Origin: an uncultured Bacilli bacterium
GTDB taxonomy: Bacteria; Bacillota_I; Bacilli_A; RF39; UBA660
Length of the DNA stretch: 64,000 bases
NCBI GenBank assembly: GCA_963931185.1
Contig: OZ006981.1
Span: 79,311 to 143,310, forward strand
Direction: 5' to 3'
The translations under genes and the position numbers were made by a program. Positions 1-64,000 of this stretch are shown piece by piece. Below the pieces are notes generated by a model, which searched no databases, was not told the DNA's origin, and saw only the letters and a program-made list of their open reading frames with translations. Every line of letters starts with the position of its first letter. Positions within the stretch are counted from its first letter, which is position 1.

Positions 1-30
1 AGAACTTGTTAAAAATTTAAAATTGTAAGT

Positions 31-1323
31 TTAATAAAGTTCTTTTTTTATTGTTTTAAAATGTAGTAGAGTAACAAGTAAAATATTTGAAATCATTGCA
101 ATAAGAAAACTATATAACCCAATTTTTAACATACTACAAAGAAAAATTAGAATGATTTTAGTTATTGTACCTAAAATATTATCATACATTATATTCTTAG
201 ATTTATTTATAGCCTGTAAAACACTAGCAAGAGGAGCTTGAATATAAAGAACTATAAAAAATGGTGCTATTATTTTTAAATAGTTTCCCCCTCTAGTTGT
301 TTTATAAATATTATTAAGAAAAAATGTAGGGTTAAACATTAATATTAAAGTAGCAGGCACTCCAATTAATAATGATATTAATATTACTTGTTTTAATCTT
401 TTCCTAATTTCTCTTTTATTGCCAAGTACATAATTTCTTGAAATAATAGGCATAAGTGCACTACTTAACGCATTTGTAAAAAAATTAGGTAACATTAAAA
501 GTGGCAATACATAACCTTCAATTATCCCATACTCAGTTATTATATAATTATTGCTGTATCCAATTGCACTTAAAGATAATGTTAAAATAATTGGTTCAAA
601 AAAATAGCAAACAGATCCAATTAACCTTGACCCAGTAGTAGGTAATGCAATTGAAAGGATATTTTTTACATTAGATAAATCAGGAATAATTTCTTTCCTT
701 CTAATATTTTTCTTATTTGGAATAAAAAATAGTAATACGATAATAGAAGATAGTTCACTTATCATATTAACTAAAATTAATCCTGTTACTGCATAAATTA
801 TACTTTTTTCTAAAAGAGTTGGAATTATTAATATAAAAAGGCTTAATCTTACCAACTGTTCGATTATTAAAGAAATCATATGAGGAAACATTCTCTGTTT
901 TCCCAAAAAATAACCCCTTAAAATTGATGATATACTATCAAATGGTAAGACTAAAGCAATAGCTAATATAGGATAAAGAACGCGAGGTTCCTTTAATAAA
1001 TCATTAGCTAAATAAGGAGCAATTATTATAATTATAAGCATTAAAAAAAAATTTAATAACAATGAGAAAGGAATTATCGAAAATACTAATTTTTTATTAT
1101 TATACATTTCTTCAGAAACAAGCTTACTAATAGCAATAGGAAATCCTAATTGTGATATAGTCATAAATAAAGAAAAAGTAGGAAAAACTAGCATATAAAG
1201 ACTAATTCCTTCTGTTCCAACAATTCGTGTCATTATAATTTTTATTAGCATTCCTAAGGCTTTAGTAATAGCCCCGCCAAATATTAAAATTATTGTTGAT
1301 TTTATAAATGTTTCTTTTTTCAT
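31..1323 (-). CDS. spoVB: MOP-superfamily flippase, SpoVB/MurJ-like (polysaccharide biosynthesis protein family)
   Basis: 430-aa polytopic membrane ORF. N-terminus MKKETFIKSTIILIFGGAITKALGML...GISLYMLVFPTFSL...GFPIAISKLV closely follows the B. subtilis SpoVB N-terminal pattern. Confidence 0.6.
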   Translation of the reverse strand: MKKETFIKSTIILIFGGAITKALGMLIKIIMTRIVGTEGISLYMLVFPTFSLFMTISQLGFPIAISKLVSEEMYNNKKLVFSIIPFSLLLNFFLMLIIIIIAPYLANDLLKEPRVLYPILAIALVLPFDSISSILRGYFLGKQRMFPHMISLIIEQLVRLSLFILIIPTLLEKSIIYAVTGLILVNMISELSSIIVLLFFIPNKKNIRRKEIIPDLSNVKNILSIALPTTGSRLIGSVCYFFEPIILTLSLSAIGYSNNYIITEYGIIEGYVLPLLMLPNFFTNALSSALMPIISRNYVLGNKREIRKRLKQVILISLLIGVPATLILMFNPTFFLNNIYKTTRGGNYLKIIAPFFIVLYIQAPLASVLQAINKSKNIMYDNILGTITKIILIFLCSMLKIGLYSFLIAMISNILLVTLLHFKTIKKELY

Positions 1324-1412
1324 GACTCACCTAATTTAATTGTATGAAAAAAGTAAAGTTTAATATGCAAAACTTTACTTTATTTTATACAAATATTAGA
1401 TATTAATATTAA

Positions 1413-1499
1413 TTACATAAACATTAAACTAGCGACAAAGGAAAATATCATAACCAATACTAAAATAAAAGATACAACTCTAATAGTTTTTTTACTCAT
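1413..1499 (-). CDS. 28-aa hydrophobic micro-ORF (MSKKTIRVVSFILVLVMIFSFVASLMFM) with strong GGAGGTGA RBS, upstream of spoVB-like gene
   Basis: Read by eye on the minus strand and not in the ORF track because it is shorter than 60 aa. RBS gaggtgatt sits 6 nt before ATG and the product is a single predicted TM helix. Confidence 0.25.
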   Translation of the reverse strand: MSKKTIRVVSFILVLVMIFSFVASLMFM

Positions 1500-1617
1500 A
1501 GTAATCACCTCGTTATCAATTATAATAAATTATTTAAAATTTGTAAATAAAATATATTTATAAAATAATATGTATATTATTATTTTTCTATAATATATTT
1601 TACTAGGTGAAATAATA

Positions 1618-2226
1618 ATGAAAGCAATATTTAAAGTAAAAAATAACATTGAAAAGCAAAAATCAATATATGTAATACTAATTGGACTAGCAGTAATATC
1701 ATTAATTTTTGGAATAATCTTTATTTTTTTAATTTCAGATGATAATCTCACACATATAAAAGAAAGTTTAACTTTATTCTTTTCAAATGTCACAAATAAT
1801 AACAAAATAGATATTTTTCTAAATTCAATATTTAATAATTATCTATATTTATTTTTAATATGGTTACTAGGGATATCTATAATTGGTCTACCAATAATAA
1901 TAATAATTTTATTATTTAAATTTTTTATTTTTGGATTTTCTATATCTTCAATAATATATACTTTTAAATGGAATGGGATATTAAAAGTAATCGTAAATTC
2001 CTTTCCTCATCAAATTTTATACTTAATTGTTTTAATATTAATATCTTTTTATGCAATATCTTTCTGCTTAAAACTTTTTAACTATCTATTTTTAAAAAAA
2101 ATAATTAACTTCAAAGAAGTTATGCATAAATATATAAAAATATTAGTAATAAGTTTATTAACAACATTATTTATTTCTTTATATGAAACTTATATATTAA
2201 GTTATTTGCTGAATTTGCTTAAATAA
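1618..2226 (+). CDS. polytopic membrane protein, possibly SpoIIM/DUF95-like
   Basis: 202 aa with 4-5 hydrophobic helices. Size and topology fit the SpoIIM family, and it lies near xerD/deoB as spoIIM does in B. subtilis, but no diagnostic motif was recognised. Confidence 0.35.
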   Translation: MKAIFKVKNNIEKQKSIYVILIGLAVISLIFGIIFIFLISDDNLTHIKESLTLFFSNVTNNNKIDIFLNSIFNNYLYLFLIWLLGISIIGLPIIIIILLFKFFIFGFSISSIIYTFKWNGILKVIVNSFPHQILYLIVLILISFYAISFCLKLFNYLFLKKIINFKEVMHKYIKILVISLLTTLFISLYETYILSYLLNLLK

Positions 2227-2271
2227 TAGATAATTTTTGATAAATGGTGTATAATTATTTTGGTGATATTT

Positions 2272-3378
2272 ATGACAAAAGTTATCATAGGAATAAGTGG
2301 TGGAGTTGATTCTTCAGTTGCAGCGCTACTATTAAAAAAGCAAGGATATGAAGTAGAAGGATTATTTATGCGTAATTGGGATTCGACTGTCAATAATGAT
2401 TTCTTAGGTAATCCTAACCTAGAAAATGATATTTGTCCACAAGAAAAAGACTACAATGATGCAATAGAAATTTGTAAAAAATTAGATATTCCTCTACATA
2501 GAATTGACTTTGTAAAAGAATATTGGGATTATGTTTTCGAATATTTTTTAAGTGAATTAAAAAAAGGAAGAACTCCTAATCCAGATATAATGTGTAATAA
2601 ATATATAAAATTTGATTATTTTGTGAGAGAAGCAAAAAAATTAGGCGCTGATTATATTGCAACAGGTCATTATGCAAAAATAAAAAATGGATTTTTATTA
2701 AAAGCTAAAGATAGTAACAAAGATCAAACATATTTTTTGTCACAGTTAACAAAAGAACAATTAGATAGAGTAATTTTCCCTTTGGGTGATATAACAAAAG
2801 ATGAAGTACGAAAAATAGCTAAAGAAAATAATTTAATAACTGCAGATAAAAAAGATTCTACGGGAATCTGCTTTATTGGTGAAAGGCATTTTAAAGAGTT
2901 TTTAGAAAATTATTTTAAAAAAGAAAAAGGTGACATAATAGATATTACTACCAACAAAAAAATTGGAGAACATGATGGACTTATGTACTATACAATAGGA
3001 CAAAGAAAAGGATTAGACATTGGTGGGAATAAAGAAAGATTATTTGTTGTAGGAAAAAATCTAGAAAAAAACATTTTGTATGTTTCACTAGGAGATGATA
3101 ATAGCTATTTAATATCAGATAGTTGCATTATTAATCAAATTAATTTTAACTGTAATATTAGACCTCAAAAATGTACTGCCAAATTTAGATATCGTGCACA
3201 AGAATATCCAGTCGAATTAGAATATATAAACGAAGATTGTATTTTAGTTAAATATGATTCAATTAAAGCTGTTACTCCTGGACAAGCTTGTGTTTTATAT
3301 CTAGAAGACAAATGTATAGGCGGTGGTATAATTGATGAAGTCAAGAAAAATAATAAAAAATTATGGTATTTATTATAA
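2272..3378 (+). CDS. mnmA: tRNA-specific 2-thiouridylase MnmA
   Basis: PP-loop motif IGISGGVDSSVAA, the conserved CNKYIKF cysteine region and a C-terminal beta-barrel region. Start taken at MTKVIIG, preceded by GGTGA. Confidence 0.9.
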   Translation: MTKVIIGISGGVDSSVAALLLKKQGYEVEGLFMRNWDSTVNNDFLGNPNLENDICPQEKDYNDAIEICKKLDIPLHRIDFVKEYWDYVFEYFLSELKKGRTPNPDIMCNKYIKFDYFVREAKKLGADYIATGHYAKIKNGFLLKAKDSNKDQTYFLSQLTKEQLDRVIFPLGDITKDEVRKIAKENNLITADKKDSTGICFIGERHFKEFLENYFKKEKGDIIDITTNKKIGEHDGLMYYTIGQRKGLDIGGNKERLFVVGKNLEKNILYVSLGDDNSYLISDSCIINQINFNCNIRPQKCTAKFRYRAQEYPVELEYINEDCILVKYDSIKAVTPGQACVLYLEDKCIGGGIIDEVKKNNKKLWYLL

Positions 3379-3459
3379 TATAAATTAAATAATTATTTTA
3401 CATTACACTTGACAATATAAATTGATTTGATAAAATTAAAAGTAGAGGAGTGGTTATCT

Positions 3460-4227
3460 ATGAAAAAATTAAATGACATCTTAAATGAATTAGGAATATC
3501 AAAAGTAAGACTAGCTAAGTATTTAGGCGTATCTAGACAAATGCTATACAATTATCTAGCTATGGATAGTTTAAAAAAATGGCCTAAAGAAAAATCTACT
3601 AAATTATTTGGTCTTTTAAATATAAAATCAGAAGAAGAAATGGATAGACTTATAATTGACAGTAATTATATTATGGAAGTAGAAAATAGATTAAATGATG
3701 GAGTTAAAGATTCTTCTAATAGAGAAATACTGGCTGATTTGAAAAATTTTAATAAAAAAGAACAAGAGCTTTTAAGTGATATAATAAACTTGTTAAAAGA
3801 AAGATTAGCTGAAGACAAAACAAAAGAAACTTTTAATGCTTTTACCTATTTATATCACTATCTGCAATCTATGGAAACATCAAAAGAATTAAAATATATA
3901 TTAGCGTATATGTCTAAATCTATGGGATTTACTAATCCAATGGAATTTGCATTTAATCAAAATCAACAGTTTATTTTTGAAAGTATATTATTTTCTGCAT
4001 TAACATTATATAACAGCGGTAATGCATCTAAAGTAAGATTAGCTGAATCACACAAAAAATTTGTTAAAGATATCGAACATAAAAATGAAGAAAAATTGAG
4101 TCGAACTCAAGAACTTAATACTGCCAAAATACAAGCATTAAGAGAATTAGGATATAATGAAATAAACGAAGAAAATGCTAAGGAAGTGTTAGATAAAATT
4201 GCTGAAATACAATCTAGGAAAGTATAA
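3460..4227 (+). CDS. HTH-domain protein (XRE-like N-terminal helix-turn-helix), function unknown
   Basis: N-terminus MKKLNDILNELGISKVRLAKYLGVSRQMLYNY is a classic HTH. RBS gaggag precedes the chosen ATG. Confidence 0.5.
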   Translation: MKKLNDILNELGISKVRLAKYLGVSRQMLYNYLAMDSLKKWPKEKSTKLFGLLNIKSEEEMDRLIIDSNYIMEVENRLNDGVKDSSNREILADLKNFNKKEQELLSDIINLLKERLAEDKTKETFNAFTYLYHYLQSMETSKELKYILAYMSKSMGFTNPMEFAFNQNQQFIFESILFSALTLYNSGNASKVRLAESHKKFVKDIEHKNEEKLSRTQELNTAKIQALRELGYNEINEENAKEVLDKIAEIQSRKV

Positions 4228-4311
4228 ATTATCATTTAAAAGCATCTCTTTTTTATTATGATGCAACTTCCGATAATATATATTATGTTGCCTTTTGTAA
4301 TTTAGAATCAC

Positions 4312-5538
4312 TTATTCATAAAGTTCATCTAACATTATTATATAATCACTTATATCCTTACTATTTAAATATAATTTAATTTTCTTAATATATAATTCAG
4401 GATCGTATAAAATTAATTCTGAATTATAAATATTATTATTATTATCTATAAATATAAGTTTAAAAAAAGTAATTTTTTTAGATATCCAATGTATTTTTTT
4501 TATATATGAAATTTTATTATTTTGAACAATATTATATTCATTTCTATTAACAAAGTTTTCATCTAATGCAGATAATAATCTAATTAGTTTATTTTTGCCG
4601 ATAAAAATTTCATATATTAACAATATATATAATTGAATAGTAATATAACTAAAAATTGTACCATCAAACATGTAAAAAACAATTAATGATAAAACAATAA
4701 ATAATACTGTAATAAGCATATTTTTTATAAACTCAATTTCTCTATAAAATAAGAAAGCATATATAATTCCTGGTTTATTATTTATAAAAGTAACGTTTTG
4801 ATATAGTTTTTTCTGTTCTAGGCATAGTTTAGATATTTTATTTTTTATTACAATTAAAAGTATTAAACTAATTAAAGAATATAATAAATATGCAAATGGA
4901 ATATTACAATATATCAATATAATGTATATCAATATATATATTATATAATTATAAAAACTACTAAACTCAATTTTAGCCTTAAATTCAATATTTTCAATAT
5001 AATCTTTTTCTTTATCTATATTAAAACAAACATTTTTCTTATTTTTAATCATAAATTTTATTAGAAATACTATATCAATAATTATTAAAATAGAAAGAAT
5101 AAAGAAAGAATTAGTTAATATTAGAAAATTATTAATATCCCCTACTCTTTTATACAAAACTAAAGATATAATAATGTTATATATAAAAATTAATCTATAT
5201 TTGTGTTCGTACTCATTTAATAGTACATAATTAAAATTATTTTTTATATTTTTTACTAATATATTAAGTTTTAAGTCAAAAATAATAGATAAAACAATTA
5301 GTAGTATATTTGTTACAAAATAAATTAAATTGATATCATCTTTTAATAAAAATAATATAAAATAATAAACAAAATCTATTAACATAATACTAATATTTAA
5401 TAATTTAATAAACTTATACAATTTAATTAAATTATTTTCTTTCTCTATAGTTGAAAAACTATAATTTTTACTTTTCTTTTTAAATAAATTAATCAATATT
5501 ATATAAATAATAATAATAATTAAATACATTATAAGCAT
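4312..5538 (-). CDS. hypothetical polytopic membrane protein (low complexity, Ile/Leu/Asn-rich)
   Basis: 408-aa ORF with many hydrophobic segments and no recognisable catalytic motif. Confidence 0.4.
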   Translation of the reverse strand: MLIMYLIIIIIYIILINLFKKKSKNYSFSTIEKENNLIKLYKFIKLLNISIMLIDFVYYFILFLLKDDINLIYFVTNILLIVLSIIFDLKLNILVKNIKNNFNYVLLNEYEHKYRLIFIYNIIISLVLYKRVGDINNFLILTNSFFILSILIIIDIVFLIKFMIKNKKNVCFNIDKEKDYIENIEFKAKIEFSSFYNYIIYILIYIILIYCNIPFAYLLYSLISLILLIVIKNKISKLCLEQKKLYQNVTFINNKPGIIYAFLFYREIEFIKNMLITVLFIVLSLIVFYMFDGTIFSYITIQLYILLIYEIFIGKNKLIRLLSALDENFVNRNEYNIVQNNKISYIKKIHWISKKITFFKLIFIDNNNNIYNSELILYDPELYIKKIKLYLNSKDISDYIIMLDELYE

Positions 5539-5640
5539 TATTAAATCACTTCCTAATTTATATATAACTAAATTTTATCATATTTTTATAAATAATAAAT
5601 AATAAATTAATATTTGTTAATAATAATATTGGAGGTATTT

Positions 5641-5832
5641 ATGAATAAAAATAAAGAAAAAGCAACTTCTAAGATAAAATGTGATGTAACAACTTGTGCT
5701 AACAATGACAATAATTCAAATTTATGCAAGTTAAAAGAAGTAAAAATCAGTTGTTGTTGTTGTGGTGATGAAGTTAGTGAAAAAGATGAAACCATATGCA
5801 ATAGTTATAAAAATATTGATAATGAAAAATAA
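5641..5832 (+). CDS. small cysteine-rich protein, DUF1540-like
   Basis: MNKNKEKATSKIKCDVTTCANND...CKLKEVKISCCCCGDEV matches the C.V..C.yN....C.a..I.v pattern of DUF1540. GGAGG RBS lies 7 nt upstream. Confidence 0.5.
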   Translation: MNKNKEKATSKIKCDVTTCANNDNNSNLCKLKEVKISCCCCGDEVSEKDETICNSYKNIDNEK

Positions 5833-5862
5833 TAGAACTACTATTACAGCAGTTCTATTTTA
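5832..5862. terminator. bidirectional hairpin terminator between convergent DUF1540 gene and deoB
   Basis: tagaactac-tattacagc-agttcta stem-loop followed by T-rich tract; overlaps the deoB stop codon. Confidence 0.4.
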
Positions 5863-7024
5863 ATTTATTTAAAAAACTAGTTCCAATTTCTGGCTTCTCA
5901 ACATTAAAATTTTCAGAAATTGTAGCAGCAATATCGGCCATACTATTTAGAATATCCATTTTTTGAGGGTCCTTAAACTGTCTACTAAATACTATTACAG
6001 GGACATTTTCACGTGTGTGTGCATTTCCTGAAAAAGTTGGATCATTACCATGATCGGCAGTAATAATTAATAAATCATCATTTTCTAATTTATTTAGTAT
6101 CATTGGAACTTCAACATCAAATTCTTCAATTGCTTTTGCATATCCTTCAACATCCCTATTATGACCATATAAAGCATCAAAATCACTAAGATTTGCAACA
6201 CAAAGACCAGTAAATTTTTTATTCATAATATCAGTTAATTTATTTAATGTATCCATATTATTAAAAGAAGATTTTACTATTTTAGTTATTCCTTGCTCAT
6301 CAAATATATCACTTATTTTTCCTATTGAAATAACACTATAATCATTATCTTTTAAATAATCCATAACACTCTTTTTAGGAGGTTTAATAGCATAATCACA
6401 TCTATCAGCAGTAAATTTAAATTTTCCAGGTTTGCCAGTAAATGGACGGGCAATAACTCTAGCAATTCTCCATTCATCAGATAATGTTATTTTTCGTATT
6501 TTTTCACAATAACTATATAATTTAGGAATAGGTATTATATCTTCATGAGCAGCGACTTGTAAAGTTGAGTCAGAAGAAGTATATATTATAAGACTTCCAT
6601 ACGATAAATGCCTTTCACCTAATTCATTTATAATTGTATCGCCACTAACGACCTTATTTCCAATAACTCTTTTACCAGTTACCTTTTCTATCTGCTCTAA
6701 TAATTCACGAGGGAAAGCTCTTTCAGTAAAAGTTTTAAAAGGTGTTATACTTCTTATGCCTAATAATTCATAATGTGATGTTAAACTATCTTTTCCTACA
6801 TTTGTTGGTCTTGCAATAGTATAATAAGCATCTACATCATTGTTATCGTTCATATTTATAGTATTTATAAATCCTAATTTTTTTAAATTAGGAATAAAAA
6901 TATCATAATTATCCATGATATGTTTTAATGTATTTGCACCATTATCACCATAATTATTAGCATCGATTGCTTCTCCTACCCCTAATGAATCAAGTATTAA
7001 TAAAAATATTCGCTTAAATTTCAT
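5855..7024 (-). CDS. deoB: phosphopentomutase
   Basis: 389 aa. N-terminus MKFKRIFLLILDSLGVGE and the metal-binding alkaline-phosphatase-superfamily pattern are typical of DeoB/Drm. Confidence 0.9.
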   Translation of the reverse strand: MKFKRIFLLILDSLGVGEAIDANNYGDNGANTLKHIMDNYDIFIPNLKKLGFINTINMNDNNDVDAYYTIARPTNVGKDSLTSHYELLGIRSITPFKTFTERAFPRELLEQIEKVTGKRVIGNKVVSGDTIINELGERHLSYGSLIIYTSSDSTLQVAAHEDIIPIPKLYSYCEKIRKITLSDEWRIARVIARPFTGKPGKFKFTADRCDYAIKPPKKSVMDYLKDNDYSVISIGKISDIFDEQGITKIVKSSFNNMDTLNKLTDIMNKKFTGLCVANLSDFDALYGHNRDVEGYAKAIEEFDVEVPMILNKLENDDLLIITADHGNDPTFSGNAHTRENVPVIVFSRQFKDPQKMDILNSMADIAATISENFNVEKPEIGTSFLNKLK

Positions 7025-7035
7025 ATTTACATCTC

Positions 7036-7923
7036 CTATTTTTTGCTTCTCGGATGATATTCTATATAATCATTTTTTACTTTGTTATTTGAAATATGTG
7101 TATATATTCTTGTTGTTGAAATATCACTATGTCCTAAAAGTTCTTGAATACTCCTTAAATCTGCACCATATTCTAACATATGGGTTGCAAAACTATGTCT
7201 AATACTATGTGGTGAAATATCCTTGTTTATATTCTTATCTTTAAGAAGACATTTTAGTATTTTAAAAAAGCTAAAACGACTCAATCTAGTTCCAAGATTA
7301 TTTAAAAATAAATAATCATTATTTTTCTTTTTTAAAAAATATTTTCGATAGTTAAGATATTCCTGTAAAAATTTAATAACATATTCGCCAATTGGAACAA
7401 TTCTTTCTTTACTACCCTTTCCAATACATCTGATAATACAATTTTCAAAATCTACATCGAAAGTTTTTAAATTTAGTAATTCAGATATTCTAAGTCCTGT
7501 TCCATATAATAATTCTAACATAGCTTTGTTTCTATAGTCAAATGGTGTATTAAGCTTTATATCTAATAACAAAGAAACTTCTTCAACTGTTAATACATTT
7601 GGTAGTTTCTTTGCCAACTTTGGTCTCTCTACTATTAAAGCAACATCTTCTTTAACTTTTCCTATAGCATACAAATACTTATGAAAATTTTTAATAGAAG
7701 TTAATTTTCTTGCAATTGAAGTTGTTTTTATATCTTGTTTTCTTAATAATTCCAAATATTGAATTATATCTTTTTTAACTATATCATTTACAGAATTAAT
7801 ATTTTTTTGCTTTAAAAACAAAATATAATCATTTAAATCTTTTTCGTATGATATACAAGTATTTCTTGCTAATCTTCGTTCATATTCCAAATAATTTATA
7901 TATTCATTTATATCATTATTCAT
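7036..7923 (-). CDS. xerD: tyrosine site-specific recombinase XerD
   Basis: Conserved R...HSFATHMLEYGADLRSIQELLGHSDISTTRIYTH catalytic region with Tyr. Located immediately upstream of deoB, as ripX/xerD is in B. subtilis. Confidence 0.8.
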   Translation of the reverse strand: MNNDINEYINYLEYERRLARNTCISYEKDLNDYILFLKQKNINSVNDIVKKDIIQYLELLRKQDIKTTSIARKLTSIKNFHKYLYAIGKVKEDVALIVERPKLAKKLPNVLTVEEVSLLLDIKLNTPFDYRNKAMLELLYGTGLRISELLNLKTFDVDFENCIIRCIGKGSKERIVPIGEYVIKFLQEYLNYRKYFLKKKNNDYLFLNNLGTRLSRFSFFKILKCLLKDKNINKDISPHSIRHSFATHMLEYGADLRSIQELLGHSDISTTRIYTHISNNKVKNDYIEYHPRSKK

Positions 7924-8040
7924 AAATACATCCTTAACATTATATATTATATATAATATAATTTGTAAGTAAATTTGTCAAATATATATGTTGAAAGTAA
8001 AACTAATGTTTGATATAATTTTCAAAGAAAGAGTGATTTT

Positions 8041-9264
8041 ATGGAAAAACCTTTAGCTTTAAAACTTGCACCAAACTCAATAGATGAAGTAATTGGTCAA
8101 AAACATTTACTTGGTGAAAACAAAATACTAAGAAATTTAATTAAAAATAAAAAATTACCATCAATGATTTTATATGGTAGACCAGGAATTGGTAAAACAT
8201 CAATTGCAAACGCGATGGTTAAAGATTTAAATATTCGATATCGTTTTTTTAATGCTACTATAAATAATAAAAAGGATTTTGATATTGTGGTTGAAGAAGC
8301 CAAAATGTACGATGGAATTGTTCTAATAATAGATGAAATACATAGATTAAACAAAGATAAACAAGATTTATTACTACCACAAATTGAAAGTGGATTAATA
8401 ACTTTAATAGGACTAACAACCAGTAATCCATATCATAAAATAAATCCAGCAATTAGAAGTCGATGCCATTTATTTGAGTTGCTACCATTAGAAGAAGAAG
8501 ACATTATTGAAGGATTAAAAAGAGCGATAAAACACCCCGATTTAGAAGGAATAACAATAGATAATGATGCAATAAAATATATAGCAAATATTTCTGGAAA
8601 TGATTTAAGATATGCATATAATTTATTAGAAATTGCATTTTTTTCCACTAATGATAAGATAGTTAATATTAATACAATCAAGAAAATTAATAATAAGCCA
8701 GCATTTTTTCACGATAAAAATGAAGATGGACATTATGATGTTTTAAGTGCTTTTCAAAAATCCATAAGAGGAAGTGATGTAAATGCCTCTTTACACTATT
8801 TAGCAAGATTATTAGAAGCTGGAGATTTAGACAGTATATATAGAAGATTAAGTGTCATTTTCTATGAAGACATTGGATTAGCAAATCCAAGTATAGGCCC
8901 AAAATTAAATGCAGCTATTAATGCATCTGAATTAGTAGGATTGCCAGAAGCTGTAATACCAATGGGAGAAATTGTAATTGAAATGGCCCTATCCCCAAAA
9001 TCGAATTCAGCATACTTAGCAATAAATAAAGCTTTAGAAGATGTTAGAACTGGAAAATGTGATAAAGTTCCATCTCATATAAATTCTACAGCAATTGGAT
9101 ACTTATATCCGCATGACTATCCAAATGATTTTGTAGTTCAAGAATATCTACCAGAAAATTTAAGAAAAAAGAACTATTATGAACCAAAAACAACTTCACA
9201 ATACGAAAGAGCTTTGAAACAAATTAAAGAATCAATAGACAAAATAAAAAATAAATCAAACTAA
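8041..9264 (+). CDS. rarA: replication-associated recombination protein A (AAA+ ATPase RarA/MgsA)
   Basis: Walker A GRPGIGKTSIA, Walker B LIIDEIHRLNK and the C-terminal MgsA helical domain. Confidence 0.85.
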   Translation: MEKPLALKLAPNSIDEVIGQKHLLGENKILRNLIKNKKLPSMILYGRPGIGKTSIANAMVKDLNIRYRFFNATINNKKDFDIVVEEAKMYDGIVLIIDEIHRLNKDKQDLLLPQIESGLITLIGLTTSNPYHKINPAIRSRCHLFELLPLEEEDIIEGLKRAIKHPDLEGITIDNDAIKYIANISGNDLRYAYNLLEIAFFSTNDKIVNINTIKKINNKPAFFHDKNEDGHYDVLSAFQKSIRGSDVNASLHYLARLLEAGDLDSIYRRLSVIFYEDIGLANPSIGPKLNAAINASELVGLPEAVIPMGEIVIEMALSPKSNSAYLAINKALEDVRTGKCDKVPSHINSTAIGYLYPHDYPNDFVVQEYLPENLRKKNYYEPKTTSQYERALKQIKESIDKIKNKSN

Positions 9265-9283
9265 TTTATTTTTTAAACTAATA

Positions 9284-9303
9284 TTTTTTCATCATGAAAA
9301 ATT
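9284..9303. terminator. palindromic hairpin between convergent rarA and hybrid kinase
   Basis: ttttttcatcatgaaaaa perfect palindrome in an AT-rich tract. Confidence 0.3.
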
Positions 9304-9378
9304 ATTTGTTAATGAATAAATATATAATAAGCATAACATAAATATATATTTTTCATTTTTAGATAGCACATTTAATTA

Positions 9379-11235
9379 CTATTTTTTTATATTATTAAAT
9401 ATATCATCTAATTTTACTTTTATTTGCTCTTTAGTAAAAGGTTTAGAAATATAATCTATAAATCCCTCAGATTTATATTTTTCTTCAGCACCTACTATCG
9501 CATCAGCTGTTAAAGCCATAACTGGTGTATTAAAATCATCAAGCTTTAAAAGTTCTTTCAATGCTGTTTCACCTCCCATAATAGGCATCATTATATCCAT
9601 TAAAATGATATCATATTTTTTACCATTTTTAATAAGGCTTAAACATTCTTGACCATTATAACATTCATCTACAATTTTAAATTTTAATGGTTCAATATTT
9701 CTTCTAGCAACTTTGACATTTAATTTATTATCATCAACTATTAGTATTGACATATTTGTATAATCTACATTTTTACTATTAAACTTCTCATAAATTTTTG
9801 AAGTTCTTATTATTTGAGTATCAGTAATTGATCTTGAAATGCATCCTATTCTTTGTGGTAACTGAACTACAAATATTGAACCTTTTCCAAATTGTGACTC
9901 AACATTGATTTTTCCACCCATAAGTTCTACCAATTTTTTTGTAATAGCAAGACCAAGTCCTGTACCTTCAATATTAGTATTTATTTCAGTATCTAGCCTT
10001 TCAAATTTATTAAATAATTTATTTATATTTTCTGATTTAATTCCTCGACCAGTATCTTTACAGCTAATAATTAAATTACATATATTATTTTGATTTATAC
10101 ATTTAACAGTTAATTCAACTATTCCATTATCTGTGTATTTAATTGCGTTACTAAGTAAGTTATTAATAATTTCTTTAATATGAGATTTATCGCCAATTAA
10201 TTCATATGGAATATCTTCAGCAAAATTGGTTTTTAATTCTAAAGGTTTATCACCAATTCTAACTGAATTTAGTCTTGTTAGTGCTTCAACTTCTTTTTTT
10301 AAATTATATGGAACTTCTATTATTTCCATTTTGTCGGACTCTATTTTATTAATATCTATTATATTACCAACAATTTCAAGTAAAGTATGAGAAGCAGCTA
10401 CAATGTCACTTAAATCTTCTTTTATATCATCTGGACAGTTTTCATTTAATGCTATATCCTCGGACAATCCAACAATAGCATTTAAAGGCGTTCTTATCTC
10501 ATGTGACATACTAGATAAAAAATATGATTTAGCCATATTAGCTTTTTCAGCATTGTTTTTTGCTATATTTAATTCTGCAATCATTTTAATATCAGGATTT
10601 TCAATTGTATGATACATTAGCCATAAAATATAAGAATAAAAAAAACCTTCAAAAATCAATTCAGGATAGAATCTTCGTAAGTAAAAGCTCAAAAAATATA
10701 GTACTATTAGAATCAAAAATGGATATAATTTAGTAATACTATCATGCTTTATCATTAAATACAAGCTTAAAATAATAAATGTTAAAAAAGTAATTATTGA
10801 ATAAATAATAGTAATATTATATGATAAACCTTCACCATCTAAAACATTATCATAATATATAACATTTAAAGGTAAAATAATAATTAAAATAATAGAAATT
10901 GAAGTTAACAACTGAAAGAAAAAACGAATTATTTTTAATTTTTTAATATCTATATTAAAAGTAGCAAAACAATATTTAATAGAAAAATAGTCCATAATTA
11001 TTAAAATACACATATACAATTTTTGAAGGTATTTTACTATAACTAAACTATTTGTTAATTTTGCAACAGCAAAAGCAATTAAACCAACTATAATAAATAT
11101 AATATTAAGAACTAATAATTTTGAATATATATTAACTTCTTTATTAATAATATGTTTTTTCGAAAAAAATATAAAAGAAAGAGTAACAATAATCAATAAA
11201 CCGACAATTGGAAGTAATAAAGCACCCATAAACAA
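9379..11235 (-). CDS. hybrid sensor histidine kinase/response regulator (5-TM sensor, HisKA, HATPase_c, C-terminal receiver)
   Basis: H-box [22 protein letters not shown] boxes ([14 protein letters not shown]) and a receiver domain [10 protein letters not shown]...ILMDIMMP...ALTADA. Paralogue of the kinase at 51231..53075. Confidence 0.85.
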   Translation of the reverse strand: MFMGALLLPIVGLLIIVTLSFIFFSKKHIINKEVNIYSKLLVLNIIFIIVGLIAFAVAKLTNSLVIVKYLQKLYMCILIIMDYFSIKYCFATFNIDIKKLKIIRFFFQLLTSISIILIIILPLNVIYYDNVLDGEGLSYNITIIYSIITFLTFIILSLYLMIKHDSITKLYPFLILIVLYFLSFYLRRFYPELIFEGFFYSYILWLMYHTIENPDIKMIAELNIAKNNAEKANMAKSYFLSSMSHEIRTPLNAIVGLSEDIALNENCPDDIKEDLSDIVAASHTLLEIVGNIIDINKIESDKMEIIEVPYNLKKEVEALTRLNSVRIGDKPLELKTNFAEDIPYELIGDKSHIKEIINNLLSNAIKYTDNGIVELTVKCINQNNICNLIISCKDTGRGIKSENINKLFNKFERLDTEINTNIEGTGLGLAITKKLVELMGGKINVESQFGKGSIFVVQLPQRIGCISRSITDTQIIRTSKIYEKFNSKNVDYTNMSILIVDDNKLNVKVARRNIEPLKFKIVDECYNGQECLSLIKNGKKYDIILMDIMMPIMGGETALKELLKLDDFNTPVMALTADAIVGAEEKYKSEGFIDYISKPFTKEQIKVKLDDIFNNIKK

Positions 11236-11258
11236 ATTCTCCTTCTATTTTAAATCAT

Positions 11259-12329
11259 CTATTTAGTTTTAGATTTTATTTTTTGTTTAAATTTCATTTT
11301 ATCCTTTGCCAAAAAAGCATTATGTTTACCAATATCTAAATTACAAAGAAAAGAAAAAACATCTTCCTCGGTTGCTATGTTTTTGTCATGAAAACTTTCA
11401 CTAATAGCATCTTCTAATGAAAATCCATAGCCATAATTGCATCTATTTACAATCTCATCTTGAAATTCTTGTAAATAATCGTCACTAATACTATCACGAC
11501 TTAATTCTGGTTGACAACATATAATATCCCATTTTAAAGTAGCTAGCTTATCTCTTAATTCATTATTTAATTCTGTAATGCTCTTAGTAGTATCATTAGG
11601 AATTGTATAGTTCTCACCGATATTAAAATAAAAATCATTACCATATTGTTCAATAGCAATTGGAATTATTTCTGCTCCAGTTTCTTTGGCCATGCGAACT
11701 GTGCCATTGAAAATTTTCATAACTACTAGATTTGGTGAAACATTCCAAGCACCTTCAGGATAAATTAATAAATTACCTCCATTATTTAAAAGTTCTATCG
11801 CACGATTATAAGCTATTTTTCTATCTTCTTTATCAGTTGTTTCTAATGGAATAACACCATTCATTTTTAATCCTAGATAAATAAATTTTCTATAAAGTAT
11901 TCCTGGATCCCCTAACATTAAATAAGCAGGATCTTTTATAACTTGAAAACTTCTTTGAATATCATTTCCACCTATATGTGTGCACGCATAAATTTTTGGC
12001 CTATCATTATTAGAATTATGTAAATCATTTATAATGTGAATTTTTTCTTTAGACATTAATTGATCAATCTTCAAAATAGCTGATATAAGAAAATGAATTT
12101 TTTTTCTTAAATTTATACCTTCTAGTCTCTTTCCATTTTTATATTCATATTTTCGAAATTCAGAATAGTATTTCACTAATTCTTCAATTGCTAATTTACG
12201 AAGTTCAATTAAATTAAGATGTTGAAATTCTTGCGTTTCAACTTTTAAAGATTCAATACTATTATCATTATCACTAATTTTTTTATCATTATTACAATCA
12301 TTATTAACATAATTTCCCATAAGATCCAC
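11259..12329 (-). CDS. lysophospholipid acyltransferase family protein (PlsC-like)
   Basis: HX4D motif CTHIGGND and PEG motif LIYPEGAWN. Confidence 0.65.
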   Translation of the reverse strand: MDLMGNYVNNDCNNDKKISDNDNSIESLKVETQEFQHLNLIELRKLAIEELVKYYSEFRKYEYKNGKRLEGINLRKKIHFLISAILKIDQLMSKEKIHIINDLHNSNNDRPKIYACTHIGGNDIQRSFQVIKDPAYLMLGDPGILYRKFIYLGLKMNGVIPLETTDKEDRKIAYNRAIELLNNGGNLLIYPEGAWNVSPNLVVMKIFNGTVRMAKETGAEIIPIAIEQYGNDFYFNIGENYTIPNDTTKSITELNNELRDKLATLKWDIICCQPELSRDSISDDYLQEFQDEIVNRCNYGYGFSLEDAISESFHDKNIATEEDVFSFLCNLDIGKHNAFLAKDKMKFKQKIKSKTK

Positions 12330-12455
12330 CAGCCTTTTACAAATTTTATCTTAATGTTTAAAATATAAAATTACCTTTTGTAAATTTTCAATCAAATTAT
12401 AACATATATAATAAAAAATTAATATACAACTATTATATATTTATATAAAAAACAA

Positions 12456-13805
12456 TTATTTTTGTACTAATACTTTTGTTCCTTTTTCAACACTATAATA
12501 TATATCATCAGCATATTGTTCTGGTATATTTACACAACCATGACTACCGTTATTTTGATAGATTGTTCCACCAAACTTATTTCTCCAATCAGCATCATGT
12601 AATCCAATACCATTATTAAAAGGCATCCAATAGTCAATATGAACATAATAATCTTCACCACTCAAATAAGTATCTGTTTCTTTTTTCCTAATACTATAAA
12701 TACCTGTAGGAGTATCATATTGCCATTTTGTTCCAGTTACAATATCAGTTTCCAAAATTATTTGATTATTATTATAGAGAGTTAATTTTTGAGAACTAAT
12801 ATCTACAACAACAAAAATATTATCTAAGTCTTTAGTTTTATTTTTAGGAATATAACCAATACAATTATTTGCTCTAACTAAATACTGATCACCAAAATCT
12901 GCTAATACTTCACATGTTTCATATTTACTAATTTCATAAAGTGGAAATGAATTATTATTTTGCTCATTTTTTAATTCGATTTGATCTGTTGCATATACAA
13001 CTTTAAAAAAATCATCACGATAACCATCTTCTGGATTAAAAGTTACATATTTATCACTTATATATCCAGTCTGATCATTATATATAATTTTAAACCAACC
13101 ATTATCTTCCTGTGATAATATTTCAAATTTTTCATCTTTATTAATTGTTTCTATTTTATCAGAATTAACTGTTGGATCAATTCTAAAATTAACATTGGTA
13201 GTAACATAACCATAAAGTTTTCCATCAGAATTGTTATTAAAATTAATATTTTCTTTATAATCAACAAACTCAGAAGAAACATAACCAATTTGTCCATTAT
13301 AAGAAACTAAATACCAATTATCGTTAGTTTTTCCAATTACTTCGGCAATACAACCATTAGCTATACCACCGATTATTTTATCATTGGTACTAGGTCCTAA
13401 TCTTAAATTAATACCAGTATTAGCTATAACAAATCCATTTTTATTTTCTATTAATAATTCATCATTAGAGTCATTAGAAAATTTTATAAAATCTCCTTGA
13501 ACAAATCCTAATTTATCATTATAAATAACTAAATTCCAGTTATCATTTGCTGATAATATTCGTTTTAATTGAACATTATCGTTAATTGTACATATAATTT
13601 CACCAAATAAACTATCATCATTTCTCAAATTTACACTATCAATTGTAGTAACATAGTCATTTCTCATTATAAATTGTTCAGTGTCATCTGCACTTACTTT
13701 TAATTTTTTATTACCTATTTCTCCATGGAAAACTAAAGTTGAAGTTAACAACAGTAACAATAACTTTTTTTTCACATTTAAGTTTTTAATTTTTGCTTTT
13801 TCCAT
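12456..13805 (-). CDS. secreted L,D-transpeptidase with SH3b-like repeats
   Basis: Signal peptide, three NW..V.YN...G(F/Y)V SH3_3-like repeats and a C-terminal YkuD domain with catalytic H...GSHGC. Confidence 0.8.
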   Translation of the reverse strand: MEKAKIKNLNVKKKLLLLLLTSTLVFHGEIGNKKLKVSADDTEQFIMRNDYVTTIDSVNLRNDDSLFGEIICTINDNVQLKRILSANDNWNLVIYNDKLGFVQGDFIKFSNDSNDELLIENKNGFVIANTGINLRLGPSTNDKIIGGIANGCIAEVIGKTNDNWYLVSYNGQIGYVSSEFVDYKENINFNNNSDGKLYGYVTTNVNFRIDPTVNSDKIETINKDEKFEILSQEDNGWFKIIYNDQTGYISDKYVTFNPEDGYRDDFFKVVYATDQIELKNEQNNNSFPLYEISKYETCEVLADFGDQYLVRANNCIGYIPKNKTKDLDNIFVVVDISSQKLTLYNNNQIILETDIVTGTKWQYDTPTGIYSIRKKETDTYLSGEDYYVHIDYWMPFNNGIGLHDADWRNKFGGTIYQNNGSHGCVNIPEQYADDIYYSVEKGTKVLVQK

Positions 13806-13867
13806 AGAAATTCCCCTTTTGAATAGTGTAGATTATACCACAAAAATCAAATAAATTCAATTTAATA

Positions 13868-13894
13868 ATAAAAAAAAGATGAAAAATTTCATCT
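13868..13894 (-). terminator. rho-independent terminator after dnaJ
   Basis: Minus-strand stem agatgaaa/tttcatct followed by U-run (A-run 13870-13877 on plus strand). Confidence 0.5.
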
Positions 13895-15013
13895 CTAATC
13901 ATTATATCTTGTAAATTTATCAAAAGAATCAACTTTACTATCAGTTAAATCTGTATCATTAAGTGACTCAAACAAACGTTTTTGATCCCTAGATAATTTT
14001 TTAGGAATTCTAACATCTAATATAATATACATATCACCTTTAGTTCTAGCTGATTCATTATCAACGCCTTTACCCTTTATTCTTTGTTTGTCACCACTAT
14101 TACTTCCAGCTGGAATAGATAACTTAATATTACCATATATCGTAGGAATTTCTTTTTTACATCCTAAAACAGCTTCTGTAATTGTAATTGGTACCTTTAA
14201 ATAAAGATCATCTCCATCACGTTGATAAAAATCATGTTCAGAAACAACAAACTCTAAATACAAATCTCCATTAGCTCCGCCATTAATACCAGCTTCACCT
14301 TTTCCAGATAATCTTAATCTATTACCAGTATCTACTCCTTTAGGAATACTAACAGTTATTGTTTTGTTCTTAGTAACTACTCCACTTCCATGACAACTAG
14401 AACATGTTTCTTTGTAACTTTTACCTTTTCCGTGACATTTACTACAAGTTGTTTTTGACATAAAAGTTCCAAACAAAGTTCTTTGTTCTGTTGTTATTGT
14501 TCCACTACCATGGCACATTGAACACGTTGTCTCTTCAAATCCCCCTTTTCCATGGCACTCATCGCAAACCTCGCTAACATTCAATTTTAAATCTTTTTCG
14601 CAGCCAAATACTGCTTCTTCAAAAGATAAATTTATACGCATTAAACGGTCGCTACCATCTCTTGCTCTAGTTGTAGAACTACTTCTAGTTGAACCACCGA
14701 AACCAAAACCAGAACCAAAAATACTATCAAAAATATCACTAAAATCAAACCCAGAGGCATCAAATCCACCACCATAACCACCAGATGCATTTTCAAAGGC
14801 AGCATGACCAAATTGATCATATTGTTTACGTTTTGCATCATCAGACAAAACGGCATAAGCTTCCTGAATTTCTTTAAATTTTTCTTCAGCGTTAGCTTCC
14901 TTCGAAACATCAGGATGATATTTTTTAGCTAATTTTCTAAATGCACTTTTAATTTCAGCCTCAGTTGCATCTTTAGACACACCTAAGACTTCGTAATAAT
15001 CTTTTTTACTCAT
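13895..15013 (-). CDS. dnaJ: molecular chaperone DnaJ
   Basis: J-domain with HPD (KKYHPDVSK), a G/F-rich linker and four CxxCxGxG zinc-finger repeats. Start chosen at [12 protein letters not shown] with GGAGG RBS, since the ORF-track start lies further upstream inside pepF. Confidence 0.9.
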
Positions 15014-16832
15014 TTCCTCCACCACTTCTTTTATACTCATTATAAGTTTTTTCAAACTTATCTACTATATCAGAAAACATTTTTATAGCATTATCGCATA
15101 TTTCTTTTTTCGTTAAATCCACACCAGTAATTTTCAATTGTTCATTTGGAGCAATTCTTCCTCCTTGCTTTAAAAATTCAATATAATTTTTAACAGCATC
15201 TTTTTTACCAGATAAAATAGAATTAACAATATAACAAGCCGCTGATAAACCAGTTGCATATTTATACATGTAAAAATTATAGTATAAATGAGGCATTCTT
15301 TCCCATTCATATTTAATTTCATCATCTATAATTACGTCATTACCAAAATATTTTTGATTTAATTTATAAAATTCATCACACATAATATCAGAAGTAAGAC
15401 TTTCTTCTTTTTCTACTTTTTCATATAAAAATCTTTCAAATTCCTCATACATAGTTTGTCTATATATAGTAGCTTTAAACAAACTCATAAGTCTATCCAT
15501 AACATAAAGCTTTTCTTCAATATCTTTAGAATTATCAATTATATATCTAGCTAATAATAGTTCATTAACAGTCGACGCAACTTCTGCTACTACAATTGAA
15601 TATTGATTATATACATAAGGATTGTTATTCCTTGAATAATAACTATGTATTGAATGTCCAATTTCATGAATTAACGTAGATACATCATTAAACTCTTCTT
15701 GAAAGTTAGTTAAAATATATGGTTTAGTATCATATCCACCACCAGAAAAAGCTCCACCTGTTTTGCCTTTATTTGGCATAACATCAATCCAATGTTCTGA
15801 AAAAGCCTTATCCACATATGAAGAATACTCGCTACCAAAAACTTTTAAGACGTCTTTTATAATTTTTTGTGCATCTTCATAACTATATTTTTTATCATAC
15901 TTTTCAATTAAATTTGCATATGTATCATAAATATGAAAATCTTTAATATTTAAAATTTCTTTTTTTATTCTAAAATATTTATATAGTGGTTCTAAACCAT
16001 TACTAACACTTTCTATCAAAGAGTCAAATACTTTAATTGGTAGTTCATTAGAATACATAGCAGCATCTAAACTGCTTTTATATCCTCTTATCTTTTCTAA
16101 TGTTGCTACTGTTTTAATCTCTTTTTCTAAACAATTAGAAAGAGTTGTTTTATATTGTTTATAAACGCCATAAAGAGTTGTAAAGGCTTCTTGTCTTACG
16201 CGTCTATCCTTAGATTTAATAAATAAAGAAAAATTAGTATTAGTAAGTTCTACTTTATTACCATCTTCATCTGTAATATAACCAAAATCAATATCTGAAT
16301 CAGTCAAATTAGAAAAAATTGTCTCATTATCTGCAATAGCTTTTTGCATTTTTGCTAATAATTTTTCTTCTACTTCACTTAACATATATTTTTTATAACG
16401 AAAACTCTTATTAAAATAAGTTTCATATTCTTTTAATTTTGGATACTCCTCATACATTTTCTCTATTACATCATAATCTAAGCTTAATAACTTAGAATCA
16501 TAATACGAAACGGTTTGACTAAACTTAATGTTTAGATTTTCTATTTTATTTAAAAGTTCAATTGAAGAAGATTTAGTAATATCTTCATTGTATGTAAGAT
16601 GGGCATAGACATACATTTTTTCGATAATTCTAGAATTTTTTAATATTTCTGTCGTAGTAGTATATAAATCTTTAGCACTATTTAACATTGTATTTTCGTA
16701 GCTAGATAATTTTTTTAATTCATTTTCAACTTCTATATAATCATCATTAAACTCATCTAACCCACTATATATTAAAGATAAATCCCATTTATACTTATTA
16801 TCTACTTCACTTCTAGCTTTTATTTTATTCAT
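15006..16832 (-). CDS. pepF: oligoendopeptidase F (M3B family)
   Basis: 608 aa with [11 protein letters not shown] zinc-binding HEXXH and the M3B fold pattern. Its 3' end overlaps the dnaJ start by 8 nt. Confidence 0.85.
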
Positions 16833-16885
16833 ATTTTCTCCTTTATAGAAGTAAAGTTCTAGATAAAACTAGAACTCCTTCACAA

Positions 16886-19311
<2,426 letters not shown>

Positions 19312-19320
19312 ATTATCTCC

Positions 19321-20310
19321 TTATTTATTTTCAATATTATTTTTAATAAACTCTAATAAATTAACAACTCTATCATATTCCATACGTTTTGGACCGATAA
19401 TAGCAATCGTACCTTCTTCTTTATCAGTTTTATATTTCGTCTTAATCATTGTCATATCATCATCAATATTACTCTCTTTACCAATATAAATTTTTATATT
19501 ATTGTCATCACCATTTTCCACAATGCTTTCAATATTACTATCATCTAACTTATCCATTATGTTTCTCACTTTTTCCACATTGCTGAACTCTGGAAGTTTT
19601 AAAATGTTTTTCTTTCCTACAACATCAACATTAGTTGTCGTAAAATTAGTAAATACATTATAAAAAACATTATAAAGTCGTTCATGTTCTTTTACATAAT
19701 TGCCAATAATCGGTTTAACTTCAAATTCTAATTTTGATGATACTTCATCTATAGGTGTTCCAACAATTAAATTGTTTATCAAATTAACAGTTTTCTTTAT
19801 TTCATCTAAACTTATTCCTTGAACATTAATAGTTTTATGTTCAACAAAACCTTTATCAGTAATTACAATTACAGTCATAGAATTATCCGTTAAAGGAACA
19901 ATATTAACTTCTTTTAAAGTATTATCATGGGATTTAGTTCCAAGAACTACTGAAGTATAACTTGTAATATCAGATACAATCTCTAAACTTTTTTTAAGGC
20001 AATCTGATAACTCTAACTGCGTATTGTTAAATATCAATTTCAATTTCAACATATCTTCAGCACTTATTTCTTTAAGTTTCATCAAATTATCTACATAATA
20101 TCTATAACCTTTTTCGCTAGGAACTCTTCCGCTTGATGTATGCGTTTTCTCTAGTAATCCTAACTCTTCTAACTCAGCCATTTCGCTTCTAACTGTAGCA
20201 CTAGAACATTTTAATCTATCGCAAATCAAATTAGAACTAACAGGTTTAGCAAGATTAATATATTCTAAGACGATAAGTTTCAAGATTTCATTTTGTCTAT
20301 CTGTTAACAC
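19321..20310 (-). CDS. hrcA: heat-inducible transcription repressor HrcA
   Basis: N-terminal winged HTH MLTDRQNEILKLIVLEYI; position upstream of grpE-dnaK. Confidence 0.85.
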   Translation of the reverse strand: MLTDRQNEILKLIVLEYINLAKPVSSNLICDRLKCSSATVRSEMAELEELGLLEKTHTSSGRVPSEKGYRYYVDNLMKLKEISAEDMLKLKLIFNNTQLELSDCLKKSLEIVSDITSYTSVVLGTKSHDNTLKEVNIVPLTDNSMTVIVITDKGFVEHKTINVQGISLDEIKKTVNLINNLIVGTPIDEVSSKLEFEVKPIIGNYVKEHERLYNVFYNVFTNFTTTNVDVVGKKNILKLPEFSNVEKVRNIMDKLDDSNIESIVENGDDNNIKIYIGKESNIDDDMTMIKTKYKTDKEEGTIAIIGPKRMEYDRVVNLLEFIKNNIENK

Positions 20311-20320
20311 AAAACACCTC

Positions 20321-20347
20321 CTAGCACTTCTTTTTTTACAGTGCTAG
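20321..20347. promoter_or_regulatory. CIRCE-like operator (ctagcact-N11-agtgctag), first copy
   Basis: Inverted repeat matching the core of CIRCE TTAGCACTC-N9-GAGTGCTAA, directly upstream of hrcA. Confidence 0.55.
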
Positions 20348-20366
20348 ATACATTATAATATTATGC

Positions 20367-20394
20367 TTAGCACTTGTCAATATATGACTGCTAA
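20367..20394. promoter_or_regulatory. CIRCE operator, second copy (ttagcactt-N10-gactgctaa)
   Basis: 8/9 + 8/9 match to the CIRCE consensus, upstream of the hrcA operon. Confidence 0.6.
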
Positions 20395-20403
20395 TTTTTT
20401 TTA

Positions 20404-20437
20404 AAAAAATAAAAAAACTGTATTATCATACAGTTTT
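20404..20437 (-). terminator. rho-independent terminator after BI-1 family gene
   Basis: Stem aaactgta/tacagttt followed, on the minus strand, by a long U tract. Confidence 0.4.
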
Positions 20438-20455
20438 AATAATATAATTAACGCT

Positions 20456-21106
20456 TTAATCCTTAGAATTCCCAAAAAGATTTAACAAATCAATAAAAAT
20501 ATTTATAAAATCTAAATATAAAGAAAAAGCTCCAATAATTGCTAAATTCCTATTTTCTAATGTACCTTCACTTCTTAAAATACGCTGAATGTCATATGCA
20601 ACATATCCTAAAAATATTATTATGCCAAGAATACATCCAATCATGTCTATAGTATCATTTGCTATAAAAATATTAATTAAATATAAAATTAAAATACCTA
20701 CTAGTCCCATAAAAAGATAAATACCAAACTTAGATAAATCTATCTTTGTAAATTTTCCTATTAATGCAAATATACCAAATAATAATGCAGTAACTAAAAA
20801 AACCACTATTATCGATGCCATTTCATACGCCACAAAAATTAATGAAAGTGTTAATCCAGTTAAAAATGTATAAAACAAATATAAACATGTTGCTGTAATA
20901 CCTTTCATTTTCCCAATTCTAATCGATAAAACACCAGCAAGAATTAATTCTACAATTACAAAAATCCAATAAAAACCTCCAGAATATATATTAATTAACA
21001 TATTAGTATTAATTGATACAACATATGCTGAAACAAATGTAATTAATAATCCTAAAAACATCCAACCAAATACCTGAGGTAAAATTTTTTTCCTCAAACC
21101 AATCAT
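20456..21106 (-). CDS. Bax inhibitor-1/YccA family membrane protein
   Basis: 7-TM 216-aa protein. C-terminal signature GAFSLYLDFINIFIDLLNLFG matches the BI-1 family LYLD..N.F motif. Confidence 0.6.
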   Translation of the reverse strand: MIGLRKKILPQVFGWMFLGLLITFVSAYVVSINTNMLINIYSGGFYWIFVIVELILAGVLSIRIGKMKGITATCLYLFYTFLTGLTLSLIFVAYEMASIIVVFLVTALLFGIFALIGKFTKIDLSKFGIYLFMGLVGILILYLINIFIANDTIDMIGCILGIIIFLGYVAYDIQRILRSEGTLENRNLAIIGAFSLYLDFINIFIDLLNLFGNSKD

Positions 21107-21159
21107 ACTCCTTCCTAAAGTATATTAAAATATTAACATATATAGTACTAATTGTCAAT

Positions 21160-21192
21160 TTTATGCAATATAAAAGAGACTTAAGGTCTCTT
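21160..21192 (-). terminator. hairpin terminator at end of spoIVB
   Basis: aagagac-ttaa-ggtctctt stem-loop overlapping the stop codon. Confidence 0.35.
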
Positions 21193-22171
21193 AATTTTCT
21201 CCTTCTTTTAACATTGTAGTTATAAATATTCCATAACCTTTATTATTGTCATTCACAATAGCATGAGTAACTGCTCCAACTAACTTATCATTTTGAACAA
21301 TTGGACTACCACTCATTCCTTTAATAACACCATTAGTTTTATCAATTAACTTTTGATCTGTAATTTCAAACAAAATATTTTTAGTAACAGTATCTTTATT
21401 TATCTTTAAAATATTTATCTCAAATTTTTCTATTTTATTTCCTTGTAATACTGTATAGATATAAGCCTTACCAAGTTTTACTTCATTGGGTTCTGCTATA
21501 TTAATTAAATCATCTGTATTTATAGTTTCAGTATAAGTACCATAAATTCCCTTTGTAGTATTTTCACTAATAGTACCATAAACTTTACTTGAATCGAATA
21601 TAGCATTCTTTTCACCAGTAGTAGTTATTGTACTTTTAGTATTTCCGGTTATTTCAGCTTTAAATATTTTTCCATCAGTAATTTCTACTATATTATTAGT
21701 TGAACTAGTTATTTCATGTCCTAAGGCACCATATATTTTACTGTCAGGATCAATATAAGTTAAAGTTCCGATACCAGTAATCTGATCTTTTATATAAAGA
21801 CCTGTTTTATATGTATTATTTTCTTTAACTAAATTTAATTTGAAATTTAAATATTCACTATTACGAAGAACAGTTATATTTACAGAATCATTTTTCATTT
21901 TTTCATTTATAAGTTCAACCATTTCATTGATACTACTTATTTGAACATTTTCAATATGTGTTATTTTATCACCAATTTTTATTCCCATGTCTTTTGCAGT
22001 ATACTTTCCATCTACTTTGTAAAAACCTACAACTTCTATTTCTTTTGTATTAACAGTTATTCCAATATTATTTCCACCTAAAATAACCTTATCAGAATAT
22101 GCTAATATATTAGTAGGAATAAATATAATTAAAAAAGAGAACAATAATAGTAGTTTTTTCTTAAAATTCAT
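21191..22171 (-). CDS. spoIVB: SpoIVB peptidase (S55 serine peptidase with PDZ domain)
   Basis: Signal/TM N-terminus, a PDZ region (GIKIGDKITHIEN) and an S55 domain with the GHEIT...catalytic region and GMSGSPIV serine motif. Confidence 0.75.
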   Translation of the reverse strand: MNFKKKLLLLFSFLIIFIPTNILAYSDKVILGGNNIGITVNTKEIEVVGFYKVDGKYTAKDMGIKIGDKITHIENVQISSINEMVELINEKMKNDSVNITVLRNSEYLNFKLNLVKENNTYKTGLYIKDQITGIGTLTYIDPDSKIYGALGHEITSSTNNIVEITDGKIFKAEITGNTKSTITTTGEKNAIFDSSKVYGTISENTTKGIYGTYTETINTDDLINIAEPNEVKLGKAYIYTVLQGNKIEKFEINILKINKDTVTKNILFEITDQKLIDKTNGVIKGMSGSPIVQNDKLVGAVTHAIVNDNNKGYGIFITTMLKEGEN

Positions 22172-22252
22172 GAATTCATCTCCTTTTAATAAAACTACAT
22201 TATTATTATTATTATTTTTTAATAAAATAAACTTGGAAATTATTAGAAAAAA

Positions 22253-22477
22253 TTAGTCATTTTCTATTGAAAAGTCTTCTAATTTCCCATTCTCACTTAA
22301 AATCTTATTAACATTTTCTTCAGCATTTTTTAATTTTTCGTCACATATTTTGACTAAATTCATAGCCTCATTAAATTTATTTATTGCATCATCCAATGGA
22401 ACATTTCCATTTTCTAAATCTTTGACAATTAATTCAAGATTTTTAATAGATTCTTCAAAATTAGTATTTACTGCCAT
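22253..22477 (-). CDS. xseB: exodeoxyribonuclease VII small subunit
   Basis: 74-aa helical protein directly downstream of xseA, with the FEESIKNLELIVKDLENGNVPLDDAINKFNEAMNL XseB pattern. Confidence 0.8.
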   Translation of the reverse strand: MAVNTNFEESIKNLELIVKDLENGNVPLDDAINKFNEAMNLVKICDEKLKNAEENVNKILSENGKLEDFSIEND

Positions 22478-22489
22478 TTTTTACCTCCA

Positions 22490-23740
22490 TTAAATCACTT
22501 CAACTTCAATCTTTCCATCAGAAAGCTCTATATCTAAGTGATCTTTTTTCTTTAGATTTTTTTTACTACTAACTATTTTATTTTCTTTTTTTACAATTGA
22601 ATAACCTCTTTTTATTGTTAAAAGAGGATTTAATACTTCTAATTTACTTATAATATTTACATATTTATGTTTTTTTTCTTTTAAAGTATTTAAAATTGCC
22701 TTATCTAAATTATTCTTTAAAAGAATTAACCTATTACTATTAATATTTAAAATATTTTTTTGAACATTTGTGAGTCTATTTAATAAATTATCATATTTTT
22801 CTTCTTTAACCTGATAAATTGTTAAAGGATTTTTTAAAATATAATTATTTTTTAAATTTAATAAATTTTTCTTTTTTAAATCTAAAATGTTATTTATCGA
22901 ATTAATAGATCTAATTTTTAACTGTGTTAAAAAATTAATAATATCATTTATATTAGGAACAGCAAGTTCTGCAGCACCTGTAGGAGTTGGTGCTCGTAAA
23001 TCAGCAACAAAATCACAAATAGTAAAATCTATTTCATGTCCAACAGCAGAAATAACCGGTGTATCTAAATTAAATATTGCTCGTGCAACTATTTCTTCAT
23101 TAAAACACCATAAATCTTCGATTGATCCACCACCACGTCCAATAATTAAAACATCTAAATCATAATTTTTAGAAAGCTCTATATTTCTTACAATATCATT
23201 AGCAGCTTCTTTTCCTTGAACAAGTGACGGAAAAAGAATGGTTTCTGCAAGGGGCCATCTTCTTTTTATAGTTGATAAAATGTCCTTTATAGCGGCACCA
23301 GTAGGAGCAGTTATTATTCCGATTTTTTGTGGTATTAAAGGAATTTTTTTCTTCTTAGACTTATCAAAAAGTCCTTCTTTTTCTAATTTTTTCTTTAATT
23401 CTTCAAAAGCAATATAAAGATTACCAACACCATCTTCTTCTAATGACTCAACATATATTTGATAATTACCACTTGGTTCATAAACACTTATTTTACCAGT
23501 TACTAATACCTTCATTCCATCCAAAGGAACTATATTTAATTTAGAAGCATATGTACTAAACATAATAGCATTAATCCTAGTATTTTCATCTTTAATAGTA
23601 AAATATAAATGTCCTCTACTATGGGCCTTAAAATTTGATATTTCACCTTTAAGATAAACTTTCATCAAATTTTGATCATTGTCTAAACGATATTTTATAT
23701 ATTTAGTAAGCTGAGTTACAGTAATATAATTATTATTCAT
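22490..23740 (-). CDS. xseA: exodeoxyribonuclease VII large subunit
   Basis: N-terminal OB-fold (VTQLTKYIKYRLDND...VYLKGEISNFK) and the catalytic region GRGGGSIEDLWCFNEE. Confidence 0.85.
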   Translation of the reverse strand: MNNNYITVTQLTKYIKYRLDNDQNLMKVYLKGEISNFKAHSRGHLYFTIKDENTRINAIMFSTYASKLNIVPLDGMKVLVTGKISVYEPSGNYQIYVESLEEDGVGNLYIAFEELKKKLEKEGLFDKSKKKKIPLIPQKIGIITAPTGAAIKDILSTIKRRWPLAETILFPSLVQGKEAANDIVRNIELSKNYDLDVLIIGRGGGSIEDLWCFNEEIVARAIFNLDTPVISAVGHEIDFTICDFVADLRAPTPTGAAELAVPNINDIINFLTQLKIRSINSINNILDLKKKNLLNLKNNYILKNPLTIYQVKEEKYDNLLNRLTNVQKNILNINSNRLILLKNNLDKAILNTLKEKKHKYVNIISKLEVLNPLLTIKRGYSIVKKENKIVSSKKNLKKKDHLDIELSDGKIEVEVI

Positions 23741-24146
23741 TTATTTCCTCATTATGATAAATTTTATCTAATGTAGCATTAATCATTTTAACTACTTTTT
23801 CGTCGCTATATTTTTTTGATAACTCAACTGCTTCATTTATTGCAACAACACTAGGAGTATCTGTATATAAAAGCTCATATATTCCAATGCTAAGAATTGC
23901 TTTATCTACTTTACTTAACCTTTCAATATTCCAATCTTGGAGATATTTATTTGCCATATTAGAAATTTTGTTCTGATTTTTTATAATATTATTTACAAGG
24001 CTATTAACAAAATCATTTTCAACTTCTAATTGTTCTTTTATAAGACTATCAATATCATATGTAGTATTACTATTCTGATAAATATATACTTGATATAACA
24101 CTTTCATTGCTATTTCTCTTAATTCACTTCTATTTTTCATTTGCAA
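23733..24146 (-). CDS. nusB: transcription antitermination factor NusB
   Basis: 137-aa all-helical protein (RSELREIAMKVLYQV...) upstream of xseA, as in Bacillus. Confidence 0.8.
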   Translation of the reverse strand: MQMKNRSELREIAMKVLYQVYIYQNSNTTYDIDSLIKEQLEVENDFVNSLVNNIIKNQNKISNMANKYLQDWNIERLSKVDKAILSIGIYELLYTDTPSVVAINEAVELSKKYSDEKVVKMINATLDKIYHNEEINE

Positions 24147-24195
24147 TCACCTATAGAAATTTTAGCATAAATAAAAAATAAAGTCATTATAAACT

Positions 24196-25023
24196 TTATT
24201 TTTTAATTAGTAATTTTTTTGATAGACTGTTAGGACTACTTACTATATCATCATTATGTTCTGTTTGTTCGCTATTAGTTTTATCATTTGTTTCAAATAA
24301 TTCTATTGATTGATCTAATAAGGAATAATCAAAATTTTCTAAGTCATCATATGAAAATATTTCAATATCTTCAAATTTTTTTTTCAAAAGATTCGTTGTT
24401 TTTCTTATTAAACGTGATGCATAAGATTGAGATACACCTAATTTATTGGCAATTTCTTCTTGAGTATATAGTTTATCATAAAAACCAAAATATAATTTAA
24501 CTGCTTCTTGATGTTTTTCTGGAATTTGTTCTAACACCTTTTTTACTAGCTCAAGCATTTGGTTCCGAACCTGTAGATTCAAAAGATCTTTTTCAAAATC
24601 AGTATTATCAATCAATAAATCTTTTAAAGTATCATCACAATCATCTCTAAAAGCAGGTTCATCTAAGCTTCTACTTATATATCTATTTTTTTTGTTTTTT
24701 CTTAAAAACATTAATATTTCGTTATCTATACATGCAGCAAAATAAGTAAATGGCTTTATCCCTTTTTCTAAATTAAATGTATCTATACCTTTTATTAGGC
24801 CTATTATTCCAGTGTTTATTAAGTCATCACTATCGCAATTATTAATTCTAAATTTACATCTAACTGCAAATATAACATATCTTATATTATTTTCTATTAG
24901 AATATCTCTAGCTTCTTTTGACCCTTGGTGATATTCTTTAATTAATTTTATTTGCTCATCATAAGATAAATGTTGTAACATCTTTAAATCTTCATTATTA
25001 AAAAAATCATTATTAAAATTCAT
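24196..25023 (-). CDS. RNA polymerase sigma factor, sigma-70 family (group 3, sporulation/flagellar-type)
   Basis: Region 2 (DLINTGIIGLIKGIDTFNLEKGIKPFTYFAACIDNEI) and region 4 HTH (QEEIANKLGVSQSYASRLIRK). Confidence 0.6.
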   Translation of the reverse strand: MNFNNDFFNNEDLKMLQHLSYDEQIKLIKEYHQGSKEARDILIENNIRYVIFAVRCKFRINNCDSDDLINTGIIGLIKGIDTFNLEKGIKPFTYFAACIDNEILMFLRKNKKNRYISRSLDEPAFRDDCDDTLKDLLIDNTDFEKDLLNLQVRNQMLELVKKVLEQIPEKHQEAVKLYFGFYDKLYTQEEIANKLGVSQSYASRLIRKTTNLLKKKFEDIEIFSYDDLENFDYSLLDQSIELFETNDKTNSEQTEHNDDIVSSPNSLSKKLLIKK

Positions 25024-25118
25024 TTAATATCCTCCTGGTGATTGAGATATAATAAAATAAAAAGATTAAAAATGCAATAATTAGATATAAAATCCAACAA
25101 AATTAGACAATTTTATAA

Positions 25119-26390
25119 TTATTTAAATTCAAATTCATAATCCAAAATTCGAACTTTATCTCCATCTTGAACTCCCAATTCGCTAAGTTTTTTATCAATT
25201 CCCATTTTTCTTAACTTATTTCCAAAACGAATAGCAGCTTCTTCAGTATTGAATTTAGTCATTTTTAATAATTTTTCAATTTCTTTCCCTTTAATAACCC
25301 AAATATCATTTTCTTTAGTTACTGTATATGGTTCTTCTTTTTTGAACTTATATAATATATATGATTCAAATTTTTCTTCTTCATATAAATCTTCTTTTGG
25401 AAGTTTATCCAATAAATCTGCGATATTTTCCATAACTAAGTCTAGACCATCGTTAATAATAGCACTTACTTCAAAGATTTTAACATTTTTTACTTTTTTC
25501 TTAAATTCTTTTAGGTTGTCTTTAGCTTTTTCAATATCCATCTTATTAGCAATTATTATTTCTGGTCGTTTTAATAAATTTTCATTAAATTGTTTTAATT
25601 CATTTTTTATAACTAAATAATCTTCATAAGGATTTCTTCCTTCTGAACCGCTCATATCTATAACATGCGCTATAATTCTAGTCCTTTCAATGTGCTTTAA
25701 AAATTTATCTCCTAATCCTTCTCCTTTTGAAGCTCCTTCAATTAATCCTGGAAGATCTGCTATAACAAAGCTTTTATTGTTTTTTGCTTTAACTACTCCT
25801 AAATTAGGAGTAAGTGTTGTAAAATGATAGGCCGCTATTTTAGGTTTAGCTCTTGAAACCATAGAAATAATCGTACTTTTTCCAACACTAGGTAATCCTA
25901 CAAGTCCAACATCAGCTAAAAGCTTTAATTCAACTTTTAAATTTCTTTCTTCGCCAGGTTCTCCGTTTTCAGCAAAATTAGGAGCAGGATTACTTTGAGT
26001 CTTAAAAGCAGTATTACCTCTACCTCCTCTACCACCATATGCTACGATAACTTTATCATTTTTATTTTTTAAATCTGCTAAAACTAATCCAGTATCATTA
26101 TCAGTAATAACTGTACCTTGAGGTACCCTTACAATCACATCTTCAGCATTTGAGCCATTTTGATTTTTTCCCGATCCATTTTCACCTTTTTTACCTTTAA
26201 CTACTTTCATATAACGTAAATCAATTAAAGTATGTAATCCTTCATCAACAATAAATTTTATATCAGAACCTTTACCACCATTTCCACCAAATGGTCCTCC
26301 CATAGGAATATACTTTTCACGTCTAAATGCAAGACAACCATCCCCGCCTCTTCCTGCTTCAACATGTAATAAAACTTCATCTACAAACAT
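25119..26390 (-). CDS. obg: GTPase Obg/CgtA
   Basis: Obg-fold Gly-rich N-terminus, G-domain GLPSVGKSTII, DLPGLIEGA and the C-terminal TGS-like/OCT domain. Confidence 0.9.
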   Translation of the reverse strand: MFVDEVLLHVEAGRGGDGCLAFRREKYIPMGGPFGGNGGKGSDIKFIVDEGLHTLIDLRYMKVVKGKKGENGSGKNQNGSNAEDVIVRVPQGTVITDNDTGLVLADLKNKNDKVIVAYGGRGGRGNTAFKTQSNPAPNFAENGEPGEERNLKVELKLLADVGLVGLPSVGKSTIISMVSRAKPKIAAYHFTTLTPNLGVVKAKNNKSFVIADLPGLIEGASKGEGLGDKFLKHIERTRIIAHVIDMSGSEGRNPYEDYLVIKNELKQFNENLLKRPEIIIANKMDIEKAKDNLKEFKKKVKNVKIFEVSAIINDGLDLVMENIADLLDKLPKEDLYEEEKFESYILYKFKKEEPYTVTKENDIWVIKGKEIEKLLKMTKFNTEEAAIRFGNKLRKMGIDKKLSELGVQDGDKVRILDYEFEFK

Positions 26391-26394
26391 TTTA

Positions 26395-27126
26395 TTACCT
26401 CCTTTTAACCTTTCTATTTAAAATATCCTTTGTTAAATCATGTACCGAATCATATCTTCCTAAAGATACCTTTTGTAACATTTCATTATCACTAATAACA
26501 AAACCATTAAAATCATTAATCATTTCTAAATCATTTAAATTATCACCAATAGTATAAATCTCATTTGTAGAAATTGATAACTTATTTCTCAAAAAATTAA
26601 TAGGACTACTCTTTGATAAACCTTTACACTTAACCATAAAATAAAATAAACCATTATAACCATAATAACTGTAATCATAAAAAGGATTATTCTCTTTTAA
26701 TTGATAAAATTGATGAAAAAAATCCGAAGTAATATCTTTTTCATCAATAACTAATGCTAAACAACTAATATTTTCATCTGCAATATAATATGAAGAATAA
26801 TCTTTTGTATAAGCAAAATCTATTCTTTTACATTTACTTTTTTCACAAAGTGCTATTGCCTTAGAAATAACATCATGATTCATACTATGAGAAAATAATA
26901 AAGTTCCATTAGAATCATACAAATAACTACCATCGCATGTTGCTAAAAAATTATAAGGAATATTATGATTATAAACCTCACTTAACAAAGAATTATAACT
27001 TCTTCCACTTGATAATACAAATATATTCCCTTCCTTTATAAAAGAAGCAATAGACTGACAGTTTATCTTAATATCAGACTTTTTTCTATCAAAAGTACCA
27101 TCATAATCACTAACTAAAATACTCAT
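26395..27126 (-). CDS. HAD-superfamily hydrolase (Cof-like)
   Basis: N-terminal DYDGTF motif and C-terminal GDNLNDLEM motif. It occupies the slot between rpmA and obg. Confidence 0.6.
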   Translation of the reverse strand: MSILVSDYDGTFDRKKSDIKINCQSIASFIKEGNIFVLSSGRSYNSLLSEVYNHNIPYNFLATCDGSYLYDSNGTLLFSHSMNHDVISKAIALCEKSKCKRIDFAYTKDYSSYYIADENISCLALVIDEKDITSDFFHQFYQLKENNPFYDYSYYGYNGLFYFMVKCKGLSKSSPINFLRNKLSISTNEIYTIGDNLNDLEMINDFNGFVISDNEMLQKVSLGRYDSVHDLTKDILNRKVKRR

Positions 27127-27159
27127 AAAATCACCTATTAGATTATTATAGCATAAAAT

Positions 27160-27190
27160 AATTAAAAATAAAAAATAGCTTAAAGCTATT
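27160..27190 (-). terminator. rho-independent terminator after rpmA
   Basis: aatagctt-a-aagctatt hairpin with a downstream U tract on the minus strand. Confidence 0.45.
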
Positions 27191-27198
27191 TTCTATTA

Positions 27199-27489
27199 TT
27201 ACATTTCAACTGGATAGCAGCTTACTTTTTTACCATCTCTACCTAAACGTTCATATTTAACTACACCATCGATAGTTGTATATAAAGTATCATCGCTACC
27301 TTTTTTAACATTTACTCCAGGATGAATTTTAGTTCCTCTTTGACGATATAAAATAGAACCAGCTGTAACAAATTCTCCATCACTAGCTTTAGCACCTAAT
27401 CTACGTCCAGCAGAATCACGACCATTAGAAGTTGATCCTTGCCCTTTATGATGCGCAAATAATTGTAAATCTAACTTTAACATATTCAT
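27199..27489 (-). CDS. rpmA: 50S ribosomal protein L27
   Basis: [24 protein letters not shown]... The N-terminal 9-residue propeptide ending FAH is present; Prp is expected to cleave it off. Confidence 0.9.
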
Positions 27490-27800
27490 AAGTTCTCCTT
27501 TCTAATTTTAATATTTTTAGGATAATCTTTTTCTATTTCATTTAACATATTTATCATATTTACAATAATTTTATCGACAATTTCATTATTAACTTTTATA
27601 TCAATAACAAATTTATCTTTCATACTTAAATAGCAAATATAATTATCATCAAACATTAAAATAGCATTAACTGTTGTTGTAACAATGCTTGAAACAGCAC
27701 TACACACAATATCCTTTCCATATTCAGAATAACATGCATGCCCTGTAATAATTATTTGTTTTATTAAAGTATCTTTATATGATATTTTAACTTTAATCAT
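27486..27800 (-). CDS. prp: ribosomal-processing cysteine protease Prp
   Basis: 104-aa protein between rplU and rpmA with the [17 protein letters not shown] catalytic Cys/His pattern. Confidence 0.75.
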
Positions 27801-27802
27801 TA

Positions 27803-28105
27803 TTATCCTTCAATTTTAGTAATAGTTACTTTTGTATAAGGTTGTCTATGTCCATGTGTACGACGATTAGCACGATCTTTTTGTTTATATTTGAAAACTA
27901 AAATTTTCTTTTGTTTACCATGCTTTTCAATTTTACCTTCGACAACAGCACCATTAACATAAGGATTTCCTACCTTAGTATCAAGCATTAATACTTCGTT
28001 AAATCTAACTGTATCGCCAACATTTCCATTAATTTTTTCAACATAAATAGTATCACCTAAAGATGCTAAAACTTGCTTTCCACCAACTTTGATAACTGCT
28101 TTCAT
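27803..28105 (-). CDS. rplU: 50S ribosomal protein L21
   Basis: MKAVIKVGGKQV...canonical L21. Confidence 0.9.
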   Translation of the reverse strand: MKAVIKVGGKQVLASLGDTIYVEKINGNVGDTVRFNEVLMLDTKVGNPYVNGAVVEGKIEKHGKQKKILVFKYKQKDRANRRTHGHRQPYTKVTITKIEG

Positions 28106-28196
28106 ACGTTCCTCCTTTTAATAATTCTGACTCGCTCTTAAGGTACATAAAGTTTAAACCTTTTCAATGCGGTTTGAGCTATAGAGGCTACAAACA
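28106..28196 (-). ncRNA. structured 5' leader of rplU operon (L21-leader-like)
   Basis: About 90-nt untranslated leader between a sigma-A-type promoter and rplU, at the position of the Firmicute L21 autoregulatory leader. Structure not verified. Confidence 0.35.
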
Positions 28197-28203
28197 TATA
28201 GAT

Positions 28204-28231
28204 AATATCATAAAATATCCTTATAGTCAAA
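28204..28231 (-). promoter_or_regulatory. sigma-A-type promoter of rplU-prp-rpmA (TTGACT-17-TATTAT)
   Basis: Read on the minus strand: ttgact ataaggatattttatga tattat. Confidence 0.45.
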
Positions 28232-28269
28232 TGTTTTTAATTACAAATACTACAAAATAAAAAAATATA

Positions 28270-28485
28270 TTACATATATTTTTCCATTTGCTTCATCATT
28301 TGATTAACTTGCTTTTGCGAAGGAGTTCTTCCCATTTGCATCATTAAAGCTTTAATCATTTCCTCATTTATTGGAGGATTTTTCTTTAAATATTTCATCA
28401 TATATTTTTTAGCTATAAAAAAACCAATTATTGCACCAACAATAAGTATACCTATAACTTTTAATATGTCCAAAAATAATTCCAT
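28270..28485 (-). CDS. yneF: UPF0154 family small membrane protein YneF
   Basis: [67 protein letters not shown] matches the YneF family pattern. AGGAG RBS. Confidence 0.7.
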
Positions 28486-28525
28486 CTTATCATCTCCTGT
28501 ACATAATATACTAAAAATACTAAAA

Positions 28526-28951
28526 TTATACAAGTACTTTTAATTGGTTAATATAAAAATAATCATGATTATTAAAATCACAAACAAAAATATATTTATC
28601 CATATCATTTAAAAACTCAAAAAATTCCGTACAATTTTTATTAGAATTTATTACAATATAACTTTTTTTAATTTTCATAATGCTAACCTCATCACGATAC
28701 AAATTATTTATGATATGTTCATCACCTTTTTTACAATACTTCATTTTATTATGCAGTCTAATAAAAAGTTTCTTATCCAGTTCATCTTTATCAAAATGAT
28801 TTACTATTTGTTTAAATAAATTGTTACCATAATCTAAATCTTCTTTTTTAAAATGATAAAGCTGATTTAAAAAACTGTAAAGAACACTTGGAGTTTCTTT
28901 ATATAGTTCATAAAATTCTTCCTTTATTTTAAATGCATAAAATATTCTCAT
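28526..28951 (-). CDS. sirA: sporulation inhibitor of replication SirA (YneE)-like
   Basis: [13 protein letters not shown]...SV.YSF resembles the SirA N-terminus (YTYLIKEEF...SV.FELF). The tkt-yneE(sirA)-yneF gene order is conserved with B. subtilis. Confidence 0.5.
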
Positions 28952-29023
28952 ATAATCACCAATATTATAATATAAAATAATACATAAAAAAATTGTCAAA
29001 AAAAAGCAAAAATTTTTTTTGCT

Positions 29024-31015
29024 CTATTTTATCATATTTTCTATCTTAATTTGTATTTTATCAATAGTTAATCCATACTTTCTTAAAACATCTTCTCTTT
29101 TACCACTTGAACCAAAATTATCTATTGTAAACAAGTATTCACTATTTTTTACATACTTATACCAAGATTGTGAGGATGCTGCTTCAACAACAAAAATTGG
29201 GACATTATCCGGTAAAATTTCTCTTTTATATTTTTCATCTTGTTTTTCAAAACGTGACATAGATGGCATACTAACAACTCTAATACCATACCCTTTTTCT
29301 AACAAATTATTATATACATTAATAGCTAATTCTACTTCTTCTCCAGTAGCAATAATTATAGCTTCTAGGTTTTTAATTTCTTTTTTAACTACATATGCAC
29401 CATTAATAACTTCAGTACTACTAGTGGAATCTTCAATACGAACTTTATTACGCCCAAGAATTATAGCTGCTGGCTTTCGTAATTCTAATATTGCTTTATA
29501 AGTACCAATAACTTCATTTGCATCTGCTGGTCTATAAGTATCAAAATTAGGAATTGCTCTAAGAGAAGCAAGTTGTTCAACCGGTTGATGAGTTGGTCCA
29601 TCTTCCCCAACTGAAATAGAATCATGTGTGAAAACATAGATAACTGGTAAGTCCATAAGAGCGGTCATTCTAAGTCCAGGTTTTAAATAATCAGAAAAAG
29701 TAAAAAAAGTAGAAACAAATGGTGTAAGATTAGATAAAGCCAAACCATTAGCTATAGCGGCCATCGCGTTCTCCCTTATTCCAAAGTTAATATTTCTTCC
29801 GCTAGGAGTAATAGAACTAAAATCAAGAGTATTATTTATTCTTGCAGTAGTTGATTTAGAAACATCAGCACTTCCTCCAATAAGAAATGGATAACTATCA
29901 GCTATAGAATTTATTATTTTACCTGATACATTTCTTGTCGCATCTTTACCATCTTCTGGGAAACTATAATATATATCTTTTAGTTTAATAGGCATCTTAT
30001 TATTTAATAATAAATTTAAATTAGTAGATAATTCATCACTTAAAGTACTTATTTTTTCTTTCCACAAATTTATTTTTTCTTTTGTTCTAGATACTATCAT
30101 ATTATTAAAATCATTTTTTGCTTCCAAAGATATAGTAAATGGTATTTCTCTTACACCAAGTTTATTCTTTATATTAACAATATCACTTTCATCTAATGGA
30201 GAGCCGTGAACTAATGAGGTACCTTCATTTTTACTATATTTTCCTATTATTGTCTTAATTTCAATAATTGTTGGTTTGTTAGGAAGAGAACCATTTTTAG
30301 CTTTGTTTATAGCTTCATCTATTAATTGTATATTTTCACCATCACTAACTAATAAATAATTCCAGTTCATTGCTTCAAATCTTTGTTTAATATTTTCGTT
30401 AAAAGAAGACCTCAATGACCCATCCAAAGTAACATCATTTGAATCATACAACACAATTAGTTTATTTAGCCCCAATAGTCCCGCCAAAGAACAAGCCTCA
30501 TAACTAATTCCTTCCATTAAATCACCATCACCACACAAAACGTAAGTATAATAATCAATAATTTCTTTGCTAAAATATTGACGAAGATAACATTCACCAA
30601 TAGCAAATCCAACGCTATTAGCAATTCCCTCACCTAATGGACCAGTTGAAACATCAACTCCTTTAGTTACGTTTAATTCTGGATGACCAGGTAAATTCGA
30701 GTCTAATTGTCTAAATTTTTTTAAGTCATCAAACGAAATATCAAAACCTGCCATAAATAAAGTTGCATATAAAAGAGCTGATCCATGTCCAGCCGACATA
30801 ATAAATCTGTCTCTGTTAATCCATTTATCATTTTCTATATCAATATTAATATGATTTGCATACAAAGTTGCAATAATTGGAGCAGCTCCTAATACTATTC
30901 CAGGATGACCACTTTTAGCATTGTCAATCATATCAATCCCAAGAGCTCTAATATTATCAATTATTCTTTTCAATTCATTATTATCTTCTTTTTTTATAGC
31001 AATCATCTTTTTCAC
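29024..31015 (-). CDS. tkt: transketolase
   Basis: 663 aa with the ThDP-binding GHPG...GDGDLMEG motif and transketolase pyrimidine and C-terminal domains. Confidence 0.9.
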   Translation of the reverse strand: MKKMIAIKKEDNNELKRIIDNIRALGIDMIDNAKSGHPGIVLGAAPIIATLYANHINIDIENDKWINRDRFIMSAGHGSALLYATLFMAGFDISFDDLKKFRQLDSNLPGHPELNVTKGVDVSTGPLGEGIANSVGFAIGECYLRQYFSKEIIDYYTYVLCGDGDLMEGISYEACSLAGLLGLNKLIVLYDSNDVTLDGSLRSSFNENIKQRFEAMNWNYLLVSDGENIQLIDEAINKAKNGSLPNKPTIIEIKTIIGKYSKNEGTSLVHGSPLDESDIVNIKNKLGVREIPFTISLEAKNDFNNMIVSRTKEKINLWKEKISTLSDELSTNLNLLLNNKMPIKLKDIYYSFPEDGKDATRNVSGKIINSIADSYPFLIGGSADVSKSTTARINNTLDFSSITPSGRNINFGIRENAMAAIANGLALSNLTPFVSTFFTFSDYLKPGLRMTALMDLPVIYVFTHDSISVGEDGPTHQPVEQLASLRAIPNFDTYRPADANEVIGTYKAILELRKPAAIILGRNKVRIEDSTSSTEVINGAYVVKKEIKNLEAIIIATGEEVELAINVYNNLLEKGYGIRVVSMPSMSRFEKQDEKYKREILPDNVPIFVVEAASSQSWYKYVKNSEYLFTIDNFGSSGKREDVLRKYGLTIDKIQIKIENMIK

Positions 31016-31821
31016 TCCTGTCTAACTAATTCATCATATAAACGTTCTAACACTATAGCGACACCTTCTTGATCATTTGATAAAGTCACAAATTTTGCTA
31101 TTTTCTTTAAATTATCTGTGGCATTATTCATAGCAACCTTAATGTTAGAAACTTGTAACATTTCAATATCATTGTCAGAATCTCCTATTGCCATAGTTTT
31201 ATTAATATCTATTTTTAAATAGTCACACAAAAATTTAACTGCATTACCTTTTGATACATCAACGTTAGTTATATCATAAAACAAAATTTTGTTATTATCC
31301 TTAGGATTTCTAGACTTATTAGAAATTTTTACTCCAGAAATAGTAGATATTTCTTTTTTAAATTTTTTCATAGACTCAATATCAAAGGATTCGACAATTA
31401 ATTGAGAAATTTTTTCATTTAAAATATCATCAAGAGAATTTATAATTTTCTTACCTGGATCTCCAAAATCTTTATTTGTATAAGATTTAAGTAGACAATT
31501 AGCTATAAAAAAGAGATTGTATTTTTTTATTAATTCACTAAGTTTGATAAGAATTTCATTAGAAATTATACTATTATATATAACTTTTTTATTAAAATAA
31601 TTATATATTTCAGCACCATTTGATGCAATAACATAATTACTTGCAGAAAATTGTTTGCTAAGTGATATTGTATAATTCAATGGCCTTCCTGTTGTAAATA
31701 CAACTTGAACACCTATATCTGATAATTTTTCTATAATTATTTTATTTCTGACACTAATTTTTTGATAACTGTCTTTCAATGTACCATCTAAATCAACAAA
31801 AACTATCTTTGTATTTTTCAC
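31012..31821 (-). CDS. Cof-type HAD-IIB phosphatase
   Basis: VFVDLDGTL N-terminal motif and GDSDNDIEM C-terminal motif. Confidence 0.7.
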   Translation of the reverse strand: MKNTKIVFVDLDGTLKDSYQKISVRNKIIIEKLSDIGVQVVFTTGRPLNYTISLSKQFSASNYVIASNGAEIYNYFNKKVIYNSIISNEILIKLSELIKKYNLFFIANCLLKSYTNKDFGDPGKKIINSLDDILNEKISQLIVESFDIESMKKFKKEISTISGVKISNKSRNPKDNNKILFYDITNVDVSKGNAVKFLCDYLKIDINKTMAIGDSDNDIEMLQVSNIKVAMNNATDNLKKIAKFVTLSNDQEGVAIVLERLYDELVRQE

Positions 31822-31945
31822 ATTATCACCTACAATTTACTATAGCAATATAATACAACAAAATTGTTAGTTAGTAAACAAAAAGTAATTACTACTAAAT
31901 AAACTTATTAATATTTTATACAAAAGAATAAAAAGCTATACTATT

Positions 31946-32539
31946 TTATCGATGTAACAATTTAATTTTAGATAATTCTATTTGTTTTTCATCATCAGCA
32001 AACTCACTATTTGTTGAATCAATTATTGGAATATTAATTTTCTTATCATTTAATTTCTTTTTAATAGTAATTATATCATTAACAATTTCGTCCTTAGTTT
32101 TTTCTCTTGTAAAATGAGCAATGGGATAGCCTATTGCTATAAACTTAGAAATTGGTATTGGAATTGCCGTTTGCACTTCATCCATGTAATACGAATACCT
32201 ATATGGACTATCATCATTTTTATTATTAAAAACACTTGAATCATCAAACCCAAAATCAATATAATTAGGATAAACTATACCATCAATTTCACTAGAAATA
32301 ACTACACATAAATTTCCCTGTATTAATTCATTATAAGCTGAACGAAAATATCTACACATATCATCTGTCATTAAAGTTTTTTGTACTAATGAAATATAAG
32401 AATTACCATTAAAAATATTGTTAGCATCATCTACTCCGTTAACTATCATCTTTCTTGGTAAAATAAAGCCGCTATCAAAAACTCTAAGCAATGTATCTAA
32501 ATTAAAATTTCTAAATCTATGATAAAAATATGATTCCAT
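31946..32539 (-). CDS. hypothetical protein (197 aa)
   Basis: ORF with no recognisable motifs. Forms a tight pair (3-nt spacing) with the upstream 238-aa ORF. Confidence 0.45.
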   Translation of the reverse strand: MESYFYHRFRNFNLDTLLRVFDSGFILPRKMIVNGVDDANNIFNGNSYISLVQKTLMTDDMCRYFRSAYNELIQGNLCVVISSEIDGIVYPNYIDFGFDDSSVFNNKNDDSPYRYSYYMDEVQTAIPIPISKFIAIGYPIAHFTREKTKDEIVNDIITIKKKLNDKKINIPIIDSTNSEFADDEKQIELSKIKLLHR

Positions 32540-32542
32540 AAA

Positions 32543-33259
32543 TTATTGCCTTATCAACATATATTTTTTTAGCTTAGAATTACCTATTTGCGTATATCCA
32601 TAGTTTAATCCATTTTTAATTTTTGTAATTTCTTCTATTAAATGACTAACATCAAATGAAGTTGCTTTAATTTCTATTTTCTTCACATGATCATCACAGT
32701 GTGTAGAAACAATAACATATGTCGCGTCTTCAACTTCAACCGTTTCTTCATCAGATACAACATTAGAATATCGACTATCATAATAAGTAGGGATAACATT
32801 GCCATCCGTAAAAATTTGTGTCCCTAGACTTACACGTCCAGTATTTTGATAATAAACTCTATATACACCATCCGGTGTTTCATTCTTAAAGTCTACTAAA
32901 ATCTTATCATCATTAATGCTTTTTTCACAATAATTATAAAATAAAACAGCTTCTTCAAATTTTAAGAATATTTCACCATATTTTTCTTTTATTGCAGCTT
33001 TTAAATCATCAGTTAAAGAAAAACTTATTTCAAAGCTCTCTGAAATATCTGTTATAAAATCTTGAGTACAAACATCAAATAAATTAATAGCTGGTTTTTC
33101 CAAAATATTTTCAACATAGCTTTCCCCTAAAATATTAATTAAATTTATAGTCAAAAGTCTAAACTTACTTACAGAAATTTTATTTATTTCATTATCTGAC
33201 AATAAAGTATATAATATTTTGGCTAATTCATTACCATTTATTTTTTTCATGTATAACAA
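32543..33259 (-). CDS. hypothetical protein (238 aa)
   Basis: ORF downstream of the tRNA pair. No signal peptide and no recognisable domain. Confidence 0.45.
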   Translation of the reverse strand: MLYMKKINGNELAKILYTLLSDNEINKISVSKFRLLTINLINILGESYVENILEKPAINLFDVCTQDFITDISESFEISFSLTDDLKAAIKEKYGEIFLKFEEAVLFYNYCEKSINDDKILVDFKNETPDGVYRVYYQNTGRVSLGTQIFTDGNVIPTYYDSRYSNVVSDEETVEVEDATYVIVSTHCDDHVKKIEIKATSFDVSHLIEEITKIKNGLNYGYTQIGNSKLKKYMLIRQ

Positions 33260-33291
33260 TCACCCGTGATTGCTTATTCTAACACAAAGTC

Positions 33292-33327
33292 ACAAAAAAA
33301 GCAAGAAATGAAGACAAACCTTGCTTT
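33292..33327 (-). terminator. rho-independent terminator after tRNA-Met/tRNA-Leu
   Basis: Minus-strand stem aaagcaag/cttgcttt followed by an eight-nt U run. Confidence 0.5.
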
Positions 33328-33543
33328 TACTTTACAATTACAATAATTTAATATTATATTAAATAATATAATACCTTACGATACTTTATCATTTATTTTC
33401 TCGAACTATACTTAAAATTTAACCAATATAAAACTTCTTACGATATAAAAAAAATAACCACCAAACTTTTTTAAAATTAAAAAAAGATTAACTAAAATTA
33501 ACCTTTCATATATTTAAAGCCAATTAACTGACTAAATTACTTA

Positions 33544-33628
33544 TGGTGCGGGTGACAGGAGTTGAACCTGCAAACCTCACGGCGCTAGATCCTAAGTCTA
33601 GTGCGTCTGCCAATTCCGCCACACCCGC
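33544..33628 (-). tRNA. tRNA-Leu (anticodon UAG), class II, CCA encoded
   Basis: Hand-folded cloverleaf with 7-bp acceptor GCGGGTG/CACCCGC, anticodon stem CTAGA/TCTAG, loop CTTAGGA, a 13-nt variable arm, T-loop TTCAACT and 3' ACCA. Confidence 0.85.
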
Positions 33629-33634
33629 ACATAA

Positions 33635-33711
33635 TGGTGGACCCTATAGGACTCGAACCTATGACCGCCCGGTTATGAGCCGGATGCTCTAACCAACTGA
33701 GCTAAGGGTCC
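33635..33711 (-). tRNA. tRNA-Met(CAU) (elongator Met or lysidine-modified Ile2; G1-C72 pair argues against initiator)
   Basis: GGACCCT acceptor, D-arm GCTCAGTTGGTTAGAGC, anticodon loop CTCATAA, T-arm GGTTCGAGTCC and 3' CCA. Confidence 0.85.
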
Positions 33712-33726
33712 AACAACTGACTAGTT

Positions 33727-33767
33727 AATATTAACACATTTTTTTCTATGATGCAAGTATAATATTT
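33727..33767 (-). promoter_or_regulatory. putative promoter of the tRNA pair (TTGCAT-17-TAATAT)
   Basis: Minus-strand -35/-10 hexamers about 13 nt upstream of the tRNA-Met 5' end. Confidence 0.3.
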
Positions 33768-33848
33768 AAATTTTATTATAAATATTGTACAAATAAAATT
33801 ATACAAAATAAAATTAAAAATGTTATAATAAAATTATGAGGTGAAATT

Positions 33849-34760
33849 ATGGCTAACGTAGTATTAAAAGTAAGTGAAACAACTCGTAAAAAAATGATTA
33901 AATATTATGAAGATAAAAAAAGAGAAAAAAAAATTCCCTACACTGTATTTCAAGCACAAGACCTAGACACTGTTATAACTATGTATGAATCAGGAAAAGT
34001 AATGTTCCAAGGTTCTAATGCTGATATTGATGCAAATATGTGGCGCGAAATAGATGGAAAATCAAAATCCAATAAAGAAAACGAAAAGAATTATGAAAAA
34101 TATTACTATTCATCTTCAATTGGATCAGATGAAGTAGGAACTGGGGACTATTTTGGACCAATAGTAGTCACAAGCACCTATGTTTCAAAAGATGATATAA
34201 CTTTTGTTGAAAGTTTAGGGATAAAAGATTCAAAAAAAATAGACGATAGTAAAATATTAAATATTGCACCAAAACTTATTACGAGAATCAAATACAAAAG
34301 TCTTATTATGAGTAACATTGAATATAATGAAAAATACAGAAATGATTATAATATAAACAAAATTAAAGCAATAATGCATAATAGAGTTCTTTGGCAAATG
34401 GTTAACGAAGAAAAAGTAAAATATGATTATATAATCGTTGATGAATTTGCTAGAGAAAATAGATATTATGAATATTTAAAAGGAAACCCTAATATACAAA
34501 AAAACATAACATTCATGACTAAAGCAGAAGATAAAAATTTAGCAGTAGCTTGTGCTTCAGTAATTAGTAGATATATATTTTTAAAAGAATTTGACAAAAT
34601 TTCTGATACATTACATATACCACTACCTAAAGGTGCCGGAAAAGAAGTTGATATTATTGGAAAAGAAATTATTCAAAAGTTTGGAAAAGAAAAACTTAAA
34701 GATATTGCTAAGCTTAATTTTAAAAATACAGAAAGAATATTAGATATTTTTACTTATTAA
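33849..34760 (+). CDS. rnhC: ribonuclease HIII
   Basis: N-terminal TBP-like domain plus catalytic domain with SDEVGTGDYFGPIVV and DSKKI motifs. Confidence 0.85.
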   Translation: MANVVLKVSETTRKKMIKYYEDKKREKKIPYTVFQAQDLDTVITMYESGKVMFQGSNADIDANMWREIDGKSKSNKENEKNYEKYYYSSSIGSDEVGTGDYFGPIVVTSTYVSKDDITFVESLGIKDSKKIDDSKILNIAPKLITRIKYKSLIMSNIEYNEKYRNDYNINKIKAIMHNRVLWQMVNEEKVKYDYIIVDEFARENRYYEYLKGNPNIQKNITFMTKAEDKNLAVACASVISRYIFLKEFDKISDTLHIPLPKGAGKEVDIIGKEIIQKFGKEKLKDIAKLNFKNTERILDIFTY

Positions 34761-34801
34761 AATTTCATAAAAAAAATGTGTAAGTTAACACATTTTTTTT
34801 A

Positions 34802-36004
34802 TTATTCTATTTTACTACCACATTCAGTACAAAATTTACCTCTTGCTATAGTTCCACATTTAGGACATTTTTTCTGGGCAATTTCAGGTGCTTTAGTTCC
34901 ACATTCATCACAAAATTTACCAGTTATTATATTACCACAATTAGCACACTTTACACCATTATTAACAGAAACTCCATTTTGATTTTGTTGATATGGATCT
35001 ACATTAATAGTTGAAGCTTTATTATTAACAAATGGAGTACCAATTGCACCACCTATCATTCCTCCACTTGCCATATTCATCATGCCAACCCCCATAAAGC
35101 CATTCATAGCACCAGACTCATTTTTTGCTGCATCTTGAACTGCATTTGAATAAGCTCCAACAAGGGTTCCTTGTTGCATATAAGAATTAGAAGAAAGTTC
35201 ATAATTATCAATTTTTTTAGATGATTCATCATCTAAAGTTACAGATTCAACAGCGAAACTAATTAATTGAACACCTCTATCTCTTATTGGTTTATCAAAA
35301 ATATTCTGATCCATTATTTTCTTAATCTCATCAGTATTACTTGGAAGTTCAAGCACTGGTACTTTATGAGCACTAGTACCTAATTCATTAAGAACATTTT
35401 GAAATGAAGAGATAACTTCTGCTCTCATCTGTTCTACTAATTCGTCTTTAGTTACAACATCTGCAATACCTGCATGGTTTCTCATAAATATCGCTGGATT
35501 AGAAATTTTAAAAGTATATTTACCATAACATCTTACCTGTACTCGCATCGGCGTAATAGAATTAGTCATTTGATTTGGAATTGGATGCGACCAGTCTTGA
35601 AATGGTATAGGACTAGACGTTCCAAATTTATTATCTTTTATTTCTTTAATATTAAAATAAAATACTGCCTGCTCTTTAGCTGGTATTCCACCATAAGTAA
35701 ATCTTTGCCACATTTCTTTAAAAACTGCGCCAAATTGTCCTGCAAAAAACGTAGGAGATGAAGATTGATCAAAATTATAAACGCCTTCTTCGGCTGTAGC
35801 ATCCAAAATACTACCAGAATCATAAATTACCGCAATTTGTCCAGGTGCAACAATAATTCTACTATCCTTTGAAATTTGGCCATTAGATGTAGTTTTTTTG
35901 ACCATCAATACATCATTTCCCATATCTTCGCAACTTATTAAATCTTTCCACTGATCACCAAATGTTCCCCCTATAGCTCCGATAGCTGCTTTAATTAAAC
36001 CCAT
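34802..36004 (-). CDS. SPFH/Band-7-like domain protein with C-terminal double zinc ribbon (COG4260-type)
   Basis: 400 aa with a Gly-rich linker and four C-terminal CxxC pairs (CANCGNIITGKFCDECG...CPKCGTIARGKFCTECG). Confidence 0.5.
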   Translation of the reverse strand: MGLIKAAIGAIGGTFGDQWKDLISCEDMGNDVLMVKKTTSNGQISKDSRIIVAPGQIAVIYDSGSILDATAEEGVYNFDQSSSPTFFAGQFGAVFKEMWQRFTYGGIPAKEQAVFYFNIKEIKDNKFGTSSPIPFQDWSHPIPNQMTNSITPMRVQVRCYGKYTFKISNPAIFMRNHAGIADVVTKDELVEQMRAEVISSFQNVLNELGTSAHKVPVLELPSNTDEIKKIMDQNIFDKPIRDRGVQLISFAVESVTLDDESSKKIDNYELSSNSYMQQGTLVGAYSNAVQDAAKNESGAMNGFMGVGMMNMASGGMIGGAIGTPFVNNKASTINVDPYQQNQNGVSVNNGVKCANCGNIITGKFCDECGTKAPEIAQKKCPKCGTIARGKFCTECGSKIE

Positions 36005-36077
36005 AAATCCTCCTATTAAATATAATATATATTAAAATTATAACATATTTTCTAATTTTTTATTTTTTTATTATTAA

Positions 36078-37058
36078 TCATCTTTCTAAAATGTAAGGAT
36101 TACTTGACGTTCCGTCACCACTAATAATTTTTATTGATGATTTTAAATATACAACTGGTATAACATTATCAGTTTCTGTAATTTCTTTTTTAGTTAATTT
36201 ATCACCAATTTTAAAATAATAAGCTTCCGCCTGTTCACCTTCTGATAAATTACTAGCATTCAAAACCCACCCCCCATAACTTGAAAGCCAACTTGAACAC
36301 GAAGTGCTATTTAATACATCACTACTACAAGCTAAATTTAAAGAAGCTCTTATATAATCACTAGCATTAAGTAATCCCACCGGTCCAGCACCATCTGTAC
36401 TAGAATATAGAACTTGTGACTCTTGATTTATCAACTCATCAAGAGTTGTAACAACATCATAAATTCTTCCTATCTTCCATGGTTTTTGATCAATTATCGA
36501 ATTATTTTGTAAACTATTATAAAAAACATTATTTAATTCATTATTTAAACTACTATTTTTCCATTCACTATTCCCTTCTGCATCCCATTTTAATGACTTT
36601 CCATACTTTGTATAAGCTATTTTTACTATACCACTAGCTTCTACTTCAACTATACGCCATACATCACCAGAATATTGAACATAATTATTAACAGATGTTC
36701 CTCTAAAAATCAAATCACCATTTGAATCTTCATATAAACCATTACCTGTAGTAACAACCTTATCTTTTAAAAATTCAATTAACCTAACTCCTTCCACAAT
36801 AGTATTATTTTTAACACCAATACAAGCATAATATGCCGTAGTATCACAATTATTATTTCCAGAAGAATAACAATTCTCCAACGCTATTTCTTCTTCAACG
36901 CACTTATTTAAATTCTCTTCTATTATTGAAGAATAATAATATGTTTCATCATTATTACTCTTTAATAAATTAAAAACTAATAATAAAATAACTATTATTA
37001 AAGATAAAGCACCATATAACATAGTAGAAAAAGCAAAGCCTTTGTTATTTAGTCTCAT
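36078..37058 (-). CDS. N-terminally anchored extracellular protein (prepilin-like hydrophobic N-terminus KGFAFSTML without Glu+5)
   Basis: Single N-terminal TM followed by a Ser/Asn/Cys-rich extracellular domain. Confidence 0.4.
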   Translation of the reverse strand: MRLNNKGFAFSTMLYGALSLIIVILLLVFNLLKSNNDETYYYSSIIEENLNKCVEEEIALENCYSSGNNNCDTTAYYACIGVKNNTIVEGVRLIEFLKDKVVTTGNGLYEDSNGDLIFRGTSVNNYVQYSGDVWRIVEVEASGIVKIAYTKYGKSLKWDAEGNSEWKNSSLNNELNNVFYNSLQNNSIIDQKPWKIGRIYDVVTTLDELINQESQVLYSSTDGAGPVGLLNASDYIRASLNLACSSDVLNSTSCSSWLSSYGGWVLNASNLSEGEQAEAYYFKIGDKLTKKEITETDNVIPVVYLKSSIKIISGDGTSSNPYILER

Positions 37059-37105
37059 AACATCACCTATCATAATTATACACTGAAACAAAAATTAATT
37101 AAAGA

Positions 37106-37666
37106 TTATTTTTCATATTTATATATAACTATATATTTATCACCATATTTCTTTTCTTTAATCTTCTTATAGCAATCAATATTTAAATATAAACTATCCA
37201 CTTCACAAACAATAATACCATTTATTTTTAATAAATTATTTTCTTTAATATACACAATTATATTATTTTCAATCTTATCGTTATATGGTGGATCCAAAAA
37301 AACAACATCAAAAGAAATATTATTTTTTTTAAAAATTTCTAAAGCACTAATATAATTTTCGCTCATTACTATTGCTTTTTCATTAATATTAAATTCATCT
37401 ATCATCTTTTTGATATTTAGAATACATTTCTTATTAATATCATTGAAATAGCATAGCTGAGCGCCATTACTTATAGCCTCAAATCCTAAATTTCCAGTGC
37501 CGGCAAATAAATCTAATACTATTTTATTTTTAATATCATTTTGAATCATTCCAAATAATGATTCTTTTACTCTATCCATAGTTGGTCTAGTTCCAACTAT
37601 TTCATAACCACTTATTTTCCTGCCTTTTAAAAATCCACTAATTATTTTCATAAATCTCCTTAACAA
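37106..37666 (-). CDS. rsmD: 16S rRNA (guanine966-N2)-methyltransferase RsmD
   Basis: DLFAGTGNLGFEAISNGA SAM-binding motif and the DPPY catalytic motif. Confidence 0.8.
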   Translation of the reverse strand: MLRRFMKIISGFLKGRKISGYEIVGTRPTMDRVKESLFGMIQNDIKNKIVLDLFAGTGNLGFEAISNGAQLCYFNDINKKCILNIKKMIDEFNINEKAIVMSENYISALEIFKKNNISFDVVFLDPPYNDKIENNIIVYIKENNLLKINGIIVCEVDSLYLNIDCYKKIKEKKYGDKYIVIYKYEK

Positions 37667-37681
37667 AATATTTCATTATTA

Positions 37682-39928
37682 TTAATAATTCTTTCTAATT
37701 TGTCTTATAATATTTAAAATATCTTTTTCTTTTTCATCAAACAACTCAATTCGATAATTATTAATCCCTAACGTTTTGTATTGATTAATGTCAGAAATTG
37801 AATTAATGTTTTTATAATGCAATATACTAGTCATATTATTCTTACTTACAAGCGGATACATATTACCATATTGATCTTTTAAACAATAATTACCTTCGAT
37901 CATACATTTTGAAGAAACTTCAATATCACTATTTTCTAACATATTAATTGGACAATATTTAGTAATCATTAATTCTATTCTTCCATAAATAATTATTTCT
38001 GTTTTATCAAGATTTTCATTAAAATGTGAAAGATTATCAATTGTATTTTCTACTGATAAAGTTACTAATTTTACACCTTTTTCTAACATACAATTTAAAC
38101 TTTCATTATTGACAACATTTAAGTAATAATCACTTACAACATTATTATTATGAGCATATTTCTCTATAGCACCAGTTTCAGTTGCTAAAATATTATCATT
38201 AATAAAATCTATATATTTGTTTTCAACTCTTTCTGTTCGATAAAAAATATTTTTTCTCTCTTTGTACTTTTTATATAAATCTAAATTATCAGTATATATA
38301 TTATTTACTTTTTCTCTTAACACAACTTTTAACTGTTCCTCGTTTCTAACTAAAGCATTTATTTTTAAAGTATTATCATTTATTATAAACCTTTCTCCTT
38401 TTGAAATATAACTTTCTTTTTTAAAAATAGTAGGAGCATAATATTCTCTTTTTTCTATTAATTTATTAATAGCAGAACGTCTTAATTCGTTCAAAGATTT
38501 TATTGAAATAAAAATATTATTATCTTTATCTAATTTAATACTATTACATTCAAATGGTGTATTTCCTAATTTAGTTATTTGTTCTTTTATTCTCTCATCA
38601 GAAATTGGACTACTTATTGCAACTTGAACAATATCACCATACACAACAACTCTATTATTATCATCAGAAATTTCCAATTCTAAAGGCAAATTAAGCTTAG
38701 CAACTAATTTTATAGCAACCTTAATTTTCTTTTCTTTAACTTTTCTTATCTCCTTAATTAAATTACTATCAATAGTCTTCCTTACCACTTTTCCTTTTAA
38801 TAAATTAATTTTATTATCTATTATTGCAATATTTTTTGAATGAACAACAGAAACTAACTTTTTATTAGCATCATAAAGCTTGTTAACAATCATTCCCATA
38901 TCATTATCAAATCTTATTCCATCTTCCTGATATAAATCATCATCCAATAAAATTTTTATTATTTTTCTATCAACATAAATTACCTTTCCAAGAAATGTTC
39001 CTATATGATTAGAAGTTTTAATATTCATTAATTCTCTTCCTTTTTTTTCAAAAAGATAACCTAATGTAAATTCTCTGTTATAAAGCTTTTTCAAATTGTT
39101 TTTTTCATTTAAAGATACATTAACATTATTATTGTTATAATATTCATCTATTTTTTGGCGATATAGTCTAGTAACATATCCAACATACTCTGGGCTTTTC
39201 ATCCTTCCCTCAATTTTAAATGATTCAATCCCACTTTCTATTAATTTATCAATTTCATCAATGGTACATAATGATCTGGTGCTCAACAAATATTTACCTT
39301 CAACTTTTAATTCCTTGCCATCTTTACATAATTTATATGGTAGGCGGCAAGAACCAACGCATTCTCCACGATTACCGCTTCTTCCACCATTCATGCTACT
39401 AAAAAGACAACATCCAGAATAACAAACACACAAAGCACCATGTACAAAAACTTCTTTTTCAATATTGACATTTATTTTTTTAATCTCATCCAATGACATT
39501 TCCCTTGCTAATACAACACGTGATATTCCTAAATCTTTCAAGAATTTAATTGATTCATTATTATGGTTATGACACTGAGTAGAAGCATGAAGTTCCAAAT
39601 TAGGGAATACTTTTTTCAATAATTTAATTAATCCTAAATCTTGTACAATTAAAGCATCAACATTATTTTCATGTAAAAACTCAACATATTTTATAACCTC
39701 ATTAACTTCTTCTTCAAAAATTATTGTATTAACAGTTATATAAACTTTAACACCATATAAATGACAATATTTGATAGCTTGAATTATTTCATTATAATCA
39801 AAGTTATCAGCATATTTTCTAGCTCCAAATCTTTTACCTCCAAAATATACAGCATCAGCTCCGTTATGAACTGCCTGATATAATGTTTTCATATTACCTA
39901 CAGGACTTAATAACTCAACTTTCCTCAT
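37682..39928 (-). CDS. U32 family peptidase (collagenase-like) with C-terminal DUF3656-like extension
   Basis: MRKVELLSPVGNMKTLYQAVHNGADAVYFGG...the U32 signature, plus a Cys cluster. Start chosen at the internal Met with a GGTGA RBS. Confidence 0.8.
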   Translation of the reverse strand: MRKVELLSPVGNMKTLYQAVHNGADAVYFGGKRFGARKYADNFDYNEIIQAIKYCHLYGVKVYITVNTIIFEEEVNEVIKYVEFLHENNVDALIVQDLGLIKLLKKVFPNLELHASTQCHNHNNESIKFLKDLGISRVVLAREMSLDEIKKINVNIEKEVFVHGALCVCYSGCCLFSSMNGGRSGNRGECVGSCRLPYKLCKDGKELKVEGKYLLSTRSLCTIDEIDKLIESGIESFKIEGRMKSPEYVGYVTRLYRQKIDEYYNNNNVNVSLNEKNNLKKLYNREFTLGYLFEKKGRELMNIKTSNHIGTFLGKVIYVDRKIIKILLDDDLYQEDGIRFDNDMGMIVNKLYDANKKLVSVVHSKNIAIIDNKINLLKGKVVRKTIDSNLIKEIRKVKEKKIKVAIKLVAKLNLPLELEISDDNNRVVVYGDIVQVAISSPISDERIKEQITKLGNTPFECNSIKLDKDNNIFISIKSLNELRRSAINKLIEKREYYAPTIFKKESYISKGERFIINDNTLKINALVRNEEQLKVVLREKVNNIYTDNLDLYKKYKERKNIFYRTERVENKYIDFINDNILATETGAIEKYAHNNNVVSDYYLNVVNNESLNCMLEKGVKLVTLSVENTIDNLSHFNENLDKTEIIIYGRIELMITKYCPINMLENSDIEVSSKCMIEGNYCLKDQYGNMYPLVSKNNMTSILHYKNINSISDINQYKTLGINNYRIELFDEKEKDILNIIRQIRKNY

Positions 39929-40024
39929 AAAATCACCAATAAAATTATAACATAAAAAAAGAATGAAATAAATTTCATTCGCCAACCTCTTTGAGGTTGT
40001 TTTAATTTGTAATATAATATTATT

Positions 40025-41185
40025 ATGATAATAGATACTTTTAAAACCGAAAAAGAGTTAAGAATTAAATATCCTAAAAATAAACATTTCAAGCTAAAAG
40101 ATGTTTTTATTTCTTATTGGGATAATTTTGTTAAATTTGCTGAATATAAAAATTTATATATTAGACCTGTTGTTTTTAGGGATGTCAAAAGAATGATGAT
40201 TTGTAATTCTCCTAAACTTGGTACTTCTGTTTTTAAATGTCCTAGTTGTGGTAATTATAAATTTGTTTATCATACTTGCAAATCTAGATTCTGTAACTCT
40301 TGTGGTATTAAATATTCTAAACAACGTTCTTTATCTATCGAATCAAAATTAATTTCTTCAACCCACAGACATCTTGTTTTTACTATTTCTGATATTCTTT
40401 GGCCTCTTTTTTTAGAAAAACGTTCTAGACTTAATCTTTTATTTGATGCTGTTTCTTCTACTCTTAACTCTTGGTATAAATCTCAACACAAATCTTTAAA
40501 TCTTAAACCTGGTTTTGTACTTACCATTCATACTTTTGGTAGAGATGACAAATGGAATGTTCACATTCATTGTCTTTTATCTGAAGTTGCTTTAGGTAAT
40601 GTCTTTTCTAAAAAATTAGATTTTATTCCTTTTGATATGCTTAGAAAACGTTTTCAAAAAATTTTATTAGATTTATTAGAAAAAGATATTGGTAAATCTA
40701 ATTTTAGATATGTTAAAAATTTTATTTATTCTAAATATGATAATGGTTTTTATGTTAGGGCTAAAAAGAATGAATTCCCTAACTCTAAAAAAGCTATTTC
40801 TTACATTTTAAGATATTGTGGTAGACCTTGCTTCGCTTCCTATCGTATAATTGATATTGATGAGAATGATTTCATCTCTTTCTTTTATCAAAGGCACGAG
40901 GATGATCTATTTGTTATCGAAAAAATTCATATTTTCGAATTCATAGCTAGGTTAATTAGACATATACCTGATCCACAATTTAAAACTATTAGATATTATG
41001 GATTTTATGCTTCCAAACATCACAAACTTTATGAAAAATGTCAGAGATTAATTTCTAAAGAAAAACTTCCTTTTTATTCTTCTCTTAATAAATGGAGAAT
41101 GCTCCTTTTAATTTCTTTTAAAAAAGATCCTTTAGTTTGTGATGTTTGTAATACTGTTATGGAATTCGATTATGGATTTACTTAG
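40025..41185 (+). CDS. IS91-family transposase (Zn-binding N-domain + Y2 HUH domain)
   Basis: N-terminal CPSCG...HTCKSRFCNSCG zinc domain, HUH region LTIHTFGRDDKWNVHIHCLL (IS91 consensus HTWG...HPHLHCL), tyrosine motif LRYCGRPCFASYRI and a C-terminal CDVC. Confidence 0.6.
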   Translation: MIIDTFKTEKELRIKYPKNKHFKLKDVFISYWDNFVKFAEYKNLYIRPVVFRDVKRMMICNSPKLGTSVFKCPSCGNYKFVYHTCKSRFCNSCGIKYSKQRSLSIESKLISSTHRHLVFTISDILWPLFLEKRSRLNLLFDAVSSTLNSWYKSQHKSLNLKPGFVLTIHTFGRDDKWNVHIHCLLSEVALGNVFSKKLDFIPFDMLRKRFQKILLDLLEKDIGKSNFRYVKNFIYSKYDNGFYVRAKKNEFPNSKKAISYILRYCGRPCFASYRIIDIDENDFISFFYQRHEDDLFVIEKIHIFEFIARLIRHIPDPQFKTIRYYGFYASKHHKLYEKCQRLISKEKLPFYSSLNKWRMLLLISFKKDPLVCDVCNTVMEFDYGFT

Positions 41186-41197
41186 AAAGGATTTATT

Positions 41198-41413
41198 ATG
41201 AAAAAAAACAAAAGTGAAATTGAATTTATTTGTCCATTATGTAAAACTATAGAAAGGATTCCCACCGAAATTGTAGAAATGCTTGATTATGCAGACCAAA
41301 TTGGAGTTGATACTTCCGTTCCTCCTAGATTTGATTGTGAAAACTGTACTGGAAAAATGGTTCCTATCTACTATGTTGGTGCTAACGGTAAAATTTTTGA
41401 ATATAAAAAATAA
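41198..41413 (+). CDS. small zinc-ribbon protein (CPLC...CENC), function unknown
   Basis: 71-aa ORF 12 nt after the transposase stop, with two CxxC pairs. Confidence 0.4.
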   Translation: MKKNKSEIEFICPLCKTIERIPTEIVEMLDYADQIGVDTSVPPRFDCENCTGKMVPIYYVGANGKIFEYKK

Positions 41414-41428
41414 GGTTTGTTATTAGTA

Positions 41429-41467
41429 AATACCAGCCATGTTTTTACATGCCTGGTATTTTTTTAT
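41429..41467 (+). terminator. rho-independent terminator
   Basis: ataccagcc...gcctggtat stem followed by TTTTTTT. Confidence 0.5.
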
Positions 41468-41546
41468 TGTTCTTTTTTTATTATTTTTCTATAGTTTGAA
41501 CTTTCCTATAAGATAAAAAAATAAAATATAGATTAAAACCTATATT

Positions 41547-41768
41547 TTATCTAAATACTTCTAATAAACTTCTAATCATGTTTATTTTTTGTCCAACCAT
41601 ATCTATTTTATCTTTTGTAGTAATTTTATATTCCTCTTTCATTTTCGAAATCATCTCATTTACTCTATTATTATCACGCAATAAAATTTTATACCAATAG
41701 GAATGATACTTAAGGTATTGGTATAATAACGGATTTTCTCTTATTTTTAAAATAGTTTCATTAATCAT
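41547..41768 (-). CDS. hypothetical small protein (73 aa)
   Basis: Overlaps the upstream 125-aa ORF by 8 nt, suggesting a translationally coupled pair. Confidence 0.4.
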   Translation of the reverse strand: MINETILKIRENPLLYQYLKYHSYWYKILLRDNNRVNEMISKMKEEYKITTKDKIDMVGQKINMIRSLLEVFR

Positions 41769-42090
41769 CTAAATCTCCAAAAACAGGACTTTTCTCATAT
41801 GGCTGTTTATAGTCTTCTTTACTTCCAATCTGTTGAACTAATGAAATAGTTTTTTGAAGTCCATCTACAACTTTTCTAACAGATTCTAAATTAACATTCT
41901 TAATTAATGACACCAACTCATCAATTGAAGAATCCCTATTATCTAAATACTTTCTCCATACCCTTTCATCTTCTCCATATAAAGAATATACTTCATATAA
42001 ATTTTGCCATCTATCATTATTTTTTCTTACATAATCAACTAAACTAGGATTAGCTTTAACAAATCTAATAAAATCTTCTTTAGACATATT
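41761..42090 (-). CDS. hypothetical small protein (about 110 aa from MSKEDFIRF start)
   Basis: ORF 41761..42138 with a probable internal start. Trp/Tyr-rich helical protein. Confidence 0.4.
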   Translation of the reverse strand, partial: NMSKEDFIRFVKANPSLVDYVRKNNDRWQNLYEVYSLYGEDERVWRKYLDNRDSSIDELVSLIKNVNLESVRKVVDGLQKTISLVQQIGSKEDYKQPYEKSPVFGDLDD

Positions 42091-42159
42091 ACACCTACCT
42101 AATAAATAATATGCATTATTATAAATAGATGAACACAATAATAAAATTTTTTAACTATA

Positions 42160-42594
42160 TTACTTTTCTCTAAAAACAAATAACTTACTAAAAACGTAAT
42201 TTAAAATCATTATTATTATCTGAACAATTATCTTAGCTAATTTATCTTTAATATTTAAAAAGTCAACCAAAATAAACATAATAGCGATTTCTGAAAGCAA
42301 TGAAAGAACTCTAGAACCAGTAAATTCAAAAAATTCTCTACATATATTTTTTTCTTTACTATGAAATACATACTTACGATTAGTAATGTAGGCAAAAGAA
42401 ACTGCAGCTATCCACGACAAAATTGTGCATAGCACATAATTCTGTAAAAAAATTCGAAAAAAATAATAACTCAAAATACTAACAATTGTAGTAAAACCGC
42501 CAACAATAACATAATTCACAATTTCTTTATATTTTTTGTTTAAATTAGTATACTTTTCTAAAATAAATATACTGAAAATTATTATACTAAGCAT
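42160..42594 (-). CDS. GtrA-family membrane protein
   Basis: 144 aa with 4 TM helices and GtrA-like size and topology. Confidence 0.55.
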   Translation of the reverse strand: MLSIIIFSIFILEKYTNLNKKYKEIVNYVIVGGFTTIVSILSYYFFRIFLQNYVLCTILSWIAAVSFAYITNRKYVFHSKEKNICREFFEFTGSRVLSLLSEIAIMFILVDFLNIKDKLAKIIVQIIIMILNYVFSKLFVFREK

Positions 42595-42622
42595 ATTAAA
42601 CTCCTTACAGATGTTAACCCAA

Positions 42623-43570
42623 CTATTTTTTAGATATTAAATATTTAAATATATCTAGTGACAATAATATTGTATCATGTCGTAAATAATTATTTTCAAT
42701 TGCAACATAATTATTAGAAATAATACAAACATCATGTATGTGTTTCTTATCTAAAATAACAGGATCTTTTTGTTCTAAAGTCTCATATTTTTTTCGCATT
42801 TCTTCGCTTATTTTCCCATCGTTTGCTACAACTACATCTATTTTTCTTTTCCCTAAATACTGATTAATTATATTAACATGATCACTTACCATCAAGCCAT
42901 CCGTTTCTCCTGGTTGAGTCATAATATTACAAGTATACATAATTGGAGTATCTATTTCTTCCAATAAATCTACAATTTCTTTGCATAAAAGATTAGGTAT
43001 AATACTTGTATAAATACTTCCCATACTAAGAATAACTAAATCCGATTTTCTAATTTCATCTAACACAGCATAATTTATTTTTGGCTTTTCCAAATAATAT
43101 ACCTTTTTAATTTTTTTACCACATTCCGTAATATTATGTTCACCTTCAACTATTTCCCCATCTGTCATTTTTGCTACTAAGGTAACATTATCTTCAGTTA
43201 AAGGTAAAATTTTACCATGCAAATTTAATATCTTACTTATAGCCTCAATCCCATCAGACATATTACCAGTCATATTTCCCATGGCCGTAAGTAGCAAATT
43301 ACCAACAGTATGTCCATTTAAATCACTAGTAGTATTAAAACGATAATTTAATAACTGTTCAACTAATGGTTCTGTTTCTGATAATGAAACTAAAACTTTT
43401 CTAATATCACCAACAGCAGGAATATTAAATTCGCGTCTTAGACGGCCGGTACTTTTACCATCATCACAAACTGAAACAACTGCGGTTATATCAACTGGGA
43501 ATTCTTTTAATCCACGAAGCAAAGAACTCATGCCCGTTCCACCACCTAAAACAACTACTTTTTTCCTCAT
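42623..43570 (-). CDS. YvcK/UPF0052 (CofD-like) family protein
   Basis: MRKKVVVLGGGTGMSSLLRGLKEFPVDITAVVSVCDDGKSTGRLRREF is the hallmark N-terminus of gluconeogenesis factor YvcK. Confidence 0.75.
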   Translation of the reverse strand: MRKKVVVLGGGTGMSSLLRGLKEFPVDITAVVSVCDDGKSTGRLRREFNIPAVGDIRKVLVSLSETEPLVEQLLNYRFNTTSDLNGHTVGNLLLTAMGNMTGNMSDGIEAISKILNLHGKILPLTEDNVTLVAKMTDGEIVEGEHNITECGKKIKKVYYLEKPKINYAVLDEIRKSDLVILSMGSIYTSIIPNLLCKEIVDLLEEIDTPIMYTCNIMTQPGETDGLMVSDHVNIINQYLGKRKIDVVVANDGKISEEMRKKYETLEQKDPVILDKKHIHDVCIISNNYVAIENNYLRHDTILLSLDIFKYLISKK

Positions 43571-43621
43571 AAAATCACCTCTAATAAATTATATTGTTAA
43601 TATAACAAGTACTCAAAAATA

Positions 43622-44488
43622 TTATTTTTTTATTTTTTTTTGATGACAATCACTACGAACAGTTGTACAATTACGTCCGTTTTCTTTACTCTCATATAAA
43701 GCTGAATCAGCTTGAAGTATTGCATCATCTAATAATAACTGACCATTATGGCTATGACAAACACCACAACTAATAGTTATTGATATGTCATAATATTCAT
43801 CTTTATTTTTTATAGAAAATCTTTTTTCTGCAATATTTTTTCGCATTCTATCTACAACATTAAAGATATCCTCTTCTTTTATATTTTTTAATAATATAAT
43901 AAATTCTTCGCCACCATATCTACCAATTATGTCTTTTTTTCTAGTTGCTTCTCCTGGTGTTTGTCTCATAGATTTTTTTAAGGTGTCAGCAACCATCCGC
44001 AAAGTCTTATCTCCTATAACATGTCCGTAACTATCATTAATTCTTTTAAAATAATCTAAATCTGCTATAACAATCGCATAAGGCTCATTATTTAAATTAG
44101 CATATTTTACATAATCGCCAATTTCTTTAAGAGTATGACTTCTAATCATTAAGCCAGTAGTACTATCTATTTTTAAATCTTCAATAGTTTTCTCCAAATC
44201 ATGAACTTTTTCCTTTAATGATATATAATCTAAAAAATCTCTTGTAACGTCAAAAACAATAGTATTAGATAAATCATCATCACTTTTCATTGTAATTCTA
44301 TAAAAATATCGTCCGGATTTTTCATCATAAATAATTGGCATTTGTAAAGCATCCTCATTTCTTAAAGATTCAGGGAGTCCACTAGAAACATATAACTCTT
44401 GCCCTAAACCATTTTTAGAAATAATGTATACCCCTCTTCTACCTAAATCTTTCAAAAGTTTATTGAAAAATGGAGTCACATTTTCCAT
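43622..44488 (-). CDS. GGDEF-domain diguanylate cyclase with N-terminal sensory region
   Basis: The GGEEF active site (RYGGEEFIILL) and I-site-like RINDSYGH are upstream of it. Confidence 0.85.
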   Translation of the reverse strand: MENVTPFFNKLLKDLGRRGVYIISKNGLGQELYVSSGLPESLRNEDALQMPIIYDEKSGRYFYRITMKSDDDLSNTIVFDVTRDFLDYISLKEKVHDLEKTIEDLKIDSTTGLMIRSHTLKEIGDYVKYANLNNEPYAIVIADLDYFKRINDSYGHVIGDKTLRMVADTLKKSMRQTPGEATRKKDIIGRYGGEEFIILLKNIKEEDIFNVVDRMRKNIAEKRFSIKNKDEYYDISITISCGVCHSHNGQLLLDDAILQADSALYESKENGRNCTTVRSDCHQKKIKK

Positions 44489-44868
44489 ATTTACCTCTCC
44501 TCGTATAATATATTTTGTAAGTTGTTTTTGACTTACAATTTAACATCTTTATAGTTAGTTTTTAACTAACAACTTTATTAATTGGTTGTGAAACTCTAGT
44601 GTTAAAATATTGTTGAAATATTTTTGACTGAGATCTATTCTAAACTCTCCTGTAACCCTTTATGGTGTTTACTCGTAAAGACTGTTTCTCTTCTTATTAG
44701 TCACATTTCTTCTAACTCAGATGCTGTTTCTATTTTCTTGTTAGTTCGCAGTATCCAAATCCCTAATAGAAAATATGTATTCTAATAACGAGGTTGTCGT
44801 AAGCTAGTAAGCTAGAGTTATCGTTGCCAATTATATTTCACAAAAATCTCTAAATATTTATTATAATG

Positions 44869-45756
44869 TTAGTTATCAATATTGATTATTTCGTATTCAG
44901 TATTTCCAAGACCTAATTTGAAAGCAGAATCAATAGTATGTATACCATGACGAGAATTCATTCTTTCAATTAATGCTTTTTTTCCAGGATCTTTAGAATT
45001 AATAACTGCATCATAGCAAGCTTTATCAATTGCAACGGGATCAAAAGAAGCAAAAATTCCAATATCGGCCATTTCAGGCTTATGTGGATTAGAATCACAA
45101 TCACAATCTATTGATAAATTATTAGCTACGTTAATATAGACAATATTTTCTTTTTTCTTGTAATCAATTACTGCTTTAGCAGCATCAGCCATAGATTCTA
45201 AGAAATAATCTTGTTCTGGCAAATTTGACCATATTTTTAAAGGGTCAGTTAGCTTGCCTGCCGAATGAATATAAGCTTTACCATGAGTTGAAGCAATTCC
45301 TATTGACATATTCTTTAACGCTCCACCAAATCCTCCCATAGCATGGCCTTTAAAATGTGACAAGCATAAAATTGAATCATAAAGATCTATATTTTTACCG
45401 ACAATATCCTTATCCAAGCGCAATCCGTTTATAACCGGTATTTCTATTTCCCCAAATTCATCCATAATATCACATGAAGCTATTTTCTTAAATCCATGTT
45501 CATCTATTGTTTTCCAGTGCTCTTTTGGATCTTGCCTTTTACCACCATAAGCAGTACAACATTCAATAATCGTTCCATTTAACTTATTTACTAACCCCGA
45601 TATCAAATTAGGATTTAAAAAATTATGCCCGCCAGGCTCTCCAGTAGAAATTTTAACAGCTACTTTCCCTTTTAATTCAGTACTTAATTTATCATAAATC
45701 TTAATTAAACTTTCACTACTTATTTCGCTTGTAAAATAAACTTTTGACTTTTCCAT
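44869..45756 (-). CDS. DUF362-domain protein
   Basis: SHFKGHAMGGFGGALKNMSIGIAS is a core DUF362 motif. Confidence 0.6.
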   Translation of the reverse strand: MEKSKVYFTSEISSESLIKIYDKLSTELKGKVAVKISTGEPGGHNFLNPNLISGLVNKLNGTIIECCTAYGGKRQDPKEHWKTIDEHGFKKIASCDIMDEFGEIEIPVINGLRLDKDIVGKNIDLYDSILCLSHFKGHAMGGFGGALKNMSIGIASTHGKAYIHSAGKLTDPLKIWSNLPEQDYFLESMADAAKAVIDYKKKENIVYINVANNLSIDCDCDSNPHKPEMADIGIFASFDPVAIDKACYDAVINSKDPGKKALIERMNSRHGIHTIDSAFKLGLGNTEYEIINIDN

Positions 45757-45878
45757 ATTTTCACCAATCCTTTATAACATAAATCTATCATAATTAAATA
45801 ATATTGTAAATATTGCTTAAAAATTAATTTTTCAATTTGTAAATGAATAAATATAAAATTTTAGATAACATTAATAAT

Positions 45879-46661
45879 ATGAAGAAAATATTATTTACAG
45901 GTGCAAGAAGTGGAATAGCCAAAAATGTTATTGACAAATTAATTAAATTAAATAAATATTACATATATATTACAGTTCACACAGAAAAAGAAGAAACTTG
46001 TATTAAAAACATTTATAATAACACTAAAAATATTACATGTTTTAAATTAGATATCACAAAAAAAGAAGATAGAAACAAAGTCATTAATTTAAACATTGAT
46101 ATTTTAGTTTGTAACGCCGCAATTGGTATAAGTGGATCATTAATAGAAATACCAATTTATAAAGTTAAAGAAAATTTTAATGTAAATGTATTTTCGAATT
46201 TAGAATTAATACAATTAACCTTAAAAAATATGTTAAAAAATCAAAATGGAAAAATAATCATAATATCATCATTAGCAGGTATAATTCCTATTGAATTTTT
46301 AGGAAGTTATTGTGCAACAAAAGCAAGTATTATTATGTTAGCAAAAGTTTTACAAAAAGAATTAAAAATAGTAAATCCAAATATAAAAATAAAAATAATT
46401 GAACCTGGAATTTATAAAACAGGATTCAATGAAATAATGATAGATAACAAAAATATTGATAATTCTAAATATTTTAAAAGCAAAAAGAATGATATAGAAA
46501 TAAAAGATTATATTATGTTTGATTTTTTAGCACATAAAAAACTAAATAGTATCTCTAAACAAATTATAAAAGCAATACAAGAAGATAATAATAAACTTAT
46601 TTACAAAGCTCCATTTTTTCAAAGTATTTTTTCAAAAATATATCAAATATTTAAAAGCTGA
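45879..46661 (+). CDS. SDR-family short-chain dehydrogenase/reductase
   Basis: TGARSGIAKNV (TGxxxGxG), NAAIG and catalytic S...YCATK (YxxxK). Confidence 0.75.
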   Translation: MKKILFTGARSGIAKNVIDKLIKLNKYYIYITVHTEKEETCIKNIYNNTKNITCFKLDITKKEDRNKVINLNIDILVCNAAIGISGSLIEIPIYKVKENFNVNVFSNLELIQLTLKNMLKNQNGKIIIISSLAGIIPIEFLGSYCATKASIIMLAKVLQKELKIVNPNIKIKIIEPGIYKTGFNEIMIDNKNIDNSKYFKSKKNDIEIKDYIMFDFLAHKKLNSISKQIIKAIQEDNNKLIYKAPFFQSIFSKIYQIFKS

Positions 46662-47015
46662 TAAAATTAAAACATTAAAAATTATAACATATAATATTAT
46701 ATGAAAAATATATATTTTAATTATGAGCCCTATAGTTTTACAACTTCAGCATTTTTTATTGGAATATTATTAACTAAAACTCTAACTATTGATGAACAAG
46801 ATAGTATTGGGAATTGGCTTCAATTAATAGGATTAACAATGCAAACATACTCTTCTCAAAAAACTACTTTAGATAATAATACAAACGAAAATAAAACTAA
46901 TAACGATTCTAATATTGAATCGTTAAAAAAACAATAAAAATTATTGAAGAGAAACTAGAAGAATTATCAAGTAATAAAGTTTAGTGAAAAATTTAAAAAA
47001 GTTAAATACTAAGTC

Positions 47016-47044
47016 TTGTCAAAGATAAATAAGTATGATATTAT
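47016..47044 (+). promoter_or_regulatory. tRNA promoter (TTGTCA-17-TATTAT)
   Basis: Consensus-like hexamers about 20 nt upstream of the tRNA 5' end. Confidence 0.4.
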
Positions 47045-47064
47045 TTATTTACTTGATATTTTAT

Positions 47065-47141
47065 GGCGAGATAGCTCAGCTGGCTAGAGCGTCCGGTTCA
47101 TACCCGGAAGGTCGAGGGTTCGATCCCCCCTCTCGCTACCA
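47065..47141 (+). tRNA. tRNA-Met(CAU) family (three G-C pairs in anticodon stem and weak G1-U72 pair suggest initiator-type)
   Basis: Hand fold gives acceptor GGCGAGA/TCTCGCT, D-arm GCTC-AGCTGGCTA-GAGC, anticodon stem TCCGG/CCGGA, loop TTCATAC, T-loop TTCGATC and 3' ACCA. Confidence 0.85.
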
Positions 47142-47153
47142 ATTTAGAAAAAT

Positions 47154-47180
47154 TCCTAGGTAGAAATACCTAGTTTTTTA
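47154..47180 (+). terminator. rho-independent terminator after tRNA
   Basis: cctaggta-gaaa-tacctag stem followed by TTTTTT. Confidence 0.55.
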
Positions 47181-47215
47181 TTTATAAATATTCATAAAAA
47201 TTAAAAAGGAGAAAA

Positions 47216-47431
47216 ATGAAAAAAGAAAAAATTTACAAATTATTTTATATTATATCCATTCTACTTTCTATTACATTTATAATTTTTTTGACTATAGATT
47301 ATCTAAAATATAATCCTATAACTTACTCTACACCTTTTTATACTTTTATAATTATTAGAATTATAGAATTATTAATACCTAGTATTATACTATTCCTTAT
47401 AGGTAAAATTATTAAAAATAAAATAAAATAA
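47216..47431 (+). CDS. small membrane protein (71 aa, two TM helices)
   Basis: AAGGAG RBS 7 nt upstream. Its stop overlaps the start of the left 56-bp direct repeat. Confidence 0.5.
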   Translation: MKKEKIYKLFYIISILLSITFIIFLTIDYLKYNPITYSTPFYTFIIIRIIELLIPSIILFLIGKIIKNKIK

Positions 47432-47480
47432 AACAATATACTATTAAGTTTTATTCCAAACATTAAACGATGTTTTATTT
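47425..47480. repeat. 56-bp direct repeat, left copy (aaaataaaacaatatactattaagttttattccaaacattaaacgatgttttattt)
   Basis: Identical to 48668..48723; immediately flanks the IS30-family element. Confidence 0.75.
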
Positions 47481-47566
47481 CCTAAATTGAAATTTGAACC
47501 GCACCACAAAGGTGCGGCTTTTTTGATATAATAAAAGAGCCCAACCCGGCAAGGAGGAGCTCTTAT

Positions 47567-48478
47567 ATGCATTATAAACAATTAACAGAAAAAAATAAAG
47601 TAGAAATAGATATTTTATTAAAGCAAAATTTATCAATGAGAGAAGTAGGAAGAAGATTAGGAATAAGTCATTCAACAATATCAAGGTACAAATCTGGAAT
47701 ATATAAGAAAAGAAAAATAGATATAAATAAAAAGTATGAAATATTTATAAAATATTTATTTGACCATTATGATAAAAGAGATCACTCAATAGAAGTATGT
47801 GTACATCGTTTTAAGAAGATGTATTTAGGAGAAAAATGTGTAAGCGTAAAACAAGTATATAATTGGATAGAGCAAGGAAAAATATATTTAAAAAGAAAAG
47901 ATTTATGTTATAAAAAACATAAGAATAAAAAAAGAAGTGGAATGATGGAACATTTTATATGGAACCTAGAAAATAAGACAATATTACCAATAAGTTTAAG
48001 ACCAAAATATATAGAAGAAAGAAAAGAACCAGGACATTTAGAAATAGATTCAATTTTAGGTAAAAAAGATGAACAACAAGCAATAATATCAATCGTAGAT
48101 AGATGTACTAGAAAAGTTTGGTTAATTAAAGCAGAATATAGATATGATTATTACACAGCGAATTTAATATACAAATATATAATTAAAAATGATATAAAAG
48201 TAAAGTCAATAACAGTGGATAATGGACTAGAATTTAGAGCTTTAGGAATAGCAGCAAAAAGATTGGGAGTAAAACTATATAAATGTGATCCATATTGTTC
48301 ATTTCAAAGAGGAACAAATGAAAGAACAAATGCGATGGTAAGAAGATATTTACCAAAAGGAATGTCATTTAAAATAACCCCACAAATATATTTAGATGAT
48401 ATAGCTTTTAATATAAATTCAATGCCAAGAAAAATGTTTGGCTTTAAAAGTTCATACGAAATAGAAATGGAATATTAG
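47567..48478 (+). CDS. IS30-family DDE transposase
   Basis: N-terminal HTH (LSMREVGRRLGISHSTISRY), the catalytic core IDSILGKKDEQQ...TVDNGLEF and the IS30 signature CDPYCSFQRGTNERTNAMVRRYLPKG. Confidence 0.85.
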   Translation: MHYKQLTEKNKVEIDILLKQNLSMREVGRRLGISHSTISRYKSGIYKKRKIDINKKYEIFIKYLFDHYDKRDHSIEVCVHRFKKMYLGEKCVSVKQVYNWIEQGKIYLKRKDLCYKKHKNKKRSGMMEHFIWNLENKTILPISLRPKYIEERKEPGHLEIDSILGKKDEQQAIISIVDRCTRKVWLIKAEYRYDYYTANLIYKYIIKNDIKVKSITVDNGLEFRALGIAAKRLGVKLYKCDPYCSFQRGTNERTNAMVRRYLPKGMSFKITPQIYLDDIAFNINSMPRKMFGFKSSYEIEMEY

Positions 48479-48606
48479 TTATTTTGTTTGTTTAAAATTG
48501 TAATAATATTATGATTTTTTTGTCAATGATAAAATAAACACTACGTGTCATTGACAAAAAAACATAATATATATTTATAAAATAATTACCAAACAAAAGA
48601 AAAAAT

Positions 48607-48640
48607 TGACAAATATTTAATGTTTGTTAAAATTATATTA
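48607..48640 (+). promoter_or_regulatory. outward-facing promoter inside the IS30 right end (TTGACA-16-TGtTAAAAT)
   Basis: Consensus -35 and extended -10 just inside IRR, reading out of the element. Near-identical to the promoter at 49128. Confidence 0.35.
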
Positions 48641-48667
48641 AATGGTGCGGTTGAAATTACAATTAAA

Positions 48668-48723
48668 AAAATAAAACAATATACTATTAAGTTTTATTCC
48701 AAACATTAAACGATGTTTTATTT
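48668..48723. repeat. 56-bp direct repeat, right copy
   Basis: Perfect copy of 47425..47480. Confidence 0.75.
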
Positions 48724-49127
48724 TTTACATTTACATATGAAGAAGTCATTTATATAAAATATCTACCTTCTTTAGAAATATATTTTGTTATATCATCAAT
48801 AAGAGATCCATCATACATAACAACTTCAGGATTTCCCTTTTTTCTTATATATAGGGTTTCATAATTAGTATCTAAATTTTCTTTTTTTATTTAAGTTAGT
48901 AATATAAGTTATCAACACACATTTGTCTTTAATATTATTATCATTAGATTTTAAACTCATATTTCTCTCCTATTTTCACTATTACTTTAATTAACTTTTT
49001 ATCATTTTCGCAATTATACCGTTATATACCTTAGATAATATAACTATTATTAAAATTAGCATTATTTTGACATTTTTATACAGAAAAACTTTAATAATAG
49101 ATATTTTACATTTCTTTACAAAAATTT

Positions 49128-49160
49128 GACAAATACTTCTTTTTTTGTTAAAATACAAGC
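49128..49160 (+). promoter_or_regulatory. promoter of adenylate-forming enzyme gene (TTGACA-17-TGtTAAAAT)
   Basis: Consensus -35 and extended -10, followed by RBS AGGGGG and ATG at 49189. Confidence 0.5.
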
Positions 49161-49188
49161 GAAATTTAAATTAATTAGGGGGAAATTT

Positions 49189-51129
49189 ATGGAAAAAAGT
49201 TTAATCCATTTAATTGAAGAAATTAACTCATTAAACACTGAAGAAAGTAATAAAAAATACAATACCAAAGGCCTATCACCAAAAGTGAGAAAAGCTATAG
49301 AAGATATAGAAAAAAATAGAAATCATTCATGGTTTATTGAAATGTTTAATAGAAACAAAAATAATTTAGATAAACCAGCTATAAAATATCGTGGAAATAA
49401 AATTACGTATGCCGAAATGTTCACTAAAGCATACGAATATGCAAAAAGTTTAAAGCAAATGGGATATGGTAAAAATAGTGAAATTCCAATATGCATAACT
49501 AATATTCCTGAATTTATATATATGTTTCTTGCTACAAGCCTTATTGGAGCAAAAGTTAATATTGTTGCCGATTGGTTTGCTGAAGAATATTTAATTGATA
49601 TATTTAATAAAACGAAAAGTAAAACAATTTTCATTGATGATTTATCATATTCAACTATCAAAGGTGCTATTAAAAAAAGTAATATAAAAAATATTGTATG
49701 TTTTTCACTAACAGACTCATTAAAAGATGGAATAAATCCATATCAAAGCATAGATAATTTATTTCATAAATTTGAAAATAATATTAATAATATAAAAACT
49801 GATTTCACAGGAACATTACTAGGTGTTAATGAATTTTTAAATTTAGGTAAAAATTTTAATGGAAAAGTTGCAGAAAAGGTTGATTTAGATGATGTATGCT
49901 CTATAACTTATACAAGTGGAACAACAAAACCTGGATATCCAAAAGGCGTAATTCATTCAAACCGAAGTTACATAACATTATCTAGATTTAAAGAAGCCGA
50001 TGTATCTGGGATGCCTACAATGAAAAATTTAACAGTTCTAGCCCATATTCCTACCGATACACATATGGAATTATCATGTGCTATTTCTGATACATTTTAT
50101 TGTAAATGTGAATTAGCATTAGAACCATTTTACTCTAATGAATGGTTTCCGTATTCATTGGTTATTAATAAGCCTAATTTTGTACCAGCAAGTGCTGGAT
50201 TTTGGGGTACACTATGTAAAAAGCTTACTTTCGATCCTGTTTTTGAAAATGTAAATATGCCTTATTTAATGATTCCAACTGTTACTGGTGAAGGTTTATC
50301 TGAAGGAGAAGAAAAATTTTTCAATCAAACCTCAAGAAAACATAAATTTGGTACTGAAAAGTTACCATTTCCATTAGCTCCAGTAACTTTCTCAATAGGT
50401 GGAGGTACTACAGAAAGTAGTGGAATATTTGTTACGTTATATAAATCATTACAAGAAAAAAAATTAAATCATTTAATAAAAAATCAAAAATTAGGCTTAA
50501 CACCACACAAATTTGTCGACGTTGCAGTATTAGATGAAAATGGGAATTCTTGCAAAAATAATGAGCCTGGACTCTTAGTTGCAAATAGTCCATGTGAAAT
50601 GATTGGTTATACAGATGAAGAATTAAACAAGAATACACATGTCGTTGACAATAATGGAAAAAAATGGTTAAGTTTAGGAACTTATTCTTATATAGATGAT
50701 ACCGGAAGGGTAAAAATGAAAGGAAGAATGGGAAGTTATATAACACTATCAGATGGACAAAAACTACCATACTATCTTATTGAAGATATAATATTGTTAG
50801 ATACTAAAAATGTAATGTCTTGCTCAGTTGTTAAAGAAAAAGATGGTAATATAGTTTGTCATATAGAATTGCAACCATTTAAAAAGAAAAAAGAAGAAGA
50901 ATGCTGTAAAGGAATTATTGGAAGAATAGAAAAGACTCTTCCAGAAGAAATAAAAAATAATTTATTTATTAGAATGAGAGATAACATCGAATCATTTCCA
51001 TTAGATCCAAGTGGTAAAAGAAGTTTAAGCACTTTATCTAAAACAGGAATTGATGACAAAACAATACAGTATGATGAATTCAAAAACAAGCTAAATCCAC
51101 AACAAGGAAAAAAATTAGTATTAAAATAA
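49189..51129 (+). CDS. adenylate-forming (ANL superfamily) enzyme, acyl/aryl-AMP ligase-like
   Basis: AMP-binding motif ITYTSGTTKPGYPKGV, a Gly-rich SIGGGTTESSG motif, a GYTDEE region and the C-terminal subdomain DDTGRVKMKGRMGSYITLSDGQKLPYYLIEDI. Confidence 0.75.
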   Translation: MEKSLIHLIEEINSLNTEESNKKYNTKGLSPKVRKAIEDIEKNRNHSWFIEMFNRNKNNLDKPAIKYRGNKITYAEMFTKAYEYAKSLKQMGYGKNSEIPICITNIPEFIYMFLATSLIGAKVNIVADWFAEEYLIDIFNKTKSKTIFIDDLSYSTIKGAIKKSNIKNIVCFSLTDSLKDGINPYQSIDNLFHKFENNINNIKTDFTGTLLGVNEFLNLGKNFNGKVAEKVDLDDVCSITYTSGTTKPGYPKGVIHSNRSYITLSRFKEADVSGMPTMKNLTVLAHIPTDTHMELSCAISDTFYCKCELALEPFYSNEWFPYSLVINKPNFVPASAGFWGTLCKKLTFDPVFENVNMPYLMIPTVTGEGLSEGEEKFFNQTSRKHKFGTEKLPFPLAPVTFSIGGGTTESSGIFVTLYKSLQEKKLNHLIKNQKLGLTPHKFVDVAVLDENGNSCKNNEPGLLVANSPCEMIGYTDEELNKNTHVVDNNGKKWLSLGTYSYIDDTGRVKMKGRMGSYITLSDGQKLPYYLIEDIILLDTKNVMSCSVVKEKDGNIVCHIELQPFKKKKEEECCKGIIGRIEKTLPEEIKNNLFIRMRDNIESFPLDPSGKRSLSTLSKTGIDDKTIQYDEFKNKLNPQQGKKLVLK

Positions 51130-51230
51130 GTCAAATTTAAAAGAAGATATTTTATTCTTCTTTCTTTTTTTATAAAAATTATATATAATTTAAGGTATAA
51201 AATATACTCATTAAATTAGAAGGTGATTAT

Positions 51231-53075
51231 ATGGGACAATGGTTTTACTTTATTCTTTGTGGATTATTGTTTTCTATAGTACTAAATATTATTTATTTTA
51301 CAAAAAAACATATAAAAACAGGTGAAACAAAAATATTTTCAATTTTACTTGTTATTAATTTAATTAGTTTAATAAGTGAATTAGCTTGTACTTATATAGG
51401 ATTTACATTTCCTGAAAATTCATTAATATCACATATTGCAACAAAAATGTTTTTATTATTTTTAATGACTTTTTTATTATATATGACATTATATATATAT
51501 GTAATTTGTTATGTAACAAGTAAAAAACAAAATATAAAATACTATAAATTATTGGAAATATTATCGTATATTTTATGGTTTATTTGTTGTGTTGGATGTG
51601 TAATCTTGCCAATAGTAACTGGTAAAGGATATGCAACAGGACCAGCTGTTAATTGGGTCTATGCCTGTTCTACTCTTACTTTAATAGAATGGTTTATCCC
51701 TTTTATTAAAAATTTTAAAGACATAAATAGAAAAAAGGTTATTCCTCTTATCTTGTTTTTACTATTTATGTCGCTAATTTCAATCATACAAAAATACAAT
51801 CCACAAATTACTTTAACAACTGTCATGGAATTCATGATAATATTCATAATGTATCATACAATTGAAAATCCCGATGTACAAATGATTTCACAATTAGAAC
51901 TAGCTAAAGAACAAGCCGAAAGAGCAAACAGAGCAAAATCAGATTTTTTAAGCAGCATGTCACACGAAATAAGAACGCCACTAAATGCAATTGTTGGTTT
52001 ATCAGAAGATATTGCTTCATATAAAAATCAAATTCCAAAAGAAGTTATCGAAGATACTGAAGATATCAGAAATGCCTCACAAACATTACTTGAAATAGTT
52101 GGTAATATTTTGGACATAAACAAAATAGAAGCAGATAAAATGGATATTAATGAAGACGTCTATAATTTTAAAAACGAAATTACTAATATGTGCAAAATTA
52201 CTCAAACACGAATTGGAGAAAAAAATATCATATTTACTTTAAATATTTCTGATGATATTCCCTATGAACTAATTGGTGATAAAGGAAAAATAAAAGAAAT
52301 TATTAATAATTTATTAACTAATGCTATAAAATATACCGAACAAGGAAAAATAAATTTAACTATTAAATGCATTAATAATTTGAATAACAATATTACAAAT
52401 CTAATTATTATTTGCCAAGATACAGGTAAAGGTATTAAGAAAGAATTAATTAATAGATTATTTACTAAATTTGATCGATTAGATGTAGAAAGAAATACTA
52501 CAGCCGAAGGAACTGGATTAGGTTTAGCTATCACTAAAGCATTGGTTGATATGATGTCAGGGAAAATAAATGTTCAGTCCCAGTTCGGTAAAGGATCAAT
52601 ATTTATGGTTCAAATACCTCAAAAAATTAATACTCTTAATAAACCTCTTAATACAAAAGAAAACATAGAAAATAAAAATATTATATTAAATAATATTACA
52701 TATGAAGGGAAAAAAATATTAATAGTTGATGACAATAAACTTAATATAAAAGTTGCGCGCAAAGCATTAAAAGATTTCAATTTTATATTAGATGAATGTT
52801 ATGATGGAAGAGAATGTTTAGAAAAAATAAACAATGGAAATACATATGATTTAATATTAATGGATATAATGATGCCAAATATGAATGGTGAATGTTGCAT
52901 AAAAGAACTAAAAAAAGATATAAATTTTAAAATACCAGTTATCGCTCTAACGGCAGATGCTATAGCAGGATCTAAAGAAAAATACATAAGTGAAGGATTT
53001 TTTGATTATATTGCTAAGCCATTTAACAAAGATCAAATAAAAGAAAAACTAGATAAAGTATTTGTTAATAAGTAA
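51231..53075 (+). CDS. hybrid sensor histidine kinase/response regulator (paralogue of 9379..11235)
   Basis: Same architecture and long identical stretches (MYHTIENPD...[20 protein letters not shown]...GTGLGLAI), plus a C-terminal receiver [10 protein letters not shown]...ILMDIMMP. Confidence 0.85.
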
Positions 53076-53129
53076 AAATAAAAAATTTCAAAGTATAAAA
53101 GTAATTTTGAAGTTTTTTATTGCCAATTT

Positions 53130-53612
53130 TTACATACATATCTTATCTAACATATTTCTAATAATTTTTTCTTCACCACTACCATTTGTTTTTAGTCTTA
53201 ATATAGGTATTCCGTATTTTTCTAATATTTGATTTTTTAATAAATCTCTATCATACTGTCTAGTACCCTTTTTATGATATTTATAACCATCAACTTCAAT
53301 AGCTAGTATTGGTTTTTTACCAAATTTATTATATATCAAAAAATCAACATGTGTAGAATGATGGTTTACATATCTTTTTTCTTCCAATGTTAATAAGTTC
53401 TTATCTTGAATTAAAGAAGATAGTCTTTGCAAAAATACAAAAGACAAATTATCATAACTTTTAATAATATCATTAATTAAATAATAAACAAGATTTTCAG
53501 TATCAAACTTCGATACTTTATTATGCTTTTTATAAAAATCAATTCTTTCTAGTTCATACTGTTTATAAATAAAATCAAAAACTGAATATATTTTACTTGT
53601 AGAAACTTCCAT
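53130..53612 (-). CDS. DUF559 (Vsr-like PD-(D/E)xK endonuclease) domain protein
   Basis: THVDFLIYNKFGKKPILAIEVDGYKYHKK...DRDLLKNQILEKYGIPILRL matches the DUF559/Vsr-like nuclease core. 52 nt downstream of the helicase gene on the same strand. Confidence 0.7.
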   Translation of the reverse strand: MEVSTSKIYSVFDFIYKQYELERIDFYKKHNKVSKFDTENLVYYLINDIIKSYDNLSFVFLQRLSSLIQDKNLLTLEEKRYVNHHSTHVDFLIYNKFGKKPILAIEVDGYKYHKKGTRQYDRDLLKNQILEKYGIPILRLKTNGSGEEKIIRNMLDKICM

Positions 53613-53664
53613 GTTATTGTACTCTACATAATTAATAAAGTCATTTATATTTCTATTTTTTATT

Positions 53665-55782
53665 TCATTTCCTGTTACTATAAAAATTAATTTTTTTTTT
53701 AGCTCTAGATATAGCTACATTTAAAATATTAGAATTAGCAACAAAATCACTTATATCATCATCGACAGTAGAAATAATAATAGTATCCTTCTCTCTTCCC
53801 TGAAATTTATGTACAGTGCTAACTTCAATATTAGATAATTCCGAACTAATTAAATTTACCTGATTATTATATGGTGCGATTACTCCTATATCGGTATATT
53901 CAGATACTAATTCTTTTAATACATCTAATTGTCTTTGATTAGCTTTATCTCTAGAATGATTCCCTTTATTAGTCCTAATTACTCTAATAACATTTTTTTC
54001 ATTATTATCATGTGTCATTATTATTAACTGATTATTATAGAATTTCTTATTACAAAAATTAATTATTTTAGGATGACATCTATAATGTTCTTGTAACAAA
54101 ACAATAGGAATATTATTAATAATTTTTTTAATGCTAGAAAGTAAACTATTTATAGAATAAGAATATCCAATATCTATTGAATATTCATAAAATATTTTAT
54201 CTGTCTTTCTTTTAACACTTTCACTAACAACATTAGGAAGCTGTTTTTCATCACCTATAATAACTGCATATTTTGCTGAAGATAAAGCTAGACTTCCAGT
54301 AACAACATCAATTTGACTAGACTCATCCATAATAATGTAATCAAATTTAAAATCATTATTAAAAGTATTTCTAGATGAGTGAGTAGTACTTAAAATTACT
54401 GGATAATCATTTATAAAATCACTATAATTTTTACTTATATCATCAATTGAATATTTTTTTTGACCATTTATATATTTAGTGAATAAATATTTTTGAAAAT
54501 ATTTCATAGATAACTTAACATATTCATCTTCTTTTTCTTTATTATTTTCAACAAATTGTTCTTTTAATGAAATAGTTTCCCTTAATTCATTTAGTTGAAA
54601 TTGATAAATTATATCTTGAATACTATAAAATATGTTAATGGTATCATTTCTATAAAACTTAAAATTCCCAACTCTATAGATAAAAATATATATTAATTTA
54701 TTCAATAATGATAATCTATCTAAAGATGAAATAGATATCCAAATTTTCTTTAAATTTTTTTTACTATATCTTTTTAATGGTAAAATTCTTATATCTTGAT
54801 TTTCTATTCGTAATTTAAAATATTTATATTCTAACAATAAATCATTTTCTTTTTGAGTTAGGAAAGCAATTTCTCTTTTACTAGCATATACTTCTTTTAC
54901 TATATTGCTAAGATTTTTTAATTCTTTTGAAATATCTAATAAATTTAGATTATCATCACATTTAAACTTAAATTCAAGATCTTTTTGATTTTCAATAAAA
55001 GAATTTTTATTATCTCTTTTTCCTAAAAGCGCTACAAAAAAATCAAGATTATATTTCTTTAGTTTTTCCTCAATATTTTCAATTGCTGCATTATTGTTTG
55101 ATACAACTTGACAATTCATATTTCGTATAAGAAGATTTGCAATTATATTTAGAATAGTCTGTGTCTTCCCTGTTCCAGGAGGTCCTTCAATAACACTAAT
55201 TTTATTATATATAGCATTTCTTACTGCTTTATATTGACTAGTATTACATCCAAAAGGAAATATTAAATCATCAAAATTACTATTCAATTCTATATCGTTA
55301 TTAAATTTAAAATAAGTAGATAATATACTATTTTGTTCGTCAATATCAATCTTTTTCATTTGTTCACTAAGTATTTTTTTACCATCATCAGTATCAAGCG
55401 AAACTATATCAGAAATTTCTTTCATATACGATAAAACAGAATATGGATTTTTTCTTATCTTCTTAATTTCTTTACTATCATACCCTTCAAAAGTATTATT
55501 AGTAAATAATATATGATAATATAAATTATTATTATCAGTAAATACAATAACTTCTTTAACATTTTTAATCTTTTTATTATTCAAAAAAATATCATATTTA
55601 CTCATGTCTACAGAATAACATTTTGTTAGAACTTTAACCCTACTTTTAGAATAAATATATTTTTTTTCATTCTGTCTATATATTATATAATAAACTTGTC
55701 TATCTGGATTATAAACACAAGTTAAAACATTATTTGTTACAATTATATTATCTATAATAATCATTTCTTTTCGAAAATCCAT
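53665..55782 (-). CDS. superfamily-1 helicase, Upf1/DNA2-like (COG1112; AAA_11 + AAA_12) with about 190-aa N-terminal domain of unknown function
   Basis: Walker A IEGPPGTGKTQTILN, motif II IIMDESSQI, motif IV/V HYRCHPKIINFCNKKFY, motif VI STVHKFQGREKDTIIIS, and a long 1B/1C-like insertion. Confidence 0.8.
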   Translation of the reverse strand: MDFRKEMIIIDNIIVTNNVLTCVYNPDRQVYYIIYRQNEKKYIYSKSRVKVLTKCYSVDMSKYDIFLNNKKIKNVKEVIVFTDNNNLYYHILFTNNTFEGYDSKEIKKIRKNPYSVLSYMKEISDIVSLDTDDGKKILSEQMKKIDIDEQNSILSTYFKFNNDIELNSNFDDLIFPFGCNTSQYKAVRNAIYNKISVIEGPPGTGKTQTILNIIANLLIRNMNCQVVSNNNAAIENIEEKLKKYNLDFFVALLGKRDNKNSFIENQKDLEFKFKCDDNLNLLDISKELKNLSNIVKEVYASKREIAFLTQKENDLLLEYKYFKLRIENQDIRILPLKRYSKKNLKKIWISISSLDRLSLLNKLIYIFIYRVGNFKFYRNDTINIFYSIQDIIYQFQLNELRETISLKEQFVENNKEKEDEYVKLSMKYFQKYLFTKYINGQKKYSIDDISKNYSDFINDYPVILSTTHSSRNTFNNDFKFDYIIMDESSQIDVVTGSLALSSAKYAVIIGDEKQLPNVVSESVKRKTDKIFYEYSIDIGYSYSINSLLSSIKKIINNIPIVLLQEHYRCHPKIINFCNKKFYNNQLIIMTHDNNEKNVIRVIRTNKGNHSRDKANQRQLDVLKELVSEYTDIGVIAPYNNQVNLISSELSNIEVSTVHKFQGREKDTIIISTVDDDISDFVANSNILNVAISRAKKKINFYSNRK

Positions 55783-55878
55783 AATTCCTCCTAGTAACTA
55801 TCAATAATAACTAAGATAATCTATGATATATAATAACATAAATACAGAAAATAATGTAGAAAATTAATAAAATTAATA

Positions 55879-56532
55879 CTATCTAACTTTTGTTACCTTA
55901 CCTACATCAAACTTATAAACAATATTAGCAAGTCCATCAATGTCTTCTTTAATATGCGATGCAATAATTATTATTTTTCCCTTTTTACACTCTAGTTTTA
56001 ATAGCTCTCTTAGCTTATTAGAAGTATCTTCTTCTATTCCATTAAATGGCTCATCAAAAATCATTACTTCTGGATCTTCCATCAATACTTGTGCAACACC
56101 TAACTTTTGTTTCATTCCCAATGAATAATTACCAAATTTCTTATCTTTTTCTTCTAGCAAATTAACTTTTTCTAGCGTTTTAATAATTTCACTCGCACCA
56201 ATTTTTCCTTCTATAGCAGCTAACATTTCTAAATTCTCATACCCTGTTAAATCTGAAATAAAACCAGGCTTTTCAATTAATGCTCTAGTATTTTTAGGAA
56301 ATGAATTATTTGCTACAATATCAATACCATCATAAATAACCTTACCATTACTAGGTTTATAAAAACCACACATAATTTTTAAAAGTATACTTTTACCGCT
56401 ACCATTTTTACCAATAAAACCATAAATGTTTCCGCTTTCTAATGTCATATTAACGTCATTTAAAACAATATTTTTCTTGAACTCTTTTGTAATATTTTTT
56501 AATTCTATTTTCATATTAACCTCCATTTTCAA
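55879..56532 (-). CDS. ABC transporter ATP-binding protein
   Basis: Walker A GKNGSGKS, signature-like YSLGMKQKLGVAQ and Walker B IFDEP. Confidence 0.8.
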   Translation of the reverse strand: MKMEVNMKIELKNITKEFKKNIVLNDVNMTLESGNIYGFIGKNGSGKSILLKIMCGFYKPSNGKVIYDGIDIVANNSFPKNTRALIEKPGFISDLTGYENLEMLAAIEGKIGASEIIKTLEKVNLLEEKDKKFGNYSLGMKQKLGVAQVLMEDPEVMIFDEPFNGIEEDTSNKLRELLKLECKKGKIIIIASHIKEDIDGLANIVYKFDVGKVTKVR

Positions 56533-57964
56533 TATTTTCTATAATATCACTATAATATTTTTTAAATATATAACTTATAAACAATAATATTAAAATAAAC
56601 AAAATAATTAAAATTGTCACTGAGAAATTAATAAATGATAAAGTATAACAATAAAATTCACCAATTATTAATGGTACTAATAATAGTTTAATAGAAGAAT
56701 TAGTATAAAACAATAACATACAAAGTAAGTTTACAAACGCTATAACTAATGTAAATGAAAAATCTCCAAAAAATAAATTTAAAATGTCAGAAAATAACAA
56801 AGAAGAAGAAAACATAAATAAAACATAAACTAAAAAATAACTAATAACTTTAATTAAAAATAACATTACGCAAAATAAGACAATTTTAAGTATTAAATAC
56901 TTATTTAAAGAAATTCTTAAAAGTAAAGTAATCTTGCTATTTTTAATGTCTTCAATAAAATTACTGGATATTACATAGAAAAAGAAGAAATTATAAAATA
57001 AAATAAGCAATAATTGAATAATAGAACTAGTATTACTATAATTAAGACCAAATATATTTTTAAAATTATCAATATTAACAATATCGCTAAAAAAGGCAAA
57101 AAAAACATAAAATGATATAAGCATTAAAAAATAGAGAAAAAATAAGCTTTTCTTTTTCTTAATAATCATAATAAGAGTATAAAATACATTTGAAAAAAGT
57201 AAAAACATTTTATTAAAACAAAATTTAATATTGTACATAAATTTCAATATTAAAAGCATTAAAAATATATACGATAAACTAATCATAATTTCTATAAAAA
57301 AGCTATTATAATATAGTGGCAGTAAAAAGTAAGCAATGGATACACCAATATCACTTAAATTAGTAACAATAAAATTACTTGGTACATATAATCCAAAAAA
57401 GAACAGATAAACAAAATATAGAAGAAAAAATAAAACGGATAATTTAACAGATAAATTTTTAAAACACCAAATTTGAATTAAAGAAATTATTAAAATCCAA
57501 ATCAAATTTCTTAATACATAAACTACAACATATAAAATATCATAGGTTCCCCTATTTTCCAAAAAATAAATACCATATCTCAACTTAACAAATATATTTA
57601 ATGAAATTATAACAATTATTACTATCCAAATATATAAAATTATATTTTGAAAAATAACGATGCGAGCGATATTTTTTAAAAAGTTTTTTTCATTTTTCAT
57701 TCTAATTTTAATAAAATCATTATTTAAAAAATAAAATAATATTAAAGTATTAAATAAAAATATAATTAATAACGAAAAAATAGAAAGAGAATTACCAAAA
57801 ATAGTACTTATTATTTCAAAATAACTTAAATGTTCGTTATTTATTCCCATAACTGCACCTAGGAATATAAATGTAATAAAAGATAATAAAATAAGAAGTA
57901 AAAATGAACTTATTTTACTATAATAATTAAAAAAATTAAATTCTTTTTTTAGTTCACTAATCAT
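56516..57964 (-). CDS. polytopic membrane protein (bacteriocin-associated integral membrane/permease-like)
   Basis: 482 aa with more than 10 TM segments; translationally coupled to the neighbouring genes. Confidence 0.5.
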   Translation of the reverse strand: MISELKKEFNFFNYYSKISSFLLLILLSFITFIFLGAVMGINNEHLSYFEIISTIFGNSLSIFSLLIIFLFNTLILFYFLNNDFIKIRMKNEKNFLKNIARIVIFQNIILYIWIVIIVIISLNIFVKLRYGIYFLENRGTYDILYVVVYVLRNLIWILIISLIQIWCFKNLSVKLSVLFFLLYFVYLFFFGLYVPSNFIVTNLSDIGVSIAYFLLPLYYNSFFIEIMISLSYIFLMLLILKFMYNIKFCFNKMFLLFSNVFYTLIMIIKKKKSLFFLYFLMLISFYVFFAFFSDIVNIDNFKNIFGLNYSNTSSIIQLLLILFYNFFFFYVISSNFIEDIKNSKITLLLRISLNKYLILKIVLFCVMLFLIKVISYFLVYVLFMFSSSLLFSDILNLFFGDFSFTLVIAFVNLLCMLLFYTNSSIKLLLVPLIIGEFYCYTLSFINFSVTILIILFILILLFISYIFKKYYSDIIENIENGG

Positions 57965-58877
57965 TTATCATCACAAACCTCTCTTTTTTATAATATAGAA
58001 TAGCTACAAATAAAGTAGATATTAATACATAAAATATTGAAGAGACAATCATCCATTCAAAATTAGAAATTTCCGATCCAAAAACCCAAATTTCTGGATC
58101 AGAAAGAGCAATTGCTAATTCAGATAACTTAAATACTCTTGATAAAATCATCGATAAAAAATTAATAATTGTAATTTGTGTTATAAGATAAAATAAATAA
58201 GTAGCAACACTATTTACTATAAAATTTTTTGTTTTATAAAACATTAGATAAGCCGTATTAATATAATAAATACTATGACATAATACAGAAAAAATCATTA
58301 ATGACAAATATGGTAACCACAAACTTCTAGCATATTCTTTTTGTGTCCAAAAAAAGCCTTCATATTCTATTTCACCAGGTAAATATTGAAATTTAAAGTT
58401 TGACACAATACAAGTAATAAAAAAACAGATAATAATAAATAATGGTAAAATCAAAATAGATTTCATTGATGATAAATAATGTTTTCGAAAAAAAGAAAAA
58501 TAATTTTCTCTAGTGAATTTAAACTTATAAATACCACTTTTAACATCAACGTAAAAATAATAAATACCAGGAATAAAGACAAATAATATTGACAGCAATT
58601 GTAAATATTGAATAGGTCCAAGATTAGGATCCCCCGATGCAATAATATAAATAAACAATAATGGTGCTGGAGGTACTTTATAACTATTTAATTCTTGCTC
58701 TAGTTCTTGGCAATTTTCTATTCCATTATTTAATACGCACTCATTATATGAATCACTAATAAACTTTTTATTATTATTAAAGTTTTTCATAAAATTTGCA
58801 AGTCCAATTAAAAAAATTACAATTAAAATAAGAAGCGATATAATAATTAAAAAATTATTTTTAATAAATTTATTCAT
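57957..58877 (-). CDS. polytopic membrane protein
   Basis: 306 aa with multiple TM helices; overlaps the downstream gene by 8 nt. Confidence 0.5.
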   Translation of the reverse strand: MNKFIKNNFLIIISLLILIVIFLIGLANFMKNFNNNKKFISDSYNECVLNNGIENCQELEQELNSYKVPPAPLLFIYIIASGDPNLGPIQYLQLLSILFVFIPGIYYFYVDVKSGIYKFKFTRENYFSFFRKHYLSSMKSILILPLFIIICFFITCIVSNFKFQYLPGEIEYEGFFWTQKEYARSLWLPYLSLMIFSVLCHSIYYINTAYLMFYKTKNFIVNSVATYLFYLITQITIINFLSMILSRVFKLSELAIALSDPEIWVFGSEISNFEWMIVSSIFYVLISTLFVAILYYKKERFVMIND

Positions 58878-58919
58878 AAAAATCTCCCATTATAAGTAGA
58901 AAAAGTAGAATATATTTTA

Positions 58920-59321
58920 CTAATCAATATACCAAGTTCCAGAATAGTAAACAGAACTTACTAATGGATTGGCAATTTTCAAAGACATAATAAAATTTGC
59001 ATATGTCTTAACATAGTTCTCATTAAAATATACAGTTTCTCCACCACTCAATTCCTTAAATGATGTTGTTAAAGATGTATCAGCGTTAGTAATACGCACT
59101 TTCAAATTTCTATCCAACCATATAACCTTATCTTTACAACTACGCAAGTAAAAAGACTGGGGAGTTGAATTATATTTTTGATGTCTATCAGTTTGATAAA
59201 TTGTGCTAGACCCTGATATAGTATTTCCAGCAAAATACCAATTATTTTCAGCAGCAACCTTTATAGTTGTAATGATTATTGTTGCTAAAAACATAACAAA
59301 AGTAATTTTAAATAATCTCAT
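58920..59321 (-). CDS. small secreted protein, possible lactococcin-972-family bacteriocin
   Basis: Sec signal peptide (cleavage near VAA-EN). About 108-aa mature beta-rich domain with GTW motifs near both ends. Gene context is membrane protein(s) plus ABC ATPase. Confidence 0.35.
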   Translation of the reverse strand: MRLFKITFVMFLATIIITTIKVAAENNWYFAGNTISGSSTIYQTDRHQKYNSTPQSFYLRSCKDKVIWLDRNLKVRITNADTSLTTSFKELSGGETVYFNENYVKTYANFIMSLKIANPLVSSVYYSGTWYID

Positions 59322-59412
59322 ATTTCCTCCTTACAACAAAGTATAAATTCTACTTTTTCCAATTAAAATATAACACTATCCAGCTATATAACATATCTAT
59401 AGTAACTAGAAA

Positions 59413-60102
59413 TTATCTATTTGTAATAGAATCAGAATAATTAAACTGTGAGATAGCTAAATTAATGTCCTGATGATGAAGAACTTTATCTGAAGTAACA
59501 TAATAAACTTCTAAAAACAAATTATTACAAAAGTCATGATCAATATCTGATGAATCATATTCAAAAATTACACTTTCATTTTTAATAAAAATATTATCTG
59601 TTACTTCTTTTTCAAATATTATAGTATCATTAATTTTAAAAAAATACTTGATTTTAACTATATTTGACAAATCATCACCAAGATACTGTAAATTGCTCAA
59701 TATTAAAAATTTATTTTTAGCATTAATATGTATAATCCCTTCTACAGAAAACAATGATGATTCAGACCGAACAATATATATATGAAAATCATAATATCTA
59801 TTTAAACAATTTACGAAAAAAAGGTAAATGACAAAAAATATAATTAAGCTTAAAAATAAGTTAATAACAAGTTTTTTTATTGTATTTTTTTCCTTTTTTT
59901 TGGCACTAAAAAATTCATCGTTGGTAATATTAAATAATTTACAAAAATTATTTATAACAAAAATATCAGGAAGGCTTAATCCATTTTCCCATCTAGAGAC
60001 AGCTTTTCCAGTAACGCAAAGTTTTTCTCCTAATTCTTCTTGCGTTAATCCAGCTTTTTTACGTAAACTAAAAATAAATTTACCTATCTTTTCTTGATTC
60101 AT
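59413..60102 (-). CDS. XRE-family HTH transcriptional regulator with TM segment and C-terminal domain
   Basis: LTQEELGEKLCVTGKAVSRWENG HTH, then a TM helix (LVINLFLSLIIFFVIYLFFV) and an extracytoplasmic domain. Confidence 0.65.
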   Translation of the reverse strand: MNQEKIGKFIFSLRKKAGLTQEELGEKLCVTGKAVSRWENGLSLPDIFVINNFCKLFNITNDEFFSAKKKEKNTIKKLVINLFLSLIIFFVIYLFFVNCLNRYYDFHIYIVRSESSLFSVEGIIHINAKNKFLILSNLQYLGDDLSNIVKIKYFFKINDTIIFEKEVTDNIFIKNESVIFEYDSSDIDHDFCNNLFLEVYYVTSDKVLHHQDINLAISQFNYSDSITNR

Positions 60103-60265
60103 ATTTTCTCCTTTTATTTAACCAATTAAATTTCATAGTTAACTAAGGAAATAAAATATTTAATAATTAAACCAATAAATACAAATATATTTTAGCAAAA
60201 AAATTCAGTTTATGTATTACCAATTTTTGGAAATTATAAACATTTTAACCCATATTATATTTATA

Positions 60266-60300
60266 ATAAAAAAACAGTATTGTTATAAGACACAATACTG
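60266..60300 (-). terminator. rho-independent terminator after sensor kinase
   Basis: Stem cagtattgt/acaatactg with U-run on the minus strand. Confidence 0.5.
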
Positions 60301-60358
60301 CTCTGTCTAACAATAATATACTACATAATTATACAAAAAGCAACAAAAAAGAAACTAA

Positions 60359-61630
60359 TTATTTTTTAGTTCCTTTTTTTATTATAAAAGATACTCCTTT
60401 TCTACTGTTTTCAATAGAAATATCATAGTTTAATAGGTTAAGTGTTTTTTTTACTATCGATAATCCTAAGCCAAATTGTCCATTTATTCCTTTTTTAAAT
60501 GGATTAAAAATATCATTTACTAATTTTTCATCAATGTTAGGACCATCATTAAATAATGTGAGTTTATTATTTTTGACAGTTATTTTAATTTCTTTTTTTG
60601 CATATCTAATAAAATTATTTAGAATATTATCAATAATAGTTTCCCATAAATCAAAAGTTCCACTAAATTTACTATTATCAATTGAAGCATGAATCTTTAC
60701 ATCCTTCCTTTGATATTTAAATTTTTCAATTGAAGCATTAATTACTTCACTAATATCAATTACACTAATTGTTTCATTTTTTTTATCTTTCAAATAATCA
60801 AGTTTATTTAAATACAGAAGTGAGTATACTTTTTTTTCTAGTTTATCGGTTTGTTCCTTAATAACATTTAATGCAGTATCTTTATCTTCGACTCCATCTT
60901 CAACTGCTTCTACATAAGACTTAATAACCGTGAGAGGGGTTTTAAAATCATGAGAAATATTTTGATACATATTATTCTTATATTCTTCCTGTTTTTTCAA
61001 AGATAGTCGCATGTCTTCAATAGATTTAGCTAAAGATTTAATTTCATCATCCGTCTTAAAATTAATTTTATGATCAAAATTATCATTTTCAATATTATCA
61101 ATTTTTAATTTTAACTTTTCGATTTTTCTAACTACTACATTACTCCAAACAAATACTATCAATGCAATTAATAAAAAAGCAATAAGAAATAGAGATATAA
61201 CTGTTACCATAAGGTTTCCATGTATTTTACTTAGATAGTTTTCATTAGCAATAGCAACTTTTGTCGCATTCTCATCTTTAGAAAGATAGTAATAATAAGT
61301 TTTATCATTAAATTCAAAACTTCCATATTCTTTATTCAGCATATTCAAAAGTTCATTTTTATCTACATTAACTATTCTTGTATAATTATTACTAGTATAA
61401 ATTTTTCCATCTAACATATATAAATAAGCAATTTCATTACTAACATTACTTCCCTCTAAATCACTATTTATAATATCAAGTGGATTCTTTAAAGCATTAT
61501 AAATACTAGATTCATATACAGGAGTAAGTGATTTTGGCAAAATAATTCCAACAGTAACTAAAACAATATCAAATATGATTATTAGAATTAATATTAATTG
61601 TCTTCCAAGTTTATTTTCTATATATTTCAT
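60359..61630 (-). CDS. sensor histidine kinase (two TM, extracellular domain, HisKA + HATPase_c)
   Basis: H-box ISHDFKTPLTVIKSYVEA and G-box FGLGLSIVK. Confidence 0.8.
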   Translation of the reverse strand: MKYIENKLGRQLILILIIIFDIVLVTVGIILPKSLTPVYESSIYNALKNPLDIINSDLEGSNVSNEIAYLYMLDGKIYTSNNYTRIVNVDKNELLNMLNKEYGSFEFNDKTYYYYLSKDENATKVAIANENYLSKIHGNLMVTVISLFLIAFLLIALIVFVWSNVVVRKIEKLKLKIDNIENDNFDHKINFKTDDEIKSLAKSIEDMRLSLKKQEEYKNNMYQNISHDFKTPLTVIKSYVEAVEDGVEDKDTALNVIKEQTDKLEKKVYSLLYLNKLDYLKDKKNETISVIDISEVINASIEKFKYQRKDVKIHASIDNSKFSGTFDLWETIIDNILNNFIRYAKKEIKITVKNNKLTLFNDGPNIDEKLVNDIFNPFKKGINGQFGLGLSIVKKTLNLLNYDISIENSRKGVSFIIKKGTKK

Positions 61631-62289
61631 GACAATCTATATCCATAACCATATACTGTTGAAAGATTTAACTTAGGCATTTTTTTACGAAGCCTTCTAA
61701 CTAAATCATCTACTGCCCTATCACTTCCAAAATAATCGTCTCCCCAAATATTTTTTAAAATTTCATCTCTAGAAAAAGTTTTATTTTTATTATTAATAAG
61801 TAATAATAACAAATCAAACTCCAAAGTAGTAAGTTTTATTTCATTTAAATCTTCTTTAACCAACCTTTTATTTAAATCAATTTTATAAGCATCATATAAA
61901 ATTTCTTTAACAGAATCTTTATCTTTATAAATTCTATTTATGAGTTTATTTGTTCTTAAAATCAATTCCTTAGTAGAATAAGGTTTTGCAATATAATCAT
62001 CACTTCCCATTTCAAGGCCAATAATTTTATCAATATCTTTATCCCTGGCAGAAGTAAAAATAACTGGTACAACCTCATCTTTTTCACGGATTGCTTTAAT
62101 AATATCATATCCTGTAATATCATCTTTTAACATTATATCTAATATCCATAAACTAGCGTTATTTCCAATATAATCAATAGCATCTTGCCCTTTAAAAAAT
62201 TGAATTACATTATATCCTTCTTTTTCTAAATATGTCTTTATCAAATTAGAAAGACTTTCTTCATCTTCAACTAAACAAATGGTATACAT
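61627..62289 (-). CDS. OmpR-family response regulator
   Basis: Receiver (CLVEDEE...DIML) plus winged-helix (LTTLEFDLLLLL...VDDLVRRLRKK...GYGYRL). 4-nt overlap with the kinase gene. Confidence 0.85.
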   Translation of the reverse strand: MYTICLVEDEESLSNLIKTYLEKEGYNVIQFFKGQDAIDYIGNNASLWILDIMLKDDITGYDIIKAIREKDEVVPVIFTSARDKDIDKIIGLEMGSDDYIAKPYSTKELILRTNKLINRIYKDKDSVKEILYDAYKIDLNKRLVKEDLNEIKLTTLEFDLLLLLINNKNKTFSRDEILKNIWGDDYFGSDRAVDDLVRRLRKKMPKLNLSTVYGYGYRLS

Positions 62290-62493
62290 ACAATCACCTA
62301 TTTCTTATTATATCATAAATTATCCACATCACCCCATTTCTTTTTTAGTTCTATATAAATACTAAGAATGAATATATTGTTATATTAATTTGATATTTAG
62401 CTCTTATTCGATAATCATCATCTCCTTTTTACATATTCAGTATATAACACAATTGTAGTGAAAATATTTAAATATTGTGGTAAATTATGGGAA

Positions 62494-63522
62494 TTATTGA
62501 ATTTCAAAATTAAAGTTTGAAGTCATCTTTTTTACTAAATTATAACTATCAGCATGACTACAATGGGCTTTCCAAGAATTAAAGCTTAATTGTACTTTTT
62601 TAAAATCTAATTTTTTACTATTAAATAATTTATTCCATTTATTAATCTTTCTTTTTATATCTTTTTTACATCTTTTCCTAACTAAAATATGAGTTTCATA
62701 AATTTTATAACCACAAAAATCAACACCTAATTTATTAGGAAAATAATTAGACTTTTTATTAAGCGTCAAATTTAACTTTTCATCAAGAAATTTTATAATT
62801 ATATTATACATAAGCAAAGATTCTTTTTTGTCTTTTAAAAGCAATACAAAATCATCCATATATCTTATATAATATTTAACTTTTATCTTTTCTTTAAGAT
62901 AATGATCTAACTCATTCAAATAAATATTAGCAAAAAACTGACTAGTATAATTTCCAATTGGTATTCCTATACTACTATCATTATCACTTACTAATAACGT
63001 TTTTGTAAAATTTAAAAGGTATGAATCCTTTATGTATTTTTCCAATATTTTTAAAAGTAAATTATTATCAATACTATAAAAAAATTTTTTAATATCACAT
63101 TTTAAAATATAATAATTTCCATATTTTCTTTTCATAATACGCATATACTTTTGTAATTTTAATACTGCTTTGTGATTTCCTCTGTTTTCAATACATGCAT
63201 ATGAATCTATTATAAACCGTGGAATAATATAAGGTTTTATAAATTCTTCAATATACCATTGATGAACAATCCTATCTTTATATGGTAAAGACTTTATTAT
63301 TCTTTCTTTTGGATATTTAACTATAAATTCTCTATATTTCCCCAATTTGTATTTTCCTTGTTTAATTTCACACATTAAATTAATAATATTACTTTCTAAA
63401 TCTAATTCAAACAAAAGGACTTCTTTTTTATTAGCCTTAGCCTTTTTAGCTCTTTTATGTGCATCTAAAAAATATATATAAGAAAGTTTGTCAAAAAACA
63501 CATTTTTTATTGTCTTGGGCAT
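62494..63522 (-). CDS. reverse transcriptase, diversity-generating retroelement (DGR) type
   Basis: RT motifs 1-7 are present. Motif 4 is IGIPIGNYTSQFFAN, i.e. the DGR-specific [ILV]GxxxSQ instead of QGxxxSP. Motif 5 is YIRYMDDFVLL. 342 aa with no maturase or endonuclease domain. Confidence 0.7.
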   Translation of the reverse strand: MPKTIKNVFFDKLSYIYFLDAHKRAKKAKANKKEVLLFELDLESNIINLMCEIKQGKYKLGKYREFIVKYPKERIIKSLPYKDRIVHQWYIEEFIKPYIIPRFIIDSYACIENRGNHKAVLKLQKYMRIMKRKYGNYYILKCDIKKFFYSIDNNLLLKILEKYIKDSYLLNFTKTLLVSDNDSSIGIPIGNYTSQFFANIYLNELDHYLKEKIKVKYYIRYMDDFVLLLKDKKESLLMYNIIIKFLDEKLNLTLNKKSNYFPNKLGVDFCGYKIYETHILVRKRCKKDIKRKINKWNKLFNSKKLDFKKVQLSFNSWKAHCSHADSYNLVKKMTSNFNFEIQ

Positions 63523-63863
63523 TTACTAATCCAACCACCTAGTAAATTTCCAATATTACATATCTTTTTACTCCATGCATAATAATTTTTAATCGAAATA
63601 TATTTTTTCTTATAAGATACACGAATTAATACTTTTTGCATTTTTAAAATGATATCTAATCTATTCAAATTAATTAATTTTGTCTTATAATCATATTCTT
63701 TAAACGCCGATAAAATACATTTCATTCCATCATAAGTATTATTTTTAATCTGCGTAACTAATGATAGCTTAACACTTTTAGGGTATTTTTCAGTAATAGA
63801 TTCTACATAGTATATTAACTCCAAATACTGTTTATATATAATTAAATCTTCAACTTCTTTCAT
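63507..63863 (-). CDS. avd: DGR accessory variability determinant (Avd; four-helix-bundle protein)
   Basis: 118 aa. YKQYLELIYYVESITEKYPK and C-terminal IGNLLGGWISK parallel the bAvd patterns Y.QMLIVERYERV...P and VGRILGSWIAR. Overlaps the RT start by 16 nt; AAGGAG RBS. Confidence 0.65.
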   Translation of the reverse strand: MKEVEDLIIYKQYLELIYYVESITEKYPKSVKLSLVTQIKNNTYDGMKCILSAFKEYDYKTKLINLNRLDIILKMQKVLIRVSYKKKYISIKNYYAWSKKICNIGNLLGGWISKCPRQ

Positions 63864-64000
63864 TTATTTTCTCCTTTAATTCAAATAAAAAATTCATAGC
63901 TTGGATTGGGGTTAAATCGTTTAAATTAATATTTTTAATCATAGTAATAATATCATAATCTTTATAATTACAATTAATATCTTCATAATTTTCAATAATT
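63850..64000 (-). CDS. 3' end of a gene truncated by the window edge; C-terminus resembles MutS (…DLTPIQAMNFLFELKEKI)
   Basis: Open frame of 50 codons to the window end. It ends overlapping the avd start. The LTP.QA.n.l.eLK pattern is typical of the MutS1 C-terminal end. Confidence 0.3.
   Translation of the reverse strand, partial: IIENYEDINCNYKDYDIITMIKNINLNDLTPIQAMNFLFELKEKINERS

Follow-up and report, generated by a model that had tools for sequence, protein, structure and literature searches.

The last part of the window, that is, of the entire 64,000-nucleotide stretch of DNA from an uncultured Bacilli bacterium that was analyzed here, encodes a DGR-type reverse transcriptase (RT), an avd gene and the 3' part of a third gene, msl (Table 1). 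The RT contains the motifs IGNYTSQ at residues 189-195 and YMDD at residues 221-224; RTs of the DGR clade have [I/L]GxxxSQ where group II RTs have QGxxxSP. Among the solved structures, the best match of the RT, essentially over its full length (residues 7-337), is PDB 8ub7 chain A, the bRT of Bordetella phage BPP-1, with E=1.1e-47 vs about 1e-17 for the group II and retron-type RTs in PDB. By these features, the protein is predicted to be an RT of the DGR clade. The avd product matches, in addition to Pfam bAvd, the PHROG 3206 family 'Avd protein of DGR' (E=6e-22) and the NCBIfam model DivGenRetAVD (E=4.5e-19; 68.7 bits, where the curated cut-off is 80). The end of msl overlaps the start of avd by 14 nt and the 3' end of avd overlaps the start of the RT gene by 16 nt, each of the three genes overlapping the next. 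The preliminary description of this DNA, which had recognized a DGR core with the IGNYTSQ motif and an Avd-like gene coupled to the RT, with no template repeat (TR) between the two, is borne out in all these respects.

Table 1. Features of the DGR cassette in the window and on the overlapping metagenome contig L001
Feature	Coordinates	Strand	Size	Basis and remarks
DGR RT	window 62494..63522	-	342 aa	ORF; Pfam RVT_1, E=1.5e-15; PHROG 1423, E=1e-102
avd	window 63507..63863	-	118 aa, pI 9.6	Pfam bAvd, 64.5 bits (cut-off 40)
msl, 3' third	window 63850..64000	-	49 codons, stop codon and one base of the preceding codon	ORF translation
msl, remainder	window-equivalent 64001-64233			beyond the window
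msl, full gene	L001 9290-9673		384 nt, 127 aa, pI 6.7 (6.72)	
TR	L001 8944-9086		143 nt	
VR	L001 8591-8733		143 nt	last codons of the target gene
Hairpin	L001 8734-8757			AGTTTTTCC(G)/(T)GGAAAAACT, directly after the VR

The cassette and the edge of the window

The window is 100% identical across 11,507 nt to a 1.0-Mb metagenome contig of another assembly (L001), which is the source of the TR, the variable repeat (VR), the target gene and most of msl; the stretch of this contig that was examined comprises 21 kb. The genes called on L001 are, in order, those for a 654-aa target protein and, after a gap of 555 nt, a 127-aa MutS_I protein, bAvd and the RT. The cassette is completed within 2.8 kb past the end of the window: the TR starts 437 nt beyond base 64000, and the target, VR and TR together span 437 to ~2750 nt beyond the window end. 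Following the minus strand of the window, the order of the elements is the target gene with the VR, a hairpin, a terminator-like site, a promoter-like site, the TR, a structured RNA, another hairpin, and msl-avd-RT. The genes that surround the cassette, rsmH, a PBP gene, def, recD2 and a two-component system, indicate a chromosomal location, and the host DNA is very AT-rich (24.7% GC). A strain-specific island that encodes a Mokosh-like helicase is located ~2.4 kb away.

Within the window itself, there is neither a TR nor a VR, as originally described. The entire window was scanned for direct repeats that mismatch exclusively at A and, separately, exclusively at T, and neither scan found a TR/VR-like pair near the RT; the actual TR, when slid along both strands of the window, matched at most 44 of the 110 non-A positions (background 24.5 +/- 4.8), which answers the question of presence in the window for this element. 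The only repeat pairs that these scans yielded, 47414/48657 and 54519/6166, were dismissed as chance matches; the two pairs are unrelated, AT-rich, low-complexity sequences, one of them has 19 mismatches in 50 nt, and the RT is not close to either. The RNA model R1 had no match in the whole window, and no terminator-like site was found in the 204-bp tail at positions 62290-62493. The absence of the repeats at the level of the window is real, yet it is an edge effect caused by the position at which the window ends; when a DGR core occupies the final 1.5 kb of a window, there is no basis for describing it as TR-less. The preliminary description had offered, as possible explanations of this absence, a remote target, an unusual placement of the TR, or a non-canonical use of Avd and the RT. 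Only the second of these fits the complete cassette: the TR precedes msl-avd-RT, unlike the arrangement in BPP-1. A remote target is not needed because the target, VR and TR are adjacent, and a non-canonical use of Avd and the RT is unsupported because the differences between the TR and the VR are adenine-specific and the VRs vary between samples.

Repeats, structured RNA and the target protein

On L001, the TR and the VR are identical at 107 of the 110 non-A positions, against a background of 24 +/- 4.8, and mismatches affect 16 of the 33 A sites but only 3 of the 110 other sites (Fisher p=1e-9). Twelve in-frame AAC codons are present in the TR. The VR stops 2 nt short of the last base of the target gene's stop codon. 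Across seven loci, the TR is nearly invariant, with at most two substitutions, whereas the five distinct versions of the VR, which come from a comparison between samples, differ pairwise at 14-24 of the 33 A sites and at 0-4 of the 110 other sites; this pattern of a near-constant TR and VRs diverging at A sites indicates that the element is active. Furthermore, the T-to-C changes in the TR at unit position 133 (in L003, L006 and L007) and at position 6 (in L007) are both mirrored in the cognate VRs, and such copying of non-A substitutions requires recent transfer from the TR to the VR. Taken together, the between-sample diversity of the VRs and the mirrored changes in the TR indicate that the DGR is complete and apparently active. 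A scan of the JGI metagenomes with the TR pattern (A replaced by N) gave no match; assemblies that contain the organism are confined to ENA.

The hairpin located next to the VR consists of 9-10 bp and starts one base past the VR stop codon; it is found at the same place in most of the relatives, with differing sequences, and no counterpart exists 3' of the TR. The homology shared by the 3' ends of the TR and the VR (IMH-like) and this hairpin, which is present after the VR only, are the putative target-recognition elements.

Directly 3' of the TR lies a structured RNA of ~135 nt, followed by a conserved terminator-like hairpin that separates it from msl; the TR-RNA unit is also flanked by the terminator-like and promoter-like sites. 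The fold is supported by covariation in our own alignment of 20 sequences, in which 93% of the cells are paired vs 40-48% when the partners are slid, with a covariation score of 0.72 vs 0.11-0.18 and double changes in 19 of the 23 pairs. In the outer helix, the 3' end of the TR pairs with the strand that follows hairpin 1, and compensatory changes are present. The RNA appears to be related to the Rfam family RT-14 (RF02921), which has the same layout of an outer helix and three hairpins. This relationship is visible only in Rfam scans at the E-value level: full-length matches (1-144) were obtained 3' of the TR in L001 (39.5 bits, E=0.003), L051 (46.9 bits) and L037 (44.0 bits), all below the gathering score of 48.1 bits; a gathering-level scan of 15 related loci yielded no match to any RT family, and the copy of the RNA in L042 scores better with RT-9 than with RT-14. 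Given that the scores are below the gathering threshold, we treat the RNA as a relative rather than a member of RT-14. In the paper that introduced this motif (Weinberg et al. 2017, PMC5737381), RT-14 is not tied to DGRs, the RT-10 motif is assigned to BPP-1, and it is speculated that further RT motifs function in DGRs. The presence of a covarying, RT-14-like RNA exactly at the 3' boundary of the TR supports this speculation and marks where to look for cDNA priming in this class of DGRs. The delineation of the transcription units and the role of the RNA in priming are inferred.

The target is a 654-aa protein with the VR at the 3' end of its gene. In the N-terminus, a hydrophobic alpha-1 helix comes after the prepilin motif G|FTLIE, as expected of a type IV pilin-like protein, and this region is recognized by both Pfam N_methyl (26.3 bits, cut-off 21.2) and TIGR02532 (25.4 bits, cut-off 16.3); residues 20-87 match type IV pilins in PDB (E=9e-6), and GFTLIE is found in 13 of the 23 full-length related targets. 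A profile of the C-terminal 330 aa matches PDB 5vf4, the C-type-lectin-fold variable protein of the Thermus aquaticus DGR, with E=1.3e-5, and, weakly, PvdO; the pattern encoded by the VR is ...PWFxRGGxxxxGxxAGxFxF...FRLVL. On the strength of this profile match and motif, the target is predicted to be a cell-surface protein that combines a type IV prepilin N-terminus with a variable, C-type-lectin-like C-terminal domain. A protein in which a prepilin anchor is joined to a lectin domain diversified by a DGR suggests that selection has acted on variable adhesion.

Msl and the related elements

The ORF upstream of avd, only the end of which is contained in the window (the last residues of the product being ...LTPIQAMNFLFELKEKINERS), had been described as having a MutS-like C-terminus rather than a C-type-lectin VR. 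Extension of the sequence past base 64000 identifies the product as a 127-aa protein and places the VR at the 3' end of the next gene upstream, in agreement with the conclusion that this ORF does not encode a lectin-type target; the C-terminal resemblance to MutS, taken alone, is not significant. Indeed, the C-terminal 'LTPxxA' stretch, which is collinear with residues 826-858 of E. coli MutS, scores only 5.1 bits (i-Evalue 200), and a profile of the Msl C-terminus retrieved nothing from PDB at E<=10. The idea that Msl combines MutS domain I with the C-terminal dimerization helix of MutS is not taken to be supported, because the C-terminal motif alone found no match in PDB.

The similarity of Msl to MutS resides in the N-terminal domain I, which is encoded beyond the window: the protein matches Pfam MutS_I (PF01624) with 35.4 bits (cut-off 20.6), and a search of PDB with the family profile retrieved MutS domain I with E=2e-7. 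The alignment covers residues 4-89 and includes the GxFY segment, which in MutS domain I holds the mismatch-stacking Phe; in Msl, G25 and F27 are invariant across 48 sequences. Of the Phe-X-Glu motif of MutS, Msl keeps the Phe, but the Glu is replaced: the residue in this position is Ile in the L001 protein and mostly Ile, otherwise Leu, Val, Cys or Thr, in the 68 aligned sequences of the family, none of which has Glu. Whereas MutS is a multidomain protein of ~800-860 aa, Msl consists of 127 aa, without the connector, core, clamp and ATPase domains. The possibility that the gene is an ordinary mutS, which would have argued against a DGR, does not hold, considering that Msl contains domain I only and lacks the full-length architecture, the ABC ATPase domain V and the complete Phe-X-Glu motif of canonical MutS. 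None of the defense or repair families in PADLOC matches Msl, either.

These features correspond to those of Msl, a DGR accessory family that was described in 2017 and defines Architecture D (Wu, Zimmerly et al., Nucleic Acids Res 2018, PMC5758913). The members of this family are roughly neutral proteins of 112-283 aa with homology to MutS, encoded in DGRs that contain avd and lack HRDC (PMC5758913). The protein analyzed here, with 127 aa, a pI of 6.72, a MutS_I match and an overlap with avd, conforms to this description; no HRDC domain was seen among the called genes of the locus. Accordingly, the ORF upstream of avd is best identified, by sequence comparison, as an Msl accessory protein, neither a mutS gene nor a C-type-lectin target.

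The Architecture D elements share with the present one the small, near-neutral homolog of MutS domain I alongside avd and a DGR RT (PMC5758913), and in Msl-type DGRs, as here, AAC codons occur in the TR, and a neighboring target gene of the C-type-lectin type has the VR at its 3' end. Msl is encoded also in the Bacteroides DGRs Bfr, Bth and Bun (bioRxiv 10.1101/2024.11.15.621889); the targets of the Bacteroides elements are tip proteins of type V pili, whereas the target described here has a type IV prepilin N-terminus, and the host is an uncultured, AT-rich gut member of the Bacilli, unlike the hosts of the Bacteroides Msl DGRs. With the DGR of Bordetella phage BPP-1 (mtd-avd-TR-brt), the mechanistic prototype, the element has in common an RT with homology extending over the entire protein (8ub7, E=1e-47), Avd, and adenine-specific differences between the TR and the VR. 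In both systems, the VR encodes the C-terminus of a receptor-binding protein of the C-type-lectin-like kind and is followed by a hairpin, and a structured RNA adjoins the TR on the 3' side. However, the order of the elements is VR-TR-RNA-msl-avd-RT here but VR-avd-TR-RNA-RT in BPP-1; the msl gene is an addition; the element is chromosomal, as judged by the neighboring genes, rather than phage-borne; and the RNA resembles RT-14 whereas that of BPP-1 is the RT-10 motif.

The element is not isolated. A scan of the GTDB species genomes yielded 460 tblastn-confirmed stretches, from which 80 loci with RT identity of 49-94% were kept; an msl gene was recognized in 71 of 86 loci, and ~70 related loci in uncultured gut Bacilli contain msl, avd and the RT. 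The relatives include Acholeplasma sp. CAG:878 (L062) and Clostridium sp. CAG:793 (L045). In 33 loci, the VR ends the ORF upstream of the RT and the TR is also located upstream of the RT; in most of these, the TR follows the VR after 135-330 nt and ends ~900-1000 nt before the start of the RT. Some relatives (L021, L016 and L011) appear to contain tandem multi-TR arrays; a literature search on multi-TR DGRs found nothing specific.

An active Msl-type DGR as the most likely reading

The genes at the end of the window most likely represent the 3' two-thirds of a complete, chromosomal and active Msl-type DGR of uncultured gut Bacilli, a reading to which we assign a probability of roughly 0.93. 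Of the other readings, the least improbable, albeit unlikely, is a decayed element that has complete parts but has lost retrohoming, such that the between-sample differences among the VRs are old. The reliance of the VR variation on comparison between samples, the three non-A mismatches between the L001 VR and its TR, and the terminator-like hairpin that precedes msl, which could limit expression of the RT, are all compatible with decay. Against it, all three ORFs are intact and overlapping, the VRs of L001 and L002 differ at 17 of the 33 A sites although the gene just upstream differs at only 10 of 1200 nt, and the mirrored non-A substitutions call for recent transfer.

That msl-avd-RT is an orphan core without a nearby TR and VR, acting on a distant target or on none, seems even less plausible: the 64-kb window contains no TR or VR, and 45 of 372 DGRs are on record as having remote targets (PMC5758913), but an adjacent TR/VR pair and target lie just past the window end on an identical contig, and the same VR-TR adjacency recurs in the 33 related loci. 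Additional remote targets may nevertheless exist outside the 21 kb of the 1.0-Mb contig that the analysis covered. Finally, an RT of a different kind (from a DRT/Abi defense system, a retron or the remnant of a group II intron) with a gene for a four-helix bundle next to it by chance is extremely improbable. The RT does show sub-threshold NCBIfam matches to group II RT, Drt3a, retron St85 RT and Drt2, and the island with the Mokosh-like helicase is close by; these matches are, however, far below the curated cut-offs, the E-value for the BPP-1 DGR RT, the closest relative among solved structures, is better by 30 orders of magnitude, an Rfam scan of L001 8400-11300, which holds the cassette, matched neither a retron msr/msd nor an intron RNA, and the [I/L]GxxxSQ motif, Avd, an adenine-specific TR/VR pair and turnover of the VR are all present. 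There is no observation at odds with the identification as a DGR, and the element is an ordinary instance of a known DGR class.

By homology with the established DGR pathway, the TR and the adjoining RNA of the Msl-type DGR would be transcribed, and a complex of the RT and Avd would bind the TR RNA and synthesize cDNA from the TR, with the RT misincorporating nucleotides opposite template adenines. The 3' homology between the repeats, together with the hairpin that follows the VR, would then direct the cDNA to the neighboring gene, where it would replace the VR. The predicted outcome is that the ligand-binding face of the C-type-lectin-like domain on a type IV pilin-like surface protein is rewritten. 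As for Msl, our best guess is that it binds mismatches in the cDNA:VR heteroduplex and thereby blunts host mismatch repair. All-or-nothing reversal by mismatch repair has reportedly been shown recently for a Bacteroides DGR. It is conceivable, if rather doubtful at this point, that Msl, as a stripped-down MutS, occupies the dense cDNA:VR mismatches and shields them from the host MutS, so that Msl-type DGRs would escape such reversal.

This element does not change the understanding of DGRs; it adds a well-resolved example to the little-studied Msl type, with a natural series of VR variants that demonstrates activity. The Msl family is widespread in this lineage of uncultured, AT-rich gut Bacilli, and variable adhesion is suggested as the selected function by the combination of the prepilin anchor with the variable lectin domain. 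If Msl does act as a shield, a gut bacterium with a small genome could keep rewriting the tip of a pilin-like adhesin.

The DGR cassette at the window boundary

The reverse transcriptase (RT) gene at the far end of the window encodes a protein that contains the IGNYTSQ motif (residues 189-195) as well as the catalytic YMDD (residues 221-224), and matches Pfam RVT_1 (E=1.5e-15). Its top match among all solved structures is 8ub7_A, a 328-aa 'Reverse transcriptase' which we take to be the DGR enzyme bRT of Bordetella phage BPP-1 (E=1.1e-47, residues 7-337 aligned); the next-best structures are group II and retron-type RTs (~1e-17), and the only NCBIfam models that are hit, those for group II, Drt3a, retron and Drt2 RTs, all score far below threshold. 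The start of the RT gene overlaps by 16 nt with the accessory gene avd, the product of which is recognized by Pfam bAvd (64.5 bits; cut-off 40), NCBIfam DivGenRetAVD (E=4.5e-19) and the PHROG 'Avd protein of DGR' (E=6e-22). The motifs, the structural and Avd matches, and the overlap confirm the DGR core, an RT coupled to Avd, that the preliminary description had recognized. A third ORF runs in from the window edge and ends at 63850, overlapping the start of avd by 14 nt. As also noted in that description, the window lacks a template repeat (TR) and variable repeat (VR): searches of all 64 kb for direct repeats that mismatch at A alone or at T alone turned up nothing relevant. No terminator-like site was detected in the 204-bp tail downstream of the RT gene.

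The exact RT protein is encoded in 21 public contigs, including L001, a 1.016-Mb ENA metagenome contig that agrees with the window's reverse complement at every one of the 11,507 bases in common and reads past the window edge. Window base x is found at position 10001+(63522-x) of L001, which puts the window end at L001 9523. An adenine-restricted repeat scan of L001 revealed a single clear TR/VR pair, in which 107 of the 110 non-A positions agree (background for the TR elsewhere, 24 +/- 4.8) and 16 of the 33 TR adenines differ (Fisher p=1e-9). In the reading frame of the target, the gene that ends in the VR, the TR contains 12 AAC codons, which is the usual DGR design. Sliding the TR along both strands of the window yielded no further VR. 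The 'missing' repeats therefore begin 437 nt beyond the window end.

Features of the DGR cassette; window-equivalents past 64000 are extrapolated from L001
Feature	L001	Window or window-equivalent	Strand (window)	Details and basis
Target gene, 654 aa	6771-8735	64788-66752		Gene call on L001
VR	8591-8733	64790-64932		Last codons of target gene; adenine-restricted repeat scan
Gap, 555 nt	Target to msl			Holds TR
Terminator-like site with T run	8836-8867			3' of target gene
Promoter-like TTGGCA-17-TATTAT	8861-8889			Upstream of TR
TR	8944-9086	64437-64579		In target-msl gap; adenine-restricted repeat scan
Structured RNA, ~135 nt	9093-9242	~64281-64430 (outside window)		Abuts TR 3' end
Second terminator-like hairpin with T run	9246-9271	Outside window		Between TR-adjacent RNA and msl ribosome-binding site
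msl, 127 aa	9290-9673	63850-64233		Gene call on L001; Pfam MutS_I domain
avd, 118 aa, pI 9.6	9660-10016	63507-63863	minus	ORF, Pfam bAvd
RT gene, 342 aa	10001-11029	62494-63522	minus	ORF, Pfam RVT_1

Extending the sequence past base 64000, as the preliminary description had proposed, thus revealed both the upstream gene, msl, and, further out, a TR and a target gene ending in a VR. Three readings had been offered for the apparent lack of repeats: a remote target, an unusual placement of the TR, and a non-canonical use of Avd and RT. A remote target need not be invoked, given that target, VR and TR lie just past the window end on L001, and the non-canonical use is not borne out: the element is an Msl-type DGR, complete and active, that the window boundary happens to cut; the unusual placement holds, in that the position of the TR is unlike that in BPP-1. 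The class is already known, and the element is a further member. Its neighbours are rsmH, PBP, def and recD2 on one side and a two-component system on the other, that is, chromosomal housekeeping genes and not phage genes.

A 7-kb strain-specific island (window 53130-60102), present in L001 and absent from the related loci L002-L006, is flanked by genes for a sensor kinase (60359-61630) and a hybrid kinase (51231-53075). It encodes an HTH protein with an RmrA-like N-terminus, an ABC-type ATPase, a 160-aa DUF2726 protein and a 705-aa helicase that matches Mokosh MkoC/MkoA (E=1e-48, 7e-43) and PDC-S37, along with three proteins that gave no hits in the family search; it is probably a defence island.

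Variation among samples and the target protein

We compared seven loci from different samples whose RTs are 94-100% identical to this one. Apart from a T-to-C change at unit position 133 in L003, L006 and L007, and another at position 6 in L007, the TRs do not differ. Five versions of the VR occur, with pairwise differences at 14-24 of 33 TR-adenine sites versus only 0-4 of the 110 other sites. Between L001 and L002, 17 VR adenine sites differ, compared to only 10 of 1200 nt just upstream. Every T-to-C change in a TR is repeated at the matching place in the VR of the same locus, which is predicted by TR-to-VR copying and not by ordinary mutation. Judging from these comparisons, the DGR is active and diversifies the VR between populations. 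A hairpin of 9-10 bp with a 4-6-nt loop starts one base past the VR stop codon, has no counterpart after the TR, and occurs at the same spot, with a different sequence, in most relatives; by analogy, it matches the target-recognition hairpin, a known DGR feature.

The N-terminus of the target carries a class III signal (prepilin) motif, KG|FTLIELLAVIIILGIL, is recognized by both Pfam N_methyl and TIGR02532 above their cut-offs, and matches type IV pilins in PDB (E=9e-6). The VR-encoded ending is of a familiar type, ...PWFxRGGxxxxGxxAGxFxF...FRLVL, and a profile built from the last 330 aa of 16 relatives matches PDB 5vf4 (E=1.3e-5), presumably the Thermus aquaticus DGR variable protein with the C-type-lectin fold, and, weakly, the FGE-like protein PvdO. 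GFTLIE is found in 13 of the 23 full-length related targets; the others, as judged by eye, start with a short run of basic residues that leads into a hydrophobic segment. Given these N-terminal signals and C-terminal matches, the targets are most likely surface proteins, and most plausibly variable adhesins. No pilus or pilus assembly genes were found near the element on L001, and the DGR surveys searched make no mention of a pilin-anchored DGR-variable lectin domain.

The Msl protein

The upstream gene, described as having a MutS-like end, is indeed MutS-like, in the part that corresponds to domain I: residues 4-89 of the protein (pI 6.7) match Pfam MutS_I with 35.4 bits (cut-off 20.6), and the profile of the Msl family (48 sequences) matches MutS in PDB (E=2e-7). 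With only this domain in a 127-aa protein, the gene is not mutS. The C-terminal cue is unproven: the in-window motif D-x-x-x-L-T-P-x-x-A-x-x-x-L-x-x-L-K aligns weakly (5 bits) to the final 33 residues of E. coli MutS, and a PDB search with a profile of this motif by itself found nothing. In the Msl alignments (68 sequences; alignment A1, 48 sequences), the Gly and the mismatch-stacking Phe (GxF) of the MutS 'GDFYE' segment are invariant, and the Glu position is never Glu, being Ile in most sequences and Leu, Val, Cys or Thr in some; in the 'KCGFP' motif, K55, C56, F58 and P59 are invariant, and G57 nearly so.

The family was named by Wu et al. (112-283 aa, pI 7.2 +/- 1.7) and defines 'Architecture D', in which avd is always present and HRDC never (PMC5758913); Msl has also been noted in three Bacteroides DGRs (bioRxiv 10.1101/2024.11.15.621889). 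In Bacteroides, host MutS acts in an all-or-nothing manner and lowers retrohoming by a factor of 5 to 10 (bioRxiv 10.1101/2024.11.15.621889), and a 2026 preprint gives the Msl genes as the reason for suppressing mismatch repair when DGRs are ported. Our best guess is that Msl would bind heteroduplex mismatches, blunting repair.

Related loci and the RNA next to the template repeat

A GTDB scan with one genome per species produced 460 tblastn-confirmed stretches, and the top 80 of them were retained as loci; these 80, with RT identity of 49-94%, come nearly all from uncultured gut Bacilli, 'Tenericutes' or Clostridia MAGs. The hosts sampled for related loci include human, rabbit, mouse and chicken. 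The msl gene was detected in 71 of 86 loci. In the 33 resolved loci, the VR ends an ORF upstream of the RT gene and the TR is also upstream of it, mostly 135-330 nt after the VR and with its end ~900-1000 nt before the RT start.

The structured RNA that abuts the TR resembles Rfam RT-14: L001 9108-9240 yields a full-length, sub-threshold match (39.5 bits, gathering score 48.1, E=0.003), the equivalent positions of L051 and L037 score 46.9 and 44.0 bits, and for the L042 copy RT-9 is preferred. We consider this RNA a sub-threshold relative of RT-14. An alignment of 20 diverse copies supports three hairpins, with 93% of cells paired versus 40-48% in slid controls, a covariation score of 0.72 versus 0.11-0.18, and double changes in 19 of 23 pairs. 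In an outer helix, the bases at the TR/VR homology boundary pair with a strand 3' of hairpin 1 (CTATGATA/TATCATAG, CTACGATATG/TGTATCGTAG, CTACATTAAG/TTTAATGTAG). The covariance model built from this alignment matches most of the related loci searched, beside the TR wherever the latter was mapped, and nothing in the window; in some Clostridia-type loci, the RNA lies downstream of the RT gene on the opposite strand.

Some related loci contain tandem arrays of TR-plus-RNA units (L021 3062-6373, L016 2603-5743 and L011 3332-5146; also L056, L013 and L010). The arrays consist of 6-10 diverged units of ~313-342 nt each, 74-78% alike, in which an AAC-rich TR-like segment, encoding ...PWFxRGG...GTGxGVFxFNNNNGNANGN.SFRVV, is followed by its own RT-14-like RNA copy. 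With non-adenine positions differing among them, the units resemble alternative templates, or a set of templates serving several targets; they may also be an assembly artefact. The literature search found no description of such arrays. In L080, the whole VR-TR-RNA module is duplicated 3.8 kb apart (801-1432 and 4589-5220), and each TR matches both VRs; L061 and L064 are two DGR copies ~130 kb apart on one MAG contig, JAQVKM010000001.1, with identical gene coordinates, TR/VR coordinates and RNA-model score.

The stem AAGCAGTAC/GTACTGCTT of the second terminator-like hairpin is kept at the same position in many relatives, which suggests more than a generic terminator; the hairpin may fix where the DGR RNA ends at its 3' side, or attenuate the expression of msl-avd-RT. 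Given the flanking terminator- and promoter-like sites, the TR unit may be transcribed separately, as an RNA of ~370 nt, with transcription reading on into msl-avd-RT. The TR-adjacent RNA probably binds RT-Avd and supplies the priming site, to judge from the spacer RNA of BPP-1. Weinberg et al. linked RT-10 alone to a DGR, that of BPP-1, and speculated that further RT motifs work in DGRs (PMC5737381). The RT-14-like RNA at the TR ties an 'RT' motif besides RT-10 to DGRs.
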